NCBI RefSeq assembly: GCF_027492855.1
Contig: NZ_JAPUDY010000067.1
Span: 1,541 to 65,540, forward strand
DNA length: 64,000 nucleotides
Direction of reading: 5' to 3'
Source of the DNA: Acidovorax sp.
GTDB taxonomy: Bacteria > Pseudomonadota > Gammaproteobacteria > Burkholderiales > Burkholderiaceae_C
In this document: in pieces, positions 1-64,000 of the stretch
How the letters are laid out: each line of letters starts with the position of its first letter
How positions within the stretch are numbered: position 1 is the first letter of the stretch
Made by a program: the position numbers and the translations under genes
Notes under the pieces: generated by a model
The model's input: only the letters and a program-made list of their open reading frames with translations
Told to the model about the DNA's origin: nothing
The model's database searches: none

Positions 1-2379
1 AATCTTGGGGTCGTAGAAACGCAGGGTGTCACGGCCCGCGTTTTTGGCCTGGTAGAGCGCCAGGTCCGCACGCTTGAGCAGCTCGTCCGTCGTCTCCTGC
101 ATGCCGCTGAAGATCGTGACGCCCATGCTCAGCGAGCTGTGGTGGGCATCGCCATCGAGCTGGTAGGGCTCGCGCAGCACCGACAGAATGCGCTGGCCGA
201 CCTCTTCACCACGCGCCGCGGCCTCTTCGGTGCTGTCTCCCAGGTCTTCGAGCACCACCACAAATTCATCGCCGCCCTGGCGCGCCACCGTGTCGTCCTC
301 GTGCAAACAACTGCGCAGGCGGTGCGCCACCTGCAGCAGCAGCGCGTCGCCCCGGTCATGGCCCCGGGTTTCGTTCAAGGTCTTGAAATTGTCCAGATCC
401 AGCATCAGCAAGGCGCCGCTGCGCTGGTGGCGCGCACTGGTGGCCAGCGCCTGTTGCAGCCGGTCCATCAGCAGCCGCCGGTTGGGCAGGCGGGTGAGCG
501 GGTCGTAGTAAGCCAGGGTGTTGATTTCTTCCTCGGCGGCCTTGTGCTGGCTCAGGTCCTGCAGGGTGACAAGGCGCCCGCCATCGATAAACACACCAGA
601 AAACTCCACCGGCTTGCGGCTGCCGTCGGCACACACGATGGTGTATTCGACGCTGGGGACGACGCCTTGATTGCCTGCGGCCTGTTCGCCCGCCGCTTCC
701 CAGTCGCTGCGCGCCGCCTCGCGGATTTCGGGGTCGGGGAACGCGCGCAGCCACCAGGTCTCCACATCCGGCACGCTTTCTTCGGTGTAGCCGCAGATCT
801 GCACGCACCGCCGGTTGCGAAAGCTGATGAAGCCGTCCTGCTGGATCAGGCACAGGCCCATGGGCAGGCGCTCCAGGATGCCGCGCATGCGCTGCTCGTT
901 GGCGCGCAGGGATTCCTCCATCTGCTTGCGCGAGGCGATGTCCTGCACCACCGAAATATGCTGCCCCGACGCCACGCCCTGGTCCCACAGTAGCGACACC
1001 ATCAGATCGCTCCACACCGGGTGCCCGTCCTTGTGGATGTAGCGGATCTCCATGCGGTATTCAGGAATTTCGCCCGCCTTCAGACGCTCCAACTGGGCCA
1101 GGTCTTCGGGCAGATCCTCGGGGTGGACGAGGCTCATGAACGTCAGGCTCTGCATCTCGTGCGCGCTGTAGCCCACGATGTCCGAATACCGCTGGTTGAC
1201 GCGCAGGTAGCGGCCCGTGGCGGTGTCCATCAGCGCCATGCCCACGGTGGCCTGGTTGAACAGGGCGCGAAAACGCTCCTCGCTCTCGCGCCGTGCGTCG
1301 TCCGACGCCTGCGCGCGCACCAGCGCCAGGGTGCGCTGGTGCACCAGCAGGCCCACGGTGGATGCCAGCAAAAGCGACACCAGCGCCGCCGCCAGCCCCG
1401 CCAGCAGCGGAAGGCGGGCCTCGGACGGCGTGAGGAACGACTGCGTGGGATAGAAGGTGAGCTGCCAGCGCCGGTCATGCACCGTCAGGTCACGCACCAG
1501 GGGCTTGGCGCCCGGCAGGCCGGGGGCTGTCTGCTCCACCAAGGTGCGCACCATCGCGCCGCCGGACTCGGTGCGCACGGGGCCCTGGTCGGTCATCGCC
1601 ACAGCAATGCCCTTGAGATAGCCCAGGCTGCCCAGCCCACGCACCAGGTCGTACACCCGGATGGTGGACGCCACCGCGCCGATAAAGCGCTCTCCGGTTG
1701 AGCTGCTGGTCGGGTCGAACACAGGCACACGGATGACGATGCCCGCCCGGTGCTCCGTCTCTTGCAAAAGGTCGAAGGGCGCCGACATCACCGTCTGCCC
1801 GCTGTCGCGGCTGTAGCGCATGGCCGCCAGATTGGTGGGCTGGGCGCTGATATCGAGGCCCAGCACGCTTTCGTTGCCCACCATGGGCCAGAGGTATTCG
1901 GCCACGAAATATTCCACGCGCTGACCCGGCGGATGGATCCTGAAATCCGGAAAACCATCGGGCGACAGCGACGTGTCCGCCCGGACGCGGGCCTCGTAGG
2001 CCGCTCGTTCAGAGTCCGGCACCCAGCGGGTGAACGACAGGTTGCGCACGCCAGGGTAGCGCTGGCCGACCTCCATCTCGCTGGTCGCACGCTCGAAGTC
2101 CAGACGCGACAGGCGCGGATTGGCGGTGAACAGGCCGCGCAAGCCGCTGACCACCTCGGTGTGGCTGGCCAGGCGCTGACTCAGGGCGTCGGAAAAAACA
2201 CGGGCTTCCTGGGTAAAGCGGGCTTCTTCAATGCGTGCCATGGACGAGGCCTGGTTCAGCCCCAGCCACAGGCTCATCGCCAAACCGAGCGCAGCCACGC
2301 CCAAACCCGCAGCCCAATGCCTGCTGTGGCCGCGAGGTGGTTTCAGTGCGGAGGAGGAGTTCAGTGAAGTCAGACGCAC
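1..2379 (-). CDS. Membrane sensor diguanylate cyclase, CHASE-TM-PAS-PAS-GGDEF; C-terminal end lies beyond the window edge
   Basis: The reverse frame is open from position 1 up to an in-frame GTG at 2379. It is absent from the ORF track because no stop falls in the window. My translation gives an N-terminal TM, a CHASE-like region (FTRWVPDSERAAYEARV..ISAQPTNLAAMRYSRDSGQ) and two PAS regions. It also shows the GGDEF core RQGGDEFVVVLED and ALYQAKNAGRDTLRFYDPKI at the edge. Confidence 0.85.
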   Translation of the reverse strand, partial: MRLTSLNSSSALKPPRGHSRHWAAGLGVAALGLAMSLWLGLNQASSMARIEEARFTQEARVFSDALSQRLASHTEVVSGLRGLFTANPRLSRLDFERATSEMEVGQRYPGVRNLSFTRWVPDSERAAYEARVRADTSLSPDGFPDFRIHPPGQRVEYFVAEYLWPMVGNESVLGLDISAQPTNLAAMRYSRDSGQTVMSAPFDLLQETEHRAGIVIRVPVFDPTSSSTGERFIGAVASTIRVYDLVRGLGSLGYLKGIAVAMTDQGPVRTESGGAMVRTLVEQTAPGLPGAKPLVRDLTVHDRRWQLTFYPTQSFLTPSEARLPLLAGLAAALVSLLLASTVGLLVHQRTLALVRAQASDDARRESEERFRALFNQATVGMALMDTATGRYLRVNQRYSDIVGYSAHEMQSLTFMSLVHPEDLPEDLAQLERLKAGEIPEYRMEIRYIHKDGHPVWSDLMVSLLWDQGVASGQHISVVQDIASRKQMEESLRANEQRMRGILERLPMGLCLIQQDGFISFRNRRCVQICGYTEESVPDVETWWLRAFPDPEIREAARSDWEAAGEQAAGNQGVVPSVEYTIVCADGSRKPVEFSGVFIDGGRLVTLQDLSQHKAAEEEINTLAYYDPLTRLPNRRLLMDRLQQALATSARHQRSGALLMLDLDNFKTLNETRGHDRGDALLLQVAHRLRSCLHEDDTVARQGGDEFVVVLEDLGDSTEEAAARGEEVGQRILSVLREPYQLDGDAHHSSLSMGVTIFSGMQETTDELLKRADLALYQAKNAGRDTLRFYDPKI

Positions 2380-2597
2380 GCCTTTGCATTGCCCGTCGGG
2401 CGTCGGCCAGACCATGGAGCGCAAAGCGCAGAGCCACGCACGCCCCCATGGCCGAACCAACACATTCCGTTACGGGCCATTATTAAAGAAAAACAGCACC
2501 ATGGCTGACACCTGCCTGGATACCCTTGCGCTTGCCTGCACCCCACCGGAGCCATCTGAACGGGATAAATGGCGCTCGCCCCCTTGGATAAACTGCC

Positions 2598-2654
2598 AAA
2601 TCAGGCCCTATCGCTTTATCAGAAAGCGCAAATAGCTATCAAATAGTGAGCAAT
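2598..2654 (+). repeat. R1 double-hairpin repeat, copy A
   Basis: aaatcaggccctatcgctttatcagaaagcgcaaatagctatcaaatagtgagcaatc. It abuts the stop codon of the scfR-like gene. Confidence 0.8.
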
Positions 2655-4127
2655 CTATAAAAGCCGTTGTGGATTCGCCACCGGGTACGGCGCCAGCGTG
2701 CTGCGCCGCTCGTCCACCTCCAGCGCCCGCCCCACGGGTGGGAAGGCGCGCTGCGGGCAACTGGTGCGCTCGCACACCTTGCAGCCCATGCCGATGGGCA
2801 CGGCGGCGGCCGGGTCGGCCAGGTTCAGGCCCTTGGCATACACCCAGCGCGGGGCGTGTTCGATGTCGCAGCCCAGCGCCACCGCGTGCAGCTTGCCCGG
2901 TGCACCCCAGGCGCCGCCGCCGTGCTGCACGGTGCGCGCCACCCACAGGTAGGTGCGCCCGTCGGGCATGCGGGCGAGCTGCGTGGCGATGCGGCCCGGC
3001 TGGGCGAAGGCCTCGTACACGTTCCACAGCGGGCAGGTGCCGCCGATGCGCGAAAAGTGGAAATGTGTGGCCGACTGGCGCTTGGAGATGTTGCCCGCCC
3101 GGTCCACGCGGATGAAGATGAACGGAATGCCACGCGCCTGCGGCCGCTGCAGCATGGACAGCCGGTGGCACACCGCCTCGAAACCCACACCAAAGCGCTG
3201 CACCAGGCGCTCGATGTCGTAGCCCTCCTCCTCGGCGGCATGCAAAAAGGCCGAATACGGCATGAGCAGCGCCCCCGCGAAGTAGTTGGCCAGGCCGATG
3301 CGCGCGAGCTGCCGCGCCTCGGGGCTCGACAGGCGCGCATCCTGCGCCAGGCGCTGCAGCACGGGCTCCATCTCCAAAAACGCCAGCTGCGTCGCCATGT
3401 GGAAGTTGCGCTGCCCGCCCTCCAGCCGGTCAGACAGGTACAACACCCCCGAAGCCGCGTCGAACAAACGCAGCGTGCCGCTGTGCAGCACCGGCGCCTC
3501 GGGCCCCGGCGTGACCACGCGCACGCCGTGCTGCTGCTCCAGGCGCTGCTGCAGCACGTGGTCGGCGCGGCGCGGCTCCAGGCCCCACTGCGCGGCGCAG
3601 CGCTCGGCGGCGGCATCGAGCTCGCCCATGTGGTTGTGGTGGGCGAAGAAATAGTCACGCACCTCCTCGTAGGCCATGGGCGGTGGTGCCGGGGCGGCGG
3701 TGCCCTGCTGCCCCGCGCGCTCGTCATCCCAGGGCGCGGCCAGCGCATCCAGCCGCTCCAGCGCCTGCCGGTAGCGCCCGTGCATGCCGATCAGCGTGCG
3801 GGCCACGGCGGGCATGCTGGCGGCCAGTTCGCGGATTTCGGCCAGCGACACCTGCTCCTGCCCCGTGCCGCCTGGCGGCTGGTCGGCCAGCACGTCGTTC
3901 AGGCCCGCGATCAGGCGCGCTTCCTCGTCGTCGGAAAAGCGCTGCACGTCCACACCCAGCGCGGCGCTGATCTTGAGCAGCACCGACACCGTGAGCGGGC
4001 GCTGGTTCTGCTCGATCTGGTTCAGGTAGCTGGCCGACAGGCCCAGCGTGCGCGCCAGCGCCACCTGCGTGAGGCCGCGCTCCTCGCGCAGGCGGCGCAG
4101 TTGCACGCCCATAAAGGTTTTGCGCAT
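2655..4127 (-). CDS. Short-chain fatty acyl-CoA regulator (ScfR/RamB/mycobacterial PrpR type): XRE HTH plus ImmA-like and Cys-cluster C-terminal domain
   Basis: 490-aa ORF with an N-terminal HTH ([26 protein letters not shown]) and a C-terminal CKVCERTSC motif. It is divergent from prpC. Confidence 0.8.
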
Positions 4128-4147
4128 GAACTGTTTTCCTCGTGGTT

Positions 4148-4240
4148 ATTCGCAAACTTCGCAAGTTGCTTGTTTTTCATTCGCAAACCTTCGCCAATTC
4201 AGGGCTTACATTGGGTGAATGGCTTGCGTACATTGCGAAT
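4148..4240. promoter_or_regulatory. Three copies of an 18-bp ATTCGCAAAC-TTCGCAAG-like motif (two direct, one inverted) in the scfR-prpC divergent promoter; candidate ScfR operators
   Basis: Copies are 4148-4165 attcgcaaacttcgcaag, 4179-4197 attcgcaaaccttcgccaa and 4223-4240 cttgcgtacattgcgaat (inverted). They resemble the TTTGCAAA core reported for RamB and M. tuberculosis PrpR. Confidence 0.5.
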
Positions 4241-4298
4241 CATGCACCAGCAAGACACCGGTGCACAACCCTTTTGCAGCAATGGAGAACCACGCGCC

Positions 4299-5462
4299 AT
4301 GACCGAAACCGCCACCCCAGCCGCCACCGCCTTCAAGGCCAAAAAATCCGTTGCGCTGTCGGGCGTGACCGCAGGCAACACGGCCCTGTGCACCGTGGGC
4401 CGCACGGGCAACGACCTGCACTACCGGGGCTACGACATCCTGGACATGGCCGAGGTCTGCGAGTTCGAGGAAATCGCCCACCTGCTGGTGCATGGCAAGC
4501 TGCCCACGCGCCCCGAGCTCAAGGCCTACAAGGCCCGGCTCAAGGCCCTGCGTGGCCTGCCCCTGTCGGTGAAACAGGCGCTGGAGCAACTGCCCGCCGC
4601 CAGCCACCCCATGGACGTGATGCGCACCGGCGTCTCGGCCCTGGGCTGCGCACTGCCCGAAAAGGACGACCACAACCTGCCCGGAGCGCGCGACATTGCC
4701 GATCGGCTCATGGCCTCGCTCGGCTCCATGCTGCTGTACTGGCACCACTGGGCCAGCTCGGGCCGCCGCATCGAGGTGGAAACCCAGGACGACTCCATCG
4801 GCGCGCACTTTTTGCACCTGCTGCACGGCACGCCGCCCAGCGCCGCCTGGGAGCGCGCCATGCACACCTCGCTTAACCTGTATGCCGAGCACGAGTTCAA
4901 CGCCTCCACCTTCACCGCCCGCGTGGTGGCGGGCACGGGCAGCGATGTGTATTCAGCCGTCACCGGCGCCATCGGCGCGCTGCGCGGCCCCAAGCATGGC
5001 GGCGCCAACGAGGTGGCTTTCGAGATCCAGAAACGCTACGACAGCCCCGATGAGGCCGAGGTCGACATCCGCCGCCGCGTCGAGGCCAAGGAGGTTGTGA
5101 TCGGCTTCGGCCACCCGGTCTATACCGTGAGCGACCCGCGCAATGTGGTCATCAAGGGGGTGGCCAAGCAACTGTCCCATGACGCCGGATCGACCAAGAT
5201 GTATGACATTGCCGAGCGGTTGGAGACAGTGATGTGGGAGGTGAAAAAGATGTTTCCCAACCTCGACTGGTTCAGCGCCGTGAGCTACCACATGATGGGC
5301 GTACCCACCGCCATGTTCACGCCGCTGTTCGTCATCGCACGCACCAGCGGCTGGGCCGCGCACATCATCGAGCAGCGGCAGGACAACAAGATCATCCGCC
5401 CCAGCGCCCACTACACCGGGCCGGACGATCTGGCGTTCGTGCCCATCGACGACCGCCGGTAA
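4299..5462 (+). CDS. prpC: 2-methylcitrate synthase
   Basis: In-frame ATG at 4299 inside an artefactual 931-aa [50 protein letters not shown].. is citrate synthase family, 387 aa, and sits in a prp cluster. Confidence 0.9.
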
Positions 5463-5488
5463 ATACTTCGACGCCTCTGCCCCACGCC

Positions 5489-8107
5489 ATGAATATCAAA
5501 TACCGCAAGAACCTGCCCGGCACAGCGCTCGACTACTTCGACGCCCGCGAGGCCGTTGACGCGCTGCAGCCCGGCGCCTGGGCCACCCTGCCCTACACCG
5601 CCCGCGTGCACGCCGAAAACATCGTGCGCCGCGCCGACCCGGCCATCATGGCCGAGTGCCTCATGCAACTGATCGAGCGCAAGCGCGAGCGCGACTTTCC
5701 GTGGTTTCCGGCCCGCGTGGCCTGCCACGACATCCTGGGCCAGACGGCGCTGGTGGACCTGGCCGGCCTGCGCGACGCCATCGCGGCGGCGGGCGGCGAC
5801 CCGGCCCAGGTGAACCCTGTCGTGCCCGTGCAGCTCATCGTGGACCACTCGCTGGCCGTGGAGTGCGGCGGCTTCGAGCCCGACGCCTTCGCCAAGAACC
5901 GCACGATTGAAGACCGCCGCAACGAGGACCGCTTTCACTTCATCGAATGGACGAAGAAGGCGTTTGCCAACGTGGACGTGATCCCGGCGGGCAACGGGAT
6001 CATGCACCAGATCAACCTGGAGAAGATGTCGCCGGTCGTGCAGGTGCAGGGCGGCGTGGCCTACCCCGACACCTGCGTGGGCACCGACAGCCACACGCCC
6101 CATGTGGACGCTTTGGGCGTGATCGCCATCGGCGTGGGCGGCCTGGAGGCCGAGAACGTGATGCTGGGCCGCGCCTCGTGGATGCGCCTGCCCGAGACCG
6201 TGGGCGTGCAGCTCACCGGCCAGCGGCAGGACGGCGTTACCGCCACCGACGTGGTGCTGGCGCTGACCGAGTTCCTGCGCAAGTCCAAGGTGGTGGGCGC
6301 CTACCTGGAGTTTTACGGCGAAGGTGCCGCCAAGCTCACCATCGGCGACCGCGCCACCATCTCGAACATGGCGCCCGAGTACGGCGCCACCGCTGCGATG
6401 TTCAGCATCGACGAGCAGACGCTCGCCTACCTCACGCTGACCGGCCGCGAGGCCAGCCAGGTCCAACTGGTCGAAACCTATGCGAAAACCGCAGGCTTGT
6501 GGTCCAGCACCCTCCAAGGCGCCGTTTACGAGCGCCAGCTCACGTTCGACCTGTCCGGCGTGGTGCGCAACCTGGCCGGCCCCTCCAACCCACACGCCCG
6601 CGTGGCCACCAGCGATCTGGCCGCCAAGGGCATTGCCGCACCGTGGGCCATGCCAAGCGCGCACGAAGGCACCATGCCCGATGGCGCCGTGGTCATCGCC
6701 GCCATCACCAGTTGCACCAACACCAGCAACCCGCGCAACGTGATCGCCGCCGCCCTGCTGGCACGCAATGCCAACCGGCTCGGCCTTGCGCGCAAACCCT
6801 GGGTCAAGACCTCGCTGGCGCCCGGCTCCAAGGCGGTGGAGCTGTATTTGAAGGAAGCGGGCTTGCTGGCCGACCTGGAAACGCTGGGTTTTGGCATCGT
6901 GGCCTTTGCCTGCACCACCTGCAACGGCATGAGCGGTGCGCTGGCCCCCGCCATCCAGCAGGAGATCATCGACCGCGGCCTGTACGCCACCGCCGTGCTC
7001 TCGGGCAACCGCAACTTCGACGGGCGCATCCACCCCTATGCCAGCCAGGCATTCCTGGCCTCGCCGCCGCTGGTGGTGGCCTATGCCATCGCAGGCACCG
7101 TGCGCTTTGACATCGAGAACGACGTGCTGGCGGTGGTGGGCGACCGCGAGATCCGCCTGAAGGACATCTGGCCCAGCGATGCGGAGATCGACGCCGTGGT
7201 GAAGACAGCCGTGAAGCCCGCGCAGTACCGCGCCGTGTATGAGCCCATGTTCGCCATTGCCGCCGACCAGGGCGAGGCGGTGGCGCCGCAGTACGGCTGG
7301 CGCGCACAGTCCACCTACATCCGCCGCCCGCCTTATTGGGACACCGAAGGCGTGGGCGCGCTGGCGGCCAACCCGCGCACCCTGAAGGGCATGCGCCCGC
7401 TGGCCATCCTGCCCGACAACATCACCACCGACCACCTCTCGCCCTCCAACGCCATCCTGGCGGACAGCGCGGCGGGCGAATACCTGGCGAAGATGGGCCT
7501 GCCGGAGGAAGACTTCAACTCCTACGCCACACACCGGGGCGACCATTTGACGGCCATGCGCGCCACCTTTGCCAACCCGCAGTTGGTGAACGAGATGGCC
7601 GTGGTGGATGGCCAGGTCAAAAAAGGCTCGCTCGCCCGCGTGGAGCCCGAGGGCACCGTCATGCGCATGTGGGAGGCGATGGAAACCTACCTCAACCGCC
7701 GCCAGCCGCTGATCATCATCGCGGGCGCCGACTACGGCCAGGGCTCCAGCCGCGACTGGGCCGCCAAGGGCGTGCGCCTGGCGGGCGTGGAGGTGGTGGT
7801 GGCCGAAGGCTTCGAGCGCATCCACCGCACCAACCTCATCGGCATGGGCGTGTTGCCACTGGAGTTTGCGCCCGGCACCAGCCGCCACACGCTGGGGCTT
7901 GATGGCACCGAAACCTTCGACGTGGAGGGGCACCTGCAGCCCCGTGCCACGCTCACGCTGGTAGTGCGCCGCAAGAATGGCGAGGTGGCCAAGGTGCCCA
8001 TGGCCTGCCGCCTCGACACCGCCGAGGAGGTGTCGGTGTACGAAGCCGGCGGCGTGCTGCAACGTTTTGCGCAGGACTTTTTGGCCCAAAACCACAAGCA
8101 AAAATAG
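5489..8107 (+). CDS. acnD: Fe/S-dependent 2-methylisocitrate dehydratase (aconitase family, AcnD type)
   Basis: ATG at 5489 (MNIKYRKNLPGTALDYFDAREAV..), 872 aa. Aconitase motifs are present (GTDSHTP, ITSCTNTSNP, ACTTCNG) and prpF follows directly. Confidence 0.9.
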   Translation: MNIKYRKNLPGTALDYFDAREAVDALQPGAWATLPYTARVHAENIVRRADPAIMAECLMQLIERKRERDFPWFPARVACHDILGQTALVDLAGLRDAIAAAGGDPAQVNPVVPVQLIVDHSLAVECGGFEPDAFAKNRTIEDRRNEDRFHFIEWTKKAFANVDVIPAGNGIMHQINLEKMSPVVQVQGGVAYPDTCVGTDSHTPHVDALGVIAIGVGGLEAENVMLGRASWMRLPETVGVQLTGQRQDGVTATDVVLALTEFLRKSKVVGAYLEFYGEGAAKLTIGDRATISNMAPEYGATAAMFSIDEQTLAYLTLTGREASQVQLVETYAKTAGLWSSTLQGAVYERQLTFDLSGVVRNLAGPSNPHARVATSDLAAKGIAAPWAMPSAHEGTMPDGAVVIAAITSCTNTSNPRNVIAAALLARNANRLGLARKPWVKTSLAPGSKAVELYLKEAGLLADLETLGFGIVAFACTTCNGMSGALAPAIQQEIIDRGLYATAVLSGNRNFDGRIHPYASQAFLASPPLVVAYAIAGTVRFDIENDVLAVVGDREIRLKDIWPSDAEIDAVVKTAVKPAQYRAVYEPMFAIAADQGEAVAPQYGWRAQSTYIRRPPYWDTEGVGALAANPRTLKGMRPLAILPDNITTDHLSPSNAILADSAAGEYLAKMGLPEEDFNSYATHRGDHLTAMRATFANPQLVNEMAVVDGQVKKGSLARVEPEGTVMRMWEAMETYLNRRQPLIIIAGADYGQGSSRDWAAKGVRLAGVEVVVAEGFERIHRTNLIGMGVLPLEFAPGTSRHTLGLDGTETFDVEGHLQPRATLTLVVRRKNGEVAKVPMACRLDTAEEVSVYEAGGVLQRFAQDFLAQNHKQK

Positions 8108-8152
8108 GCTCCAGCGCTTATCTAACAAGCGCAAGCAGCTATCAAATTTGAT
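8101..8152 (+). repeat. R1 repeat, copy B; occupies the entire acnD-prpF spacer and contains the acnD stop codon
   Basis: aaaataggctccagcgcttatctaacaagcgcaagcagctatcaaatttgat, followed directly by the prpF ATG at 8153. Confidence 0.85.
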
Positions 8153-9355
8153 ATGACCACCATGACAAGCCCTGTGGCACCACAGATCAAGATTCCCGCC
8201 ACCTACCTGCGCGGCGGCACCAGCAAAGGCGTGTTCTTCAAGCTGCAAGACCTGCCCGAGCCCGCTCGGCAGCCCGGCGCCGCACGCGACGCCCTGCTCT
8301 TGCGCGTGCTGGGCAGCCCTGACCCGTATGGCAAGCAGATCGACGGCCTGGGCAATGCGTCATCCAGCACCAGCAAGGCCGTGATCCTGAGCCGCAGCAC
8401 GCGGCCGGGGCACGATGTGGACTACCTGTTCGGCCAGGTTGCCATCGACCGGCCCCTGGTGGACTGGAGCGGCAACTGCGGCAACCTCTCGGCGGCCGTG
8501 GGGTCGTGCGCCATCCACATGGGGCTGATCGACGCGGCGCGCATCCCACAACAAGGCCATGTCACCGTGCACATCTGGCAGGCCAACATCGGCAAGACCA
8601 TCGTGGCGCATGTGCCGATTGCCAATGGACAGGTGCAGGAGACGGGCAACTTTGAACTGGACGGCGTGACCTTTGCGGCCGCCGAGGTGGCGCTGGAGTT
8701 CATCGATCCGGCGGACGATGGCGACGACGGCGGCGCCATGTTCCCCACCGGCCGCGTGGTGGACATGCTGGACGTGCCCGGCGTGGGCCACTTTGCCGCC
8801 ACGCTGATCAACGCGGGCATCCCCACTATTTTTCTCAACGCCCAGGACCTCGGCTACACCGGCACCGAGCTGCAGGGCGACATCAACCAAGACCCAGCGG
8901 CGCTGGCGCGCTTCGAGGCCATCCGCGCCCACGGCGCCGTAAAGATGGGCCTCATTGCCGACGTGGCCGAGGCCGCGCAGCGCCAGCACACGCCCAAGAT
9001 CGCCTTCGTGGCCCCGCCCGCCAGCTACATCACATCCAGCGGCAAACCCATAGGGGCGAGCGAGGTGGACCTGCTGGTGCGTGCCCTCTCCATGGGCCAA
9101 CTGCACCACGCGATGATGGGCACGGCGGCCGTGGCCATCGGCACCGCCGCCGCCATCCCCGGCACGCTGGTGCACCTGGCGGCAGGCGGCGGTCAACGCA
9201 GCGCCGTTCGATTTGGCCACCCCTCGGGCACCCTGCGCGTGGGGGCCGAGGCCGCGCTGGTCAACGGCCAATGGCAGGTCACCAAGGCCTTGATGAGCCG
9301 CAGCGCCCGCATCCTCATGGAAGGCTGGGTACGCGTGCCTGCCGATAGTTTTTAA
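8153..9355 (+). CDS. prpF: 2-methylaconitate cis-trans isomerase
   Basis: 400-aa ORF with the PrpF-type N-terminus KIPATYLRGGTSKGVFF, immediately downstream of acnD. Confidence 0.88.
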   Translation: MTTMTSPVAPQIKIPATYLRGGTSKGVFFKLQDLPEPARQPGAARDALLLRVLGSPDPYGKQIDGLGNASSSTSKAVILSRSTRPGHDVDYLFGQVAIDRPLVDWSGNCGNLSAAVGSCAIHMGLIDAARIPQQGHVTVHIWQANIGKTIVAHVPIANGQVQETGNFELDGVTFAAAEVALEFIDPADDGDDGGAMFPTGRVVDMLDVPGVGHFAATLINAGIPTIFLNAQDLGYTGTELQGDINQDPAALARFEAIRAHGAVKMGLIADVAEAAQRQHTPKIAFVAPPASYITSSGKPIGASEVDLLVRALSMGQLHHAMMGTAAVAIGTAAAIPGTLVHLAAGGGQRSAVRFGHPSGTLRVGAEAALVNGQWQVTKALMSRSARILMEGWVRVPADSF

Positions 9356-9416
9356 CAAAAACAGGCTATAGCGCTTGTTCGTCAAGCGCAAGCAGCTATC
9401 AAATAAGTAGCAAATC
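9356..9416 (+). repeat. R1 repeat, copy C; fills the prpF-prpB spacer
   Basis: aaaaacaggctatagcgcttgttcgtcaagcgcaagcagctatcaaataagtagcaaatc, then ATG at 9417. Confidence 0.85.
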
Positions 9417-10277
9417 ATGAACACCAAACAACAACTCAAAGCCCTGGCCCAAGCCCGCCGGGGCGTCATCGTGCCCGGCGCGTTCAACGCCCTGTCCGCC
9501 CGCGTGGTGGCCGACCAGGGTTTTGAAGCCATTTATGTGACCGGCGCGGGCGTCACCAACATGTGGTTCGGCCTGCCCGACCAGGCCTTCATGGGCCTCA
9601 CCGACATCGCCGACCACACGGCCCGCATCCGCGATGCGGTGGAGCTGCCGCTCATCGTCGATGCCGACACGGGCTTTGGCAACGCGCTCAACACCTACCA
9701 CGCCGTGCGCACGCTCGAGCGCGCGGGCGCCGACTGTATCCAGCTTGAAGACCAGGTCAGCCCCAAACGCTGCGGGCACTTCAGCGGCAAAGAGGTGATC
9801 TCCACTGAGGAGATGCTGGGCAAGATCAAGGCGGCGGTGGACGCGCGCCGCGACGCGGGCACCCTCATCCTGGCCCGCACCGATGCCTGCGCCACCCAGG
9901 GCTTTGAGGCCGCCGTGGAGCGCGCGCGGCGCTTTGAAGAGGCGGGCGCCGACATCCTGTTCGTCGAAGCCGTCACCCGCATCGAGGAGATCCGCGCCCT
10001 GCCAAAGCGGCTGGCGGCGCCCCAGCTCATGAACATGGTGATCGGCGGCAAGACCCCTATCACCGGCGCCGAGGAACTCGCCGGTCTGGGCTACGGCCTG
10101 GTGCTGTATGCCAACGCAGCGCTGCAGGGCGCGGTGGCGGGCATGCAAAAGGCGCTCACCGTGCTGCGCGAGCAGCGGCGCATCGACGAAGACCCAGCCC
10201 TGGTCGCCCCCTTTGCCGAACGCCAACGGCTAGTACGCAAGGCCGAATGGGATGCACTGGAGGCCCAATACACCTGA
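9417..10277 (+). CDS. prpB: Methylisocitrate lyase-like enzyme (isocitrate lyase/PEP mutase family)
   Basis: 286 aa with the DADTGFG and KRCGH motifs. It is the last gene of the prp cluster. Confidence 0.75.
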   Translation: MNTKQQLKALAQARRGVIVPGAFNALSARVVADQGFEAIYVTGAGVTNMWFGLPDQAFMGLTDIADHTARIRDAVELPLIVDADTGFGNALNTYHAVRTLERAGADCIQLEDQVSPKRCGHFSGKEVISTEEMLGKIKAAVDARRDAGTLILARTDACATQGFEAAVERARRFEEAGADILFVEAVTRIEEIRALPKRLAAPQLMNMVIGGKTPITGAEELAGLGYGLVLYANAALQGAVAGMQKALTVLREQRRIDEDPALVAPFAERQRLVRKAEWDALEAQYT

Positions 10278-10367
10278 GCGTGCACCGTATATCCAGGCGT
10301 GCAGCGAGGCACGAACGCGCGGGGCGCGGCACAATGGGCGCCCCATGCACCCCGCGCCCACCGCCCC

Positions 10368-11714
10368 ATGCAACGCATTTCTTCCCTGAACGTGGTGGAC
10401 CTGATGCTCGACGCAGTCTGCGTCGTCAACGTGGACAGCTCGATCGTGTTTGTCAGCCCTGCGTTCGAACGCATTTTTGGCTATCCCCCCGAAGAAGTGG
10501 TGGGCAAACGCATGCTCGACATGGTGCACCCCGACGACCTGGCCGCCACCCAGTGCCAAGCCAAGAGCGTGACCGAAGGCCAGTTGCAGCTGCAGTTCGA
10601 AAACCGCTATGTGCGCAAGGACGGCTCCATTGCCTATATCCGCTGGACGGCACGCTGGCTGCCCGAGCAGCAGGTGCGGCTGGCGGTGGCGCACGACGTC
10701 ACCGAGCGCCGCTTGGCGGAATCCAAGCAGGCCGTGATCTACGCCATCTCGGAGGCCGCCCACACCACCCAGAACCTGGAAGCGCTGTTCCAGGACATCC
10801 ACCAGATCATCGGCAAGCTGCTGCCCGCCACCAACTTTGCGGTCGCGCTGCATGACGCCGATACCGATGTACTGAGCTTCCCCTACCACGTCAACGAGCA
10901 CCTGCCCGCCCCCGCGCCGATGCCGCTGGCGCAGGACGCACTGTGCGCCGAGGTGATCAGCCAGGGCCGCCCCCTACTGCTGACCCCCGAAACCCTTGCA
11001 GCACACCACCTGGCCGCCCCACAAGCCACGGCCCCGCTGTATTGGCTGGGCGTGCCGCTGCAAACACACAAGGGCGCAATCGGCGCGCTGGTGCTGCAAA
11101 GCTACACCGAACAAGGCCGCTACACCGACAAGGACAAGGAGCTGCTGCAGTTCGCCTCCACCCAGGTGGCCGCAGCCATTGAGCGCAAGCAGATGCACGA
11201 GCGCCTGGAGCACATGGCCCAGTACGACGCGCTCACGCACCTGCCCAACCGGCGGCTGTTTCTCGACCGCCTCAAGACCGCGTTGGCCCGCGCGCGGCGA
11301 GACCAGCGCCTGCTGTCCCTGCTGTTCATCGACCTGGACCGCTTCAAGGATGTGAACGACACCTTGGGCCACGCCATGGGCGACCTGCTGCTGCAGCGTG
11401 TGGCGCAGCGTTTGATCGAATGTGTGCGCGGCTCCGACACCGTGGCCCGCCTGGGCGGCGACGAGTTTGTGGTGCTGCTCGAAAGCGGCCAGGCCCGCGA
11501 CCACGCCACGGCGGTGGCCGACAAGATCCTGGCGGCCTTCGGCCAGCCGTTCGACCTGGACGGCCAGTCCCTCACCATCCAGCCCAGCATCGGCGTTGCC
11601 ATCTACCCAGAGCACGGCGACGAGGAACACCACCTGCTCGGCCATGCCGACGAGGCCATGTACCTGTCCAAGAAAAACGGCGGCAACCAGGTGCACATGG
11701 CCGGAACGCCGTGA
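10368..11714 (+). CDS. PAS-GAF-GGDEF diguanylate cyclase
   Basis: Start taken at MQRISSLNVVDLMLDAVCVVN (ATG 10368). It has a PAS region, a GAF-like middle part and a GGDEF core (RLGGDEFVVLLE). Confidence 0.85.
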   Translation: MQRISSLNVVDLMLDAVCVVNVDSSIVFVSPAFERIFGYPPEEVVGKRMLDMVHPDDLAATQCQAKSVTEGQLQLQFENRYVRKDGSIAYIRWTARWLPEQQVRLAVAHDVTERRLAESKQAVIYAISEAAHTTQNLEALFQDIHQIIGKLLPATNFAVALHDADTDVLSFPYHVNEHLPAPAPMPLAQDALCAEVISQGRPLLLTPETLAAHHLAAPQATAPLYWLGVPLQTHKGAIGALVLQSYTEQGRYTDKDKELLQFASTQVAAAIERKQMHERLEHMAQYDALTHLPNRRLFLDRLKTALARARRDQRLLSLLFIDLDRFKDVNDTLGHAMGDLLLQRVAQRLIECVRGSDTVARLGGDEFVVLLESGQARDHATAVADKILAAFGQPFDLDGQSLTIQPSIGVAIYPEHGDEEHHLLGHADEAMYLSKKNGGNQVHMAGTP

Positions 11715-11749
11715 GCACCACCACATCCACCGCATCACCCTGCCGCACC

Positions 11750-12217
11750 ATGCTCTACAACGCCCTCCTCCTCGCCCACCTGCTGTCCGTCATCGTCTGG
11801 GTTGGCGGCATGGCCTTTGCCCACTTCTTTCTGCGCCCCGCAGCACAGGCGCTCCCGCCGCCGCAGCGCTTGGCGCTGATGCACGACGTGCTGCGGCGCT
11901 TTCTGGCCGCCGTGGCGGTGGCCATCGTGGTGGTGCTGGCCAGCGGGCTGTGGATGATCGGCCGCGTAGCGCGGCAAGCGGTGCAGGCGGGCGGCACGTT
12001 TGCCATGCCGCTGGACTGGACCCTCATGGCCACCCTGGGCCTGGTGATGGTGGCCATCTTCGGCTACATCCGCCTGGTGCCGTTCCGGCGCCTGCAGCGG
12101 GCGGTGGCGGCATCCGACTGGCCCGCGGGCGGCCAGGCCATGGCCGCTATTCGCCAATGGGTGGGCGTGAACCTGGTGCTGGGCGTGGCCATCGTGTCCA
12201 TCACCGTGCTTTTGTAG
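11750..12217 (+). CDS. Small integral membrane protein, CopD-like (4 predicted TM helices)
   Basis: 155 aa, MLYNALLLAHLLSVIVWVGGMAFAHFFLRPA.., with four hydrophobic segments. The family name is tentative. Confidence 0.6.
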   Translation: MLYNALLLAHLLSVIVWVGGMAFAHFFLRPAAQALPPPQRLALMHDVLRRFLAAVAVAIVVVLASGLWMIGRVARQAVQAGGTFAMPLDWTLMATLGLVMVAIFGYIRLVPFRRLQRAVAASDWPAGGQAMAAIRQWVGVNLVLGVAIVSITVLL

Positions 12218-12235
12218 CGCGCTCCGCCCCCGTCA

Positions 12236-12964
12236 ATGCACGATGGCCAGCTTGCCAAAGTGCCGCCCGCCCGCGCTGAGTTCGGCATAGGCCGCCTGCG
12301 TTTCGTCGATGCCCTCGCACAAAACCAGCAACTGGCACCAGCGGGCAAGCTGCGCATCAGCGCACCCGTCACTTTTGGCGCCGAGGCGCTGATGCCCGCC
12401 CTGTCGTCCTACCTCGACCGCTACCCCGAGATCAGCGTGGACCTGGCGCTGAACGACCGTGTGGTGGATCTGCTGGAAGAGGGCTTTGAAGCCGCCATCC
12501 GCATCGGCCATTTGCCGGATTCCGCACTCATCGCAAGGCCTCTGGCGCCTTACCGGCTGATGGTCTGCGCGTCTCCCGCCTACCTTGCACGCCACGGCAC
12601 GCCACAAAGGCCCGACGATCTGGCAGGCCACGAATGCCTGTCGTTCACCCCCTCCGCGCTCGCGCACTGGAGCCTCACGGGCGACGACGGCGTGTGCCGG
12701 GTGCCCGTGTCCGGGCGGCTCAAGGTCAACAACGGGCAGGCGCTGCGGGTGGCGGCGTTGCATGGCCTGGGCATCGTCCTGCAGTCGGCCATCCTGCTCG
12801 AATCCGATGTCCGAGCGGGCCGCCTGGTGCAACTGCTCGCCGACTACGAGCTCCCCAGCCGCCCCATGCACGTGGTGTACCCGCCAGACCGCTACCGCTC
12901 ACCCAAGCTGCGCAGCTTTGTGGATTTCTTGCTGGAGCGGTTTTCTGAGGGTTCACCTACTTGA
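12236..12964 (+). pseudogene. LysR-type regulator remnant: effector-binding domain only, HTH domain missing
   Basis: The translation matches LysR co-inducer domains from about GKLRISAPVTFGAEALMPALSSYLDRYPEISVDLALNDRVVDLLEEGFEAAIRIG onward. Only about 35 non-HTH residues precede it, and the upstream gene ends 18 bp away. Confidence 0.6.
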
Positions 12965-13040
12965 GGCACGGGCAAGCTCTCTGCTGCCATACCTCCGGCG
13001 CGCCGGGCCTCTACCATCGGCGTAAGAGGAGCCCTGCTAC

Positions 13041-14879
13041 GTGTTGTTCAAGTATTTCGAAAACCGCCTTCCCCCCTACCCGCCCGCCGAGCCCCACTTG
13101 CCCCCCAAGGGTTTCATGGCCTTTGTGTGGGACGGCACCCAGGGCCTGCGCGGCTACGTGATCGCGATGGCGGCGCTTTCCGCCGCCATCGCCATCTTCG
13201 AGGCCCTGCTGTTCGCCGTGCTCGGGCATGTGGTGGACTGGATCTCGACCATGGCGCCGGGTGCGCTGTGGGCCGAGCGCAAGGGCTCCATCCTGGGCAT
13301 CGTGGCGCTGCTGCTCGGCTCGGTGGTGTTGGTGACCTGGCAAACCAGCCTCAAGCACCAGGCGCTGGCCATCAACTTTCCGCTGCGGCTGCGCTGGAAC
13401 TTCCACCGCCTGATGCTGGGCCAGAGCATGGCGTTTTATGCCGACGAGTTCGCGGGCCGCATCACCACCAAGATCATGCAGACCGCGCTGGCGGTGCGCG
13501 ACATGATCTTCACCACCACCGACGTGGTGATCGGCATGGGCATCTACCTTGTCACCATCCTGGTGCTGCTGGCGGGGTTCGACGCACGGTTGATCGTGCC
13601 TTTTGCAGTGTGGATCGTGGCCTACGGCCTGGCCTGCTGGTATTTTGTGCCGCGCCTGGGCCAGGTGGGCAAGGCGCAGGCCGATGCGCGTTCGGTGATG
13701 ACCGGGCGCATCACCGATGCCTATACCAACATCGCCACCGTCAAGCTGTTCTCGCACACCCGGCGCGAGTCGGAGTTCGCGCGCGCGGCCATGGACGCCT
13801 TCAAGCTCACGGGTTACGCGCAGATGCGGCTGGTGAGCCTGTTTGAAATCGTGAACCAGGTGCTGGTGGTGGGCATGATCCTGGGCGCCTGCGGCACGGC
13901 GCTGTGGCTGTGGACGCTGGGCGAGGTGGGTGCGGGCGCCGTGGCCGCCGTCATTGCGATGACGCTGCGCGTCTCCGGCCACGCCCACTGGGTGATGTGG
14001 GAGATGACCACGCTGTTCGAGAGCGTGGGCACCATCCAGGACGGCATCAACACCCTGACCAAACCGCGCACCGTGGTCGATGCGCCCGACGCCAAGCCCC
14101 TGCAGGTCACGCAGGGCGAGGTACGCTTTGACAACGTGAGTTTTGCCTATGGCGGCGGGCGTCCTGTCATCGACCAGCTCCAGCTCACCATCCGCCCCGG
14201 CGAAAAGATTGGCCTGATCGGCCGCTCGGGCGCGGGCAAGTCCACGCTGGTCAATCTGCTGCTGCGTTTTCATGACGTGCGCTCGGGCCGGGTGCTGATC
14301 GATGGACAAGACATCGCCCATGTCACGCAAGACAGCCTGCGCCGCAACATCGGCATGGTCACGCAAGACACATCGCTGCTGCACCGCTCCATGCGCGACA
14401 ACATCCTGTATGGCCGCCCCGACGCGAGCGAGGAAGACATGCACACCGCCGCCCGCCGCGCCGAGGCCGCCGAGTTCATCGAGACGCTGACTGACTTGCA
14501 CGGCCGCACCGGCTACGACGCCCAGGTGGGCGAGCGTGGCGTGAAGCTCTCGGGCGGCCAGCGCCAGCGGGTGGCGATTGCCCGTGTGATGCTCAAGGAC
14601 GCCCCTATCTTGCTGCTCGACGAAGCCACCAGCGCGCTCGACTCCGAGGTGGAGGCCGCCATCCAGCAAAGCCTGGACAGCCTGATGGAAGGCAAAACCG
14701 TGATCGCCATCGCGCACCGCTTGTCCACCATCGCGGCCATGGACCGGCTCATCGTGCTGGACGCAGGCCGCATCGTGGAGGAAGGCACCCACGCGCAACT
14801 CTTGGCGCTGGGCGGCGTGTATGCGCGGCTGTGGGGGCACCAGAGCGGCGGGTTTCTGGGCGAGACGGACGAGGACTGA
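13041..14879 (+). CDS. ABC transporter, fused permease/ATPase (exporter type)
   Basis: 612 aa with a GTG start. It has 6 TM segments, then Walker A GRSGAGKST, the signature LSGGQRQR and Walker B ILLLDEATS. Confidence 0.9.
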   Translation: MLFKYFENRLPPYPPAEPHLPPKGFMAFVWDGTQGLRGYVIAMAALSAAIAIFEALLFAVLGHVVDWISTMAPGALWAERKGSILGIVALLLGSVVLVTWQTSLKHQALAINFPLRLRWNFHRLMLGQSMAFYADEFAGRITTKIMQTALAVRDMIFTTTDVVIGMGIYLVTILVLLAGFDARLIVPFAVWIVAYGLACWYFVPRLGQVGKAQADARSVMTGRITDAYTNIATVKLFSHTRRESEFARAAMDAFKLTGYAQMRLVSLFEIVNQVLVVGMILGACGTALWLWTLGEVGAGAVAAVIAMTLRVSGHAHWVMWEMTTLFESVGTIQDGINTLTKPRTVVDAPDAKPLQVTQGEVRFDNVSFAYGGGRPVIDQLQLTIRPGEKIGLIGRSGAGKSTLVNLLLRFHDVRSGRVLIDGQDIAHVTQDSLRRNIGMVTQDTSLLHRSMRDNILYGRPDASEEDMHTAARRAEAAEFIETLTDLHGRTGYDAQVGERGVKLSGGQRQRVAIARVMLKDAPILLLDEATSALDSEVEAAIQQSLDSLMEGKTVIAIAHRLSTIAAMDRLIVLDAGRIVEEGTHAQLLALGGVYARLWGHQSGGFLGETDED

Positions 14880-14906
14880 TGCCGGCATGCGTTCAAAAAT
14901 ATAAGT

Positions 14907-14966
14907 CCGTTCACGCTGAGCCTGTCGAAGCGCTGCGCAAGGCTTCGACAGGCTCAGCCCGAACGG
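14907..14966. repeat. R2 GC-rich palindromic repeat, copy a
   Basis: ccgttcacgctgagcctgtcgaagcgctgcgcaaggcttcgacaggctcagcccgaacgg. Confidence 0.85.
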
Positions 14967-15104
14967 TTCTTGTTTATTGAACGCAAACTGGTATGAGCCC
15001 GCGCGCCGGGTGCTAGCGGGACCTCGCCGCCACAGGGTGGATCATGAGTGATAATCCATTCTCAATAACGCATTTCCCAGCTCGGTTCAGCGCAGACAAC
15101 CTCC

Positions 15105-15503
15105 ATGGAACGATTCACCCGGCAACGCACAGCCATCCACGCGGCCATCGCCAGCGCGGAGCGTCCGCTGTCGCCCCAAGAGGTGCTGGAGACCGCCCGC
15201 GCTGCGGTGGATGGCCTGGGCATGGCCACGGTGTACCGCAACCTCAAGGCCTTGCTGGACGATGGCTCGATCCAGGCCGTTCAACTGCCTGGCGAAAGCC
15301 CGCGCTACGAAGCCGCCGGGCAGTCGCACCACCACCACTTCCAGTGCACGCTGTGCACACGCGTGTTCGACGTGCATGCCTGCCCTGGCGATCTGCAGGC
15401 GCTGGCACCGAAGGGCTTCATGGTCGAAGGCCACGAACTGACGCTGTATGGGCGCTGCGCGGACTGCGCACCCCAGGCCCGCGCGGAGAGCAGGCCACAG
15501 TGA
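15105..15503 (+). CDS. Fur-family metalloregulator (Zur-like)
   Basis: 132 aa with a winged helix (ATVYRNLKAL), HHHHFQCTLC and CADC motifs. Confidence 0.85.
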   Translation: MERFTRQRTAIHAAIASAERPLSPQEVLETARAAVDGLGMATVYRNLKALLDDGSIQAVQLPGESPRYEAAGQSHHHHFQCTLCTRVFDVHACPGDLQALAPKGFMVEGHELTLYGRCADCAPQARAESRPQ

Positions 15504-15916
15504 ACGCGCTGTCCGTCTTGCGGCGCACCGACCAGTCGGCGCGCCAATGGCTCGCCGCCATCGTTCTGCTGAGCGTGTTGTGTGCCCATGCCCTGGGTTT
15601 CATGCACGGCATCGCGCATGCGTTCCATGCCGACACGGCGCAGTCCGCACCCTCCGGCTTCGCGCCGCAAGATGCCCACGGCGCGGATACCGCACCCGAG
15701 TCGGGCTGGCTGCAAGCGCTGTTCGCCAGCCACGACGACGCCGGGGATTGCCGCTTGTTCGACGCGCAAGGCCAGCAGCACGGGCCCGTGCTGTGCCTGC
15801 CCGCGCTCTCGCACGCGCAGGCGCCCTGCACCAACCTTCAGCAACGCCTTGCTGGCGCTTGCGTGGCACGCTGGGCCACGCTTTTCGACGCGCGCGCTCC
15901 CCCCGCTTTCCACTGA
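15500..15916 (+). CDS. Hypothetical membrane-anchored His-rich protein, translationally coupled to the Fur-family gene
   Basis: The GTG start overlaps the Fur stop (caGTGAac). It has one N-terminal hydrophobic helix, then HGIAHAFH and a DCRLFD motif, with high GC3 codon bias. It may be DUF2946-like. Confidence 0.45.
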   Translation: MNALSVLRRTDQSARQWLAAIVLLSVLCAHALGFMHGIAHAFHADTAQSAPSGFAPQDAHGADTAPESGWLQALFASHDDAGDCRLFDAQGQQHGPVLCLPALSHAQAPCTNLQQRLAGACVARWATLFDARAPPAFH

Positions 15917-16015
15917 ACCCTTCATTTGGAAACACCCGCATGCACACAGGCATGCGGTGTCGTATCGACACCTTCAGTGCTTGAGAAGCACTTGTCTCAG
16001 ACGCCCCTTCCCCAT

Positions 16016-16087
16016 CCGTTCGGGCTGAGCCCGTCGAAGCCAGGGCGCCCTTTGCCCACAGCCCTTCGACGGGCTCAGGGCGAACGG
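16016..16087. repeat. R2 palindromic repeat, copy b
   Basis: ccgttcgggctgagcccgtcgaagccagggcgccctttgcccacagcccttcgacgggctcagggcgaacggg. Confidence 0.85.
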
Positions 16088-16137
16088 GTCTGTCTGCGGC
16101 ATGTAGCGAATCAAGCTTCAGTGAGAAAGAAAGAACC

Positions 16138-17397
16138 ATGAAAAATTCATCCCTCAAGGGCGGCCTGGCGCTGTCCTTCGTATTGGCATTGGCAGCCTGC
16201 GGCGGCGGCAACAGCGGCAACGGCGACCGCCATGAATCCGTAAAAATCGACACCGCAGGCCGCCTGGCCATCGCGGAAGACGCCGCGACCGCGCTGCGCA
16301 TCTATGACCTGGACAGCAGCTCCGTGGTGTCGAACTTCCCGCTCGCCAACCCACCCTCTGCGGTGTATGCCAGCCCTGGCGGGCGCTATGCGCTGGCCTT
16401 CCAGCGGGCGCAGGACACCGTGCAGATCGCCGATGCAGGCATCTGGCAGGAAGACCACGGCGACCACCTGCACGACTACAAGGCCGCACCCAAGATGCTG
16501 AGCTTCCGCATCAACGGCGCCCAGCCCACCCACTATGACAACCGCGCAGGCCAAGCCAGCATCTTCATGGACGGCCGGGCGCCGTCCACGGTGTCTTCCG
16601 CCGTTGTGTTCAAGGACGCGGACCTGGCCGCGGGCAAGATTGGCGCCAGCATCAACTTCGCGCTGCCCATGCACGGCTTCGCAGAGCCCAATGGCAACTT
16701 CCTGATTGCAACGTACCGCGCGGCCGACGCCACCGGCCCGACGCAGGTGGAAGTCCACAGCCGCCAGGGTGCGCAATACACCTTCGTCAACCGCATCGAC
16801 CTGCAATGCCCCGGAATGCACGGCAGCTACACGCGCGGCAGCACCACCTTGGCGGGCTGCACGGACGGTGTGCTGGCCGTCTCGCCACAGGCTGCCGGTG
16901 TTGCCACGGCCACGAAGATTGCCACCGCAACACGCGTGAGCACGGTGGCCGGCCATCCCAAGCTGGCGCAATTCGTCGGCATTGGCAACGCAGGCACGCC
17001 ATCCACCACCCAGTTCTACGACATTGACACGGCTTCCAAAAAGGCCACCGCCATGGCGATCACGGGCTGGACCGAAGGCCGCCTGCGCCGCGCGCACAGC
17101 TTTGACCGCGCCGGGCGGTATTTCTTCGTGCTGGATGACACCGGCGCCCTCCACGTCCTGGAGCGTGGCGCGTCGGGCTGGGTGACCAAGAAGTCCATCG
17201 CGGGCGCCATCCCCGCCATGCCCACGGCAGCGCCGTTCCCAGCCCTGGTGGCGAACGAAGCGCGGGACGAGATCTATCTCACAGACCCCGGCGCGCGCCA
17301 ACTGGTGGTCGTCAACACGGTTTCGCTGGAAGTGGCTCGCCGCACCAACCTCGACTTCCGCCCGACCGCCCTGGCCTGGATGGGAATCGCCCGGTAA
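16138..17397 (+). CDS. Periplasmic lipoprotein, probable beta-propeller metal-binding protein (AztD-like zinc chaperone candidate)
   Basis: 419 aa with a lipobox (LALAACGG), a WQEDHGDHLHDY His motif and repetitive beta-strand-like segments. It lies next to the Fur-family gene. The functional call is an inference. Confidence 0.5.
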   Translation: MKNSSLKGGLALSFVLALAACGGGNSGNGDRHESVKIDTAGRLAIAEDAATALRIYDLDSSSVVSNFPLANPPSAVYASPGGRYALAFQRAQDTVQIADAGIWQEDHGDHLHDYKAAPKMLSFRINGAQPTHYDNRAGQASIFMDGRAPSTVSSAVVFKDADLAAGKIGASINFALPMHGFAEPNGNFLIATYRAADATGPTQVEVHSRQGAQYTFVNRIDLQCPGMHGSYTRGSTTLAGCTDGVLAVSPQAAGVATATKIATATRVSTVAGHPKLAQFVGIGNAGTPSTTQFYDIDTASKKATAMAITGWTEGRLRRAHSFDRAGRYFFVLDDTGALHVLERGASGWVTKKSIAGAIPAMPTAAPFPALVANEARDEIYLTDPGARQLVVVNTVSLEVARRTNLDFRPTALAWMGIAR

Positions 17398-17483
17398 ACC
17401 CGGTAAGGCAGGGCCAAGGCGCATGCCCGCGCCGAGCCCCGCGCTTACACTGGAGAGCCGTGCATTTTGCACCTGAAATTGTG

Positions 17484-17543
17484 ACAAAAATGGCTCTAGC
17501 GCTTTATCAACAAGCGCTAGCAGCTATATTATTGATAGCAATC
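17484..17543 (+). repeat. R1 repeat, copy D
   Basis: acaaaaatggctctagcgctttatcaacaagcgctagcagctatattattgatagcaatcc. Both hairpins are perfect (CTAGCGCTT/AAGCGCTAG and GCTAT/ATAGC). Confidence 0.85.
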
Positions 17544-17563
17544 CATTTGGCGCCAAACTCTCC

Positions 17564-17857
17564 ATGACAAGCACCCCTGCGATGGCCATCGACATGCCCG
17601 TCCCCACCGGCGACCAGCTCAAGGCCGCGCGCACCGCCGCCGGCCTGAGCCAGGCCCAGGCCGCCGAACTCATGGGTTACCCGCTGCAGACCGGCAGCCG
17701 GGGCGGCGTGCAGTCGCGCACCTGGCAGGCGCTGGAAAGCACCAGCGACGAGCGCAACATGCAGGGACCGGTGTTTGCGATGTTTTTGCTGCTCACCGGG
17801 CAACACCCGGCGTTCGAGCTGATCCGCAAGCCCCCTTCTTCGGACACCGGGGCCTGA
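17564..17857 (+). CDS. Small HTH (XRE-like) protein
   Basis: 97 aa containing LKAARTAAGLSQAQAAELMG, a helix-turn-helix pattern. Confidence 0.55.
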   Translation: MTSTPAMAIDMPVPTGDQLKAARTAAGLSQAQAAELMGYPLQTGSRGGVQSRTWQALESTSDERNMQGPVFAMFLLLTGQHPAFELIRKPPSSDTGA

Positions 17858-17862
17858 ACGGC

Positions 17863-17898
17863 AAAAGGGGCGGCCCAGGCGGGCCGCCCCTTTTCTTT
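17863..17898. terminator. Bidirectional rho-independent terminator
   Basis: aaaaggggcggccc-aggc-gggccgccccttttctttgg: a 10-bp GC stem flanked by an A-run and a T-run, between convergent genes. Confidence 0.8.
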
Positions 17899-17913
17899 GG
17901 GGATACCGAACAG

Positions 17914-18906
17914 TCAATCCACCTTGATGTTCGCCGCCTTGATCACCTGCGCCCATTTCTCGACTTCGGCCTTCTGGAAGCTGGCGATCTGGGCCACGGT
18001 CAGGTCGGCGGGCTCCATGCCAAAGCCCTTGAGGCGATTTTGCATCTCGGGCTGCGCCAGGATCTTGCGGATCTCGTCATGCAGGCGCGTCACCACCGGC
18101 ACGGGCGTGTTGGCGGGCACGAACACCGCCTGCCACGACTGCACCTGAAAATCCTTGAGCTCCGGCACGCCGGATTCGGCCACCGTGGGCACGTCGGGCA
18201 TCGACGCCAGGCGCTGCGACGAGGTGACCGCAATGGCGCGCAGCTTGCCGCTCTGGATGTGCGGCGAAGCGACCACCGTGGTGTCGAACATCATGTCCAC
18301 CTGGCCGCTGATCACGTCCTGGATGGCCGGGCCGCTGCCCTTGTAAGGCACATGCGTGAACTTCACCCCCGACTTGTAGGCCAGCAGTTCCACGGCCAAA
18401 TGCTGCGAACTGCCCGTGCCAGCCGATGCCGACGACAGGCCACCCTGCCTGCCCTTGGCGGCCGTCAGCACGTCCTTGAGCGTCTTGTACGGGCTGGCGG
18501 CAGACACCACCAGCACCACCGGGTTGGTGCCGATCAGCGTGACGGGGTTGAAGGACTTGATGGGGTCGTAGCCCAGCTTGGGGTACAGGCTGACGTTGAT
18601 GGCGTGCGAGCTGACGGTGCCGCCCAGCAGCGTGTAGCCATCGGGGGCCGAACGTGCCGCCGCCTCCGAGCCGATGCTGCCCGCGGCCCCGCCCTTGTTC
18701 TCCACCACCACCGTGGTACCGAGGGCCGTGCCCAGTTGCTGGCCGATCAGGCGCGCCAATGTGTCGGTGGTGCCACCGGCCGAAAAAGGCACCATGTAGG
18801 TAATCGGCTTGCCAGTGGGCCAGGCGCCCTGCGCCAAGGCGGACAGGCTCAAAAGGCTGCCTGCTGCGACCAAGGCGGCGGATCGGACGAGGGTTCTGCG
18901 TTGCAT
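17914..18906 (-). CDS. Bug-family (TctC-like) tripartite tricarboxylate transporter substrate-binding protein
   Basis: Start at MQRRTLVRSAALVAAGSLLSLSALAQ (ATG 18906), 330 aa. Typical Bug motifs are present (PFSAGGTTD, VENKGGAAG). Confidence 0.88.
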   Translation of the reverse strand: MQRRTLVRSAALVAAGSLLSLSALAQGAWPTGKPITYMVPFSAGGTTDTLARLIGQQLGTALGTTVVVENKGGAAGSIGSEAAARSAPDGYTLLGGTVSSHAINVSLYPKLGYDPIKSFNPVTLIGTNPVVLVVSAASPYKTLKDVLTAAKGRQGGLSSASAGTGSSQHLAVELLAYKSGVKFTHVPYKGSGPAIQDVISGQVDMMFDTTVVASPHIQSGKLRAIAVTSSQRLASMPDVPTVAESGVPELKDFQVQSWQAVFVPANTPVPVVTRLHDEIRKILAQPEMQNRLKGFGMEPADLTVAQIASFQKAEVEKWAQVIKAANIKVD

Positions 18907-19309
18907 GGTGTGTGTCTCCAGAGGTTTGAAACCGGGATGTAGAAGAAAAATGCGGTGGACTGCGGCGCGGTGGCAAAGGAAAACACGTGGCCCGAAGGTT
19001 GCCGTTTCGCCCACCACTCCAATCGCTGCGTTCTGCCCTGCTTCTGTTAAATCGGTGCTTTCGCCCACATGTCATACGTTGTCGTATAACAAGATGGCCA
19101 TTGTGATCCTGTTCATCATCCTGCACACAAAGGGATTACCCGAATTCTGGAAGGCAAAAAATCCCAATCAAAGGTAATTCCCTCTGTGCGATCACTCAAA
19201 TCTTCACAAAATTGACCCGTGACATGATTTCCACTCCAAAACAAGCCGTTGCATTTCCTGGTCTCAAGTTGTACGATGACCAACAACAAATGAACAAAAG
19301 ACACATTCC

Positions 19310-20290
19310 ATGACCTTGACCCGACGAACCGCCCTGTTGGCCTGCACTGTCGCCCTGGCCGCCACCGCCGCTACCTCTGTTTCTGCCCAGACGGCGGACT
19401 GGCCATCCAAGACGCTTCGCATCGTGGTGCCCTACCCGCCCGGCGGCAGCTCGGACATCATTGCGCGCTCCATCAGCCAGGTGCTGTCCGAGGTACTCAA
19501 GCAGAGTGTCATCGTCGAGAACAAGCCCGGTGCCAACGGCAATCTGGGCGCAGATTTCGTGGCCAAGGCGGCGCCGGACGGCTACACCATGCTGTTGTGC
19601 GACGTGGGTGCGCTGGCCATCAGCCCCTCGGTCTATACCAAGCTGTCGTTCGACCCCTCCAAGGACCTGCGTGGCGTGACCATGCTGGCCTATTCGCCCC
19701 ACCTGCTGGTGGTGCACCCGTCGGTACCGGTCAGCAACCTCAAGGAGCTGATCGCCTACTCGAAGAAAAATGAACTGAATTTCGCCGTGACGGCCACGGG
19801 CAGCGCGCCACACCTCGCAGGCGTGGCGCTGGAGCGCGCCAGCGGCGCGCGCTGGCAGTACATCCCTTACAAGGGCGGCGTGACCGCCATCCAGGACACC
19901 GTGGCCGGCCAGACCCAGGTGCTGATGAACGGCATGCTGGCCACGCTGCCCCAGGTGCAGAACGGCAAACTCAAGGTGCTGGGTGTCTCCAAGGCCACAC
20001 GCATGCCGCTGATCGGCGATGTGCCGACCATTGCCGAACAAGGCGTGCCCGGCTATGAATCCGGCACCTGGCAAGGCGTTTTGCTGCCGCGCGGCACGCC
20101 CGAAGCCGTGGTGCAGAAGCTCAACAAGGCCCTCATCACAGCCATCCGTGCGCCCGAGATCCGCTCACGCCTGGCAGGCCAGGGCGCCGAGGTGGTGACC
20201 ATGACACCCGCCGAGCAAGAGCAATTCTTTGCCAAGGAGCGCGCACGCTGGGCCAGCGTGGTGACGGCCGCCAACATCAAGCTCGACTAA
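19310..20290 (+). CDS. Bug-family (TctC-like) substrate-binding protein
   Basis: 326 aa with a signal peptide and the motifs PYPPGGSSD and VENKPGANG. Confidence 0.88.
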   Translation: MTLTRRTALLACTVALAATAATSVSAQTADWPSKTLRIVVPYPPGGSSDIIARSISQVLSEVLKQSVIVENKPGANGNLGADFVAKAAPDGYTMLLCDVGALAISPSVYTKLSFDPSKDLRGVTMLAYSPHLLVVHPSVPVSNLKELIAYSKKNELNFAVTATGSAPHLAGVALERASGARWQYIPYKGGVTAIQDTVAGQTQVLMNGMLATLPQVQNGKLKVLGVSKATRMPLIGDVPTIAEQGVPGYESGTWQGVLLPRGTPEAVVQKLNKALITAIRAPEIRSRLAGQGAEVVTMTPAEQEQFFAKERARWASVVTAANIKLD

Positions 20291-20332
20291 TCCCCCTGCC
20301 CCCTTTTTTCTTTCTTACCGCCCCCACTCACC

Positions 20333-21250
20333 ATGACCCCCCAAGACCTCAAATCCATCATGGGCTCCGGCCTGCTGTCCTTCCCGATCACGGACTTCGA
20401 CGAACAGGGCGAATTCCGCCCCAAGACCTACATCGAACGCCTGGAATGGCTCGCCCCCTACGGCGCCAGCGCCCTGTTCGCGGCGGGCGGCACGGGCGAG
20501 TATTTCTCGCTCTCCGGCCCGGAATACAGCCAGGTCATCAAAACCGCCGTGGACACCTGCCGTGGCAAGGTGCCCATCATTGCCGGCGCCGGTGGCCCCA
20601 CCCGCACCGCCATTGCCCATGCACAAGAGGCCGAGCGCCTGGGCGCCCACGGCATCCTGCTGTTGCCACATTACCTGACCGAAGCGGGCCAGGAGGGCCT
20701 GATCGCCCATGTGGAGCAGGTTTGCAAAAGCGTGAAGTTCGGCGTCATCGTCTACAACCGCGACCGCACCAAGCTCACGCCCAACTCGCTCGCCATCCTG
20801 GCCGAGCGCTGCCCCAACCTGATCGGTTTCAAGGACGGGGTGGGCAACATCGAGGTCATGTCCTCCATCTACATGAAGATGGGCGACCGTTTCTCGTACC
20901 TGGGCGGCCTGCCCACGGCCGAGGTGTATGCCGCAGCCTACAAGGCGCTGGGCACCCCGGTGTATTCGTCTGCGGTGTTCAACTTCATCCCCAAAACAGC
21001 GATGGACTTCTACAAAGCCGTGGCGGCCGACGACATGGCCACACAGCACAAGCTGCTCAAGGAGTTCTTCATGCCCTACCTGGCCATCCGCAACCGCGTG
21101 GAAGGCTATGGCGTCTCCATCATCAAGGCAGGCGCCAAGATCGTGGGCCACGACGGCGGCCCCGTGCGCGCACCGCTGACGGACCTCAAGCCCCATGAAA
21201 TGGAAGAGCTCAAGGCGCTGATCGACAAGCTCGGGCCGCAGTCAGCTTGA
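20333..21250 (+). CDS. kdgD: 5-dehydro-4-deoxyglucarate dehydratase (DapA/DHDPS family)
   Basis: 305 aa with [28 protein letters not shown] and [12 protein letters not shown], which are KdgD-type signatures. Confidence 0.8.
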
Positions 21251-22189
21251 TCACAGCAACGTCACGCCCTTGAGCGTGACGAAACTCGTCTCGCGGACCA
21301 CGCCCACAAAGTCCTGCAGGTATGGCTTGCCTGACACCTGCGGCAGGCAGGCCGCGTGCAGCTCGCCCATCAGCCCCGGCGCACCAGGCATCGCGGCAAT
21401 GGGCCGGGCCGTGACGTAGCCCCGGTCCAGATAGCCCTGCACCGCCCACAGCGGCAGCGCGGCCACCCCGCGCCCGCTGGCCACCAGTTGCAACATGGCT
21501 ACCGTCAACTCGGTGGTGCGCCGGGGCGGGCGCACTCCGGCGGGCTCCAGCACCTGGCGGACCAGGTCCAGCATCTCGTCGGGCACCGGGTAGGTGATCA
21601 CCGTCTGGTCGGCAAAGTCTTGCGCGGTGAGAAACGGCTTGGCGACCAGCGGGTGTGCATTGGCCAGCAGCGCACGGATCTCAAAGCCGAACAGCGGGTG
21701 GTAGTCCACCCCCGCCTCATCCGCATCCACCTCCGACACGATGGCGAGGTCGGCCCGCCCCTGGTGCAGCAAGCCCACCGGGTCGGCATGAAAACCGCTC
21801 ACGATGTCCAGCTCCACCTCGGGCCAGCGGGTGCGAAATGCGTCCATGGCGGGCATCAGCCAATCGAAACAGGTGTGGCATTCCACGGCAATGCGCAACT
21901 GGCCGCCCTGCCCCAACACCAGCCGGGCCACATCGCGCTCGGCCGCCTCGATCTGCGGCAGCACCAGATCGGCCAGGGCCAGCAAGCGCTCGCCCACCGC
22001 GCTGAACTGCGGCGGCACCGACTTGCGCTCGAACAGCGGTGTGCCGTGGCGGTCCTCCAGCAGCTTGACCTGGTGCGACAGCGCCGACTGGGTGAGGTTG
22101 AGCAACTGCGCGGCCCGCACCAGGCTGCCGCTGTCGCGCAACGCCACCAGGGTGCGCAGGTGGCGTATTTCCAGAATCGATTGATTCAT
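21251..22189 (-). CDS. metR: LysR-family activator of methionine synthesis
   Basis: 312 aa, MNQSILEIRHLRTLVALRDSGSLVRAAQLLNLTQSALSHQVKLLE. It is divergent from metE. Confidence 0.85.
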   Translation of the reverse strand: MNQSILEIRHLRTLVALRDSGSLVRAAQLLNLTQSALSHQVKLLEDRHGTPLFERKSVPPQFSAVGERLLALADLVLPQIEAAERDVARLVLGQGGQLRIAVECHTCFDWLMPAMDAFRTRWPEVELDIVSGFHADPVGLLHQGRADLAIVSEVDADEAGVDYHPLFGFEIRALLANAHPLVAKPFLTAQDFADQTVITYPVPDEMLDLVRQVLEPAGVRPPRRTTELTVAMLQLVASGRGVAALPLWAVQGYLDRGYVTARPIAAMPGAPGLMGELHAACLPQVSGKPYLQDFVGVVRETSFVTLKGVTLL

Positions 22190-22297
22190 TATTTATTTTC
22201 AAGTTGATCGACTAAAACTTTCGTTTGAATAATAAACGAGTGCGCGCGACCATCGGTGTCTTCATTGTTTTGCTTTATCGGACAACAGGAAACCGCC

Positions 22298-24676
22298 ATG
22301 ACGCTCGCCCAGCCCTCCCCCGCCCGCCCCGTGCTCACCCACACCCTGGGCTTTCCCCGCATGGGGGCGCAGCGCGAGCTGAAGTTCGCGCTCGAATCCT
22401 TCTGGCGCGGCGACTTGGGCGCTACCGACTTGCAAGACACCGCCGCCCAACTGCGCCAACAACACTGGCAGGCCCAGGCCGACGCGGGCCTGGGCTTTGT
22501 CACCGTGGGCGACTTCGCGCTGTACGACCATGTGGCCAACCACATCCAGCTACTGGGCTGCGAACCTGCGCGCTTCGCGTTCGACGGCGCCACGCCAGAG
22601 CTGGCGCGCTACTTCGCCATGGCGCGCGGAGTGTCGGCCACGGCCACACACACGGACCTGGGCTGCAGCACGGGCTGCACTGCGACACACACCACGCCGG
22701 GCCAGAGCGCACTGGAAATGACCAAGTGGTTCGACACCAACTACCACTACCTTGTGCCCGAGTTCAGCGCCAGCACGCGGTTCCACCTCGCCAGCGAGCG
22801 CCTGTTCGACGAAGTGGCCGAGGCCCAGGCCCAGGGCCACAAGGCCAAGGCCGTGCTGCTGGGGCCGCTGAGCTTTTTGTGGCTGGGCAAGGCCAAGGAG
22901 GCTGGGTTCGACCGCTTCAGCCTGCTGGCGCAACTGCTGCCGGTGTACGAGGCCGTGCTCGCCCGCCTGAAGGCCCAGGGCGTGGAATGGGTGCAGATCG
23001 ACGAACCCATCCTGGGGCTGGATCTGCCCGACACCTGGCGCCACGCCTTCGAGCCCAGCTACTGGCAACTGGCCCGCAGCGCGCCCCCACTGCTGCTGGC
23101 CACCTACTTCTCGCCCCTGGCCGAAAACCTGCGCCTGGCCTGCCAGCTGCCCGTGGCCGGCCTGCATGTGGATGCCGTGCGCGCCCCGGAGGAACTGGTG
23201 GGCGTGGCCGACTGGCTGCCCTCGCACAAGGTGCTGTCGGTGGGCATCGTCGATGGCCGCAACATCTGGCGCACCGACCTCGATGCCGCCCTGGCCCGCC
23301 TCGCCCCCGTGGTCGCCAAGCACCAGGGCGCGCTGTGGCTGGCGCCCTCATGCTCGCTGCTGCACGTGCCGTTCAGCCTGCAGGCCGAAACACAGCTGGA
23401 TGCCGAGGTGAAATCCTGGCTGGCCTTTGCGGTCGAAAAGCTCGACGAGCTGAGCGTGCTGGCCACCGCCCTGGGCCAGGGCGAGGCCGCCGCAGCCGGT
23501 GCCCTGTTGGCCGCCCGCACCGCTATCGCCGCGCGCCGCAGCAGCCCCCGCGTGCACCGCGCCACCGTGGCCGCGCGCCTGGCAGCCGCAGCGCCGGGGG
23601 CCGACCAGCGCACCAGCGCGTTCCCCGCGCGCCAGCAGGCCCAGCGCGCACGCTTGAAGCTGCCGCTGCTGCCCACCACCACCATCGGCTCGTTCCCGCA
23701 GACCGCCGAGATCCGCGCCGCCCGCGCGGCCTTCAAGCGCGGAGCGCTGGACGCTGCCCACTACGAAGAAAAGATGCGCACCGAAATCGCCCTGGCCGTG
23801 CGCAAGCAGGAAGAGCTTGGCATCGACGTGCTGGTACACGGCGAGGCCGAACGCAACGACATGGTTGAATATTTCGGCGAACAGCTCGACGGGTTTGCCT
23901 TCACCGCCAACGGATGGGTGCAAAGCTACGGCTCGCGCTGCGTGAAGCCGCCCATCATCGTCGGCGACGTGGCCCGCCCCGCGCCCATGACCGTGGCCTG
24001 GACGCGGTACGCGCAAAGCCTGAGCAGCCGCCCCATGAAGGGCATGCTCACCGGCCCCATCACCATCCTGCAGTGGAGCTTTGTGCGCGACGACCAGCCC
24101 CGCGCCACCACCGCCGACCAGATCGCCTGGGCCATCCGCGACGAAGTGTGCGACCTGGAAGCCGCAGGCATCGCCATCATCCAGATCGACGAACCCGCCA
24201 TCCGCGAGGGCCTGCCGCTGCGCCGCGCCGGGTGGAAGAGCTACCTTCAGCGCGCCACACGCGCCTTTCGCATCAGCGCGAGCGGCGTGCGCAACGACAC
24301 GCAGATCCACACCCACATGTGCTACAGCGAGTTCAACGACATCCTGCCCGAGATCGCGGCCATGGACGCTGACGTGATCACCATCGAGACCAGCCGCTCG
24401 GACATGGAGCTGCTGCAGGGCTTTGGCACTTTTCAATACCCCAACGAGATCGGCCCCGGCGTGTACGACATCCACTCGCCCCGCGTGCCCAGCGTGCAGG
24501 AGATGACCGCGCTGCTGCACAAGGCCGCCGAGGTGGTGCCGGTGGAAAACCTCTGGGTCAACCCCGACTGCGGCCTCAAGACCCGAGGCTGGCCCGAGAC
24601 CGAGGCGGCGCTGCGCCACATGGTGCAGGCGGCGCAGGAGGTGCGGGCGCAGTTGGAGGAAGCCGTGATTGCATAG
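22298..24676 (+). CDS. metE: Cobalamin-independent methionine synthase
   Basis: ATG at 22298 ([33 protein letters not shown]), 792 aa, with [12 protein letters not shown] and the C-terminal motifs IQIDEPA and HMCYS. Confidence 0.92.
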
Positions 24677-24713
24677 TCGAATTGGCCGATTTCGCGGACA
24701 CGCGGACAGGACA

Positions 24714-25127
24714 CTACATGAGGTCGCTAATCGCTCGACGAATGAATGTTTGGAAGTCAGGGGCAACTACATCTACGCGTCTATCTATCGGGTCAATCTC
24801 AACAACTTCCCAGCTATCAGTTTGGAAACCAGCGTTAAACCCCTGAAAGTCATCGCCAAGCAAAATTACTTTTTCCAGTTGCGGTGGCATCGGCTCTCCA
24901 AACACGAACTCAGATTCACCCAACCCGCTGTAGATCATGTACTGAGCTTGCCCTATTTCGCCAAACCCTATAGTGGTCAAGAAGGATATGTAATCGCTAG
25001 GCAGATTGGGATAGCGATCTACCAGCTTTTGGAGCTTTGCCGGCTCAAGTGGCTTCAATTTGGCCAGTAAAGAACCCTGACCTCTCAACGTAAATAGATC
25101 GTCGTAAATTCCCATGTCACGCCTCAT
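24714..25127 (-). CDS. SUKH/SMI1-KNR4 family immunity protein
   Basis: 137 aa in a low-GC stretch, with [19 protein letters not shown] typical of SMI1/KNR4. Its ATG overlaps the TGA of the upstream HNH reading frame (ATGA). Confidence 0.75.
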
Positions 25128-25638
25128 TCATTAAAGAGCCAACGCGCAGGTCCGCCTGCGCGATGGATACCGCCCTGATGTTGATCAGGCCACCTAGCCA
25201 GATGAATGTTCCACCATGTGGCTGGTCCACCGCAACCGTTCTCAATGTAATGATGTGCATCATAGGGTTGTCTAATTTCTTTGAAGACATTGCCATTTTT
25301 ATCAACTACCTGCTCTTTATAGGTCGGCCAGTGCCGACCTGTTTGGACTTCCCATTCGCTAATTAAATCACTCTTGACTCTGTTGAACTCAGTGCGATTT
25401 TTTTCGCATCTCCCGGAGAGAATCGGCTGTACGAGTTTGTTCGCAAATCTTCAGCCAAGTGAGCCCACTGCTCGCGCGTTATCGAAATATCTGTTTGCGC
25501 CTCAATGTCCCGGAGATACGAACGAGCATTCGCGGTCGACCAACCGCTTCCCGCTGGCAGTAGCGTGCCTTGCACTCTTGACGCGATCAAGGCGCTTGAC
25601 GCCTGCGCCGTCAGCGTCTGTTTATAGGTCCCTGTCAT
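25124..25638 (-). pseudogene. Colicin/pyocin-type HNH DNase toxin, split by a frameshift at an A7 tract (orphan toxin module)
   Basis: Frame A runs from ATG 25638 (MTGTYKQTLTAQ..SPGDAKK) and stops at 25363. Frame C has no ATG/GTG/TTG and reads [91 protein letters not shown], ending at 25124. This gives an HH..GG..N..H..IH pattern like the colicin E9 DNase. The two frames overlap at the T7 run 25398-25404 on the plus strand (A7 in the gene sense). Confidence 0.65.
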
Positions 25639-25647
25639 TGCACCAGA

Positions 25648-25744
25648 CCCGACTGCGGCCTCAAAACCCGAGGCGGCATTGCGCCACATGGTGCAGGCGG
25701 CGCAGGAGGTGCGGGTGCAGTTGGAGGAAGCCGTGAGCGCGTAG
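25648..25744 (+). pseudogene. Displaced duplicate of the metE 3-prime end (remnant)
   Basis: cccgactgcggcctcaaaacccgaggc..cgccacatggtgcaggcggcgcaggaggtgcgggtgcagttggaggaagccgtgagcgcgtag matches metE 24563-24676, apart from a 17-nt gap and a few mismatches. Confidence 0.85.
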
Positions 25745-25746
25745 CC

Positions 25747-25806
25747 AAATGAGCTGCCAGCGCTTTTTCAACAAGCGCTGGCAGCTCTCCTGTTAATAGC
25801 AAACAA
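25747..25806 (+). repeat. R1 repeat, copy E
   Basis: aaatgagctgccagcgctttttcaacaagcgctggcagctctcctgttaatagcaaaca, with a perfect 13-bp stem GCTGCCAGCGCTT/AAGCGCTGGCAGC. Confidence 0.8.
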
Positions 25807-25861
25807 ATACGTGACTGGCAGCACACACCGCCCTATGCATGTCCGCTGCTTGGCTCATAGT

Positions 25862-25890
25862 CCTGATTGGCGCAAAATGCGCCAATCAGG
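25862..25890. promoter_or_regulatory. Perfect 13-bp inverted repeat overlapping the ribosome-binding site of the ParD-like gene (candidate operator or translational hairpin)
   Basis: cctgattggcgca-aaa-tgcgccaatcagg, followed by the overlapping aggagaaaacc and ATG at 25899. Confidence 0.5.
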
Positions 25891-25898
25891 AGAAAACC

Positions 25899-26222
25899 AT
25901 GACCGCCACCGCATTTGCATCCGTCAAGCTCCCCAGCGTCCTGGTGGAGCAAGCCCGGCAGGCTGCGCAACCCATGCGCCGCTCGGTCGCCAGCCAGATC
26001 GAATACTGGGCCACGCTGGGCCAGATCGTTGAACACACGGGCCTGAGCGTGCAAGAGGCCCGCACCGCCATTGAGCAATACGAAGCCGCCCCGCGCGCCC
26101 AGGCCACAACCCCTGCCTCGGTGGACGCACTGACCGCCCGCCTGCTGGCCGCGCAGGCCAACGGCTCGCTGGCCCAGCGCGTGCGCGACGTGGTGCGCGA
26201 AAACCAGGCGCGCGCCACCTGA
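25899..26222 (+). CDS. ParD-like (PF11903-type) antitoxin family protein; no adjacent toxin gene
   Basis: 107 aa, MTATAFASVKLPSVLVEQARQAAQPMRRSVASQIEYWATLGQ, with a good SD sequence. Confidence 0.6.
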   Translation: MTATAFASVKLPSVLVEQARQAAQPMRRSVASQIEYWATLGQIVEHTGLSVQEARTAIEQYEAAPRAQATTPASVDALTARLLAAQANGSLAQRVRDVVRENQARAT

Positions 26223-26370
26223 AGGCATACCCGCACCCCACGTGGCAACAACCGCAACACGTACACGAAGGCGGCCACCCGCGCCGCTCGAACGCATCCT
26301 GGCGCTGGCTGTGTGCACATATAGAGATCACCCACAGTGGTTCGACTAACTATATTGAAACTCCCTTACT

Positions 26371-26946
26371 ATGAAAATAATGAAGCATCTTGTCCTCTCA
26401 ATATTCTTAGTAACGCTCGCCGCCATAAAGCTCAGTGGATGCGCCGGCACCCACCGAGAAGGTTTGCGAATGGTTCAAACCAAAGATGCACATGAGATCG
26501 TGCTACGTAAACCAGTGCGCTTTGATGCCATAGCTGTGGGTGGTGGTAATACTCATTGGTATCACGGACTCGAAGCGGGGCGCTATCGAGTGGAAGCAGT
26601 GGATGATGCTGGGGATTACTACCTTGGTGAAGGGAAGTCCCTTGTTCTGGGCGCCTCTCGGGCGCCGGACGGGCAGGTAAGTGAACCACTCACGATGGGA
26701 GGATTCTGGCTCGCCCGCGACCCAAGGGCTCAGCCCGCGTTCAAGCTCTACCGTGTAAACCCGAAAAATTCAGACGGAAGTGAGATACCGGAGAGCTTAC
26801 GAATGGGCATCATTCCTTACGCAATCGACAACCTCTCTGGCAATCGACTTGGCATTGGGGTTTGGAGTTGGCAATTTGTGCCGATGCTTCACCGCGAAGA
26901 TGATCTGGACCGGCTTACGGATGCAACTCGATTCGTAGAAAAATAG
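26371..26946 (+). CDS. Hypothetical lipoprotein (low-GC islet)
   Basis: 191 aa with a signal peptide and lipobox (AAIKLSGC). GC is clearly below that of its surroundings. Confidence 0.65.
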   Translation: MKIMKHLVLSIFLVTLAAIKLSGCAGTHREGLRMVQTKDAHEIVLRKPVRFDAIAVGGGNTHWYHGLEAGRYRVEAVDDAGDYYLGEGKSLVLGASRAPDGQVSEPLTMGGFWLARDPRAQPAFKLYRVNPKNSDGSEIPESLRMGIIPYAIDNLSGNRLGIGVWSWQFVPMLHREDDLDRLTDATRFVEK

Positions 26947-27078
26947 CGCCAAGTTGCAAGATCAAACCATGCGCACGCCAACGATCACGACGGCGCTGGT
27001 CGATAGGCTGTCTGCCTGGGCACAGCACATGCTGTCGGGTAGTCCCAACTGCGTACAACTGTGTGGCCTGCCCTCTCT

Positions 27079-28035
27079 TTAGACGGCTGCAGCCTTCCCC
27101 GCCTCCGCCAACTTCACCAACACCTGCAGCGCCCGGTTCAGCGGCGTGGGCACGCCCAGCGCGGCACCGCGCTTGACGACGTAGCCGTTCAAGTGGTCGA
27201 TCTCGCTGGGCTTGCCGCGTGCCAGGTCTTGCGCGGTGGAGGAATACTGGCCCGGCATGGTGGCCGCGATGCCGCGCACGGCGGCCTCCACATCGCCGGG
27301 AATCACCACGCCATCGGCCTGGGCCACGGCCAGGCACTCGGCCACCGTGTCGGCGATCACGTCCGTCACGCCCGGCGCCTGCACCAGCGCGCCATAGGGC
27401 TGCTGCGACAGGGCCGACAGCGCGTTGTAGGCGCAGTTGAGCACCAGCTTGGCCCACAGCGCGCCGTGCACGTTGTCTGAAATCTGCGTGGCAATGCCCG
27501 CCGCCGCAAACTGCCGCACCACCTCGTCGCTGCGTGGCGACGGCGCAATCACCAACTCGCCCCGTCCATGGTGCTGCACATGGCCCGGCCCCGGCATGGC
27601 GGTGGCCACATACACCACAGCGGCCGCCACGGGCGTGGAGCTGTCCAGCACGGCACGCACCCGCTCGTCGTTGTCCACGCCGTTTTGCAGCGTCAGCACC
27701 AGCGCACCGGGCGCCAGGTGGGGCCGAATCTGCTGCGCCGCGTCTTCCGAGTCGGTCGATTTCACGCAGAACAGCACCACATCGGCACCCGCCGCTGCGC
27801 TGGCCTCGGTGCTGGCCTCCATCGGCACCTGCACGTCCAGCACCGCCGTCTGCAGGCGCAGCCCCCGCTGGCGGATGGCCTGCACATGGGCGGGGCGGCC
27901 GATCAGCGTCACCACATGCCCGGCCCGCGCCAGCAGCGCGCCAAAGTAGCAGCCCACCGCGCCCGCCCCCATCACGGCGATGCGCAACAAGGCGGGCTCT
28001 GAGGCGGTGTGAACAGGGGCGGAAGAGGCGGTCAT
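27079..28035 (-). CDS. panE: 2-dehydropantoate 2-reductase
   Basis: ATG at 28035, 318 aa, with IAVMGAGAVGCYFGALLARAG (Rossmann fold) and a ApbA/PanE C-terminal region (SSTAQDLARGKPSEIDHLNG). Confidence 0.8.
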   Translation of the reverse strand: MTASSAPVHTASEPALLRIAVMGAGAVGCYFGALLARAGHVVTLIGRPAHVQAIRQRGLRLQTAVLDVQVPMEASTEASAAAGADVVLFCVKSTDSEDAAQQIRPHLAPGALVLTLQNGVDNDERVRAVLDSSTPVAAAVVYVATAMPGPGHVQHHGRGELVIAPSPRSDEVVRQFAAAGIATQISDNVHGALWAKLVLNCAYNALSALSQQPYGALVQAPGVTDVIADTVAECLAVAQADGVVIPGDVEAAVRGIAATMPGQYSSTAQDLARGKPSEIDHLNGYVVKRGAALGVPTPLNRALQVLVKLAEAGKAAAV

Positions 28036-28132
28036 GGCAGGGTCCTGAATGACAAAAGAGGTTCGATTTGGCCAGGAACTATAGCCAGCGAAGGAAGTGG
28101 CTTCGCCATACAGGTGTATTCGGGTGCATGGC

Positions 28133-28192
28133 AAAAAAATACCACTGGCGCTTATCTACAAAGCGCAAGCAGCTATTAATTGAATAGCAAAA
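28133..28192 (+). repeat. R1 repeat, copy F (in the panE / marR divergent region)
   Basis: aaaaaaataccactggcgcttatctacaaagcgcaagcagctattaattgaatagcaaaa. Confidence 0.85.
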
Positions 28193-28297
28193 GCAAACCT
28201 CTCAGGACCTTCTCCACTCCGTAATAACCCCAACAAATTTTGTGGAATTCAATCATTGCAAAGACAATAATTGTCTAGTCAATTAAATTCCGATCCC

Positions 28298-28801
28298 ATG
28301 ACATCTCCCGCCACTCCGTCCTCGCCCCAGGGTTTCTATAGCCCCGACCACCTGGTGCCCGAAGAGAGCGTGGGCTACCTCATGCGCAAGGTGATGACGT
28401 CGATCCGCACGCAGGCGGATGCCCAGCTCCTGGCGCACGACCTGACCTATGCGCAGTGGCTGCCCCTGTTCAAGATATCGCTCTGCCCCCAGACCACCGT
28501 GGCCAGCCTGGCACGTGACCTGGAGACCGACCCCGCCTCCATGACCCGCGCGCTCGACCGCCTGGAAGCCAAGGGCCTGGTGGCGCGCGAGCGCTCCACC
28601 ACCGACCGCCGCGTGGTCCGCCTGGCCCTCACGCCCGAGGGCAAGACAGTGGCCGCCCGCGTGCCGCCGGTGTTGGCCGACGTGCTCAACAGCCACCTTG
28701 TCGGCTTCAGCCATGAAGAGTGGCAAATGCTGCTGGGCCTGCTGCGCCGCATGCTGGTAAATGGGAGCCCCCCCGTGCCGCCTTCGGCATCTTCCCCCTG
28801 A
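28298..28801 (+). CDS. MarR-family transcriptional regulator
   Basis: ATG at 28298 within the 176-aa ORF. The sequence LTYAQWLPLFKISLCPQTTVASLARDLETDPASMTRALDRLEAKGLVARERSTTDRRVV is typical of MarR. Confidence 0.85.
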   Translation: MTSPATPSSPQGFYSPDHLVPEESVGYLMRKVMTSIRTQADAQLLAHDLTYAQWLPLFKISLCPQTTVASLARDLETDPASMTRALDRLEAKGLVARERSTTDRRVVRLALTPEGKTVAARVPPVLADVLNSHLVGFSHEEWQMLLGLLRRMLVNGSPPVPPSASSP

Positions 28802-28871
28802 GGGGGAGCGCCAGTTTCCAACGCCCCAGTTTTCCTCCACACAACACCCAAAAATCATTCTGGAGAACCCC

Positions 28872-30347
28872 GTGAATTCCGCCGCCCCCCTGCCCTCCAC
28901 CCGCTCAGCTTTCGTCGCCCATTTCGCTGTATCGGCCCTGGCGCTGGCCGCAGCCATCCTGCTGGTCGGCTGCGCCAGCCCCGGCGCGCCACACACCCCG
29001 CTGGCGCAGACCACGCCCGCCGCCGTGGGGCTTGATGCAGCCACCGCCAGCGAAACCGCCGCGCCCAGCCAGTGGTGGAAAACGCTGGGCGACGAGCAAC
29101 TCAACACGCTGATCGACCAGGCCCTGCAAGGCAGCCCCAGCCTGGCCGTGAGCCGCGCGCGGCTGGAGCAGGCGGTGGCTCTCTCCCAGGTGCGTGAAGC
29201 TGCCAACGGCCCGCAAGCCAACCTGGGCGTGGACCTGACCCGCCAGCGCTACACCGCCAACGGCATGGTGCCCGCGCCCGTGGCGGGCAACACCTACAAC
29301 AGCGGCACCGTGCAGGCCACGCTGTCGTGGTCGCCCGACTTCTTCGGCCAACATGCTGCCGAGCTGCAGGCCGCCCTGGGCCAGGCCCGCGCCGCGCAGG
29401 CCGATGCCGCCGCAGCCGCCAACACCCTGGCCGCCCAGGTGGGCCGCAGCTATGTGGCGCTGGCCCGCCTGGTGGCGCAGCGCGACGTGGCCGTGCGCGC
29501 GCTGGACCAACGTGATGAGCAACTGCGCCTTACCCAGGAGCGCGTGGCCGCAGGCCTCGATAGCCAGGTCGAACTGACCCAGGCCCAGGCCGCCGTGCCC
29601 GATGCCCGCACCCAGATCGAGGCGCTGGAAGAACAAATCACCCTGGCGCGCCGCCAGATCGCCGTGCTCAGCGGCCAGGCACCCAATGCCCTGCCCGCAC
29701 TGGCCCCACAACTGGCCCGCCTGCAACCCACGGCCGTGCCCAACGCACTGGGCGCTGACCTGCTGGGCCGCCGCCCCGACGTGGTGGCCGCGCGCTGGCG
29801 CGTGGAAGCCGCGACCCAGGGCGTGAACAGCGCCCGCAGCGAGTTCTATCCCAACATCAACATCGGCGCCTTCATCGGCCTGAACGCGCTGGGCCTAGAC
29901 CACCTGTTCAACGGCAGCTCGCGCCAGTTGGGCATCACCCCCGCCCTGCGCCTGCCCCTCTTCGACGGCGGACGACTGCGCGCGCAACTGGGCGGCCGCC
30001 AGGCCGAGCTGGACGCGGCCATCGCCCAATACAACGGCGCCGTGCTCGACGCGGTGAAGGAAGCGGGCGACGCCATGGCATCGGTGCAGTCCCTCACGCG
30101 CCAGCAAACCCTGCAGGACGAAGCCGCCGCCAGCGCCGAGAAAGCCTACCGCTTTGCGCAAGAGCGCTACCGCGCGGGCCTGGGCAACTACCTGGTGGTG
30201 CTTACCACCGAAACCCAGGTGCTGGCCCAGCGCCGCCTGGCCGTGGACCTGCGCGCCCGCCAGCTCGATACCCGCCTGGTGCTGATGAAGGCCCTGGGTG
30301 GTGGCTGGACGGATGACACGGCCGTGCTGAAGACCGCAGCGCGGTAG
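28872..30347 (+). CDS. Efflux outer-membrane lipoprotein, NodT family
   Basis: GTG at 28872 after a GGAG. It has a lipobox (LLVGCAS), and WWKTLGDEQLNTLIDQAL is typical of OMF proteins. Confidence 0.85.
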   Translation: MNSAAPLPSTRSAFVAHFAVSALALAAAILLVGCASPGAPHTPLAQTTPAAVGLDAATASETAAPSQWWKTLGDEQLNTLIDQALQGSPSLAVSRARLEQAVALSQVREAANGPQANLGVDLTRQRYTANGMVPAPVAGNTYNSGTVQATLSWSPDFFGQHAAELQAALGQARAAQADAAAAANTLAAQVGRSYVALARLVAQRDVAVRALDQRDEQLRLTQERVAAGLDSQVELTQAQAAVPDARTQIEALEEQITLARRQIAVLSGQAPNALPALAPQLARLQPTAVPNALGADLLGRRPDVVAARWRVEAATQGVNSARSEFYPNINIGAFIGLNALGLDHLFNGSSRQLGITPALRLPLFDGGRLRAQLGGRQAELDAAIAQYNGAVLDAVKEAGDAMASVQSLTRQQTLQDEAAASAEKAYRFAQERYRAGLGNYLVVLTTETQVLAQRRLAVDLRARQLDTRLVLMKALGGGWTDDTAVLKTAAR

Positions 30348-30391
30348 GCACGGAAGTCCAGCAAGGCCCTGTTCATGCCAGTCCCCACCAC

Positions 30392-30451
30392 CCGTTCACG
30401 CTGAGCCAGTCGAAGCGCCGCACCAGGCTTCGACAAGCTCAGCCCGAACGG
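30392..30451. repeat. R2 palindromic repeat, copy c
   Basis: ccgttcacgctgagccagtcgaagcgccgcaccaggcttcgacaagctcagcccgaacgg. Confidence 0.85.
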
Positions 30452-30500
30452 TGGGGGGTAGAAAACCCGAACAACAACACATTCCTGAAAGACCACAGCC

Positions 30501-31838
30501 ATGAGCGAACCCATCACCGCCAATGAAGCCAACACCACCCGCCGCCGGGGCCTGACCCTGATTGCCGCCGCCGTGGCCATCGCCGCCATCGGCTGGGGTG
30601 GCTGGCACTGGGCCAACGGCCGCCATGTGGAAGCCACCGACAACGCCTACGTGGCGGGCAACGTGGTGCAGATCACGCCGCAGGTCGGCGGCACCGTGGT
30701 CTCCATCGGCGCCGACGACACCGACTACGTCAAGGCCGGGCAGTTGCTTGTGAAGCTCGACCCCGCCGACGCCCGCGTGGCGCTGGAGCAGGCTGAGGCC
30801 CAACTGGCGCAGACCGTGCGCGAGGTGCGCACCCTGTTCGCCAACAACTCCACCCTGAAGGCCCAGGTGAGCCTGCGCGGCGCCGACCTGGCACGCGCCC
30901 AGGCCGATGCCGCCCGCGCGCAGGACGACGTGAACCGCCGCACTCCGCTGATGGCGAGCGGCGCGGTGGGCAAGGAAGAGTTTCAGCACGCCACGGCGCA
31001 ATTGGCCGCCGCCAAGAGCATGGTGGCCGCCGCCCAGTCGGCCGTGGTGGCCGCGCAAGAGCAACTGGCCGCCAGCCAGACGCAAACCGAAGGCACCTCC
31101 ATCGAGCAGCACCCCAACGTGCAGCGTGCTTCGGCCCGCGTGCGCGAGGCGCATCTGGCCGTGCAGCGCGCCCAGCTCCTCGCGCCGCTCGACGGCCACG
31201 TGGCCAAGCGTGGCGTGCAAGTGGGCCAACGTGTGCAGGCCGGTGCCCCGCTGATGACGCTGGTGGCCCTGAACGACCTGTGGGTGGACGCGAATTTCAA
31301 GGAAAGCCAGTTGCAGAACCTGCGCATCGGCCAACCCGCCGAGCTGGTGGCCGATGTGTACGGCACCAAGGTGACCTACCACGGCACCGTGACCGGCCTG
31401 GGCGCGGGCACGGGCGCGGCCTTTGCGCTGCTGCCCGCGCAGAACGCCACCGGCAACTGGATCAAGGTGGTGCAGCGCGTGCCCGTGCGCATTGCGCTCG
31501 ACGCCAGCCAACTGGCCGAGCACCCGCTGCGCGTGGGCCTGTCGATGGATGTGAAGGTGGACACCGCCGACCAGAGCGGCAAGACCCTGTCCGACACCCA
31601 GCGCACCACACCCGTGGCCGCCACCAAGGTGTTTGATGAGCAGTTCAAGGCCGCAGACGACGAAGTGGCGCAGATCATTGCCGCCAACCTGGGCCGCAGC
31701 AAGCCCGCCGTGGCACTGGCTGCGCGCAAGACCAGCAGCGCCGCCGATACCAAGGCCCCGGCCGCCCAAGCAACAGCCCCCCGCGCCGAGCGGCACGCAT
31801 CGGCACCCGCCCCTGTGCCATCGCCCGCCGTTCAGTAA
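30501..31838 (+). CDS. emrA: HlyD/EmrA-family membrane fusion protein
   Basis: 445 aa with a single TM, then TDNAYVAGNVVQITPQVGGTVVSI and coiled-coil regions. Confidence 0.85.
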   Translation: MSEPITANEANTTRRRGLTLIAAAVAIAAIGWGGWHWANGRHVEATDNAYVAGNVVQITPQVGGTVVSIGADDTDYVKAGQLLVKLDPADARVALEQAEAQLAQTVREVRTLFANNSTLKAQVSLRGADLARAQADAARAQDDVNRRTPLMASGAVGKEEFQHATAQLAAAKSMVAAAQSAVVAAQEQLAASQTQTEGTSIEQHPNVQRASARVREAHLAVQRAQLLAPLDGHVAKRGVQVGQRVQAGAPLMTLVALNDLWVDANFKESQLQNLRIGQPAELVADVYGTKVTYHGTVTGLGAGTGAAFALLPAQNATGNWIKVVQRVPVRIALDASQLAEHPLRVGLSMDVKVDTADQSGKTLSDTQRTTPVAATKVFDEQFKAADDEVAQIIAANLGRSKPAVALAARKTSSAADTKAPAAQATAPRAERHASAPAPVPSPAVQ

Positions 31839-31850
31839 ACCGGGGCCCGC

Positions 31851-33467
31851 ATGACTGCCGCCAACCCCACCGCAGACCAGGCGCCCGCCACGGCGCCGCC
31901 ACCGGCTGCACCACAACCACCGGCCTCTTACTCGCCGCTCAAGGGCACGGCCCTGCTGCTGGGCACGCTGTCGCTGTCGCTGGCCACGTTCATGAACGTG
32001 CTGGATTCGTCTATCGCCAACGTCTCCATCCCCGCCATCTCCGGCGACCTGGGCGTGAGCCCCACCCAGGGCACCTGGGTCATCACCAGCTTTGGTGTGG
32101 CCAATGCCATTTCGGTGCCGCTCACCGGCTGGCTCACGCAGCGCTTTGGCGCCGTGCGCCTGTTCACCATGAGCGTGCTTCTGTTCGTGCTCACCTCCTG
32201 GCTGTGCGGTTTTGCCTGGTCGCTGGAGGCGCTGGTGTTCTTTCGCGTGCTGCAAGGCCTGGTGGCCGGGCCGATGATTCCGCTCAGCCAAACCCTGCTG
32301 CTCGCCAGCTACCCCAAGGCCCTGGCGGGCACCGCCCTGGCCCTGTGGGGGGTGACCACGCTGGTCGCACCCGTGGTGGGGCCGCTCTTGGGCGGCTGGA
32401 TCACCGACAACATCTCCTGGCCGTGGATCTTCTACATCAACGTGCCCGTGGGCCTGCTGGCCGGGGCGCTCACCTGGGGCATCTACCGCCAGCGCGAAAC
32501 CCCCATCCGCAAGCTGCCCATCGACACCGTGGGCCTGAGCCTGCTGGTGCTGTGGGTGGGCGCGCTACAGCTCATGCTCGACAAGGGCAAAGAGCTCGAC
32601 TGGTTCGCCTCGGGCGAGATCATCGCCATGGCCGTGACTGCGGTGATCGCCTTCGCCGTGTTCCTGGTGTGGGAGCTGACTGAAAAACACCCGGTGGTGG
32701 ACTTGAAGCTCTTCAAGGGCCGCAACTTCACCTTTGGCGCGCTGGCGCTGTCGGTGGCCTATGCGCTGTTCTTCGGCAACGTGGTGCTGCTGCCGCTGTG
32801 GCTGCAGCAGTGGATGGGCTACACCGCCACGTCCGCCGGCATGGCGCTGGCGCCGGTGGGCATCTTCGCCATCGTGCTCACGCCGCTGGTGGGCAAAAAG
32901 GTGGGCCAGTGGGACCCGCGCCGCATGGCCACCGTGGCCTTCATGGTGTTCAGCCTGGTGCTGTGGATGCGCTCGCAGTTCACGGTGCAGACCGACTTCA
33001 TCCACATCCTCATCCCCACCCTGCTGCAGGGCGCGGCCATGGCGTTTTTCTTCATCCCGCTGACCACGCTCACCCTGGCGGGCATACCGCCCAGCCACAT
33101 CCCGGCGGCGGCGGGCCTGTCGAACTTCGTGCGGATCACCGCCGGGGCCATGGGCACGTCCATCGCCACCACGCTGTGGGAGAACCGTGCCGCCATGCAC
33201 CATGCCCACCTGACCGAAGGGCTGGTGCAAGGCCAGGGCGTGTTTGCGCAGACGCTCGATCAGCTCACCGCGTCCGGCCTCACGCAGTTGCAGGCGCTGG
33301 CGCAGGTGAACCGATTGATTGACCAGCAAGCATTCACCCGTGCAGCCAATGACATCTTCTTGGGATCGGCTGTTCTGTTCCTGATGCTGATTGGGCTGAT
33401 CTGGCTGACCAAACGGCCACCCAAAGTCTCAGGCGGCGCGGCGGTGGACGCGGGCGGCGCACATTGA
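31851..33467 (+). CDS. emrB: DHA2-family MFS multidrug efflux permease (EmrB/QacA type, 14 TM)
   Basis: 538 aa containing LATFMNVLDSSIANVSIPAISGDLG. Confidence 0.88.
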   Translation: MTAANPTADQAPATAPPPAAPQPPASYSPLKGTALLLGTLSLSLATFMNVLDSSIANVSIPAISGDLGVSPTQGTWVITSFGVANAISVPLTGWLTQRFGAVRLFTMSVLLFVLTSWLCGFAWSLEALVFFRVLQGLVAGPMIPLSQTLLLASYPKALAGTALALWGVTTLVAPVVGPLLGGWITDNISWPWIFYINVPVGLLAGALTWGIYRQRETPIRKLPIDTVGLSLLVLWVGALQLMLDKGKELDWFASGEIIAMAVTAVIAFAVFLVWELTEKHPVVDLKLFKGRNFTFGALALSVAYALFFGNVVLLPLWLQQWMGYTATSAGMALAPVGIFAIVLTPLVGKKVGQWDPRRMATVAFMVFSLVLWMRSQFTVQTDFIHILIPTLLQGAAMAFFFIPLTTLTLAGIPPSHIPAAAGLSNFVRITAGAMGTSIATTLWENRAAMHHAHLTEGLVQGQGVFAQTLDQLTASGLTQLQALAQVNRLIDQQAFTRAANDIFLGSAVLFLMLIGLIWLTKRPPKVSGGAAVDAGGAH

Positions 33468-33470
33468 GCA

Positions 33471-33529
33471 TAAAAATAGCTGCTTTCGCTTATTCAACAA
33501 GCGCAAGCAGCTATGTTTTTAGTAGCAAA
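33471..33529 (+). repeat. R1 repeat, copy G
   Basis: aaaaatagctgctttcgcttattcaacaagcgcaagcagctatgtttttagtagcaaat. The stem AGCTGCTTTCGCTT/AAGCGCAAGCAGCT pairs at 13 of 14 positions. Confidence 0.85.
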
Positions 33530-33568
33530 TACCGCCATCCCTCACGCTGGGACCGCCGCTCCGGGGCC

Positions 33569-34150
33569 TTATGCAGCGCCCATACGCCACTCCGCCTTGG
33601 CAAACGCCGTGGTCAGCGCAGCAAATTCGGCCTGGCTCACCACGCCGTCCGCGTTGCCGCCCTGGTCCATGACCTGCAGCACCGCCTGGGACAGCGCGCT
33701 GCCCGGCTTGTGGATCGAGGTGTCGGACAAGCCCTTGAGAAACTCCGCATGCGAGATGCGGCCGTCCTGATTGGCATCAAACCCCGCCGTGATCTGCTCC
33801 TTTTGCACATCATCGGCCCCAAAGCGGGTAAGCAGCTCCTTGAAATCCTGCGTGGAGACAGAGCCTCCCGCCGCCATCCGCCCCGCTCCGGAGCCACCAC
33901 CACCGGCAACACGCTGCGTGGCCGACAAGGCGCCGCTGGCCGCGTCCTGCGACACCAGCACGCCCTTCCCGGCAAAACCCGCCAGGGCCTCGGCCTGGGG
34001 GCTGAGCATGACCACGGACGAAGGCTGCGCATCGGGCACATCGCTGCTGCCGCGCCGCGATGCGGCGGATTTTGCAGAACTCTCCGATGTCGCGTTGAAG
34101 ATCAGCGAAGCAACCGATGCAAGACCTGAAATAAGCGGTGACATGGCCAT
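33569..34150 (-). CDS. EF-hand calcium-binding domain protein
   Basis: ATG at 34150 after a GAGGAG. Two EF-hand loops are present (DANQDGRISHAEF and DQGGNADGVVSQAEF). Confidence 0.7.
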   Translation of the reverse strand: MAMSPLISGLASVASLIFNATSESSAKSAASRRGSSDVPDAQPSSVVMLSPQAEALAGFAGKGVLVSQDAASGALSATQRVAGGGGSGAGRMAAGGSVSTQDFKELLTRFGADDVQKEQITAGFDANQDGRISHAEFLKGLSDTSIHKPGSALSQAVLQVMDQGGNADGVVSQAEFAALTTAFAKAEWRMGAA

Positions 34151-34348
34151 GAACTCCTCGTGGCGACAGCTTCGGCCCCCTGAAATCCATCCAGCGGTCA
34201 CCGCTTCGCCCTGTGGCGAAAGAGTAAAGAACCCCAGCGCCCGGTGATCGCGCGATAAGCCGTGGGTTTGGGGGCTACTTCAGCGGGTGCATGGCGCGGC
34301 GTGTTGCGGACAGCTCAGGCTATTGAATCGGCATCCATCCACTGAAAA

Positions 34349-34375
34349 CCGTTCACACTGAGCCCGTCGAAGCGC
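34349..34375. repeat. R2 repeat, half copy d
   Basis: ccgttcacactgagcccgtcgaagcgc; only the left arm is present. Confidence 0.6.
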
Positions 34376-34418
34376 GGCGCTGCAAAGCCATGGCCGCGAT
34401 CCTAGCGTGGCCTCAGCG

Positions 34419-35318
34419 TCAATCCGCAGACCCCGGCAGCAACACCCCCTGCTGGGCCGCCACCGTTTCGCGCAGAAACGCCCAGGTGGCCTGGATGCGG
34501 GCCACGTGTTTGTTCTCTTCCGGCATCGACATCCAGAAAGTGCGGGTGAACCGTGCCGAGCCGGGCAGAACGGCTGTCAGTGCGGGGTCTTGCGCCGCCA
34601 CGAACGCGGGCAGCACCGCCAGCCCGGCCCCGGCACGCACCGCCTCGTACTGGGCCTGGATGCTGGTGCTGCGCAGCGCAAAGTGCGCGGGGCGGTGCAA
34701 TTCGTCCAGGATCTGCAGCTCCTTGGTGAACAGCAGGTCGTCCACGTAGCTGATGAAGCTGTGGCCGCGCAGGTCGTCGGGCGTGAGGATGGGGGCATGG
34801 CGCTCCAGATAGCCGCGCGCGGCGAAGAGCTGCAGCACGTAGTCAGTGAGCTTGACCATCAGCACCGCACCACGCGCCGGGCGCTCCAGCGAGATGACGA
34901 TATCGGCCTCGCGCCGCGACAGGTGCACCAGGCGCGGCAGGGCCAGCAGGTCCACCACCAGCCCAGGGTGGCTCTGCGCAAAACGCGCAAGCTGCGGCGC
35001 CAGGATCAGGTTGCCAAAGCCCTCCGTGGTGCCGATGCGCACCAGGCCGTGCAGGCCCTGGCGTACACCGGGGGCTGCGTTTTCCACCGCCAGAAAGGCG
35101 GCCTCCATGGCCTCGACCTGGGGCAGCAGCGCACGCCCGGCCTCGGTCAGCCGGTGGCCGCCCGCCTCGCGAGCAAACAGGGCCGAGCCCGCCTGCTTTT
35201 CCAGCGCCTGCAGGCGGCGCGCCACGGTGGTGTGGTCCACCGCCAGGCGGCGGGCGGCGCCCACCAGCGTGCCAGCGCGGGCGAGTTCCAGAAAATAGCG
35301 CAGGTTGTCCCAGTCCAT
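34419..35318 (-). CDS. LysR-family regulator, divergent from mmsA (MmsR-like role inferred)
   Basis: ATG at 35318, MDWDNLRYFLELARAGTLVGAARRLAVDHTTVARRLQALE, 299 aa. Confidence 0.85.
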   Translation of the reverse strand: MDWDNLRYFLELARAGTLVGAARRLAVDHTTVARRLQALEKQAGSALFAREAGGHRLTEAGRALLPQVEAMEAAFLAVENAAPGVRQGLHGLVRIGTTEGFGNLILAPQLARFAQSHPGLVVDLLALPRLVHLSRREADIVISLERPARGAVLMVKLTDYVLQLFAARGYLERHAPILTPDDLRGHSFISYVDDLLFTKELQILDELHRPAHFALRSTSIQAQYEAVRAGAGLAVLPAFVAAQDPALTAVLPGSARFTRTFWMSMPEENKHVARIQATWAFLRETVAAQQGVLLPGSAD

Positions 35319-35486
35319 TGGGCAGTCCTTGGTTATTGGCGTGTGTATGGGTGTGCATTTTTGCAAACCCCGTGCGCATCATTGTCTATTGTCTTCACAA
35401 TTTCGCACAGCTACCATGGCGAGGCTTAGAACCTGTTCTTAGGGCTGCTGGCCCACACTTTGGCATCATCTTCAGGAGACAACTGC

Positions 35487-37010
35487 ATGAACGCACCCAC
35501 CAACGTGGCCGCCCTGGCCCCCACCGTCAAGCTGCTGATCGGCGGCCAGTTCGTCGAGTCCAAGACCACCGAATGGCGCGATGTGGTCAACCCCGCCACG
35601 CAAGAGGTGCTGGCCCGCGTGCCGTTTGCCACGGCTGAAGAGATCGATGCCGCCGTGGCCTCGGCCAAGGAAGCGTTCAAGACCTGGAAGAAGACCCCCA
35701 TCGGCGCACGTGCCCGCATCTTCCTCAAGTACCAGCAGCTCATCCGTGAAAACATGGCCGAACTGGCCGCCATCCTGACGGCCGAGCAAGGCAAGACCCT
35801 GCCGGACGCCGAAGGCGATGTGTTCCGTGGCCTCGAAGTGGTGGAGCACGCCGCCAGCATCGGCAACCTGCAGCTGGGCGAGCTGGCCAACAACGTGGCC
35901 GGTGGCGTCGATACCTACACGCTGCTGCAGCCCCTGGGCGTGTGCGCTGGCATCACGCCCTTCAACTTCCCGGCCATGATCCCGCTGTGGATGTTCCCCA
36001 TGGCGATTGCCACGGGCAATACCTTCGTGCTCAAGCCATCCGAGCAAGACCCCATGGTGACGATGCGCCTGGTGGAGCTGGCGCTCGAAGCGGGCATCCC
36101 CCCTGGCGTGCTCAACGTGATCCACGGCGGCGAGATGGCCGTGAACGCCATCTGCGACCACAAGGACATCAAGGCCGTGTCGTTCGTGGGCTCCACCAAG
36201 GTGGGCACCCATGTGTACAACCGCGCCACCCTGGCCGGCAAGCGTGCGCAATGCATGATGGGCGCCAAGAACCACGCCATCATCCTGCCCGACGCGAACA
36301 AGGAACAGTCGCTCAACGCCATTGCCGGTGCCGCGTTTGGCGCAGCCGGCCAGCGCTGCATGGCCCTGCCCGTGGTGGTGCTGGTGGGCGAGGCGCAAAA
36401 GTGGGTTCCCGAACTGGTGGCCAAGGCCAAGACGCTCAAGGTCAACGGCGGCACCGAAAAGGGCACCGATGTGGGGCCGCTGGTGTCCTGCGCAGCCCTC
36501 GCCCGCGTGGAAGGCCTGATCGAACGCGGCATTGCCGACGGTGCCACGCTGGAGCTGGACGGCCGCAAGCCCACGGTGCCCGGCTATGAAAAGGGCAACT
36601 TCGTGGGCCCGACGATCTTCTCGAACGTGAAGCCCGGCATGGCCATCTACGACCAGGAGATCTTTGGCCCCGTGCTGGCCCTGGTGCCCGCCGCCGACAT
36701 CGACGAAGCCATCGAATTCATCAACAGCAACCCCAACGGCAACGGCACGGCCATCTTCACCCAGTCGGGTGCGGCAGCGCGCAAGTTCCAGGAAGAAATC
36801 GACGTGGGCCAGGTCGGCATCAACGTGCCAATCCCCGTGCCGGTGCCGCTGTTCTCGTTCACGGGTTCGCGCGCGTCCAAGCTGGGCGACCTGGGCCCTT
36901 ACGGCAAGCAGGTCATCATGTTCTACACGCAGACCAAGACGGTGACGGCCCGCTGGTTTGACGACAGCACCACGTCGCAGGGTGTGAACACCACCATTAG
37001 CTTGAAGTAA
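35487..37010 (+). CDS. mmsA: CoA-acylating methylmalonate-semialdehyde dehydrogenase
   Basis: ATG at 35487 after AGGAG, 507 aa. [10 protein letters not shown] and the other aldehyde dehydrogenase motifs are typical of MmsA. Confidence 0.9.
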
Positions 37011-37060
37011 TCGCTGCCAGGGTTCGATGCATACCGCGCTGCCCGCGAGAAAAAGCAAAC

Positions 37061-37198
37061 CCGTTCACGCTGAGCCTGCCTGTCCTGAGCTTCGTCGAAG
37101 GGTCGAAGCGCCGCGCAGGGCTTCGACAGGCTCAGCCCGAACGGCTGGGGGGCGGCTATGCAACTCGTTCACCGTTCCGCCTGAGCTTGTCGAAGGCC
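37061..37198. repeat. R2 repeat, composite copy e (full copy with an internal insertion plus a partial copy)
   Basis: ccgttcacgctgagcctgcctgtcctgagcttcgtcgaagggtcgaagcgccgcgcagggcttcgacaggctcagcccgaacgg, then ..gttcaccgttccgcctgagcttgtcgaagg. Confidence 0.75.
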
Positions 37199-37234
37199 CT
37201 GCGAACAGCGCGTTGGCGGTGTTAAAACCAGGCC

Positions 37235-37660
37235 ATGCAACTGAACCCACCGAAGATGAACGCGGCTGCTTGGATCTTCGCCGCTCTGCTATCCTGCATG
37301 GCGACGTTGAACACGCCGCAAGCGCTTGCCCAGGCCGGCGCTGCCTGCAAGCCCGGCGGCAGCGTGGACGAAACCAATGCCTGTGCCGTGCAGGCCTTCC
37401 AGGCCGCAGACACGCAGATCGCCATCCTCTACGGCGACGTGATGCGCGCGCTGTCGGCCCATGAGCGGCCCCAGTTGCGCCAGGAGCACAGTGCCTGGCA
37501 GCGCGAGCGCACCACCCGCTGCAAGCAGGCCACGCGCAGTGCCGAGTCGCAGCCGCAGTGGCCCCGCCTGTACAACGAATGCCTGAGCGCCGAAACCGAG
37601 GCACGCCGCAAGGGCCTGATGCGCTGGCTGACGCTGGACCATCCGTCCGCGAAACCCTAA
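37235..37660 (+). CDS. Secreted DUF1311 / LprI-like protein
   Basis: 141 aa; an alternative start is at 37256. After the signal peptide come C..C..AD..L...Y and W.RER...C patterns. Confidence 0.6.
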   Translation: MQLNPPKMNAAAWIFAALLSCMATLNTPQALAQAGAACKPGGSVDETNACAVQAFQAADTQIAILYGDVMRALSAHERPQLRQEHSAWQRERTTRCKQATRSAESQPQWPRLYNECLSAETEARRKGLMRWLTLDHPSAKP

Positions 37661-37696
37661 CCAAAACAACAAGAACCAACGAGGCAGACACACACC

Positions 37697-38863
37697 ATGG
37701 ACTTTGAACTCTCCGAAGAACAACGCGCCTTTGCCCAGACGGCCCGCGACTTTGCGCAAGCGGAGTTCGCACCCCACGCAGCGTTGTGGGATGCAGAAGG
37801 CATCTTCCCCAAGGAAGCCATCGCCAAGGCCGGTGAACTGGGCTTTTGTGGCCTGTACGCCCCCGAGGCCGCCGGTGGCCTCGCCCTGCCCCGCCTGGAC
37901 GCCACGCTGGTCTTCGAGGAAATGGCCGCCATCGACCCCAGCACCACCGCTTTCATCACCATCCACAACATGGCCACCTGGATGCTGGGCACCTGGGCCA
38001 CCCCCGCCGTGCGCGACCACTGGGGCCCGCTGCTCACCACAGGCGAAAAACTCGCGTCCTATTGCCTGACCGAGCCCGGCGCAGGCTCGGACGCCGCCTC
38101 GCTCAAGACCCGTGCCGAACTGGTGGGCCACGAATACGTCATCAACGGCAGCAAGGCCTTCATCAGCGGCGCGGGCAGCACCGACGTGCTGGTGCTCATG
38201 GCCCGCACGGGCGATGCGCAATCTGGAGCAGGCGGCATCAGCGCCTTTGCCGTGCCCGCCGACACACCGGGCATCACCTACGGCAAGAAGGAACACAAAA
38301 TGGGCTGGAACAGCCAGCCCACGCGCACCATCAGTTTTGACAACGTGCGCATCCCCACCGATCACCTGCTGGGCCGCGAGGGCGAAGGCTTCAAGATCGC
38401 GATGAAGGGCCTCGATGGCGGCCGCATCAACATCGCCACCTGCTCGGTGGGCGCCGCGCAGGGCGCCCTCAACGCAGCGCAGCAATACATGCAAGACCGC
38501 AAGCAGTTCGGCAAACCCATCGCCAGCTTCCAGGCGCTGCAGTTCAAGCTGGCCGACATGGCAACAGAGCTGGTCGCCGCGCGCCAGATGGTGCGCCTGG
38601 CCGCAAGCAAGCTCGACGCAGGCGCCCGCGACGCCAGCACCTACTGCGCCATGGCCAAGCGCTTTGCCACCGATGCGGGGTTCAACGTCATCAACGACGC
38701 CCTGCAACTGCACGGCGGCTACGGCTACATCCGCGAGTACCCGCTGGAGCGCCTGCTGCGCGACGCGCGCGTGCACCAGATCCTGGAAGGCACCAACGAA
38801 ATCATGCGCGTGATCATTGCGCGGCGCATGCTGGATGGGGATGCGACTGAGGTGGTTCGTTAA
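37697..38863 (+). CDS. Acyl-CoA dehydrogenase (isobutyryl-CoA dehydrogenase-like)
   Basis: 388 aa with CLTEPGAGSDAAS and QLHGGYGYIREYPLERLLRDARV, in a valine catabolism context. Confidence 0.88.
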   Translation: MDFELSEEQRAFAQTARDFAQAEFAPHAALWDAEGIFPKEAIAKAGELGFCGLYAPEAAGGLALPRLDATLVFEEMAAIDPSTTAFITIHNMATWMLGTWATPAVRDHWGPLLTTGEKLASYCLTEPGAGSDAASLKTRAELVGHEYVINGSKAFISGAGSTDVLVLMARTGDAQSGAGGISAFAVPADTPGITYGKKEHKMGWNSQPTRTISFDNVRIPTDHLLGREGEGFKIAMKGLDGGRINIATCSVGAAQGALNAAQQYMQDRKQFGKPIASFQALQFKLADMATELVAARQMVRLAASKLDAGARDASTYCAMAKRFATDAGFNVINDALQLHGGYGYIREYPLERLLRDARVHQILEGTNEIMRVIIARRMLDGDATEVVR

Positions 38864-38885
38864 CAAGCCGCTGCACTTGCTCGCT

Positions 38886-39503
38886 ATGGATATGCAGGAA
38901 GCCCGCCCAACCACTCCCGAAAAGACTTTGCTGAGTACGGCCGTTTTGGCTGTGCACAAAGATGGAGAACACCGTTTCTCCAAACAGTCGACTCAGCAAA
39001 TTCACCTCCTGCAAGGCCTCGGCGTGGAGGGCGATGCACATTGCGGCAGCAAAGTTCAGCATCGCTCTCGGGTCAAGGCCAATCCAGACCAGCCCAATCT
39101 ACGGCAGGTGCATCTCATCTCGGCATCGCTGCTTGAACATGTACAAGCCATGGGGTTTGAGGTTGCAGCGGGGCAGCTAGGAGAAAACATCACCCTGGCT
39201 TCCGCGCCCGGCTTGCGGTGGGACGACCTGATTGCCCTGCCGGTTGGTACGCGGGTGGTCTTCGAATCAACAGACGCCCCCTTCCCCACCCTGGAACTGA
39301 CGGGGTTGCGCAATCCCTGCCCACAAATTGACGCTTTCCAGCCTGGCTTGCTCGCCGCGCTCTTAGGAAAAACAGAGCAGGGGCAATTACTTCGCAAGGC
39401 GGGGGTGATGGCCGTGGTGCGGCAAGGTGGTTTCATCTCACCGGGCTGCAAGGCTACATTCCAGCTTCCGCATCCGCCTCATCGCCCGATGGAGCGCGTC
39501 TGA
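38886..39503 (+). CDS. MOSC domain protein
   Basis: ATG at 38886, 205 aa, with GVEGDAH, GENITL and LTGLRNPC patterns. GC is lower than in its neighbours. Confidence 0.65.
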   Translation: MDMQEARPTTPEKTLLSTAVLAVHKDGEHRFSKQSTQQIHLLQGLGVEGDAHCGSKVQHRSRVKANPDQPNLRQVHLISASLLEHVQAMGFEVAAGQLGENITLASAPGLRWDDLIALPVGTRVVFESTDAPFPTLELTGLRNPCPQIDAFQPGLLAALLGKTEQGQLLRKAGVMAVVRQGGFISPGCKATFQLPHPPHRPMERV

Positions 39504-39504
39504 C

Positions 39505-39972
39505 ATGCCCGCTCGCCCCCTCTCCAACGAAACCCTGCACCTGATCGACGCCGTGCGCACGGCGCTGGCGCAGCGCAGCGATGTGGAGGAGCGCGCCATG
39601 TTCGGTGGCTATTGTTTTCTTGTCGATAGCAAGATCTGCGTTGCCGTGCGGGGCAATGAACTATTGGTTCGATTGCCGCCTTCACGGCATGCGGAATTTC
39701 AAGAAATGCAGAACACCCGCGAAATGTCACCGCGCGGCGGCATGCTGGGCTATTTTTGGGTAGAACCCAACGGCTACGCCACACGGGAGCAGTGGCAGTT
39801 CTGGCTGACGGAGGCCCTGGCCTACAACCCGCTGGCCAAGGCGTCACCGCGCAAGAAGGCCAGAACCTCAGCTGCAACCCAAAGGGCGCCTGCCGCCACC
39901 GGCAGCAAAAAGCCTGCATCCAAAGCCGCCGCCAAGAAGAAAAAACACAGCATCTTCGAAGCCGACGACTGA
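39505..39972 (+). CDS. TfoX N-terminal domain family protein with a Lys/Ala-rich tail
   Basis: 155 aa containing EERAMFGGYCFLVDSKICVAVRGNELLVRL. The tail is KKPASKAAAKKKKH. The ATG lies 2 nt after the MOSC stop. Confidence 0.6.
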   Translation: MPARPLSNETLHLIDAVRTALAQRSDVEERAMFGGYCFLVDSKICVAVRGNELLVRLPPSRHAEFQEMQNTREMSPRGGMLGYFWVEPNGYATREQWQFWLTEALAYNPLAKASPRKKARTSAATQRAPAATGSKKPASKAAAKKKKHSIFEADD

Positions 39973-40010
39973 CCCGCCCTGCCCTTCACCACCGTCCGGA
40001 GCCCACCACC

Positions 40011-40409
40011 ATGCCCCTTCGCATCGTCCGCCTTGGCACCCCACGCGCCACCGGGGAAGGCACCCGCATCGGCACCGTGCGCCGCCCGCCACGCGGTGTG
40101 CCCAAGGCCGAGTTTGCCAACCGCGACTACTACGACGTGTGGTACCCCCTGCTCTCGCCCACCCCGGAGCTTGTACAGGAAGCCCAGCAGGCGCAGCACA
40201 CGCAGTCCGACAAAGAGTGGGCCGCCTTCGTCAAGCAGTTCCGCAAGGAGCTGACCCAGCCCGAGGCCAGCCGCACGCTCGACCTGCTGGCCGCGCTGTC
40301 GCACCACAGCGCCATGTCGCTGGGCTGCTACTGCGAGGACGAAGCGCGCTGCCACCGCTCGGTGCTGCGCACCGAACTGCTGGCGCGGGGCGCGGACATC
40401 GTCGAATGA
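40011..40409 (+). CDS. DUF488 family protein
   Basis: 132 aa, MPLRIVRLGTPRATGEGTRIGTVRRPPRGVPK..LGCYCEDEARCHRSVL. Confidence 0.65.
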   Translation: MPLRIVRLGTPRATGEGTRIGTVRRPPRGVPKAEFANRDYYDVWYPLLSPTPELVQEAQQAQHTQSDKEWAAFVKQFRKELTQPEASRTLDLLAALSHHSAMSLGCYCEDEARCHRSVLRTELLARGADIVE

Positions 40410-40462
40410 GTTTCCAGTCTTTTTGCCTGGCCATGAGCATCCCTCACACACTTTCCCCCAGT

Positions 40463-40535
40463 CCGTTCGGGCTGAGCCTGTCGAAGCCAGGGCGCCCTGT
40501 ACCCACAGCCCTTCGACTGGCTCAGGGCGAACCGG
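40463..40535. repeat. R2 palindromic repeat, copy f
   Basis: ccgttcgggctgagcctgtcgaagccagggcgccctgtacccacagcccttcgactggctcagggcgaaccgg. Confidence 0.85.
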
Positions 40536-40568
40536 TTTCTCAGAGGCAAACACCTCGTTATTCAAGCC

Positions 40569-40622
40569 TTTTTGGCCTCTAGCGCTTATCCATCAAGCGC
40601 AAGCAGCTATCAAATTCATACC
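40569..40622 (+). repeat. R1 repeat, copy H (33 bp after R2 copy f)
   Basis: tttttggcctctagcgcttatccatcaagcgcaagcagctatcaaattcatacc. Confidence 0.85.
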
Positions 40623-40655
40623 ATTTCTTTCACCACTACCTCTGGAGACAGCAGC

Positions 40656-41540
40656 ATGAAAATCGCATTCATCGGCCTCGGCAACATGGGCGGCCCCATG
40701 GCCCTGAACCTGCACAAGGCGGGCCACGAGGTGCGCGCGTTCGACCTCTCGCAACCCGCACGCGACAAGCTCGCAGCCGACGGCGTGGCCGTGGACACCG
40801 ATGCCAAGGCCGCTGCGCAGGGCGCCGAGGTGGTCATCACCATGTTGCCCGCCAGCCAGCATGTGGAAGGCCTGTTCCTGGGCCAGGGCGAGCTGCTGGC
40901 CCAGTTGCCCGCAGGCACGCTGGTGATCGACTGCTCGACCATCGCCGCCGCCACCTCGCGCAAGGTGGCCGAGGCCGCCAAGGCCAAGGGCGTGGCCTTT
41001 ATCGACGCACCCGTCTCAGGCGGCACCGGTGGCGCCATCGCTGGCACGCTGACCTTCATGGTGGGCGGCGACGCGGCCGACCTGGAGCGCGCCCGCCCCG
41101 TGCTCGAAAAGATGGGCGCCAACATCTTCCACGCAGGCAGCGTGGGCGCGGGCCAGACGGCCAAGATCTGCAACAACATGCTGCTGGGCATCCTGATGGC
41201 GGGCACCAGCGAGGCGATTGCCCTGGGCGTGGCCAACGGCCTGGACCCCAAGGTGCTGTCCGAAATCATGCGCCGCAGCTCGGGCGGCAACTGGGCGCTG
41301 GAGAAGTACAACCCCATGCCCGGCGTGATGGAAACCGCCCCCGCCAGCAAGGGCTATGCGGGCGGCTTCGGCACCGACCTGATGCTCAAGGACCTGGGCC
41401 TGTCGCAAGAAAACGCCACCGCCGTGAAGGCATCCACCCCCCTGGGCGGCCTGGCGCGCAACCTGTATGCCGCGCACAGCCTGGCAGGCAACGGCGCGCT
41501 GGACTTCTCCAGCATCATCAAGATGATGCACAAGGGCTGA
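40656..41540 (+). CDS. mmsB: 3-hydroxyisobutyrate dehydrogenase
   Basis: ATG at 40656 after GGAG, MKIAFIGLGNMGGPMALNL, 294 aa. Confidence 0.9.
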   Translation: MKIAFIGLGNMGGPMALNLHKAGHEVRAFDLSQPARDKLAADGVAVDTDAKAAAQGAEVVITMLPASQHVEGLFLGQGELLAQLPAGTLVIDCSTIAAATSRKVAEAAKAKGVAFIDAPVSGGTGGAIAGTLTFMVGGDAADLERARPVLEKMGANIFHAGSVGAGQTAKICNNMLLGILMAGTSEAIALGVANGLDPKVLSEIMRRSSGGNWALEKYNPMPGVMETAPASKGYAGGFGTDLMLKDLGLSQENATAVKASTPLGGLARNLYAAHSLAGNGALDFSSIIKMMHKG

Positions 41541-41563
41541 TTGAGCACTCCTTGATGACCAAG

Positions 41564-41593
41564 AAAAACGCCAGCAGATGCTGGCGTTTTTTT
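41564..41593. terminator. Bidirectional rho-independent terminator
   Basis: aaaaacgccagc-agat-gctggcgttttttt, between the convergent mmsB and ASCH genes. Confidence 0.85.
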
Positions 41594-41606
41594 GTGGCCG
41601 AAGGGG

Positions 41607-42098
41607 TTAGGCCGCATTTTCGCCGAACGTGCAATAGACGACCCTGAACCGTTCGCAAGCGACCGGCATGGACGGGCTTGGGATGCGACCAATGCGGGCG
41701 CACTCTCTTGCAAAGTAGGCCGTGTGTACTTCGCGCCAGTACTCAAGCGACCCGTCTCCTTCGCCCTCTGTGGCCGCGAACTCTGCTGTGACCTCCGAAA
41801 ATGGCGTGATGTCGACTTGAGTCGTTTCAATCACGCACACCGGATGCCCGTCCCAGGTTGTGACCACGCTGAGATCCCCCGGCTTTGGAGTCGGCATGTT
41901 CGCCGCCTCGAACGACCAAACCAGACCGGCAGTGGCCCGCTTGACTCCGCGCACCACCAGCTCTGCCAGGTGATTGGCGCTCGGCTCGTTGTCGTCGAAG
42001 ACGCAGACTTCGAAGAACCTGGCGTCGACATCCACGGATTGCGTGGCCTTGAACGCGCTCCAGAACGTGCGAACGACGGGGGTCATGGGTGCTGGCAT
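41607..42098 (-). CDS. ASCH domain protein
   Basis: 163 aa with FWSAFKATQ..ANHLAELVVRGVKRATAG, an ASCH/PUA-like pattern. Confidence 0.6.
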   Translation of the reverse strand: MPAPMTPVVRTFWSAFKATQSVDVDARFFEVCVFDDNEPSANHLAELVVRGVKRATAGLVWSFEAANMPTPKPGDLSVVTTWDGHPVCVIETTQVDITPFSEVTAEFAATEGEGDGSLEYWREVHTAYFARECARIGRIPSPSMPVACERFRVVYCTFGENAA

Positions 42099-42157
42099 GC
42101 TGCGGCTTCAACGTTTGACGTAAGCGGCTGCCGTAGGCGGTCCGCTGCAAGCATGGG

Positions 42158-42805
42158 TTAGGTGTCTGTTCCAACTTGGTCCCAATTATTTTCCCCGTCG
42201 TACCGGATCATCCAATTCACGGCACGGTGCCATTCTTGAACTACGCCTCCGTTAATACCATTGAGCGGAGGTGCCCCGTTCAGCCTCGCGTCTCTAACCG
42301 CCCAATGAAGCCTGTACATGAGGTCTGCACGGTCAAGTACCTCGCTCACGCCGCGAGGCCGAATCTCCCTGCGAAGACGATCTGGAGGCTCCAGGCCAGA
42401 AGGAAACAGCGGAAGTATTGGCTTGACGCTTGATTCCTCATCTGGAAGAGCAGCGATTTCTAACAGACCCGCACACCAGGCAACAAAGTAAAGCGCTTCG
42501 AGTTGCCAAGAGAAATGGATTGTGTCTTGGTCTGTAGGGCTCTCCGCAAAGAGGAACTGGCGCTCCTTCTCGGATAGGTAGGCTTGCATCCGATGTGCCG
42601 CAATGTATTCGGCCGTCTTGGATTCTTCGCGGAGGAATGCCTTGTCAACGACGGACCAGAGTGCGATCAGACGGTGGAGCAATTCGTCCGCGGAGCGAAG
42701 CTCGACTTCGTCTTCAGATTCGATGAGTGGCAAGTAGGCATTGACCGAAACGTTGTGCGTTCGGAGTAGCTCTTCTGATGAGGTCTTGCGATCTTGAGGA
42801 AGCAT
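42158..42805 (-). CDS. Hypothetical protein, possibly DUF4272 family (low GC)
   Basis: ATG at 42805, 215 aa. The C-terminal LMYRLHWAVRDARLNG..VVQEWHRAVNWM resembles DUF4272 as I recall it. The family name is tentative. Confidence 0.5.
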   Translation of the reverse strand: MLPQDRKTSSEELLRTHNVSVNAYLPLIESEDEVELRSADELLHRLIALWSVVDKAFLREESKTAEYIAAHRMQAYLSEKERQFLFAESPTDQDTIHFSWQLEALYFVAWCAGLLEIAALPDEESSVKPILPLFPSGLEPPDRLRREIRPRGVSEVLDRADLMYRLHWAVRDARLNGAPPLNGINGGVVQEWHRAVNWMIRYDGENNWDQVGTDT

Positions 42806-43189
42806 GTGCGAGACACCTAACGTAATGTATCCCGCAAAACCTGCGGGATAAACTGGACCATGCGGGATATTCTGGACACTTAATCCTCCTGAAAGCGGCT
42901 TACAGCCTGGGTTTGCAGCCGTTGCGCTGTTCCAATACCCAAGTATAAAAATTCCGGGAAACCCGGCAACTCCAACCTCCCAAACTATAGCCAGCGAAAG
43001 CACGGCGCCTGGGCCTCAACAGGCTCTTTTCAGACCGCGCAAATGGGGGGCTGCGAACCAGTGACCGTGTGCGGCCCAAGCTCGCCCCCATCTTCGGACC
43101 CACAGGCTTGGTACGCCGTTGCGCGAGCACCACCGCCAAAGCGCCCTTCTCCTACCCAGCCTGGGGCGCTTTTCCGCTAAGGTGGCGGA

Positions 43190-44083
43190 ATGCATATGAC
43201 ACCGATTCACATCCCCAGCGCCGGGCGGCCCGCCTCCGGCAAGGCCCTGGCTGCGATCACGTTGGCGGCACTGCTGGCCGCCTGCGGCAGCCAGCCCCAG
43301 GGAGCCCCCATGACGCAGCCCCCTTCTCACTCTTCCACCACCCCCTCTTCTTCGCTCCATGCAGCCCCGACCTCCGCCCACACGCTGCAGGCCTATGACT
43401 GGGATTTGGTGTCCGCGCACGATGCCCGGGGCCAGGCGGCGCCGGGCTGGCTGCTGGCCGGCCGCAGCCCGCTGCGCCTGCACTTTGAGGCCCAGCGGCT
43501 GTCGGTGCAAAACCTGTGCAACGCCATGGGCGCGGGTTACACGTTGCAAGGCCCGGGCCTGCAGGTGGGCCAGCCCGTGTCCACCAAACGCGCCTGCGCC
43601 GACCGCGACTTGATGGCGCTGGAGCAGCGTGTGGGCGCCCTGCTGCCCCAGGCGCAGCGGTTTGAACTGCGGAGCGGCGGCGCCGCCGCCACCAACGCGC
43701 CGCAGCTGGCGGTGTAGTTTGCCGATGGCAGCCGATGGGAACTGGCCGGCACCCCCACGCCCGCCACGCGCTACGGCACGGCGGGCGAGCGCCTGTTTCT
43801 GGAAGTGGCCCCCGAGCGCGTGGCCTGCAACCACCCGTTGATGCCCCACGCCCAATGCCTGCGCGTGCGCGATGTGCGCTATGCCGACAACGGTGTGCGC
43901 CAGGGCGTGGGCGAGTGGCGCATCTTCCAGGGCGAGATCGACGGCTACCGCCACGAGCCGGGGCTGCGCAATGTGCTGCGGGTGCAGCGCTACTCGCTGG
44001 CGCGCAACGGCCAGTTGCCCGCCGATGCACCCAGCCATGCCTATGTGCTGGACCTGGTGGTAGAGGCAGAACGGGTGCGCTAG
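43190..44083 (+). pseudogene. META (HslJ-like) plus DUF4377-type lipoprotein gene interrupted by one in-frame TAG
   Basis: ORFs 43190-43717 and 43805-44083 share one frame. The stretch ..APQLAV-TAG-FADGSRWELAGTPTPATRYGTAGERLFLEVAPERVAC.. reads through coherently. A lipobox LLAACG is present. Confidence 0.6.
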
Positions 44084-44141
44084 GCCCCAAACTTCAAGCC
44101 CAAAGTGCCTGACGATGTATCTATCTCAGAGTCCGATCCAA

Positions 44142-44215
44142 CCGTTCGGGCTGAGCCTGTCGAAGCCAGGGCTTGCCGCGTGGGTGCAAGGCTTCGACAG
44201 GCTCAGCCCGAACGG
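44142..44215. repeat. R2 palindromic repeat, copy g
   Basis: ccgttcgggctgagcctgtcgaagccagggcttgccgcgtgggtgcaaggcttcgacaggctcagcccgaacgg. Confidence 0.85.
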
Positions 44216-44252
44216 TTGGAGGAGAAGCATCTGAGGCATGCACATAATCAGG

Positions 44253-44311
44253 AAAAAATGCCGCTACCGCTTGTCCATCAAGCGCAAAAAGCTATCAAAA
44301 CAGTAGCATAT
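44253..44311 (+). repeat. R1 repeat, copy I (37 bp after R2 copy g)
   Basis: aaaaaatgccgctaccgcttgtccatcaagcgcaaaaagctatcaaaacagtagcatat. Confidence 0.8.
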
Positions 44312-44437
44312 TTGCGGCACTGACTCAGACACCGCTACAGGCACCCATGCCGTCGCCGCAGCGCGCAAAAAAACGCTGTTCGAACGCGCTGGCAAGCAGC
44401 CCCGCCTTGCAAACCTGTGCAGACGCTGCTGCGCAAA

Positions 44438-44474
44438 GAAAAAACCCTGGTGCTATCAACGCACCAGGGGTTTT
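44438..44474 (-). terminator. Rho-independent terminator downstream of icd
   Basis: On the minus strand: aaaacccctggtgc-gttgata-gcaccagggttttttctttg. Confidence 0.75.
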
Positions 44475-44534
44475 GCCAAGGCCTTTCAGGCTTCTTTTGT
44501 CGGGGCGTTCTGATTCGCCCCGAAACCGGAGGGG

Positions 44535-45794
<1,260 letters not shown>

Positions 45795-45976
45795 GGGGGA
45801 AGAGTCTCCAGGGTGCGCCGAGACGGGCCCGGCAAGGTAAGCATTCAAACCATTCTAATGAGAAAAAATTTCGTCCAAAACCCTGTCAACGCAACTCTCG
45901 CTGCTATCGTTGCGGGTGGAGCTGTACGGTGTTTCGTACGGCCCTCAACCCTTCGCTCACTTTGGAAACGGCATAT

Positions 45977-46192
45977 ATGAAAAAACTCCTCGCTGTCCTC
46001 GTGTCCGGTCTGTTCGCTGCCGGTGCTTTCGCACAGGCGCCCGCAGCCGCTCCAGCCACGCCTGCTCCTGCTGCAGCCCCCATGGCCGCCCAAACCCAGG
46101 CCCCTGCCCCGGCAGCCAAAGCCACTCACATCGCCAAGAAAAAGAGCACCAAGAAGGTCGCTAAGAAAAAGACCGCTCACAAGGCCGCCTGA
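45977..46192 (+). CDS. Small secreted Ala/Pro/Lys-rich protein (Asr-like composition)
   Basis: 71 aa with signal peptide MKKLLAVLVSGLFAAGAFAQA, then AP-rich and KKKSTKKVAKKKTAHKAA. A terminator follows. Confidence 0.6.
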   Translation: MKKLLAVLVSGLFAAGAFAQAPAAAPATPAPAAAPMAAQTQAPAPAAKATHIAKKKSTKKVAKKKTAHKAA

Positions 46193-46253
46193 GCCAGGGA
46201 ATCCGGGTCTGGCACAAGTCCCACGCGTTGCCAGGCCTGCACTGATTCAAAAT

Positions 46254-46277
46254 CGCCCGCATCTGCGGGCGTTTTTA
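46254..46277 (+). terminator. Rho-independent terminator
   Basis: cgcccgc-atct-gcgggcgttttt. Confidence 0.8.
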
Positions 46278-46374
46278 TTGGGAGGACCAAAGACTTCCAT
46301 TGCCGAAACGTCCCCGCGCCGTACAGTCCGCCTACAGTCTGCCCTTAGAACGTGTTGACCAGAAAGCCCCGTCC

Positions 46375-46905
46375 ATGACCGCCCTTCGCGCCGCCCCGCT
46401 GCTCCCCGCCACCGGTAAACGCCTTGATCGTCGTCTCGCAACTCTCGCACGCCAAACACTCCGCGCCGCTTGCGCCTTGGCGCTGGCGTCGGTCGTCCCC
46501 GCAGTGGCCACGGCCCAGGAGGGCCCGCAGATGAACCTGCAGCGCGTCGAGCTGACCGCAGGCATGCACCGCATCGACGCCCAGTTGGCCCAGGCCCCGC
46601 AAGAGCGCCAGACCGGCCTGATGTTCCGCAAGGAGATGCCCCAGCACGAGGGCATGTTGTTCGTGTTCGAGCAGCCCACGCAGCAGTGCTTCTGGATGAA
46701 GAACACCCTGCTGCCGCTCACCGCCGCTTTCGTGGCCGACGACGGCACCATCGTGAACCTGGCGGACATGAAGCCCCAGACGCTCGACTCGCACTGCTCC
46801 GCCAAGCCCGTGCGTTATGTGCTGGAGATGAACCAGGGCTGGTTCGCCAAGAAGGGCATCAAGGCCGGCACCAAGCTTGTGGGCGCGCCGTTCAGCCGCA
46901 AATGA
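46375..46905 (+). CDS. DUF192 domain protein (secreted)
   Basis: Start uncertain (ATG 46375, or TTG 46300). ERQTGLMFRKEMPQHEGMLFVF..CFWMKNTLLPLTAAF is typical of DUF192. Confidence 0.7.
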   Translation: MTALRAAPLLPATGKRLDRRLATLARQTLRAACALALASVVPAVATAQEGPQMNLQRVELTAGMHRIDAQLAQAPQERQTGLMFRKEMPQHEGMLFVFEQPTQQCFWMKNTLLPLTAAFVADDGTIVNLADMKPQTLDSHCSAKPVRYVLEMNQGWFAKKGIKAGTKLVGAPFSRK

Positions 46906-46927
46906 TGATGGGGCTGTAGCGCCTTCA

Positions 46928-46986
46928 ATTTGCTATATTTTTGATAGCTTATAGCGCTTGATACACAAGCGCTACCTGCCAAAAAG
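46928..46986 (-). repeat. R1 repeat, copy J (inverted orientation)
   Basis: atttgctatatttttgatagcttatagcgcttgatacacaagcgctacctgccaaaaag. Confidence 0.85.
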
Positions 46987-47017
46987 ACTAAAAAAATAAT
47001 CCACCCAGTCAACCCCA

Positions 47018-47047
47018 TAAAAAAACGGCCCGAGGGCCGTTTTTTTA
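47018..47047. terminator. Bidirectional rho-independent terminator (sodB / DUF192 gene)
   Basis: aaaaaaacggcc-cgag-ggccgttttttt. Confidence 0.8.
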
Positions 47048-47090
47048 TGGCAGGCCGCCGGGTAGAACACCCCACGGCCATGCGCCTGCA

Positions 47091-47672
47091 TCAAGCGAAG
47101 TTGGCTTCAGCAAACTTCCAGTTCACCAGTTTGTCGAGGAAGGTTTCGACGAACTTGGGGCGCATATTGCGGTAGTCGATGTAGTAGGCGTGTTCCCACA
47201 CGTCCACCGTCAGCAGCGCCTTGTCGGCGGTGGTCAGGGGCGTGCCGGCGGCGCCGGTGTTGACGATGTCCACGCTGCCGTCGGGCTTCTTCACCAGCCA
47301 GGTCCAGCCCGAGCCGAAGTTGCCCACGGCGCTCTTCACAAAGGCTTCCTTGAAGGCGGCGTAGCTGCCCCACTTGGCGTTGATGGCCGCAGCCAGCGCG
47401 CCAGATGGCTCACCGCCGCCCTGGGGTGCCATGCAGCTCCAGAAGAAGGTGTGGTTCCAGATCTGAGCTGCGTTGTTGTAGATGCCGCCGCTCGACTTCT
47501 TGACGATCTCTTCGAGCGTCATGGCTTCGAACTCGGTGCCCTTTTGCAGGTTGTTGAGGTTCACCACATAGGCGTTGTGGTGCTTGCCGTGGTGGTACTC
47601 CAGGGTTTCCTGGCTGTAGCTCGGGGCCAGGGCATCGATGGCGTAGGGCAGCGGGGGAAGGGTATGTTCCAT
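47091..47672 (-). CDS. sodB: Fe/Mn-family superoxide dismutase (Fe-type)
   Basis: 193 aa, [45 protein letters not shown]. Confidence 0.92.
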
Positions 47673-47878
47673 GGTGGTGTTTCCTCGTGGTTTGAATTTC
47701 TAGGATGCCATCTGCAACGCGCTCTTTCCTGAGCCATGCAGCCGGACACAAAGCGAAGGGGGCATTGTAGGAAGATCGGGTGACCTGTGCAGCCTCAGGG
47801 TGACCCAGCTCAAAAGAAAGCCTCCCCCAAAAGGCTATATGCACCTGCCCAGGCCACGCCAGGAACAGGTTGGCGCAC

Positions 47879-49213
47879 TCACAGCAGCCGTGGCTGGGCG
47901 GCCACCGTCACGTCCACCGCCCCATCGGACAGCGTGGCCCGCAGTGCGGCGCCGACCGGGGCCTGGCGCACGCTGGTCACGGCCTGGCCGCCTGCGTCGG
48001 TAAGCAGCGCATAACCGCGCTGCAGCACCAGGCGGGGGTCCAGCAACTCCAGCCGCAAGGCCGCGCGGTCGAGCCGCTCGGCCTGTTGGGCCACGCTGCG
48101 CTGCAGCTTGATAGGTAAATCAGCCGCCAGCGCTTGTTGTGATTGGATCAAACGCTGCATTTTTAATAGCACACCATGGCGCATGCGCTGGGCCAGGCGG
48201 GCCAGTTGCATCTGCTCGCGCGCGACCAGCCCCGAGGGGCGGCCCAGGCGCGCGGCGGCCTGGTCAAGCCGCTGGTGGCGGGCGTCGAGCTGGCGCTGCA
48301 CGCCGTCGCCCATGCGCCCCGCCAGCAGGCCCAGCGCGCCCAGCCACACGTCGCGCGGCTGGGCCACCAGTTCGGCCGCCGCCGTGGGCGTGGGCGCGCG
48401 CAGGTCGGCGCAGAAGTCGGCGATGGTGAAGTCGGTCTCGTGCCCCACGCCGCTGATGAGCGGCACCGGGCTTTGCACGATGGTGCGGGCCAGTTGCTCG
48501 TCGTTGAAGGCCCACAGGTCTTCGATGGAGCCGCCGCCGCGCACCAGCAGGATGATGTCGATGGGTGGATTCCGGGTCAAATCAGCCCCTGGCGCTTGTC
48601 CTGCCTGCGCAAGCAGATACAGTTTTGATAGCGCGGCGACGATGGACGGCGGCGCGGCCACGCCCTGCACCTGCGCGGGCACCAGCACCACGGGGATGTG
48701 TGGCACCCGGCGGCGCAGCGCCGTGACCACGTCATGTAACGCCGCCGCGCCGGGCGAGGTGACCAGGCCGATGCCACGCGGCTGCAGTGGCAGCGGGCGC
48801 TTGCGGGCGGTGTCGAACAGGCCTTCGGCGTCGAGCTGGGCCTTCAGGCGCAGGAACTGCTCGAACAACGCGCCCTGCCCGGCCCGCTGCATGTTTTCGA
48901 CGATGAACTGCAGATCGCCGCGCGCCTCGTACACCCCAAGGCGGCCGCGCAACTCCACCAATTCACCATCGCGCGGCGAAAAGTCAAGCAGGCTGGCCGC
49001 GCGGCGGAACATGGCGCAGCGCAGCTGGCCGTTGGCGTCCTTGATCGAGAAGTAGCAATGCCCGCTGGACGCGCGCGAGAAGCCCGTGATCTCGCCGCGC
49101 ACCGCTACAGGGTTGAATCGGGCCTCCAGGGCATCAGCAATGGCGCGGCACAGCGCGCCAACTTCCCACACACGCGGCGCCACGCCTGGGTTTGTGCGCT
49201 CAAACATCAGCAA
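47879..49213 (-). CDS. xseA: Exodeoxyribonuclease VII large subunit, carrying two in-frame R1-derived segments
   Basis: 444 aa with an OB-fold N-terminus, then RGGGSIEDLWAFNDE, GVGHETDFTIADFCADLRAPTPTAAAE and a coiled-coil tail. Confidence 0.9.
   Translation of the reverse strand: MLMFERTNPGVAPRVWEVGALCRAIADALEARFNPVAVRGEITGFSRASSGHCYFSIKDANGQLRCAMFRRAASLLDFSPRDGELVELRGRLGVYEARGDLQFIVENMQRAGQGALFEQFLRLKAQLDAEGLFDTARKRPLPLQPRGIGLVTSPGAAALHDVVTALRRRVPHIPVVLVPAQVQGVAAPPSIVAALSKLYLLAQAGQAPGADLTRNPPIDIILLVRGGGSIEDLWAFNDEQLARTIVQSPVPLISGVGHETDFTIADFCADLRAPTPTAAAELVAQPRDVWLGALGLLAGRMGDGVQRQLDARHQRLDQAAARLGRPSGLVAREQMQLARLAQRMRHGVLLKMQRLIQSQQALAADLPIKLQRSVAQQAERLDRAALRLELLDPRLVLQRGYALLTDAGGQAVTSVRQAPVGAALRATLSDGAVDVTVAAQPRLL
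48117..48172 (+). repeat. R1-like segment K inside xseA (in frame; encodes VLLKMQRLIQSQQALAADLP)
   Basis: aaatcagccgccagcgcttgttgtgattggatcaaacgctgcatttttaatagcac. Confidence 0.6.
48579..48632 (+). repeat. R1 copy L inside xseA (in frame; encodes ALSKLYLLAQAGQAPGADL)
   Basis: aaatcagcccctggcgcttgtcctgcctgcgcaagcagatacagttttgatagc. Confidence 0.75.
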
Positions 49214-49559
49214 CGGCGGGCGTTTGCGCCGCGCTCGCCTTGCGAGTACTCCACAGAAACCGGCAAGCGGCGGTGCGGACCTGGGTCAAGGCAGCACCTG
49301 CCCGGAAAGCACCAGCGCACGTGCAAGTTATTGATTTATATACATTTTTCATTGCGCAATTTTTCATCAATCTGTTGCAAGCACGGTGTGGAGCCGCTTT
49401 GCGGGGCCCTCAACGTGGGTTGCCCACAAAGTTATCCACAGTTTTTGTGGGTGAGCGGAGGAAGGGATGGCGTGCACGGCAACGTAACGGTTTGTGACGC
49501 GGCAGCACCTGTAAGCTGGGCCATAATCGCCGTTTGCTTTCATCTGCGCGGAGAGAGAT

Positions 49560-50204
49560 TTGCTGTCCATCATACAAGCCGCAGGCTGGCCCATCTGGCC
49601 CCTGATCGCGTGTTCCGTCCTGGGGCTGGCACTGATTTTTGAACGTTTCCTGGCCCTCAAAACGGCCCGCGTCGCACCGCCCAAACTCCTGGACGAAGCC
49701 ATCACGGTGTCGTCCAAAGCCCTGCCCACGCCCGATGTGGTGAACCAGCTCGCGCAGAACTCGGCCCTGGGCGAGGTGTTGGCCAGCGGCCTGCGCACCA
49801 TGAACAGCAACCCCCAGTGCAGCGAAACCGACCTGCGTGCCGCCATGGAAGGCACCGGCCGCGCGGTGGCCCACCGGCTGGAGAAATACCTCGCCGCCCT
49901 GGCCACCATCGCCTCGGCCGCGCCGCTGCTGGGCCTTTTGGGCACCGTGATCGGCATGATCGAGATCTTCGGATCGCAGGCGGGCGGCGGCGGCGTGGGC
50001 CAGGCCATGGGCGGCGGCAACCCCACCCAGTTGGCGCACGGCATCTCGATCGCCCTGTATAACACCGCCTTCGGCCTGATCGTGGCCATCCCTGCGCTGA
50101 TCTTCTGGCGCTACTTCCGCGCCCGTGTGGACGGCTACCTGCTCACGCTGGAGCTGGCCTCCGAGCAGTTCGTGCGCCATATCCTGCGTCTTCGCAAGAA
50201 ATGA
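49560..50204 (+). CDS. exbB: MotA/TolQ/ExbB-family proton channel protein
   Basis: 214 aa with a TTG start, containing LATIASAAPLLGLLGTVIGMI. Confidence 0.85.
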   Translation: MLSIIQAAGWPIWPLIACSVLGLALIFERFLALKTARVAPPKLLDEAITVSSKALPTPDVVNQLAQNSALGEVLASGLRTMNSNPQCSETDLRAAMEGTGRAVAHRLEKYLAALATIASAAPLLGLLGTVIGMIEIFGSQAGGGGVGQAMGGGNPTQLAHGISIALYNTAFGLIVAIPALIFWRYFRARVDGYLLTLELASEQFVRHILRLRKK

Positions 50205-50310
50205 GGCCCCCACGGTCGGCCCGCTGCGCGTGGCTCCCTGCTCCCCGAGGGGGACGCGTTTTGCCTTGGGGCGGCCCGGCGGCAAAACCTCAGCCTGAAA
50301 GGCTTCGCCA

Positions 50311-50748
50311 ATGAACTTCCGCCCCCGCACCAAGGATGAGCCCGAGATCAACCTGATCCCGTTCATCGACGTGCTGCTGGTGATCCTCATCTTTCTGATG
50401 CTGACCACCACCTACAGCAAGTTCACCGAGCTGCAGCTCACCTTGCCCGTGGCCGATGCCGAGCAACAGCGCGACCACCCCAAGGAAGTCATCGTGGCGG
50501 TGGCCGCCGATGGCCGCTATGCCGTCAACAAAACCGGCGTGGACGGCAAGGGCGTGGACGCCATCGCCCAGGCGCTGCGCAGCGCCGCCACGGCGGGGCC
50601 GGGCAGCGTGGTCATCATCAGCGCCGACGCCATGGCGCCGCACCAGTCCGTGGTCACGGTGATGGAGGCCGCGCGCCGCGTGGGCCTCACGCAGATCACC
50701 TTCGCCACGCAGTCATCGTCTGCGTCCACGCGCGCGGCCAGCCGCTGA
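50311..50748 (+). CDS. exbD: ExbD/TolR-family biopolymer transport protein
   Basis: 145 aa containing [19 protein letters not shown]. Confidence 0.85.
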
Positions 50749-50753
50749 CGGGC

Positions 50754-51824
50754 ATGCCCCAAACACCCGCCCCCCGAGCCACGGCCGAGCGGGGCCTGCA
50801 AACCATCTGGCAGACGCGCGGCCCGGCCGCCTGGGCGCTGTGGCCGGTGTCGCTGCTGTATCGCGCCCTGGTGGCGCTGCGCCGGGGGCTGTACCGCACC
50901 GGCCTGCTGCGCGCCGAGCACCCCGGCCGCCCCGTCATCGTGGTGGGCAATGTGATCGCGGGGGGCGCGGGCAAGACCCCGGTGGTCATCGCACTTGTGC
51001 AGCACCTAAAGGCCCGTGGGCTGCGCGCAGGTGTGGTCTCGCGTGGCTACGGCCGCAGCGGCCAGGACTGCCGCGCGGTGCTGCCCGACAGCCTGGCCAG
51101 CGAAGTGGGCGATGAACCCTTGCTGATCGCCCGCAGCCTGGGCGGTGGCAACGCCGTGCCGGTCTTCGTGGCCCCGCGCCGCATCACCGCAGCCCGCGCG
51201 CTGCTGGCGGCCCACCCCGACACCGACGTGATCGTCTGCGACGACGGCTTGCAGCACCTGGCGCTGCGGCGCGACCTGGAAATCTGCATCTTCAACGACG
51301 AGGGCATTGGCAACGGCTTTCTGCTGCCCGCAGGCCCCCTGCGCGAACCCTGGCCGCGTCGCGTGGATTTTGTGCTGCATGCGGGCAACGCCGCCCCCCA
51401 GGAAACGCAGGCCCCGGCGTTTGGCCTGCAGCGCCGCCTGGCGCCCCATGCACGGCGCTCCGACGGCAGCCAGGTGCCATTGGCCAGCCTGCGCGGCCAG
51501 CCCCTGCACGCACTGGCCGCCGTGGCGCGGCCCGGCGACTTCTTTGCCATGCTGCAGGCCGAGGGCCTGACGTTCGCGCGCATCGAGGCCTTGCCGGATC
51601 ACTATGATTTTGATAACTGGCAGCGCTTATCAGACAAGCGCCATCCCTTGATTTGCACCGAAAAGGATGCCGTCAAGCTGTGGTCCCGGCACCCTGACGC
51701 GCTGGCCGTGCCGCTGGCAGTGCACGTCGATCCCCTCTTTTTTGACGCCCTGGATACCCGGCTGTCGGCGCTGCTGCCCACGGCGGCGGCCCCCAAGCCG
51801 CCGCTATCATCCCCTTTTGCCTGA
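50754..51824 (+). CDS. lpxK: Tetraacyldisaccharide 4-prime-kinase
   Basis: 356 aa with [13 protein letters not shown] (P-loop), SRGYGR and TEKDAVKL. Confidence 0.9.
51607..51655 (+). repeat. R1 core hairpin M inside lpxK (in frame; encodes [16 protein letters not shown])
   Basis: attttgataactggcagcgcttatcagacaagcgccatcccttgatttg. The core agcgcttatcagacaagcgc is nearly identical to intergenic copy B. Confidence 0.6.
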
Positions 51825-51837
51825 ACGAACCCGCTCC

Positions 51838-52020
51838 ATGGACCCCAAACTGCTTGAACTGCTGGTCTGCCCCGTCACCAAAGGCCCCCTGACCTATGAC
51901 CGCGAGGCGCAGGAACTCGTCTCGCGCAGCGCACGGCTGGCCTACCCGGTGCGCGACGGCATTCCGGTGCTGCTCGAAAACGAAGCCCGCACGCTGACCG
52001 ACGAGGAGCTGGAGCGGTGA
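51838..52020 (+). CDS. Trm112/YcaR-family small protein
   Basis: 60 aa, [46 protein letters not shown]. Confidence 0.85.
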
Positions 52021-52835
52021 ACAGCACAACGGCTTTGGCGGCAGGCAGCAGCTTCACCGTGCTGATCCCGGCCCGCATGGCGTCAAGCCGCCTGCCCGAC
52101 AAGCCCCTGGCCGACATTGCCGGCCTGCCCATGGTGGTGCGGGTGGCCCAGCGCGCCGCACAAAGCGCCGCCACCCGCGTGGTGGTGGCCGCCGACGACG
52201 CCCGCATTCTTGCGGCCTGCGCAGCCCATGGCGTGCAGGCCGTGATGACCCGTGCAGACCACGCCAGCGGCAGCGACCGGCTGGCCGAAGCCTGTGCCCA
52301 ATTGGGGCTGGATGGCGACGACATCGTCGTCAACGTGCAAGGCGACGAGCCCTTGATGGACCCCGGCCTCATCAACGCCGTGGCGGCCCTGCTGCCCGCG
52401 AGGCCCGAGGCCAGCATGGGCACGGCCGCCCACGCCATTGCCTCGCCGGCCGACTACGCCAACCCCAACGTGGTGAAGGTGGTGCTGGACGCACGGGGCC
52501 TGGCGCACTACTTCAGCCGCGCGCCCATTCCCTTCGCCCGCGACCATGCGGGCACCGCCTGGTGGCAAGGCGCCGCACAAGCCGCAGCCCCTGGGGTGGC
52601 CGCGCTGCAGGGCTTTGCGCCGCTGCGGCACATCGGCATCTACAGCTACCGCGCGGGGTTTCTGCGGCAGTTTCCGCAGCTCGCCCCTGCCCCCACCGAA
52701 GCGGTCGAGGCCCTGGAACAACTGCGTGCGCTCTGGCACGGCCACCACATCGCGGTGCATCTGGCGGCCACCGCACCCGGCCCCGGCGTGGACACGCCCG
52801 AAGACCTGGAGCGGGTGCGCGCGCTGCTTGGCTAA
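52017..52835 (+). CDS. kdsB: 3-deoxy-manno-octulosonate cytidylyltransferase
   Basis: The GTG start overlaps the upstream stop. Motifs are [15 protein letters not shown] and VNVQGDEP. Confidence 0.9.
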
Positions 52836-53007
52836 ACCCTCTGCCGCCCTTGTGCGCGCCCCCTTTTGGAGAGCGTCACCTATGTAAGTCAGCGCAAGGT
52901 AGTCACATGCTATCCTCGCCCGCAACCAGAGCACCGCATCCCGGACGCACAGAATGGCCAGAGGCGCCCTTCGAACGCCCCTGCCAGCGGCGCCACCCGA
53001 TTTCTAA

Positions 53008-53679
<672 letters not shown>

Positions 53680-53731
53680 TGTACGGGGGCTGACCACTGA
53701 TCAGCCCCATCGACGGCCTCAATTCGATGCG

Positions 53732-53760
53732 GCGACGCCCCACAAGGGCGTCGCTTTTTT
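53732..53760 (+). terminator. Rho-independent terminator after adk
   Basis: gcgacgccc-cacaa-gggcgtcgctttttt. Confidence 0.8.
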
Positions 53761-53797
53761 CATGGTGCAGCAGCGCCCTGCGCCGCACAGGTCTCTG

Positions 53798-54757
53798 TCA
53801 GCCCGCGCGCAGCAAATCAAGCACCAGCGCCACCCGCGCCTTCACCGGCGACAACCCCCGCGAGTCTGGGAACACATCTCCCGGCTTGGGCAGCACCTGC
53901 CCCTCGGCGCAGCGGGTGGCACGCACCACCTGCACCCCCGCATCCTGCGCGCGCAGCAAAGCGGCCTCCAAGGCGTGGTGAATGGTTCCGTTGCCGGTGC
54001 AGGCCACCACCAGGCCTTGCACCCCGTCGCGCACCAGGGCATCCACCCCTCGGCCCGTGGCCCCGGCATGGCTGACAACCACTTCGACCCAGGGCCATTC
54101 GCCAGCATTTGCTATATTTTCAATAGCACCTTGCGATTGACCAACCTGCGCTAGAGGCCAATTTTCTACCAAACGCACCCGCCCCTCCTCCACCCATCCC
54201 AAAGGCCCGGCATCGCCCGAATGAAAGGCATGCACTCGGTAGGGATGCGCTTTTTGCACGTAACGCGCACCGTGGATTTCCCCGGCGGCCACCAGCATCA
54301 CTCCCGTGGCGCCGGGGGCCTGCACCACGGCCACGGCATCAAGCAGGTTCTGCGGACCATCGGGCGTGAGGGCCGTGGCGGGGCGCATGGCGCAGGTCAG
54401 CACCACGGGCTTGCGGGCATCCAGCACCTCGTGCAAAAACCATGCGGTTTCTTCCAGGGTATCGGTGCCGTGCGTGATGACCAGGCCCCGCACCTCAGGG
54501 TCGTTCAAATGGTGCGCGCAGCGCAAGGCCAAGGCCCGCCACACCGCGCAGTCCATGTCCTTGCTGTCGACCTGGGCCACCTGCTCCGCCACCAGTGCGC
54601 CACCCGCCATGGCTTGCAACCCCGGAACGGCAGCCAACAGCTGTGCCACCCCCACCTGGGCAGCGGTGTAGCCAATGTTGTCCCCCGCCTGCGCCGAGGT
54701 GCCTGCAATCGTGCCCCCGGTGCCTAAAACCACAATTTTTTGCCCACTCACTTGCAT
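53798..54757 (-). CDS. L-asparaginase (no signal peptide) carrying an in-frame R1 copy
   Basis: 319 aa with VVLGTGGTIAG and ITHGTDTLEETAWFL. Confidence 0.85.
   Translation of the reverse strand: MQVSGQKIVVLGTGGTIAGTSAQAGDNIGYTAAQVGVAQLLAAVPGLQAMAGGALVAEQVAQVDSKDMDCAVWRALALRCAHHLNDPEVRGLVITHGTDTLEETAWFLHEVLDARKPVVLTCAMRPATALTPDGPQNLLDAVAVVQAPGATGVMLVAAGEIHGARYVQKAHPYRVHAFHSGDAGPLGWVEEGRVRLVENWPLAQVGQSQGAIENIANAGEWPWVEVVVSHAGATGRGVDALVRDGVQGLVVACTGNGTIHHALEAALLRAQDAGVQVVRATRCAEGQVLPKPGDVFPDSRGLSPVKARVALVLDLLRAG
54107..54165 (-). repeat. R1 copy N inside the asparaginase gene (in frame; encodes ENWPLAQVGQSQGAIENIANA)
   Basis: atttgctatattttcaatagcaccttgcgattgaccaacctgcgctagaggccaatttt. Confidence 0.75.
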
Positions 54758-54785
54758 ACTCCGAAAAACTGGTGAAAAATACAGT

Positions 54786-54805
54786 TACTGGATTAAAAAA
54801 CAGTT
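54786..54805. promoter_or_regulatory. SOS box (LexA operator) upstream of lexA
   Basis: taCTGgattaaaaaaCAGtt gives CTG-N10-CAG spacing with an AT-rich centre. It ends 36 bp upstream of the lexA ATG. Confidence 0.6.
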
Positions 54806-54840
54806 ATTCATCACTGTAACCGCCGCCACCGGAAACCACC

Positions 54841-55515
54841 ATGCTCGACAACCCCAAACTCACCGCCCGCCAGCAGCAGATTCTGGACCTCATCCAGACC
54901 GCCATCGCGCGCACCGGCGCCCCTCCAACCCGCGCAGAAATCGCGGCCGAGCTGGGGTTCAAGTCGGCCAACGCCGCAGAAGAGCACCTGCAGGCCCTGG
55001 CCCGCAAAGGTGTGATCGAACTGGTCAGCGGCACGTCGCGCGGTATTCGCCTGCGTGGCGACACAGTGCGCTCCATCAATGCAGCGCGTGGCAACCAGTT
55101 CAGCCTGCCCATTCCGGGCCTGTCGCAGCTGGTTCTGCCCTTGGTGGGGCGCGTGGCGGCGGGTTCTCCCATTCTCGCGCAGGAGCATGTAGACCAGACC
55201 TACAGTGTGGAAAACAGCCTTTTCCAGCACAAGCCCGACTACCTGCTCAAGGTGCGCGGCATGTCCATGCGCGACGCCGGCATCATGGATGGCGACCTGC
55301 TCGCCGTGCAGTCCACGCGCGAGGCACGCAACGGCCAGATCATCGTGGCCCGCCTGGGTGACGATGTCACCGTCAAGCGCCTGCGCCGCACCGCCACCGC
55401 CATCGAGCTGCTGCCCGAAAACCCCGACTACCCGGTGATCGTGGTGCAGCCCGGCGAACCCTTCGAAATCGAAGGCCTGGCGGTCGGCCTCATCCGCAAC
55501 ACCATGCTGATGTAG
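54841..55515 (+). CDS. lexA: LexA repressor
   Basis: 224 aa, [34 protein letters not shown], with the cleavage and peptidase motifs (VAAGSP, GMSM). Confidence 0.93.
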
Positions 55516-55767
55516 GCCCCAGCCCCTGCTCAGGCCACACCGCGGGTGGCGGGCGTTTGGTGTGCTGGCAACGGCATACCAGCCCTGCGGTGCTGGCCCC
55601 ATGCCATGCCACAGGCCAATGCGAACGCGGCCACGATTGCCGTCTTGCGGTGCAGCACCCAGCTGCAGTGCAGGCGCCGTCACGCCCGTTATCACCCGGC
55701 CAAGACATGGCATGAAATCACTTAGCAATCCTGCCTATGTTCAACCCCCGACTTTCGGAGTTTTCAC

Positions 55768-56346
55768 ATGGGAATCGCCTTGCTCACTCTTCCAGCCCTG
55801 CAGAACCCGCTGCGCAGCCTCAAGCGCCTGTTCTTGCACCACGCCACACGCGATACGCACGCGGGTGGCGCGCCCGTGGGCCAGATGGACAACATGGGCC
55901 ATATGGGCCATCATCGTCCAGCCGCGGCCTTGGCATCGGCCCAACAACCGGCCTGGGGCACCCAGGCCCCTCATGGCGACGATGAAGCCGCCACGTCTTT
56001 GCCGCCCCCCCGCCCCACAGGCACCCAGGGCCCACGCCCACTGCGTGGCAACTGGCCTTTCACCGTCAGGCCGCCGGTTCGTACACCCGATGCTCCCACC
56101 CGGCAAACCACAGCCGCCCACCGATCCTTTTTACCCATGCCATCCATGGGCCATGGCAGCAACAGCGGTAGTAGCCGCCACGCCTTTTTTGCATCGCTGG
56201 CGGCCGATGCCGGCACGCACCGGTCTACCAGGGTCCTTCGGCGTGCATCAGACACCGGCACCGGGCGTCTGGTGATCGCGGGCCGCATGGCCGACGTGTG
56301 CGCGGAACTGGACCGCATGGCGGCCTCCGAGGCCGTTCAGGCGTAG
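55768..56346 (+). CDS. Hypothetical low-complexity protein
   Basis: 192-aa ORF preceded by GGAG, with codon GC3 bias compatible with coding. I recognise no family. Confidence 0.35.
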   Translation: MGIALLTLPALQNPLRSLKRLFLHHATRDTHAGGAPVGQMDNMGHMGHHRPAAALASAQQPAWGTQAPHGDDEAATSLPPPRPTGTQGPRPLRGNWPFTVRPPVRTPDAPTRQTTAAHRSFLPMPSMGHGSNSGSSRHAFFASLAADAGTHRSTRVLRRASDTGTGRLVIAGRMADVCAELDRMAASEAVQA

Positions 56347-56497
56347 ATTCCGCGCCAGGCCTTGTCGCTGCGCTTGCGGCGCCCGGTGGCAAATGCATCG
56401 GCCACACCAACACTCCGTCACCAAAAGTCGGGGCGTTCGGTGCGCCAAGCGGCCATCCGGCGCGGTGCGGCTTTCCTTGCCAAGGCACAATGTCGGG

Positions 56498-57505
56498 ATG
56501 AATATTGTGATCCTCGACGACTACCAAGACGCAGTGCGTAAACTGCACTGCGCCTCTCGGCTCGACGCGTACACCGCCAAGGTTTACACCAACACCGTCA
56601 AGGGACTGGGCCAACTCTCCGTGCGGCTCAAGGATGCCGACATCATCGTACTGGTGAGGGAGCGCACCCAGATTACCCGCCAGTTGGTCGAAAAGCTGCC
56701 CCGACTCAAACTCATCGCCCAAACAGGCAAGATTGGCAGCCACATCGACGTGACCGCGTGCACCGAACGCGGGATTGCAGTCGCCGAAGGGGTCGGCTCC
56801 CCAGTGGCACCTGCAGAGCTGACATGGGCGCTTGTGATGGCGTCCATGCGCAGGTTGCCCCAGTACATCTCCAACCTCAAGCACGGCGCCTGGCAGCAGT
56901 CCGGGCTGAAAACGGCCTCCATGCCCGCCAACTTTGGCCTGGGCAACGTGCTGCGCGGCAAGACGCTGGGTATCTGGGGCTACGGACGCATCGGGCAACT
57001 GGTGGCGGGCTACGGCCGGGCATTTGGCATGAACGTGCGCGTATGGGGCCGGGAGGCCTCACGCGCACAGGCGCTCACAGACGGCTACCAGGCGGCCACC
57101 ACGCGCGAAGAGTTTTTCTCGCAGTGCGACGTGATCTCGTTGCACCTGCGGCTCAACGACGAGACCCGCGGAATCATCTCGCTCGAAGACCTCTCGTGCA
57201 TGAAACCCACATCGCTGCTGGTCAACACCTCGCGCGCCGAATTGATCGAACCCGACGCTCTCATTGCCGCCCTCAACCGTGGCCGCCCCGGCATGGCAGC
57301 CGTTGACGTGTTCGAGAGCGAACCCATCCTCCAAGGCCATGCCCTGCTGCGGCTGGAGAACTGTGTTTGCACGCCCCACATCGGCTATGTCGAGCAAGAC
57401 AGCTATGAGCTTTACTTTGGTGCAGCCTTTGACAATGTGGTGAACTTCATCAAGGGCACACCCACCAACATCGTGAATCCGGGCTCCTTGCAGGTGCGGC
57501 GGTAG
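56498..57505 (+). CDS. D-isomer-specific 2-hydroxyacid dehydrogenase family protein
   Basis: ATG at 56498, 335 aa, with the NAD-binding motif GIWGYGRIGQLVA and a catalytic region TPHIGY. Confidence 0.85.
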   Translation: MNIVILDDYQDAVRKLHCASRLDAYTAKVYTNTVKGLGQLSVRLKDADIIVLVRERTQITRQLVEKLPRLKLIAQTGKIGSHIDVTACTERGIAVAEGVGSPVAPAELTWALVMASMRRLPQYISNLKHGAWQQSGLKTASMPANFGLGNVLRGKTLGIWGYGRIGQLVAGYGRAFGMNVRVWGREASRAQALTDGYQAATTREEFFSQCDVISLHLRLNDETRGIISLEDLSCMKPTSLLVNTSRAELIEPDALIAALNRGRPGMAAVDVFESEPILQGHALLRLENCVCTPHIGYVEQDSYELYFGAAFDNVVNFIKGTPTNIVNPGSLQVRR

Positions 57506-57576
57506 TCTGGACAGCCGCCTCAACGCACAACACACAACACCGGGCAAAAAAGAAAAGACTCCCCCGCTTTTCACAA

Positions 57577-57607
57577 CAAAAAAGGCTTCCCGAGGGAAGC
57601 CTTTTTT
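57577..57607. terminator. Bidirectional rho-independent terminator
   Basis: aaaaaaaggcttcc-cgag-ggaagcctttttt. Confidence 0.85.
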
Positions 57608-57656
57608 GCTATCTGCAGGGCACCTAGGTGCCTTGCAGAACGAGCCGCTCTATGAA

Positions 57657-58784
57657 TTACAGAGGGGTCTTCTTGCCGTCTTTGTAGACGTACAGCGTGA
57701 TCGAAGGGTTCTTCATTTCGCCGTTGGGTTCGAAGGCGATGGCGGAGGTCACGCCCTTGAAGTTGGCCTTGGCCAGTTCGTTCACGTACACCTTGGGGTC
57801 CACGGAGTTGGCGCGCTTCATGGCGTCGACCAGCAGGAACGTGGCGTCGTAGGTGTAGGGGCTGTAAACCTGGAACTGGCCAGGGTACTTGGCGTCGTAC
57901 TTGGCCTTCCAGGCCGTGCCGCCAGGCATCTTGGCCAGCGAGGAGCCGCCTTCAGCGCAGATCACGTTGGCCAGGGTCTTGGCACCAGCGGCCAGCTTGG
58001 CGATTTCCGACGTGCAGACGCCGTCACCACCGAAGTACTTCACGTTGCCCATGCCCAGTTGTTCCATCTGGCGCAGCATGGGGCCAGCTTGTGGGTCCAT
58101 GCCGCCGTAGAACACGGCATCAGGGTTCTTGGACTTGATGGCGGTCAGAATAGCCATGAAGTCAGTGGCTTTGTCGGTCGTGAACTGCTCGTCCACCACC
58201 TTCATACCCTTGGCGATGGCCGTCTTCTTGAACACATCTGCCACGCCTTGGCCGTAAGCGGTACGGTCGTCGATGATGGCAACGGTCTTGAGCTTCAGCG
58301 TGTCCACAGCGTAGAACGCCAGACCAGCGCCCAGGGCGTTGTCGTTGGCGATGATACGGAACGTGGTCTTGTAGCCAGGCTTGGTCAGGTTGGGGTTGGT
58401 GGCAGCGCCCGTCACCATGGGGATACCGCAGTCGTTGTAGACCTTGGATGCGGGGATGGTGGTACCGGAGTTGAGGTGACCGACAACGCCGGCAACCTTG
58501 GAGTCGCACAGCTTTTGTGCAGCGGCCGTGCCTTGCTTGGGATCAGCTGCATCATCTTCGGCTTGCAGCTCGAACTTGATCTTCTTGCCGCCGATGGTGA
58601 CGCCTTGGGCGTTCAGTTCTTCAATGGCCATGCGGGCGCCATTTTCGTTGTCCTTGCCGTAGTGAGCTTGGGCGCCGGAAACCGGAGCCACGTGGCCGAT
58701 CTTGACCACCTGCTCTTGTGCAGAGGCCACACCGGCAACAGCTGCGATAGCAGCAACCACGGTCAGTTTCAACTTCAATTGCAT
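57657..58784 (-). CDS. Branched-chain amino acid ABC transporter substrate-binding protein (LivJ/LivK-like)
   Basis: ATG at 58784, 375 aa, with a signal peptide followed by VKIGHVAPVSGAQAHYGKDNENGARMAIEELN. Confidence 0.85.
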   Translation of the reverse strand: MQLKLKLTVVAAIAAVAGVASAQEQVVKIGHVAPVSGAQAHYGKDNENGARMAIEELNAQGVTIGGKKIKFELQAEDDAADPKQGTAAAQKLCDSKVAGVVGHLNSGTTIPASKVYNDCGIPMVTGAATNPNLTKPGYKTTFRIIANDNALGAGLAFYAVDTLKLKTVAIIDDRTAYGQGVADVFKKTAIAKGMKVVDEQFTTDKATDFMAILTAIKSKNPDAVFYGGMDPQAGPMLRQMEQLGMGNVKYFGGDGVCTSEIAKLAAGAKTLANVICAEGGSSLAKMPGGTAWKAKYDAKYPGQFQVYSPYTYDATFLLVDAMKRANSVDPKVYVNELAKANFKGVTSAIAFEPNGEMKNPSITLYVYKDGKKTPL

Positions 58785-58914
58785 ATCAATCTCCAGTAAA
58801 GATAAACGCTGAGAATGTTCTTGTGTCTCAACGCAGGGGAACATATCGCAATTTACGGGCCAGATCATTAGGGAACACGATTAAATGGAAGGGAAACCAC
58901 AGGGGAATACCCTG

Positions 58915-59502
58915 TCATCCTTTTGCAGCCGTGGTTCCGCCACTGGCCAGCTCATCCGCCACGGCCTCATACACGGCGTGGCGAACCACCGATTCGATCT
59001 CTTCTCGCAGGCGCGGCAGGACCGATCTTGTCTGCTCTTGCACCACTGCGGCGATCGCTTCGCGCAAACGTTGATCCAGAACACCATCCACACGCTGCAT
59101 GACGCGGTGCACCATGTACTCTTCCATGCCATCGGGCAAAGGGCGGGCCATGGCTGGTGCAGCGCGCTCCGCGACCTTTGCCGCAGGTACCGGGCTGTGG
59201 AGAGCAGGAATCACATCCGGTGCGCGCGGCGGATTGATTGACCCTGGCGTCACCGGGGCAGGCACACGCCCCGTGGCCAACACGGAAGGCGGCGCGACGA
59301 CAGGTCGAGGCGCGGCAGGCGACGACGGGGCCGCGCCCAAGGGCTGCGGTGCAACGGCCGGAGCCGGACGGGCCGGGGGCATGACCGGGGCACGCGCCAC
59401 GGGAGTTGCCACACTGGGCGGCACCACCGGCGCGCCGGGCACCTGCACCACTTCAGTGAGCGTTGGCACAAAGCGCGGAGGCGTCTTGGGGGGCTGCACC
59501 AT
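58915..59502 (-). CDS. Proline-rich hypothetical protein, translationally coupled to holC
   Basis: The ATG at 59502 overlaps the holC stop (TGATG); the ORF track starts it at GTG 59505. About 130 aa are Pro/Ala-rich, followed by a structured C-terminal 60 aa. Confidence 0.5.
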   Translation of the reverse strand: MVQPPKTPPRFVPTLTEVVQVPGAPVVPPSVATPVARAPVMPPARPAPAVAPQPLGAAPSSPAAPRPVVAPPSVLATGRVPAPVTPGSINPPRAPDVIPALHSPVPAAKVAERAAPAMARPLPDGMEEYMVHRVMQRVDGVLDQRLREAIAAVVQEQTRSVLPRLREEIESVVRHAVYEAVADELASGGTTAAKG

Positions 59503-59936
59503 CACGCGCCTTTCAGCACCAGGTCGTGGCGCGTGATGGCATAGCCCCTCGCCGCATAGTGGCGCCAGCGCGCGCGCGCTTCGGCCCGGTCGGCTTCGTC
59601 CTGGGCGCTCACCACTTCCACCAGCCGGTCAAAACGCCCGAAGCCTTCGGGGACTTCCGCGTTCAGGTTCAGCAGCACCTCGTGGTGCGGTGCCGAGCGC
59701 GCATCCACCGCCAGCACCACCGGTGACGCCAGGACCAGTTCCTCGTCTGCATCGCTGCGGCAATGGGCCACGAAATCCTGGGGCGCCATCGCCCAAAGCA
59801 TGCGGTCCAGCGCCTCCAGCGCCTCTACAGGCGCAGCGATGACCAGGCGTGCCCCGCTGCGCTGCACTTTGCGCGCAAAGCGGCAGGCATAGGCCAGTTT
59901 GTCTGGTGCATTGAAGTGGAAGGCAACTTCGGTCAT
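59502..59936 (-). CDS. holC: DNA polymerase III subunit chi
   Basis: 144 aa, MTEVAFHFNAPDKLAYACRFARKV.., directly downstream of pepA as in many proteobacteria. Confidence 0.8.
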   Translation of the reverse strand: MTEVAFHFNAPDKLAYACRFARKVQRSGARLVIAAPVEALEALDRMLWAMAPQDFVAHCRSDADEELVLASPVVLAVDARSAPHHEVLLNLNAEVPEGFGRFDRLVEVVSAQDEADRAEARARWRHYAARGYAITRHDLVLKGA

Positions 59937-59943
59937 GGTGTGA

Positions 59944-61473
<1,530 letters not shown>

Positions 61474-61491
61474 AATCGGTGTTTTCCTTTT

Positions 61492-61539
61492 GAGCGTGCT
61501 ATGCACTTTGGTGCGCACGCGAAAGTGCATAGCACGCTC
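61492..61539. promoter_or_regulatory. Perfect 18-bp inverted repeat with a 12-nt spacer in the pepA-lptF divergent promoter
   Basis: gagcgtgctatgcacttt-ggtgcgcacgcg-aaagtgcatagcacgctc. The spacer contains the palindrome GTGCGCAC. Confidence 0.6.
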
Positions 61540-61546
61540 CAAGCCA

Positions 61547-62662
61547 ATGTTATTCGATTCATCCCTTCGCAAGGAGCTGGCGCGCAGCTTCGGCGCGACG
61601 CTGGTAGTGCTGGTGACCGTGGTCATGACCATGATGCTCATCCGCACCCTGGGCCAGGCATCCAAGGGCAGCGTCAGCCCATCTGACGTGATGCTGGTCA
61701 TGGGCTACACCGTGCTCGGGCAACTGTCCACCATTCTCAGCCTGAGCCTGTTCATTGCCGTGGTGGGCACGCTCTCGCGCATGTACCGCGACAGCGAAAT
61801 GGTGATCTGGTTTGCCAGCGGCCGGGGCCTTATCAGCCTGGTCAAGCCCCTGGTGCGGTTTGCCTGGCCAGTGATGCTGGTGATTGCCGTGCTGTCGCTG
61901 CTGGTGTGGCCCTGGGCCAATTCGCAAATCCAGGAGCTCAGAACCCGCTACGAGCAGCGCAGCGACATCGACCGCATTGCACCCGGAGAATTCCAGGAGT
62001 CATCGAACGGCAGCCGGGTGTTCTTCATCGACAAGGACAGCCCCGACACGCAGGCTGCCAACAACGTTTTCATCGCCTCCAACGATGGCCGGCGCGAATC
62101 CGTCACATCCGCCCGCAGCGCGCGGCTGGAGGTCCAGAACGGTGAGCGCATGGTGCTGCTCAGCGACGGGCAGCGGCTGGAGAGTGCGCAAGACAAGCCC
62201 GGCATGAAGATCAGCGACTTTTCCGAATACGGCACCCGCATCGGCGCTGCCGCGCCAGGCTCGGCCGAAGAACTTGCAGTGAAGACCCGCACCACCTACG
62301 ACCTGCTTCGCGAGCCCCTGCCCGCCTACCAGGCCGAGTTGGGCTGGCGCCTGGGGCTGGCGCTGGCGGCGCTCAACTTCGTGTTGCTCGGCCTGGCTGT
62401 GGCCAGCGCCAATCCGCGCGCCGCGCGCAGCACCAGCCTGGTGTTCGCTCTGTTCGGATTCATCGTGTACTACAACCTCATGACGCTGGGCCAAAGCTGG
62501 GTCGGCGCGGGCCGGATGGGCCTTGCGAGCTTCATGGTGCTGCTGCACGGCGGCATGCTGGCCGTCTCGCTGCTGGTGCTGGCCGTGCGGCACAACCAAT
62601 GGACAGTGCGGCGCCTGTGGGCACCACGGCCTGCACGGTCATCGGAAGGGCGGCCCGCATGA
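61547..62662 (+). CDS. lptF: LPS export ABC permease LptF
   Basis: ATG at 61547 (MLFDSSLRKELARSFGATLVVLV), 371 aa. It is divergent from pepA and followed by lptG. Confidence 0.88.
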   Translation: MLFDSSLRKELARSFGATLVVLVTVVMTMMLIRTLGQASKGSVSPSDVMLVMGYTVLGQLSTILSLSLFIAVVGTLSRMYRDSEMVIWFASGRGLISLVKPLVRFAWPVMLVIAVLSLLVWPWANSQIQELRTRYEQRSDIDRIAPGEFQESSNGSRVFFIDKDSPDTQAANNVFIASNDGRRESVTSARSARLEVQNGERMVLLSDGQRLESAQDKPGMKISDFSEYGTRIGAAAPGSAEELAVKTRTTYDLLREPLPAYQAELGWRLGLALAALNFVLLGLAVASANPRAARSTSLVFALFGFIVYYNLMTLGQSWVGAGRMGLASFMVLLHGGMLAVSLLVLAVRHNQWTVRRLWAPRPARSSEGRPA

Positions 62663-63768
62663 AAACCATTCGCCGCCTGATCCACCGCGAAGCTTTGTCT
62701 GCCGTGGCCTTCGTCACGGTGGGTTTTCTGGCCCTGTTCTTTTTCTTCGATCTGGTCGATGAGCTGCGCTGGGTGGGCCGCGCCGGGGCCGAGGGCTACC
62801 AGCTCTCGCACGCCCTGCTGTTTGTGGTGCTGAGCATACCCAGCCACCTCTACGAGCTGCTGCCCATTACCGTTCTCATCGGCACCATCTTCGTGATGGC
62901 CCGCCTGGCCCAAAGCTCCGAGTTCACCATCATGCGCACCAGCGGCATGGGCCCTTGGCGCGCACTGCGCACACTGGTCACACTGGGTGGGGCGTTTGCC
63001 ATTTTGACCTTTGCCGTGGGCGACTACCTGGCCCCCCTGACCGACCGCACCGCCCAGCTCATCAAGGTGCGCTACCTCGGGCGGCTGACCACAGGCGCCA
63101 CGGGCGCCTGGCTCAAAGAGCGGCAAGAAGACCATTCCTTCGCGGTCAACGTGCGCGCGCTCACACCCAACAGCGGCATGCTTGACGTGCGCATTTTCGA
63201 GTTCGACGAAAAAGGACGGCTGGCCTCGCAGACGCGGGCCGCCACAGGCCAGTTCGGCCCGGACGGCACCTGGACGCTGGAGACCGTGCAGCGCAGCCGC
63301 TTTGAGCACAGCACCGACAAAAGCGAAGCACGTGTCGAGCACCTGCAAGCCCCCACCCTGGCGTGGCCCACCCGCATCAGCGCAGACATGGTGGCCGCTT
63401 CATTGCTTAAACCCGACCGCATGGCCACGCTGGATTTGTTCCAGTTCATCCGACATCTGAACGCCAACGCCCAGTCCTCACAAAAGTACGAGATCGAGTT
63501 CTGGCGCAAGGTGTTCTACCCCCTCTCCTGCCTGGTGATGGTGGTGCTGGCCCTGCCCTTTGCTTACCTGCATTTCCGCTCAGGCGGCATTGCAGGCTAT
63601 GTGTTTGGCGGTGTGATGGCAGGCATCAGCTTTTTCCTGCTGAACAACGTATTCGGCTACGCAGGCAACCTGCAGAACTGGTCGCCCATGCTCACGGCGG
63701 CGGCGCCGGGGCTCATCTACTCGGTGCTGTCGCTGGCCGCCTTTGGCTGGCTGGTGCTGAGGCGCTGA
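62659..63768 (+). CDS. lptG: LPS export ABC permease LptG
   Basis: The ATG overlaps the lptF stop (ATGA). MKTIRRLIHREALSAVAFVTVGFLALFFFFDLVDEL, 369 aa. Confidence 0.88.
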   Translation: MKTIRRLIHREALSAVAFVTVGFLALFFFFDLVDELRWVGRAGAEGYQLSHALLFVVLSIPSHLYELLPITVLIGTIFVMARLAQSSEFTIMRTSGMGPWRALRTLVTLGGAFAILTFAVGDYLAPLTDRTAQLIKVRYLGRLTTGATGAWLKERQEDHSFAVNVRALTPNSGMLDVRIFEFDEKGRLASQTRAATGQFGPDGTWTLETVQRSRFEHSTDKSEARVEHLQAPTLAWPTRISADMVAASLLKPDRMATLDLFQFIRHLNANAQSSQKYEIEFWRKVFYPLSCLVMVVLALPFAYLHFRSGGIAGYVFGGVMAGISFFLLNNVFGYAGNLQNWSPMLTAAAPGLIYSVLSLAAFGWLVLRR

Positions 63769-63778
63769 CCCCGCAGCC

Positions 63779-64000
63779 ATGCACAGCGCCATCATTCTGT
63801 TCTCCCACGGCTCCCGCGACCCGCTCTGGCGCGCGCCCATGGAAGCCGTGGCCGCGCGCATCGCCACGCACCAGCCCGGCCGCAGCGTGGCCTGCGCCTA
63901 CCTGGAGCTGAGCGCCCCCACGCTGGCAGAAGCCGCCCAGCAGCTCATCGCCCAGGGCGCGGCCAGCGTGACGGTGGTCCCCATGTTCCTGGGCACCGGC
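63779..64000 (+). CDS. CbiX/SirB-type sirohydrochlorin chelatase (partial, continues past window end)
   Basis: MHSAIILFSHGSRDPLWRAPMEAVAARI..VTVVPMFLGTG; no stop falls in the window. Confidence 0.7.
   Translation, partial: MHSAIILFSHGSRDPLWRAPMEAVAARIATHQPGRSVACAYLELSAPTLAEAAQQLIAQGAASVTVVPMFLGTG

Follow-up and report, generated by a model that had tools for sequence, protein, structure and literature searches.

The window analysed here, a 64-kb stretch of DNA, carries on its forward strand an intact metE gene (22298–24676), which encodes a cobalamin-independent methionine synthase of 792 amino acids in one uninterrupted reading frame, and whose product is 100% identical to the MetE P0011 of Acidovorax sp. 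and 88–92% identical to other Acidovorax MetE proteins. The last 114 nt of this gene, along with some 12 nt resembling the start of the R1 repeat described below, constitute a segment that we term copy A (24563–24688, forward strand) and that contains the working metE terminus. Self-comparison of the window, together with synteny in the second instance, revealed a counterpart farther downstream on the same strand, copy B (25648–25750), representing a displaced and non-coding metE terminus. The initial annotation had claimed that the end of metE recurs downstream with a 17-nt gap and a few mismatches, and the alignment confirmed this: over the last ~114 nt of metE, a 17-nt deletion and 7 substitutions—4 of those 7 being synonymous—separate the two copies, with positions 24563–24589 corresponding to 25648–25674 (27 nt, 96% identity) and 24600–24682 to 25668–25750 (83 nt, 90% identity). 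The 17 nt absent from copy B are flanked in copy A by the 7-nt direct repeats CCGAGGC (24583–24589 and 24600–24606), and since their loss shifts the frame, copy B cannot code. Translation likewise upheld the reported endings, namely ..EEAVIA-stop in copy A versus ..EEAVSA-stop in copy B. Past the stop codon, a weak likeness between the copies continues for 11–12 nt into the start of R1 (24677–24688 versus 25745–25756; cf. positions 8377–8387 of the relative L088). In the homologue comparison, MetE alleles ending in QLEEAV were seen in no contig other than that of the window; the lineage-specific tail GCGGGYGCAGTTGGAGGAAGCCGTGA, when searched as an exact DNA pattern, gave 0 matches in the metagenomes, and exact look-ups of the window MetE, the immunity protein, and P0011 returned no record.

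An R1 unit (25751–25787), a REP-like palindrome recognized by its inverted repeat, directly follows copy B, as had been initially annotated, and R1 is placed likewise after the metE stop of L088. R1 proved to be a genuine repeat family, whose 14-nt core was matched 11 times (with up to 2 mismatches) versus the 1.65 matches expected, approximately 7 of those matches aligning as full palindromic units. Next on the forward strand are an intact gene for a ParD-like antitoxin (25899–26222; PF11903, E = 1.2e-11; 82–86% DNA identity to the relatives L087 and L088), preceded by a 14-nt perfect palindrome (25861–25891), and the wreck of a zeta-toxin gene (26253–27034), of which, according to BLAST against the L088 zeta gene, only the stretches 26253–26305 and 26967–27034 are left. 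Inside that wreck lies a second low-GC insert (26306–26966) containing a lipoprotein-like ORF of 191 amino acids (26371–26946) with only 4 homologues. As an observation in its own right, the ParD–zeta pair, with zeta wrecked and ParD intact, mirrors the outcome in the cassette to be described below. The reverse strand then carries an ApbA/PanE ketopantoate-reductase gene (27079–28134; Pfam ApbA, E = 1.1e-40, and synteny), the equivalent of which is the immediate convergent neighbour of metE in the relatives L081–L083. Neither tRNA genes nor Rfam matches were found in the 64-kb window.

Comparison of the DNA downstream of metE among the relatives disclosed the native order metE–R1–ParD–zeta, the gene order being metE–ParD–zeta–ApbA in L087 and metE–R1–ParD–zeta in L088, both of which are Acidovorax, and a single metE end in each of six Acidovorax relatives. 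This synteny shows that the resident order before the insertion was metE–R1–ParD–zeta–ApbA, that copy B still runs into native DNA, and that the ParD gene is the native metE neighbour in this lineage. Because the order in L087 and L088 thus implies that copy B leads into native DNA, copy B is the displaced original end; and the proposal that it was the original terminus is accordingly sustained by ParD–zeta following metE in those two relatives, with R1 coming first in L088, as it does after copy B. Moreover, a foreign insertion had been set against a plain tandem duplication in the relatives, and that duplication is absent from all six, each of which has one metE end.

The GC content falls to 47% between the two copies, as opposed to 69% in metE and 65% in the window, and the non-duplicated insert occupies positions 24689–25647, so that of the 971 bp of lower-GC DNA described initially, the low GC was borne out and the length was not, the latter being 959 nt. 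The cassette is oriented convergently to metE. A left spacer (24689–24706), which separates the R1 stub from the conserved module, marks the region where homology to the metagenome contig L089 stops, at about 8 nt past the immunity stop codon. There follows, on the reverse strand, a swappable module consisting of a toxin C-terminal domain (CT) and an immunity gene (24707–25570), which module is common to L089, with 80.6% DNA identity over 866 nt and with the homology ending at ~25570 and at 24707. Finally, also on the reverse strand, the stub of a different pre-toxin body is found (25576–25647; ~24 codons, GC 0.60), there being no DNA homology to L089 upstream of ~25570. The sequence of that stub is TGTYKQTLTAQASSALIASRVQGTLL, with an apparent ATG 9 nt from the copy B junction, and no protein match to it was found in the 5.8-billion set. 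When the cassette DNA was compared with plasmids, no match was obtained, only the metE ends being matched; and a promoter/terminator scan yielded nothing above the shuffled expectation and nothing to serve a toxin–immunity operon, the immunity gene having no obvious promoter.

The immunity gene (24714–25127, reverse strand) is intact and encodes a protein of either 133 amino acids, starting at MGIYDD (ATG at 25115), or 137 amino acids, starting at the ATG at 25127, which codon overlaps the toxin stop as ATGA. Subthreshold Pfam matches, an AF2 model, and fold matches predict that this protein has the SUKH (SMI1/KNR4) fold. Among 60 homologues, SMI1_KNR4 and SUKH_6 were matched by 40 and 35, with best E values of 3.8e-9 and 3.5e-9, respectively; whereas the window protein, unlike typical SUKH members, has Pfam scores of its own below the curated cut-offs (SUKH_6, 22.7 versus 27 bits, E = 1.5e-4; SMI1_KNR4, 17.3 versus 25.4 bits). 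The AF2 model reached a pLDDT of 94.8, and the best PDB folds were 3D5P (SMI1/KNR4 family), 2PRV (YobK), and Knr4, with a probability of 1.0 and TM values of 0.60–0.67. As with the SUKH immunity proteins, of which Bacillus subtilis YobK (2PRV; TM 0.65–0.67) is an example, the gene comes directly after that of a nuclease toxin: immunity proteins 37–83% identical to the present one follow a homologous toxin in L084, L085, and L089, and the immunity gene stands beside the toxin in 32 of the 83 toxin-family loci.

The toxin gene itself (25124–25638, reverse strand), with its C-terminal HNH-type DNase domain, is a frameshifted and 5′-truncated pseudogene whose repaired product of 171 amino acids is collinear with 10 homologues. 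Comparison with an intact homologue located a 1-nt deletion in a run of 7 T on the forward strand (25398–25404; A7 on the coding strand)—the A-run alignment of L089 versus the window being AAAAGCAAAT versus AAAA-AAAT—which deletion splits the toxin into two frames; and the 5′ end is cut off 9 nt from copy B, leaving approximately 24 carrier codons and no delivery domain. In view of this truncation and frameshift, the toxin is, as judged from its reading frame, dead, and constitutes a decayed orphan rather than part of a live pair. An HNH toxin and a SUKH immunity protein had been proposed for the strand opposite to metE, and both of these types proved correct, while the supposition of an intact toxin frame did not withstand the finding of the 1-nt deletion. 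A programmed frameshift at A7 was considered and rejected: the homologues each consist of one ORF, a good slippery heptamer is lacking in the zero-frame context, and the delivery domain is absent. In L089, the toxin CT and the immunity gene are intact, the CT being the tip of an ORF of at least 464 amino acids; and the dN/dS values relative to that contig, at 0.06–0.08 for the toxin and immunity genes (0.06 for the toxin), show that the module was functional until recently. Today, the cassette might at most confer a predicted immunity against neighbours delivering this DNase; the toxin itself can be neither made nor delivered.

The repaired toxin carries the motif DAHH..E..GG..WWN.H..P..HQGGIH, of which the elements D-A-H-H, E, WWN, and HQGGIH do not vary among 11 sequences and are retained by the window copy, where the nearly invariant Pro of ‘HPA’ is a Leu. 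Pfam and NCBIfam gave no direct match to the window toxin; the HNH profile PF01844 was touched by 4 of 11 sequences (the 10 homologues plus the repaired window toxin) and only at E ~0.1; and for the toxin CT, AF2 gave a poor model (pLDDT 63.5, with the catalytic half below 50). The family profile matched PDB 8CM0, the CT of Serratia Rhs2, with E = 3.9e-12, the match spanning the two halves of the domain and taking in HHIIxxxxGG..WWN. We accordingly classify the toxin, from its sequence, as a probable polymorphic-toxin CT of the HNH/EndoVII superfamily resembling the Rhs2 CT, which latter domain is an atypical HNH DNase (bioRxiv 10.1101/2025.10.28.685041). The likeness to the Rhs2 CT of Serratia marcescens Db10, which is delivered by the T6SS, concerns the domain profile, whereas the window copy lacks an Rhs body and is a pseudogene. 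The immunity folds also differ, with that of the window being predicted as SUKH, while the Rhs2 immunity protein RhsI2 is alpha-helical and of a new fold (bioRxiv 10.1101/2025.10.28.685041). In the relatives, the CT carriers are CdiA-type Fil_haemagg_2/DUF637 proteins (1120 to at least 1806 amino acids), LXG and PT-TG proteins, and the end of an Rhs core (P0001); a Shewanella homologue is an orphan behind Rhs genes, and the toxin relatives on plasmids are distant.

To decide whose metE end is which, we considered the alleles. Within the well-aligned coding part, 4 out of 4 differences between copies A and B fall at columns that are polymorphic among the six Acidovorax relatives, both states being found in those relatives, whereas the copies differ at 0 of the 57 columns that are invariant among the six (Fisher p = 0.011), which argument is based on only 4–7 sites. 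The copies have 2 derived states in common, and the linked pair GCA TTG, occurring among the differences, is also present in L082. Since the differences occur only at sites varying among the relatives, this comparison shows the two metE ends to be two alleles, so that the incoming DNA carried its own metE end, in agreement with the initial view that it supplied a replacement. From this result we infer that copy A is the allele that came with the cassette. When metE was compared with that of three relatives in a sliding window, there was no change in divergence and neither a recombination breakpoint nor an import tract.

The same alleles bear on the possibility that the structure arose locally, within one genome, from foreign DNA caught at a break or template switch and a tandem duplication of ~126 nt, whose copies subsequently diverged in place. 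Such an origin would involve a single event with no special donor arrangement, and the 17-nt slippage deletion indicates that copy B does decay; nevertheless, copy B contains no private substitution at the 57 invariant columns, where random drift would be expected in a non-coding copy, and every difference between A and B is a polymorphism found in the relatives, including the linked GCA TTG of L082. Furthermore, the single lesion in the toxin and the dN/dS of 0.06 point to a recent event, which recency is hard to square with the 7% divergence of the copies. We therefore consider a local origin improbable. Two alleles in one contig might also be the product of an assembly chimera, in which two coexisting strains were joined through their common metE sequence, the more so as the source contig was taken, without confirmation, to be a metagenome bin and is labelled only ‘Acidovorax sp.’; yet copy B, with its 17-nt frameshifting deletion, abuts the toxin stub and hence is not part of an intact metE elsewhere, both cassette junctions are unique sequence in the window, and the neighbouring genes are intact, read in one frame, and are collinear with the relatives. 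A chimera is thus, in our estimation, scarcely credible.

The initial annotation had remarked on the lack of an integrase or Rhs gene in the window, which statement holds for the syntenic block at 20–33.5 kb, no such gene being found either there or between the repeats; in addition, tblastn searches with a single tyrosine integrase and a single DDE transposase gave nothing in the window, where neither an Rhs gene nor a second copy of the toxin was found. The suggestion that the metE end acts as a docking site, for its part, found no support: a second metE 3′ fragment was seen at none of the metE loci compared (6 close and 80 distant, with their 6-kb flanks), and 0 of the 83 toxin-family loci adjoin metE. 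A second match in L049 was rejected as a displaced end, the two matches there being tandem full-length metE paralogues. Among the matches listed in a contig scan with the MetE C-terminus, only distant metE loci appeared, the best (Diaphorobacter) at 83%, and no conspecific empty site. With no recurrence at metE and no metE-adjacent toxin loci, nothing here demonstrates a mechanism dedicated to integration, generic recombination sufficing to account for the structure.

The foregoing results also serve to weigh a second mechanism, according to which the cassette would be the remnant of a site-specific integrative element—a genomic island or an ICE that has dwindled to an islet of the CIME type—with copies A and B as attL and attR. 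The att site would then be the metE 3′ end from the conserved PDCGLK-coding stretch onward, and the element, carrying the 3′ part of the gene, would have rebuilt metE on integration, a later deletion having taken the integrase and most of the island while sparing the toxin tip and the immunity gene. Consistent with that possibility, the foreign low-GC DNA is bounded on both sides by direct repeats stemming from a housekeeping-gene 3′ end, with metE intact; the repeat begins, on its left, within the DNA block that is most highly conserved in the 3′ region of metE; and copy A looks foreign and copy B native, as attL and attR would. A precedent, moreover, is found in documented integrase-less elements of 1.2–13 kb that have kept att repeats at the 3′ ends of rpmG, rpsI, fda, and rplL (PMC7563491), and the present islet resembles the CIMEs at fda, rpsI, and rpmG in streptococci in being small and integrase-less, with gene-3′-end repeats and the gene intact (PMC7563491). 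In contrast to those CIMEs, however, no ICE, IME, or integrase of a related kind is known for metE, a tandem partner element is lacking, and the metE repeats are two diverged alleles of ~120 nt instead of a short identical core. The lack of an integrase in the syntenic block at 20–33.5 kb, the lack of a second 3′ fragment at any of the other metE loci (6 close, 80 distant, with 6-kb flanks), and our finding no paper on integration at metE all count against this mechanism, as does the need for an extra deletion that stopped precisely where the repeat does and within the toxin gene. We regard an integrative element as unlikely, albeit as the main rival.

The origin that we favour, at a confidence slightly short of even, is that a decayed orphan toxin–immunity module reached the chromosome along with the 3′ end of metE from a donor strain that was a close relative, for which entry the likeliest route would be recombination with sister-strain DNA, homology within metE serving as the anchor. 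In that donor, full-length toxin and immunity genes would have been convergent to metE, inserted in R1 at ~12 nt beyond its stop. Recombination of a fragment from the donor with the recipient would have proceeded in two steps, one crossover being homologous and inside metE, and the other end being an illegitimate join that linked the interior of the toxin gene to the recipient metE, 114 nt ahead of the stop; which process would correspond to homology-facilitated illegitimate recombination, a phenomenon reportedly described in naturally transformable bacteria by de Vries and Wackernagel in 2002 and by Prudhomme et al. in 2002. Alternatively, a Campbell-type single crossover of a circular fragment could lead to the same product, which would be a working metE with the donor tail, then the cassette, and then the old tail of the recipient as a non-coding relic, copy B, which later would lose 17 nt by slippage. 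Neither a donor arrangement nor an empty site in a conspecific strain was found, a lack that speaks against this origin and hides both the positions of the crossovers and any microhomology at the junctions. The absence of an import tract along metE, the few sites (4–7) behind the allele argument, and the shortness (~11 nt) of the R1 likeness after the copy A stop weigh against it too. The structure resembles homology-facilitated illegitimate recombination in having homologous DNA on one side, an arbitrary join that truncates the toxin on the other, and no recombinase gene; it differs in that recipient sequence is duplicated. Illegitimate joins in such recombination usually delete recipient DNA, and do not duplicate it, which circumstance counts against the favoured origin, as does natural transformation not being established for this organism. 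A literature search on duplications in this type of recombination gave nothing usable.

A bolder and very improbable extension is that the cassette is passively mobile without an integrase, the ~120-nt repeats of the highly conserved metE end lending it a transportable handle of homology by which immunity genes, or toxin–immunity pairs, would spread within a species complex. RecA would loop out a circle carrying one metE end, and that circle, after its uptake by a related cell, would enter any metE by a single homologous crossover, with the gene remaining unharmed.

With respect to the orphan modules of Rhs and CDI loci, the cassette has in common a short carrier stub, a variable low-GC CT, a cognate immunity gene, and no start region of its own, in addition to a CT that is found on Rhs, CdiA-type, and LXG carriers. 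In contrast to those orphans, the cassette is alone and convergent to a housekeeping gene, with metE and ParD as neighbours instead of following a main rhs or cdiA gene; what is duplicated as a ‘handle’ is the metE end, not that of a toxin core; and the toxin is frameshifted. The locus accordingly represents no new system and is essentially an ordinary recombination scar, whose value lies in its being a documented case and in its pointing to a little-described toxin family, related to the Rhs2 CT, that has no Pfam model. As a worked example, the locus illustrates how a toxin tip and its immunity gene leave their carrier locus and settle behind a gene of an essential pathway without breaking metE, and the short gap between metE and ApbA in Acidovorax emerges as a site where accessory modules pile up. 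The toxin of such a module may die while the immunity gene survives, which outcome supports the notion that orphan immunity genes persist because they protect against neighbours.

metE (22298–24676, + strand), which lies downstream of a LysR-type regulator gene, encodes a protein with 100% identity to an NCBI Acidovorax sp. entry and 88–92% identity to other Acidovorax MetE proteins. The tail of this gene is present again 1,085 nt downstream, with 24563–24589 matching 25648–25674 (27 nt, 96% identity) and 24600–24682 matching 25668–25750 (83 nt, 90% identity), thus confirming the duplication of the terminus proposed in the initial annotation. The second end (copy B, 25648–25750) lacks the 17 nt that separated two CCGAGGC repeats, a frameshifting deletion of slippage type that renders this copy, in contrast to the end of the live gene (copy A, from 24563), noncoding; copy B proved to form part of no other gene, the sole long frame over it being an antisense run-on of the toxin ORF described below. 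Directly 3' of copy B is a perfect palindrome of the REP-like R1 family, whose 14-nt core has 11 matches (1.65 expected) when up to 2 mismatches are allowed, about 7 of them aligning as full units. These R1 copies (8127, 9384, 17512, 25752, 28161, 33499, and 40595) occupy intergenic gaps and follow the rough palindromic consensus TTGCTAT..ATAGCTGCTTGCGCTTGTTGATAAGCGCT.GAGCC.ATTTTT.

The two copies are separated by 959 nt (24689–25647), in which two genes on the − strand have a GC content of 47% versus the 69% of metE. The proximal gene, which had been taken for an HNH toxin reading frame, is a pseudogene: one frame starts with the ATG at 25638 and terminates at 25363, and the conserved C-terminal part follows in a different frame, to 25124. 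Restoration of one A in the A7 run at 25398–25404 yields a 171-aa product that aligns collinearly with ten homologues, with which it shares the invariant signature D-A-H-H..E..GG..WWN..P..HQGGIH. The adjoining genes all read in one frame, so no general assembly problem underlies the frameshift; the toxin, which also lacks a delivery domain, cannot be made in one piece. Neither Pfam nor NCBIfam has a model for this toxin. The profile of its family matched the Rhs2 C-terminal domain of Serratia marcescens (PDB 8CM0, E = 3.9e-12), a protein that a 2025 preprint (bioRxiv 10.1101/2025.10.28.685041) classes as an atypical, metal-dependent DNase of the HNH type with delivery through the T6SS. The distal gene (24714–25127), whose upstream ATG overlaps the toxin stop as ATGA, is an intact immunity gene of the SUKH/SMI1-KNR4 type. 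The scores of its own product for SUKH_6 and SMI1_KNR4 fell under the Pfam cut-offs; among 60 homologues, 40 matched SMI1_KNR4 and 35 SUKH_6, and the AlphaFold model (pLDDT 94.8) superposed best on 3D5P, of the SMI1/KNR4 family, and on 2PRV, the B. subtilis YobK. No promoter was detected for this gene.

An exhaustive search with the immunity protein retrieved an 83% identical protein on a 2.1-kb metagenome contig (L089), whose DNA is 80.6% identical to 24707–25570. There the toxin domain is in frame and C-terminal in an ORF (at least 464 aa) that is open at the contig edge, with the immunity gene beginning 8 nt further on. The homology ends about 8 nt past the immunity stop on one side and at the codons for ..GSGWSTANA on the other, which limits indicate that the moving unit is the toxin C-terminal domain plus immunity. 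Beyond the latter limit the window retains a carrier stub of some 24 codons from a different body (25576–25647, GC 0.60) that ends 9 nt from copy B. The dN/dS between the two modules (0.06–0.08, toxin and immunity alike) indicates that the toxin was under selection until recently, and hence that the frameshift is young. The N-terminal bodies of the carriers in L089 (3–1397, at least 464 aa) and in a further locus, L142 (779–4078, 1100 aa), match nothing in Pfam, and these proteins may use undescribed delivery domains.

Across 83 loci the family domain is C-terminal in ORFs of about 100 to more than 1,800 aa, including CdiA-type haemagglutinin-repeat proteins, LXG proteins, a PT-TG pre-toxin, and an Rhs core end; in Shewanella the toxin is an orphan behind Rhs genes and is followed by a SUKH gene. 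An immunity homologue lies directly downstream of the toxin at 32 of these loci, and at none of the 83 does the toxin adjoin metE. The cargo is accordingly an orphan polymorphic-toxin module of ordinary type, with the toxin half dead: a known kind of module in an unusual placement.

To establish which metE end is native, we compared the metE contexts of six Acidovorax relatives (L081–L083 and L086–L088), each of which has a single metE end. In L081–L083 a convergent ApbA/PanE gene follows metE at 13–120 nt, whereas the order is metE-ParD-zeta-ApbA in L087 and metE-R1-ParD-zeta in L088. The window 3' of copy B is collinear with these last two, comprising R1, ParD (25899–26222), two fragments matching the L088 zeta gene (26253–26305 and 26967–27034), and ApbA. 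This collinearity, together with the single ends, identifies copy B as the resident terminus on native downstream DNA, as the initial annotation had supposed, and copy A plus the cassette as the addition. An apparent duplicated end in Paraburkholderia caffeinilytica (L049, 2019–6582) was discarded, as it consists of two full-length metE paralogues in tandem.

Both copies share one codon fewer and the tail QLEEAV, found in none of the relatives, and derive from the same narrow lineage. They differ at 4 of 86 well-aligned coding columns, each of which is polymorphic among the six relatives, with both states present there and one difference, a linked pair (GCA TTG), found also in L082; at the 57 columns invariant in the relatives they do not differ (Fisher p = 0.011). 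Of the 7 A/B substitutions, 4 are synonymous. Drift in place would be expected to give a relic private changes at random sites, whereas copy B has no private substitutions, only the 17-nt deletion. The copies are thus two alleles, which pattern disfavours a purely local duplication of the metE end and agrees with the earlier proposal that the incoming, foreign toxin–immunity DNA supplied a replacement terminus. About 11 nt after the copy A stop are still similar to the first part of R1, as in L088, and the left junction of the cassette seems to lie some 12 nt inside an R1 copy; this short resemblance faintly suggests that in the donor the cassette would have been situated just inside R1 behind an intact metE.

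The most likely origin is generic recombination. The simplest single event would be an exchange with sister-strain DNA, in which one crossover would be homologous, inside metE, and the other end would be an illegitimate join of the interior of the donor toxin gene to a point 114 nt upstream of the recipient stop; the same structure would result if a circular fragment integrated by a single crossover. Such recombination would account at once for the toxin stub at the junction, the lack of a recombinase, and the foreign allele on the left with the native one on the right. Among the matches listed in searches with the metE tail and MetE, no conspecific strain was found. The chief alternative is a site-specific island with its attachment site at the metE end, from which all but this module would subsequently have been lost, and integrase-less remnants between att repeats at housekeeping-gene ends are indeed well documented (PMC7563491); that origin, however, would require a second deletion ending exactly at the repeat edge, the syntenic block contains no integrase, and no other occupied metE site occurred in 86 loci, so that the notion of metE as a docking site was not sustained. 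The frameshifted relic, together with junctions of unique sequence, speaks against an assembly chimera.

The surroundings of metE are variable as well. Upstream, relatives carry DUF4440, 2-hydroxyacid dehydrogenase, and M20 peptidase genes between those for DHDPS and the metE regulator (L087, 1707–4954); all of these are missing from the window (21241–21254). The last 5 or so MetE codons (24650–24676 and 25718–25744 in the window, and in all six relatives) co-vary with the downstream gene: E(E/A)ALA before ApbA; EEAFS, EEEMSL, or EEAVSA before ParD-zeta; and WPAHAAA before MarR. Junctions of accessory DNA seem to fall repeatedly inside the metE tail. The ParD-zeta toxin–antitoxin pair occupies the metE–ApbA gap in the window (25861–26305) and L087 (8422–9445), follows metE directly with no adjoining ApbA in L088, lies between ApbA and MarR in L081 (9567–9920) and L083 (9461–10487), and is absent from L082; its homology always starts at a 14-nt palindrome upstream of parD. 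The zeta gene expected after ParD is reduced to remnants (26253–27034) that enclose a 661-nt low-GC insert (26306–26966), whose ORF (26371–26946) encodes a lipoprotein-like product of 191 aa with no more than 4 homologues, each a hypothetical protein and one from Acidovorax sp. SUPP950. Farther on, the third-largest low-GC patch (42161–43003, − strand, GC about 0.50) encodes a DUF4272 protein (Pfam E = 1.8e-51) adjoining an ASCH-domain gene (41610–42098). DUF4272 has been put forward as a family of immunity proteins in polymorphic toxin systems; if that holds, this may be another orphan immunity gene.

The ParD-zeta pair has come to the same outcome as the cassette: a deletion and another low-GC insert have wrecked zeta, while ParD is intact. 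The intact immunity gene, if transcribed, may protect the bacterium against neighbours delivering this DNase.

Follow-up and report, generated by a model that had tools for sequence, protein, structure and literature searches.

Candidate in-frame copies of R1, an apparently undescribed repeat family, in the exodeoxyribonuclease VII gene xseA of Acidovorax sp.

The DNA-repair gene xseA, which encodes the large subunit of exodeoxyribonuclease VII, lies at 47879..49213 on the minus strand of the window (the whole 64-kb stretch of Acidovorax sp. DNA analysed here) as an intact ORF of 444 aa. Its product is 91% identical to the XseA of Acidovorax isolates and matches Escherichia coli XseA (PDB 8TXR) with an E of 3e-84. 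Pfam assigns PF02601 (Exonuc_VII_L), PF13742 and PF01336; the OB fold is present and no domain is missing. R225, in the RGGGS motif, is the equivalent of the catalytic R205 of the E. coli enzyme. Two segments of this ORF resemble R1, a repeat that is dispersed through the window, and we regard both as R1-derived. Site 1 (48575..48634, minus strand) codes for aa 194-213, ALSKLYLLAQAGQAPGADLT, its coding strand being the reverse complement of the R1 model. Site 2 (48107..48172, minus strand) codes for aa 348-369, VLLKMQRLIQSQQALAADLPIK, in the orientation and codon phase of site 1.

R1, the repeat named in the first-pass annotation of this DNA, is real. It measures about 60 nt, some lineages having forms of up to about 75 nt, and the window holds 10 clean intergenic and 4 intragenic copies, or roughly one per 5 kb. 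Its architecture is a long imperfect hairpin around GCGCTT-N5-7-AAGCGC plus a small GCTAT-N7-ATAGC hairpin; the repeat and its arms are AT-rich, in a free-living host with a genome of 65% GC. Intergenic copies on the plus strand are found at 2595-2655, 8098-8150, 9357..9415, 17484-17543, 25744-25804, 28135-28191, 33472-33530, 40568-40624 and 44252-44311; they score 47-59 bits with nhmmer and correspond to the repeat-finder families D1-D3. The copy at 9357..9415 scores best among them and serves as reference (two hairpins, z -3.9). Closest to xseA is a minus-strand copy at 46928..46984, in the spacer between the DUF192 gene and sodB (47.4 bits, hairpin z -4.05), which adjoins a canonical terminator hairpin. 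It is present in four Acidovorax genomes (the window, L001, L081 and L082) and absent from L083, in a spacer too variable for an empty site to be defined. The intergenic copies fold strongly (z -3.2 to -4.7) and occur just after genes, beside terminators; an orientation bias is possible, with a ratio of 11:3 in the window.

The aligned ends of R1, cAAAAAT... and ...TAGCAAAT, are not complementary. Neither terminal inverted repeats nor flanking direct repeats (target-site duplications) are evident in the seed alignment, and mobility of the repeat is for this reason putative only. Promoter and terminator scans of 44000-55000 give nothing above chance for the R1 copies. Of the 2 promoter-like matches found, against 1.2 expected, one (48580-48552) overlaps site 1 at its end. 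The window has no Rfam match at the gathering score, and 44000-49500 yields only sub-threshold matches, none of them close to gathering. R1 matches are likewise absent from 27 outgroup loci (426 kb); only loci whose XseA is at least 60% identical match, so within the sample R1 is limited to Comamonadaceae-type genomes. A literature search by lineage, keyword and sequence strings found no description of R1, which is apparently an undescribed repeat family.

Two nhmmer profiles underlie these assignments. Profile 1 was built from the 10 intergenic copies of the window alone. Profile 2 is a cross-genus model of 23 training sequences, with the orthologues of xseA, lpxK and the asparaginase gene masked, since an earlier iterated profile had drawn in lpxK orthologues; its training set includes one ybiB copy (L007), and the window-only profile 1 supports the key matches independently. 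Site 1 matches profile 1 over nearly its full length (48577-48632, model positions 2-57; 17.8 bits, E 1.4e-4) and profile 2 with 33.8 bits (E 1.9e-9). At site 2, profile 1 aligns with the right half only (48117-48138, model positions 4-25; 11.5 bits, E 0.013), and profile 2 gives 12.4 bits (E 0.01) with the matched part within model positions 3-26. When 2000 codon-shuffled xseA sequences were searched with profile 1, none reached 17.8 bits and 2 reached 11.5 bits; with profile 2 none exceeded 10.7 bits. R1-like DNA at both places, as proposed in the first-pass annotation, is thus borne out by profiles trained on intergenic copies and by the shuffling control. In A. soli (L001), profile 2 aligns with the whole of the orthologous site 2 (24.2 bits, E 2e-6), and the site 2 of L081 scores 18.3 bits; the left half of the site has decayed in the window genome.

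The two sites also resemble each other. Both are in phase 0 and in the same orientation, and they are identical at 38 of 60 nt and 9 of 20 aa, which agrees with the related peptides noted earlier (ALSKLYLLAQAGQAPGADLT and VLLKMQRLIQSQQALAADLP). Among the 81,810 in-frame pairs of 60-nt segments within xseA, 38/60 is the maximum, reached by only two pairs. The genus Acidovorax conserves both peptides, most often as ALSKLYLLAQAGQAPGADL and LLKLQRLAQSQQALEADLP. Codons ending in A or T make up 11/20 at site 1 (p 5e-5) and 12/22 at site 2 (p 3e-5), against 15.5% across xseA. Neither site retains the hairpin: site 1 folds with z +0.85, nothing exceptional, and site 2 with z -0.48, without a strong hairpin, while orthologues of the intragenic copies range from -1.35 to +0.80. 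In five Acidovorax genomes the xseA sites are orthologous and their DNA changes by point substitutions. With the hairpin lost, it is not a palindrome that xseA tolerates: the proposal that a palindromic repeat is tolerated in frame stands for R1 sequence in frame, not for its palindromic fold.

Site 1 lies, by homology to 8TXR, between a helix and the beta-strand leading to RGGGS; the first-pass annotation had put it just before that motif. There are 22 residues between IVRAIE/IVAALS and DVLIV/DIILLV in the window protein, compared with 8 in E. coli; the earlier figures were about 23 and about 8. The distance from VQG to RGGGS is 43 aa in the window; among 139 diverse XseA representatives the mode is 29, found in 83 of them. 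The R1 match spans 19 codons, with a net gain of only about 14 aa. Judged by these spacings, site 1 is genuinely additional sequence directly before the RGGGS strand. Residues at the site number 11-16 in 24 of 26 orthologues below 58% identity and 12-36 in 51 Comamonadaceae-type proteins. An AF2 model places a helix at 187-206, a loop at 207-219 and the strand at 220-225, with a local pLDDT of 71-85; the whole-model mean is 56, the input alignment was shallow (66 sequences of at least 82% identity), and the local secondary structure alone was used.

Every Acidovorax sequence examined carries site 1: it is neither a recent nor a precise insertion missing from close relatives, against which the first-pass annotation had proposed to align it. 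Beyond the genus, R1-like DNA of unchanged orientation occupies exactly this position in L013 (E 1.7e-7), L014 (2.3e-5), L030 (4.4e-5) and L023 (4.6e-4), and it is common to Rhodoferax-, Polaromonas-, Albidiferax- and Extensimonas-type orthologues. The Rhodoferax-like insert exceeds the basal state by 22-24 aa and contains an AT-rich R1 extension, GATTTTCCTTATAAAAAG, which also borders an intergenic R1 of L013. Comamonas and Delftia have GC-rich versions of the peptide. With many Comamonadaceae genera having it, site 1 is old. It had been suggested that an equivalent segment in all orthologues, distant ones included, would reduce the likeness to R1 to coincidence; outside the family, the extra segment is absent.

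Site 2 falls in the XseB-binding region of XseA, which was described as a coiled coil in a 2012 paper and as not a typical coiled coil in a 2024 structure paper. The earlier placement of site 2 in the coiled-coil region therefore holds for the helical XseB-binding tail and not for a coiled coil in the typical sense. Counted from PTPSAAA to RGY, the tail measures 116 aa in the window protein and in nearly all orthologues from Burkholderiales; where it departs from this, it has 94 or 138, one step of 22 aa shorter or longer, in agreement with the published description of the tail as quantised XseB-binding units with a weak sequence requirement (PMC10835039). Deletions or duplications of 22 aa adjoin site 2 in L041, L070, L043, L063 and L077. 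With a tail of constant length, site 2 shows no net length change and is no insertion by length; the earlier reading of an insertion fits site 1, with its extra residues, and fails at site 2.

R1-like DNA is not confined to xseA. In lpxK (50754..51824), a plus-strand segment at 51598..51655 encodes 19 aa between the PDH and TEKDAVK motifs and matches profile 1 with an E of 5.6e-7, the L083 orthologue reaching up to 35 bits. It is read in a different R1 frame from xseA. The length of the gene matches that of outgroups to within 1 aa, indicating no net insertion, and Aquifex LpxK has PDHYDYSDF at the place of the segment, where the R1 arm overlies the native PDHYDF motif. In the asparaginase gene (53798..54757), the segment at 54107..54165 on the minus strand, NWPLAQVGQSQGAIENIAN, with its coding strand in the orientation of the R1 model, matches profile 1 at E 3.4e-5 and lies in the linker of the N- and C-terminal domains (Pfam 7-199 and 224-313). 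Compared with relatives, this gene has no clear difference in length. Ten lineages keep the pattern GCT ATx ... ATA GCA, all 10 of them with ATA as the Ile codon, although 8% of Ile codons are ATA; where the R1 box is missing, the sequence is unrelated and of equal length. (The GC3-based gene caller, a rough guide only, predicted shadow ORFs and overlooked both lpxK and the gene for asparaginase.) In ybiB of relatives, known here from protein homologues and three encoding contigs, R1-like DNA lies over the native VLxALGI motif, also found in E. coli YbiB, with the length unchanged. Its ATA codon is kept in four genera, and GCTAT...ATAGCAAA is kept even in Variovorax terrae (GC3 0.90). No ybiB orthologue was found among the xseA loci.

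Across these genes R1 is read in three frames, of which two share an orientation and the third belongs to the opposite one; none of the intragenic copies keeps the long hairpin, and four of the five sites (xseA site 2, lpxK, asparaginase and ybiB) are length-neutral overlays. At orthologous sites of the five Acidovorax genomes, R1 scores vary from 6 to 35 bits. Of 26 taxa that carry the insert, 16 use CTA at Leu195 of XseA; this column is the strongest outlier among 171 in a binomial rare-codon test. This test is overdispersed and serves to rank columns within a gene, its p-values being inflated by shared ancestry, such that ordinary lpxK and asparaginase columns reach 1e-11 to 1e-14.

We consider it somewhat more probable than the alternatives combined, at roughly 55%, that both xseA segments are old dispersed copies of R1 that have become ordinary coding sequence of a functional XseA. 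Early in the evolution of the Comamonadaceae, an R1 copy would have entered the connection between a putative surface helix of the catalytic domain and the RGGGS strand, and would have been read in the sole frame of that orientation that escapes the TAG of CTAGAG. Its 5' part may lengthen the helix (LSKLYLLAQAGQ) and its 3' part may form a loop (APGADLT...). Later trimming or lengthening by lineage would account for the 12 to 36 residues now found at the site. At site 2, R1 sequence in the same frame would occupy about one 22-aa XseB-binding period, having arrived either by insertion with loss of a neighbouring period or by replacement of a patch. Since the tail tolerates almost any helix with the right hydrophobic face while its length is fixed in steps, R1 would survive there only by taking the place of existing residues. 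The strong hairpin has decayed at both sites, where primary sequence similarity, AT-rich codons and kindred peptides remain. What the data show is the homology to R1, its frame and orientation, how the lengths compare, the age and spread of the segments and the lost hairpin; insertion as the origin, and the order of these events, are what we infer. The intact ORF and the conservation of the peptides at genus level suggest that the segments are translated and harmless.

Several observations sit uneasily with this reading. Net length was gained at site 1 alone, the remaining sites showing none or almost none, and a simple insertion fails for lpxK and ybiB, where R1 overlies native conserved motifs at the same length; insertion followed by deletion is awkward for PDHYDF and VLxALGI. 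Rare A/T-ending codons of the R1 boxes survive even between genera that are expected to be saturated at synonymous sites, a hint of constraint or homogenisation at the DNA level that a passive fossil does not predict. It is possible, albeit doubtful, that the R1 boxes (GCTAT-N7-ATAGCAAAT plus flank) are selected DNA or RNA sites, or stay R1-like through ectopic conversion or short-patch replacement from hundreds of R1 copies, most intragenic copies having arisen or persisted without insertion where the protein sequence is permissive. The length neutrality of four of five sites, the position on native motifs, the ATA codon of all 10 asparaginase lineages, the ybiB box surviving at the GC3 of V. 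terrae, the rank of CTA at Leu195 and the spread of scores among the Acidovorax orthologues all point this way. So do the arms of the xseA copy, which are GCGC in Acidovorax and GCCC/GGGC in Rhodoferax-like genomes, like the few intergenic copies sampled there; this co-variation concerns one or two positions, however, and very few intergenic copies. Against it, no intragenic copy preserves the long hairpin, the Acidovorax sites change by point substitutions of the usual kind and no conversion tract is visible among them, the R1 columns of lpxK do not stand out in the overdispersed codon test, and, with nothing above chance in the promoter and terminator scans, a binding factor or function of R1 is purely hypothetical. 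Were it true, R1 would be either a functional genomic element or the substrate of a continuing templated process, for instance ectopic conversion or patching mediated by microhomology. It would then copy its sequence into tolerant parts of housekeeping genes at constant length and be kept family-wide at the nucleotide level, and the segments in xseA, lpxK, ybiB and the gene for asparaginase would code doubly, for protein and for an R1 site.

The single-gene NJ tree of XseA does not discriminate between a single old gain followed by many losses and repeated gain, and long and short states of site 1 are patchy on it. Together with the variable 3' extent of the insert and its arms resembling the local R1 type, this would suit an R1 with a strong target preference that entered the same xseA codon separately in several Comamonadaceae lineages. 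We think this unlikely: the 5' junction, orientation and frame are identical in all lineages, the peptides can be aligned, the continuum of 12-36 residues looks like decay, the GC-rich peptides of Comamonas and Delftia are expected after long residence, and the five Acidovorax copies are all orthologous. Another idea is that R1 itself arose from a piece of one of these genes, ybiB or lpxK for instance, that became mobile; the likeness of that gene to R1 would then be ancestral. It draws on the R1-like DNA lying on native motifs without an indel in these two genes. It fails for the two xseA sites, because R1 could have come from no more than one gene, and the intragenic copies are further from the consensus and lack the hairpin; we hold it to be very improbable. 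Least credible is a chance resemblance of AT-rich helical or linker codons to R1. Site 2 of the window, matching only 22-24 nt of the model, would by itself allow it, yet shuffled genes reach the score of site 1 in 0/2000 cases and that of site 2 in at most 2/2000, the A. soli site matches in full, the two sites are the most similar in-frame pair of the gene, and the matches recur at the same positions across genera.

How does R1 relate to known repeats? REP elements are extragenic palindromes of 20-40 nt, by definition, with a GTAG/CTAC tag and an association with RAYTs. R1 resembles REP and BIME elements as an abundant imperfect palindrome found after genes near terminators, with a possible orientation bias and with a strong hairpin in its intergenic copies only. 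It is longer, with two hairpins and with AT-rich arms in a GC-rich genome, and four of its copies are genic; an assignment to REP/BIME does not fit. A survey paper on REPs makes no mention of these genera. The Beta-proteobacterial repeat element (BRE) of Comamonadaceae is about 90 bp long, has 69% GC and is often in tandem, and copies wholly within coding sequences were noted by its authors (PMC3110155). Within the literature searched, the first-pass annotation's belief that such elements were not described for this lineage holds for R1 itself, and not for repeats within coding sequences in general. Length and GC content rule out R1 as a BRE; by description, BRE corresponds to another, GC-rich family of the window (D4-D6; e.g. 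16010-16101 and 44137-44220).

In the uptake sequences USS and DUS the exact core is short, at 9-12 nt, and their intergenic copies are often inverted pairs after genes. They share with R1 the presence of motifs in coding regions without length change, at orthologous positions across species and in preferred frames. R1 is a loose 60-nt consensus rather than a short exact core, and the likeness is by analogy only. R1 also resembles intragenic MITEs and small ERIC-type repeats that carry ORFs (Delihas 2007, 2011; as outlined in the review PMC10969869): small, non-autonomous and mostly intergenic, they occasionally lie in frame within genes and give new peptide segments. R1 differs in having no evident terminal inverted repeats or target-site duplications in the seed alignment, and its intragenic copies are fixed family-wide whereas MITE and ERIC copies vary between strains.

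Peptides derived from repeats in frame, within essential proteins or housekeeping ones, are best documented in Rickettsia, and are often seen as a peculiarity of reduced intracellular genomes. On the preferred reading, that the xseA segments are old R1 copies turned into coding sequence, the same kind of event would have taken place in a large, free-living, GC-rich lineage and been fixed over family-level divergence. Acidovorax, Rhodoferax and Polaromonas would offer a tractable system for the conversion of repeats into protein, and the copy in the XseA tail a natural experiment on the XseB-binding helix, which the 2024 work describes as tolerant of sequence and quantised in length. If the length-neutral copies instead reflect selection at the DNA level or templated patching, a kind of coding change would be at work that annotation and dN/dS miss. 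The parallel with Rickettsia palindromic elements drawn in the first-pass annotation (Ogata et al. 2000, 2002, as summarised in PMC10969869) is a reasonable analogy. Both are dispersed palindromic families with in-frame copies in unrelated, intact housekeeping genes, to which they add or supply a peptide; the extra peptide of xseA site 1 is absent from orthologues outside the lineage, as in that system, and site 2 adds none. R1 is nevertheless smaller, at about 60 nt and 19-22 aa, than the elements of about 150 bp given in that summary, and its host is free-living where theirs is reduced and intracellular. Its genic copies are old, orthologous across genera and decayed in their hairpin, four of five add no length and lie partly over native motifs, and they use three frames in place of one conserved ORF.

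The window, part of an Acidovorax genome with 65% GC, contains a real dispersed repeat, R1, of which a repeat search and a core-motif scan identified ten clean copies between genes, each about 60 nt long. In the orientation of the R1 profile (the model orientation), the consensus reads cAAAAATAGgCTCTAGCGCTT-loop-AAGCGCAAGCAGCTATCAAAttaGTAGCAAAT. The intergenic copies form two hairpins, a long imperfect one and a small one of the type GCTAT-N7-ATAGC, with folding energies of -13 to -21 kcal/mol and z-scores of -3.2 to -4.7. They lie mostly right after genes or within short intergenic gaps, and one adjoins a canonical terminator. R1 was detected only at loci with an XseA identity of 60% or more, and 426 kb of outgroup loci gave no R1 match. 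An Rfam search returned no family matching R1, and literature searches found no publication on it.

The orientation of R1 is biased in the window, with 11 copies on the plus strand in model orientation (all those from 2595 to 44252, plus both copies in xseA) and three on the minus strand (at 46928, in lpxK and in an asparaginase gene). Negative GC skew throughout the window places it on a single replichore. The copy at 46928-46984 sits beside the sodB terminator in the sodB-DUF192 spacer. It is found there in four Acidovorax genomes (the window, A. soli L001, L081 and L082) and is missing from Acidovorax sp. Leaf76 (L083); presence thus differs within the genus, but the spacer varies too much for an empty site or target duplication to be delimited.

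The first-pass annotation held that xseA carries R1-like DNA at two sites in the same orientation and frame, and this was confirmed by profile scores, codon shuffles and pair identity. The gene (47879..49213, minus strand) is an intact ORF of 444 aa encoding the OB-fold and Exonuc_VII_L domains expected of XseA; the product shares 91% identity with XseA from Acidovorax sp. Root267 and 90% with A. facilis XseA. A first profile, trained on the ten intergenic copies only, gave four matches within genes: two in xseA and one each in lpxK and asparaginase. Site 1 (48575..48634, aa 194-213) matched at 48577-48632 over model positions 2-57 (17.8 bits, E 1.4e-4), and site 2 (48107..48172, aa 348-369, in the XseB-binding helical tail) at 48117-48138 over positions 4-25 (E 0.013). 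An initial iterated profile was discarded because lpxK orthologues had contaminated it. The profile was rebuilt from 23 copies at 10 loci, with orthologues of xseA, lpxK and asparaginase masked; it scored site 1 at 33.8 bits (E 1.9e-9) and site 2 at 12.4 bits in the window, 18.3 bits in another Acidovorax and 24.2 bits over the full model in A. soli (E 2e-6). Among 2000 codon-shuffled versions of xseA, the site 1 score was never reached and the site 2 score at most twice. The two sites, which share codon phase, are identical at 38/60 nt and 9/20 aa; the former value is the maximum among 81,810 in-frame 60-nt pairs within xseA, and only two pairs reach it. Codons ending in A or T make up 55% of both sites vs 15.5% gene-wide.

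Unlike intergenic R1, sites 1 and 2 fold no better than shuffled sequence, and the same holds for the orthologous xseA copies from other genera. The rare codon CTA at Leu195 is retained in 16 of 26 insert-bearing taxa and is the top outlier of 171 xseA columns, in a test that is overdispersed and gives comparable p-values for ordinary columns in other genes.

Both segments had been interpreted earlier as insertions, a reading that stood at site 1 and fell at site 2. Site 1 lies between a catalytic-domain helix and the strand ending in RGGGS, a motif with a catalytic arginine (E. coli R205; PMC3439923), and has 22 residues here where the E. coli structure (8TXR) has 8. In a survey of 150 diverse XseA representatives, the VQG-to-RGGGS spacing was 29 aa in 83 of the 139 measurable proteins; it is 43 in the window. 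Of 80 orthologous loci from reference genomes, 26 have an XseA below 58% identity (Roseateles, Rubrivivax, Ideonella, Caldimonas and similar genera), and in 24 of these site 1 comprises 11-16 residues; in 51 Comamonadaceae-type orthologues its length varies continuously from 12 to 36 residues. All Acidovorax XseA examined have the insert, most commonly as ALSKLYLLAQAGQAPGADL. The orthologous DNA is R1-like and AT-rich, at constant position and orientation, in Rhodoferax-, Polaromonas-, Albidiferax- and Extensimonas-type lineages (E-values of 1.7e-7, 2.3e-5, 4.4e-5 and 4.6e-4); Comamonas and Delftia have the same peptide in a GC-rich version, and Variovorax has an LQSLYAL remnant only. The Rhodoferax-like insert, 22-24 aa beyond the basal state, includes as an extension the AT-rich sequence GATTTTCCTTATAAAAAG, found also beside one intergenic R1 of the same lineage. 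An element of 70-75 nt that simply inserted would produce such an insert, and the Acidovorax site looks like a trimmed derivative. By these comparisons, site 1 is extra sequence, and old. AlphaFold2, run on a shallow alignment, gave a poor overall model (pLDDT 56), in which the R1-coded residues are locally predicted (pLDDT 71-85) to prolong the native helix (187-206), followed by a loop (207-219) and a strand (220-225).

At site 2, the PTPSAAA-to-RGY distance comes to exactly 116 aa both in the window and in nearly every Burkholderiales orthologue, and otherwise only to 94 or 138. Over a wider diversity, tail lengths cluster at about 95, 116, 138, 160 and 184, in agreement with the 2024 ExoVII structure paper, according to which the tail changes in quantised steps of one XseB-binding unit each and XseB holds a helix having just a few key hydrophobic positions (PMC10835039). 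Site 2 therefore fills about one 22-aa period with length unchanged, and is not an insertion. Since 22-aa deletions (L041, L070) and duplications (L043, L063, L077) adjoin the site, the sequence may have entered by insertion, with a neighbouring period lost afterwards. The rare Burkholderiales tail variants amount to exactly one 22-aa step, independently reproducing the published quantisation (PMC10835039), and the tail of L063 is a clear tandem duplication. An uncultured Curvibacter MAG (L044), whose xseA frame collapses after about aa 320 in a stretch with N runs, probably an assembly artefact, was left out of the analyses.

The interpretation is altered by R1-like DNA that adds no length in several other genes. 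In lpxK (50754..51824, plus strand), a 58-nt segment at 51598-51655 (E 5.6e-7, intergenic-only profile) encodes 19 residues flanked by the universal motifs PDH and TEKDAVK, in an R1 reading frame other than that in xseA. Its length is within one residue of the outgroups, it is common to many Comamonadaceae genera, and the R1 arm lies on a motif native to the protein, Aquifex LpxK having PDHYDYSDF there. In asparaginase (53798..54757, minus strand), the segment at 54107-54165 (E 3.4e-5, same profile) makes up the linker between the two domains (…SQGAIENIAN…). GCT ATx ... ATA GCA is kept in ten lineages, drawn from several genera, and every one of them uses the rare Ile codon ATA; in the remaining lineages the linker is unrelated in sequence and equal in length. 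A survey of all retrieved DNA revealed a fifth intragenic site in ybiB, encoding a TrpD2-type DNA-binding protein, with a near-consensus R1 of 39 bits in an Albidiferax genome (L007 18417-18474). The same CDS position (nt 373-432 in contigs L084, L085 and L086) scores 29 bits in Polaromonas and 24 bits in Rhodoferax koreense, with a partial match in Variovorax terrae. Here R1 overlies the native VLxALGI…AIxKIANG segment, with its arm on the VLxALGI motif. No indel occurs among 120 homologues, E. coli YbiB has 4 aa more in this region, and the GC3 of the segment is 0.29-0.64 vs 0.78-0.90 gene-wide.

The best-supported account is that the xseA segments are old R1 copies turned into ordinary coding sequence. 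Site 1 would stem from a real R1 insertion into the helix-to-strand connection and site 2 from a length-neutral replacement within a sequence-tolerant helix; at both, the hairpin would have been lost and the peptides would now be subject to purifying selection. The chief alternative holds that R1-like DNA inside genes is maintained at the nucleotide level or repeatedly rewritten, whether by selection on an R1 box, by ectopic conversion or by microhomology-templated patch replacement. It accounts better for the overlays without length change and for the conserved rare codons. No function or conversion tract came to light that would support it, and it is contradicted by the hairpin loss and the ordinary within-genus substitution pattern.

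In five Acidovorax genomes all four intragenic R1 sites are orthologous and diverge by point substitutions, with R1 scores of 6-35 bits. Recurrent insertion of R1 at a hotspot is less likely, as are a chance resemblance and an origin of R1 itself from a gene fragment.

The window also holds a second, GC-rich palindromic family (…CCGTTCGGGCTGAGCCTGTCGAAGCC…GGCTTCGACAGGCTCAGCCCGAACGG…), at 14907-14967, 16010-16101, 30392-30452, 37085-37145, 40457-40548 and 44137-44220, which often adjoins R1 (40457/40568, 44137/44252); one copy (44144-44213) has a sub-threshold Rfam match to AaHKsRNA41 (34.9 bits vs a gathering score of 97). An 83-nt direct repeat (24600-24682 and 25668-25750, 90% identical and 1068 nt apart) spans the 3' ends (…EEAV…stop) of two adjacent ORFs, pointing to either a tandem paralogue or partial duplication. 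The Beta-proteobacterial repeat element (BRE) is GC-rich, about 90 bp long and known from Bordetella and Comamonadaceae, with some copies noted within coding sequences (PMC3110155). By this description the GC-rich family corresponds to BRE; R1, AT-rich and about 60 nt long, is not BRE.

Of most interest are the length-neutral, nucleotide-conserved R1 copies across several housekeeping genes. Among known systems, R1 comes closest to the Rickettsia palindromic element and to the wider class of intragenic MITE/ERIC in-frame fusions (PMC10969869). R1 shares the defining behaviour of the Rickettsia element at site 1 of xseA, but differs from it in size, host genome type, age and orthologous fixation, and palindrome loss, as well as in using several frames and in that most copies add no length.

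Follow-up and report, generated by a model that had tools for sequence, protein, structure and literature searches.

The L-asparaginase gene at 53798..54757 on the minus strand raises the question of how a short AT-rich stretch came to lie in the middle of a GC-rich coding sequence, whether that stretch is a copy of the dispersed repeat R1, and whether it does anything in the gene besides being translated. The GC content of the block is 0.43, compared with ~0.68 around it. The whole stretch of DNA that was analyzed, 64,000 nucleotides in length, is referred to here as the window.

An R1 copy in the asparaginase reading frame

The minus strand from 54165 to 54107 reads aaaattggcctctagcgcaggttggtcaatcgcaaggtgctattgaaaatatagcaaat (59 nt), and in the sense orientation of the gene it is translated in frame and without a stop as (E)NWPLAQVGQSQGAIENIAN(A), residues 198-218, of which residues 198-217 (ENWPLAQVGQSQGAIENIAN) lie in the inter-domain linker. 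An earlier note on this DNA had described such an in-frame copy, open because the frame used avoids the TAG within CTAGCGC, and this is what the sequence holds, the codons CCT CTA GCG stepping past the TAG. Against an nhmmer profile trained on the window's 12 other copies, with the block left out, the block scored 16.8 bits (E = 3e-4) and its match spanned model positions 2-58, which makes it a full-length member of the family and the sole full-length profile match in the window beyond the training copies. Of 5000 dinucleotide-shuffled versions of the block none reached 16.8 bits (maximum 7.4 bits), nor did any of 5000 back-translations of the block peptide using local codon usage (maximum 10.4 bits), and because both sets of controls scored lower, composition and peptide constraint are excluded as explanations of the R1 match. 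The nearest single copy is the one at 46928..46982 (minus strand), with 73% identity.

The match to the intergenic copy H had been described as extending over both hairpins, which needs a qualification, as hairpin 2 is perfect and hairpin 1 is degenerate in the window copy. Hairpin 2 (GCTAT-tgaaaat-ATAGC; 54111..54127, minus strand) is an exact match to the family pattern of GCTAT-N7-ATAGC then AAAT, is formed in the predicted fold, and encodes AIENIA within a predicted helix at residues 208-217. In the case of hairpin 1, the family alignment identifies a remnant (TAGCGCAG-gttggtc-AATCGCAA; 54131..54153, minus strand) that encodes the coil L202-Q209, and its stem is degenerate, departs from the pattern TAGCGCTT-N7-AAGCGCTA, and is absent from the minimum-energy fold. 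Comparator copies of the block were taken from 22 Acidovorax/Verminephrobacter genomic loci of distinct species (labeled L001 and so on), which together with the window copy (WIN) give 23 in-gene sequences. Hairpin 1 is intact as TAGCGCTT-N7-AAGCGCTA in L009 and L011, and the pattern is also found in L012, so the loss of hairpin 1 in the window is a matter of decay and not of another origin. The window copy is thus a moderately decayed R1, with hairpin 1 lost and hairpin 2 kept. In the sense orientation of the block, the A-run comes ahead of the hairpin.

R1 itself is a dispersed repeat of ~59 nt and ~43-45% GC, with 12 copies in the 64-kb window besides the in-gene block, and all copies, the block included, align without gaps. 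Its architecture is a long palindrome (hairpin 1), a short palindrome (hairpin 2, GCTAT/ATAGC), and an A-run, with a consensus of approximately AAAAAnGGCnCTAGCGCTT-N7-AAGCGCnAGCAGCTAT-N7-ATAGCAAAT. When scored with the nhmmer profile that they define, the 12 other copies reach 41-56 bits. Copy H, the reference in the earlier note, is found at 40568..40626 (plus strand, 52.6 bits), is intergenic, 30 nt upstream of a plus-strand gene, and has a hairpin 2 that itself contains a mismatch. Further intergenic copies on the plus strand are those at 2597..2655 (44.1 bits), 28134..28192 (46.1 bits), 33472..33530 (51.2 bits), and 44253..44311 (47.7 bits), together with the copy at 17485..17543 (53.5 bits), which has the most canonical long hairpin (-20.6 kcal/mol, z = -4.3), and the copy at 25746..25804 (50.1 bits), which has a perfect 15-bp stem. 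Two plus-strand copies, at 8100..8158 (49.0 bits) and 9357..9415 (56.4 bits), each fill the short spacer between two plus-strand genes, and the minus strand contributes the intergenic copies at 46928..46982 (44.0 bits), the closest in sequence to the in-gene block, and at 51598..51655 (41.1 bits). A second intragenic copy, at 48578..48633 (plus strand, 43.2 bits), lies antisense in xseA (47879..49213, minus strand), and in total 3 of the ~15 R1-like copies in the 64-kb window are inside genes. Among the 12 other copies the frame used in the asparaginase gene is stop-free in five, the second forward frame in nine, and the third in none.

The neighborhoods of the copies in the window include convergent, divergent, and co-oriented genes, with short operon spacers filled, this gene context being approximate as it was taken from a crude GC3-based gene caller that missed the asparaginase gene. 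Such placement is typical of REP- or MITE-like elements. REPs are single hairpins of 20-40 nt, typically extragenic by definition, that are linked to a RAYT (Y1) transposase and share a conserved 5′ tetranucleotide, and R1 resembles REP and BIME elements in consisting of short imperfect palindromes present in many copies, in operon spacers and near stop codons, but differs from them in having two hairpins plus an A-run. On inspection of the padded alignment the R1 palindromes are internal, and the terminal inverted repeats and target-site duplications that mark a MITE were not evident: the ends of the element (A-run and ..GCAAAT) do not mirror one another in inverted orientation, and direct repeats alongside the element were not apparent. 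There were no Rfam matches at the gathering score in the whole window, no covariation was seen in the hairpins of the 12 other window copies, which fell within the shuffles, and a literature search by sequence string and for Acidovorax/Comamonadaceae repeats found no published description of R1. R1-like copies are also present on Comamonas and Diaphorobacter plasmids, where they abut gene ends, so the family is wider than Acidovorax. An intragenic placement of the copies under annotated CDSs on the Comamonas plasmids was considered and rejected, as these only abut the stop codons, by 1-2 nt.

The host enzyme and its inter-domain linker

The gene encodes a type II-like L-asparaginase of 319 aa without an obvious signal peptide, an assignment that draws on the ORF, Pfam, PDB matches, and the predicted fold. 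Pfam identifies the asparaginase N-terminal domain (8.4e-54, residues 7-199) and the C-terminal domain (4.1e-16, residues 224-313), giving the arrangement of PF00710 and PF17763 joined by a ~20-residue linker, with the overall fold, that is expected of the type II enzymes. The PDB sequence matches are type II L-asparaginases, with 3NXK at the top (1.7e-50). The motifs TGGTIAG (T13-G19) and HGTDT (H96-T100) and the conserved lysine K169, which we take to have a catalytic role from established knowledge of EcAII, are invariant in alignment A1, and several of them are invariant in alignment A2 as well. The AlphaFold model that was used comes from the run with alignment A2 (pLDDT 94.8, pTM 0.93); a shallow Acidovorax-only alignment gave a pLDDT of 60.9, with the block below 50. 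In the model, residues 197-207 are coil (pLDDT ~80) and residues 208-217 (SQGAIENIAN) are helix (pLDDT ~93), and this coil and helix sit between the strand at 193-196 and the first strand of the C-domain at 224-228.

The earlier note had raised the possibility that the block forms an additional loop of 19-20 residues between the domains, and this reading does not survive comparison with enzymes that have no R1. In Acidovorax the GPLG.VEE-to-WP.VE segment measures 44 residues, and in 37 outgroup asparaginases (41-68% identity, all without R1) it is 39-49 residues in about 36, with outliers of 30 and 58. The solved type II asparaginases align across the block with a gap of no more than three residues, and the model superposes on those from Erwinia, Campylobacter, Helicobacter, and E. 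coli (1HFJ, 3NXK, 3ECA, and others) with a TM-score of 0.88-0.92 over ~320 columns. Because R1-free outgroups have a linker of equal length and the model superposes on the solved enzymes, the block is not an extra loop, and the agreement between outgroup length, PDB alignment, and model indicates that R1 occupies the native linker, in place of an approximately equal length of coding DNA. Protein-level conservation of the block across unrelated taxa had been named as the finding that would speak against the repeat, and what is conserved there is position and length, with a linker sequence that is hypervariable outside Acidovorax, including among the 37 outgroups. Because that sequence is not conserved outside the genus, the R1 origin stands, as a replacement of linker DNA and not an addition to it. 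The observation made in the earlier note is confirmed, and its interpretation is partly supported.

The DNA of four outgroup loci (L025-L028) provides a view of the linker in genes that lack the repeat. Its GC3 in these loci is 0.66-0.81, about equal to that of the gene, and there is no R1 match; L026 and L028 are syntenic, adjoining lexA, and L026 adjoins adk too. Many outgroups have the W-P that opens the linker as part of their native sequence, L026 among them with KNWPV, encoded by AAAAACTGGCCG, and the outgroup KNWPV codons resemble the R1 5′ end, AAAAATGGC. In L023, which at 68% identity is the nearest outgroup, the linker is AT-rich, contains an GCTATTGAATCGATAG hairpin and is three residues longer, and it scores 3.3 bits against the R1 profile, which is not significant, though a hairpin-2-like remnant is visible. 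This locus, with an AT-rich, hairpin-bearing linker that has no significant R1 score, counts against placing the acquisition of R1 at one exact node.

Descent of the block and rival readings

The 120 nearest homologues in the database (78-93% identity) are from Acidovorax and one Verminephrobacter, and they are 308-322 aa in length save for two entries of 349 and 377 aa. It had been suggested that sister strains might be polymorphic for the presence of the block, which is not what is found, as the block is of identical length, without indels, in 30/30 orthologues aligned from these homologues, and is present at the same place and in the same frame and length in 22/22 genomic loci. The GPLG.VEE-to-WP.VE segment is likewise constant in the Acidovorax loci, at about 42-44 codons. 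Several of the orthologues preserve the repeat much better than the window does, scoring 39.6 bits (L015), 38.2 (L011), 35.3 (L009), 34.2 (L014), 32.6 (L012), 29.5 (L004), and 22.4 (L016) against a profile made only from this window's 12 other copies. The block in L011, AAAATTGGCCTCTAGCGCTTGATGGTAAAGCGCTAATAGCTATTGAAAATATAGCAAAT, is translated as NWPLALDGKALIAIENIAN, and in its predicted fold the two hairpins of R1 form exactly. On a gene tree made from the flanking protein, the high scorers are scattered beside decayed sisters (34 bits in L014 and 2 in L013, 17 in WIN and 4 in L001, 22 in L016 and 1 in L018), and L020, the most basal Acidovorax locus, still scores 8.7 bits. This distribution fits a single ancestral intact copy followed by independent decay. 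Vertical descent is also argued for by a private hairpin-1 loop (GATGG..) shared by the in-gene copies and not seen in any of the window's 12 others, which speaks against repeated conversion from those copies. Protein identity among the orthologues is 45% in the block, compared with 81% in the flanks, as expected of a linker.

The block is a full-length R1 homologue that sits at an orthologous position in the linker, is old, and has left the length of the protein unchanged, and neither recent insertion, nor annotation artifact, nor pseudogene is a correct description of the apparently "foreign" AT-rich island in this gene. We consider it probable that it is the fossil of one R1 element, acquired a single time before the radiation of the genus and decaying independently since then as coding sequence. 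By this account one copy would have joined the asparaginase coding sequence before the sampled Acidovorax/Verminephrobacter lineages radiated, entering in sense and in one of the two forward frames able to be stop-free, at a hypervariable linker, and native linker DNA of similar length would have been swapped for R1 so that the protein was not lengthened. A plausible route would be one guided by microhomology, the native ...AAxTGGCC... (N-W-P) resembling the 5′ end of R1, and an alternative would be R1 insertion followed by a compensating deletion. The block would now be merely translated, with the hairpin-1 half giving the extended coil at 197-207 and the hairpin-2 half giving the helix at 208-217 (AIENIAN), and its later evolution would have been mostly that of a weakly constrained coding sequence, decaying separately in each lineage and having no present function as nucleic acid. 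Exact replacement that keeps the length is unusual for a mobile repeat, and no intermediate was found in the sampled sequences.

Another consideration against this account is the nucleotide composition that the block retains. Its GC3, as the mean of 23 orthologues, is still 0.33, compared with 0.78 in the remainder of the gene, the lowest of any 20-codon stretch. Ancestral A/T third positions are retained at an average of ~0.77, where a crude neutral model would give 0.59, and they are steadier than in the flanks (p = 0.018 and 0.042), conservative parsimony placing the retained fraction of tips at 0.865 for the block and at 0.647 for the flanks (Mann-Whitney p = 0.018, n = 10 vs 18). Because A/T third positions are kept above both the neutral expectation and the flanks, purely neutral decay may not explain everything, and this persistence is weak evidence for constraint. 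It would be accounted for if the embedded R1 retained a role as nucleic acid, whether by slowing the ribosome, through its AT-rich run of rare codons and with hairpin 2 or without it, at the boundary between the N- and C-domains to assist co-translational folding, by binding a factor that recognizes R1, or by affecting mRNA stability, with selection keeping A/T at third positions as well as the stem of GCTAT and ATAGC. Such a role agrees with the low GC3 and with the pairing of helix 2 in 90% of cells across the 23 in-gene copies, with a T42-A54 pair, both members being third codon positions, that is present in 22/23 despite changes of the Ile codon to Gly GGA and Val GTA, and with synonymous differences of 0-0.23 in the block compared with 0.44-0.52 in the flanks of the R1-retaining lineages. 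However, covariation is absent from either hairpin of the 23 in-gene copies, five of five measures falling within the shuffles, and the pairing of helix 2 is owed solely to conservation and G·U pairs; for helix 1 just 59% of cells are paired, and it has been lost in most lineages, the window included; and hairpin 2 itself has been lost in the L002/L003/L008/L022, L019, and L021 lineages, in which the gene is intact. The statistics also come from 10-17 sites under a crude model, and the block contains many 2-fold degenerate codons, a feature that lowers the number of synonymous changes in any event. Between 53600 and 54900 there are no promoter-like sites, and of the three terminator-like sites predicted in that interval none lies within 54107-54165. 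With these points taken together a nucleic-acid role is unlikely, and if there were one, the block would serve as a pause in translation built into the N/C boundary or as a binding site for an R1 factor. A broader form of the idea, in which R1 has been exapted as a linker that is still under nucleotide-level selection (as a pause or factor site) and R1 is a recurrent source of linkers and loops in Comamonadaceae proteins, is unlikely as well.

A different history from the single ancient acquisition would be one in which the block has been acquired or refreshed repeatedly, through an insertion hotspot, gene conversion from R1 copies, or recombination between Acidovorax lineages. The wide separation in R1 score between sister lineages (L014 and L013 in particular) could be read in this way, as could the nucleotide identity between WIN and the L011 clade, which at 0.80-0.83 in the block is greater than the 0.76-0.77 of the flanks. 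Against this, the position, frame, and length are the same in 23/23 sequences, the private hairpin-1 loop of the in-gene copies (GATGG/GGT..) is missing from the other copies in the window, and the decay forms a graded series, so that we regard repeated acquisition as very improbable. Finally, it might be entertained that an AT-rich linker resembles R1 by chance or through its composition, or that R1 was derived from the gene, in that the window copy by itself scores only 16.8 bits and the N-W-P portion of its match is native sequence. This reading is effectively refuted by the shuffles and back-translations, by orthologues reaching 39.6 bits with both hairpins intact, and by outgroup linkers that are GC-normal and without R1 signal, and the many intergenic copies and those on Comamonas and Diaphorobacter plasmids also count against it.

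Comparison with known palindromic repeats

To our knowledge, in-frame insertions of palindromic elements are textbook material only for Rickettsia, where they are viewed as an oddity of reduced genomes. The R1 copy in asparaginase is a clear example from a betaproteobacterium that is free-living and high in GC, and it can be dated to before the radiation of the genus and shows graded decay across species. It is in effect a natural experiment on the speed with which foreign AT-rich sequence is ameliorated in a GC-rich gene, and it offers a testable case of whether repeat-derived clusters of rare codons at domain boundaries are functional.

The closest likeness in behavior is to the Rickettsia palindromic elements (RPEs), which are small palindromic dispersed repeats of ~100-150 bp, confined to Rickettsia, that add a peptide segment to the proteins in which they are found (PMC10969869). 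Both RPEs and R1 are found in intergenic regions and in frame in unrelated housekeeping genes, where they are translated at positions compatible with the fold (PMC10969869). The in-frame presence of R1 in an unrelated housekeeping ORF is behavior shared with RPEs and not evidence of homology. R1 departs from them in size (~59 nt) and in adding no peptide, the linker having the same length as in the outgroups, and it resides in free-living, high-GC Comamonadaceae with no net change in length. The two are likened by behavior, and a relationship in sequence is not expected. Another comparator is provided by the enterobacterial ERIC and RU-1, RU-2, and RU-3 repeats, which are described as intergenic hairpin repeats with open frames that are occasionally fused in frame to genes (PMC2759123; PMC10969869). 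These belong to another family, are 103-168 bp in length, and occur in other hosts, and their intragenic cases are mostly recent and strain-specific, whereas the R1 copy is genus-wide and decayed. R1 behaves as RPEs and intragenic ERIC/RU elements do, but belongs to neither family, and what is distinctive in its case is the small size, the free-living high-GC host, the genus-wide age, and the substitution of a linker without added length.

A repeat with hosts much nearer to the window is BRE (Beta-proteobacterial repeat element; Hot et al. 2011), which is ~75-91 bp with 69% GC (PMC3110155) and is found in Burkholderiales including Acidovorax, Verminephrobacter, Polaromonas, and Delftia (PMC3110155). 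The identity of R1 with BRE was rejected on size and GC content (59 nt and ~43-45%, compared with ~90 bp and 69%). Judged by description alone, BRE is probably a better match to the other palindromic family in the window (CCGTTCGGGCTGAGCC...GTCGAAGCC) than to R1.

Length variation at R1 and R1-like sites within coding sequence

The asparaginase locus of the nearest outgroup (L023, gene at 3001-3990, 68% identity) has a linker that is three residues longer and AT-rich, with a GC content of 0.48 vs a gene GC3 of 0.78, and it contains an A-run followed by two hairpins, CCTATC-N8-GATAGG and GCTAT-tgaatcg-ATAG. This architecture is R1-like, yet its R1 score is not significant, and the linker may be a strongly decayed R1 copy or a related element. 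In one of the orthologues in the Acidovorax-group alignment A1, the homologue P0053, a 5-residue insertion (VVRWA, alignment columns 197-201) lies directly upstream of the R1-derived block and is a local duplication of VRWAC. A change in length is tolerated by the asparaginase linker.

The ORF at 47879..49213 (-) is xseA, encoding the large subunit of exonuclease VII (Pfam 2.9e-89), and it holds two R1-like copies, each antisense to the gene and each in frame. The strong copy (48578-48633, 43 bits) encodes ..AALSKLYLLAQAGQAPGADLT.., and the weak one (about 48108-48170, E = 0.0075) lies within ..LLKMQRLIQSQQALAADLPIKLQ... Both sites are longer than in E. coli XseA (8TXR), by about 14 and about 6 residues, and in xseA, unlike in the asparaginase linker, R1 seems to add length.

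R1 between genes

Two R1 copies, at 8100-8158 and 9357-9415, occupy nearly the entire spacers between successive + strand genes, which a crude gene call places at 5234-8107, 8153-9355, and 9417-10277. The first copy contains both the stop codon (TAG) of the upstream gene and the start codon (ATG) of the downstream gene, and the second is no more than 2 nt from each adjoining gene. Of the window's 13 strong R1 copies, the + strand carries 10. The orientation of R1 may be biased with respect to replication or transcription, though n = 13 is too small to judge.

Other repeats and the asparaginase neighborhood

Repeat finding also recovered a second family in the window, which is GC-rich, palindromic, and about 60-90 nt long, with the pattern CCGTTCGGGCTGAGCC.GTCGAAGCC ... 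GGCTTCGAC.GGCTCAGCCCGAACGG. Its copies lie at 14907-14967, 16010-16101, 30392-30452, 37085-37145, 40457-40548, and 44138-44220, and two of them adjoin R1 copies (40457/40568 and 44138/44253). Compared by description only, the family agrees in size and GC content with the published BRE of Betaproteobacteria (PMC3110155). The same approach found an 83-nt direct repeat at 24600-24682 and 25668-25750, with 90% identity between two units that lie 1068 nt apart. Each unit ends in a stop codon, and the pair looks like duplicated gene 3′ ends. An R1 copy (25746) directly follows the second unit.

The asparaginase gene and lexA (54841-55515, +) point away from each other. On its minus strand, the AT-rich spacer between them (54758-54840) carries ACTGTATTTTTCACCAGT, which resembles an SOS box. 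The asparaginase gene might share promoter space that is under SOS control. The lexA-asparaginase pair is kept in outgroup loci L023, L026, and L028, and adk-kdsB come next in L023, L024, and L026.
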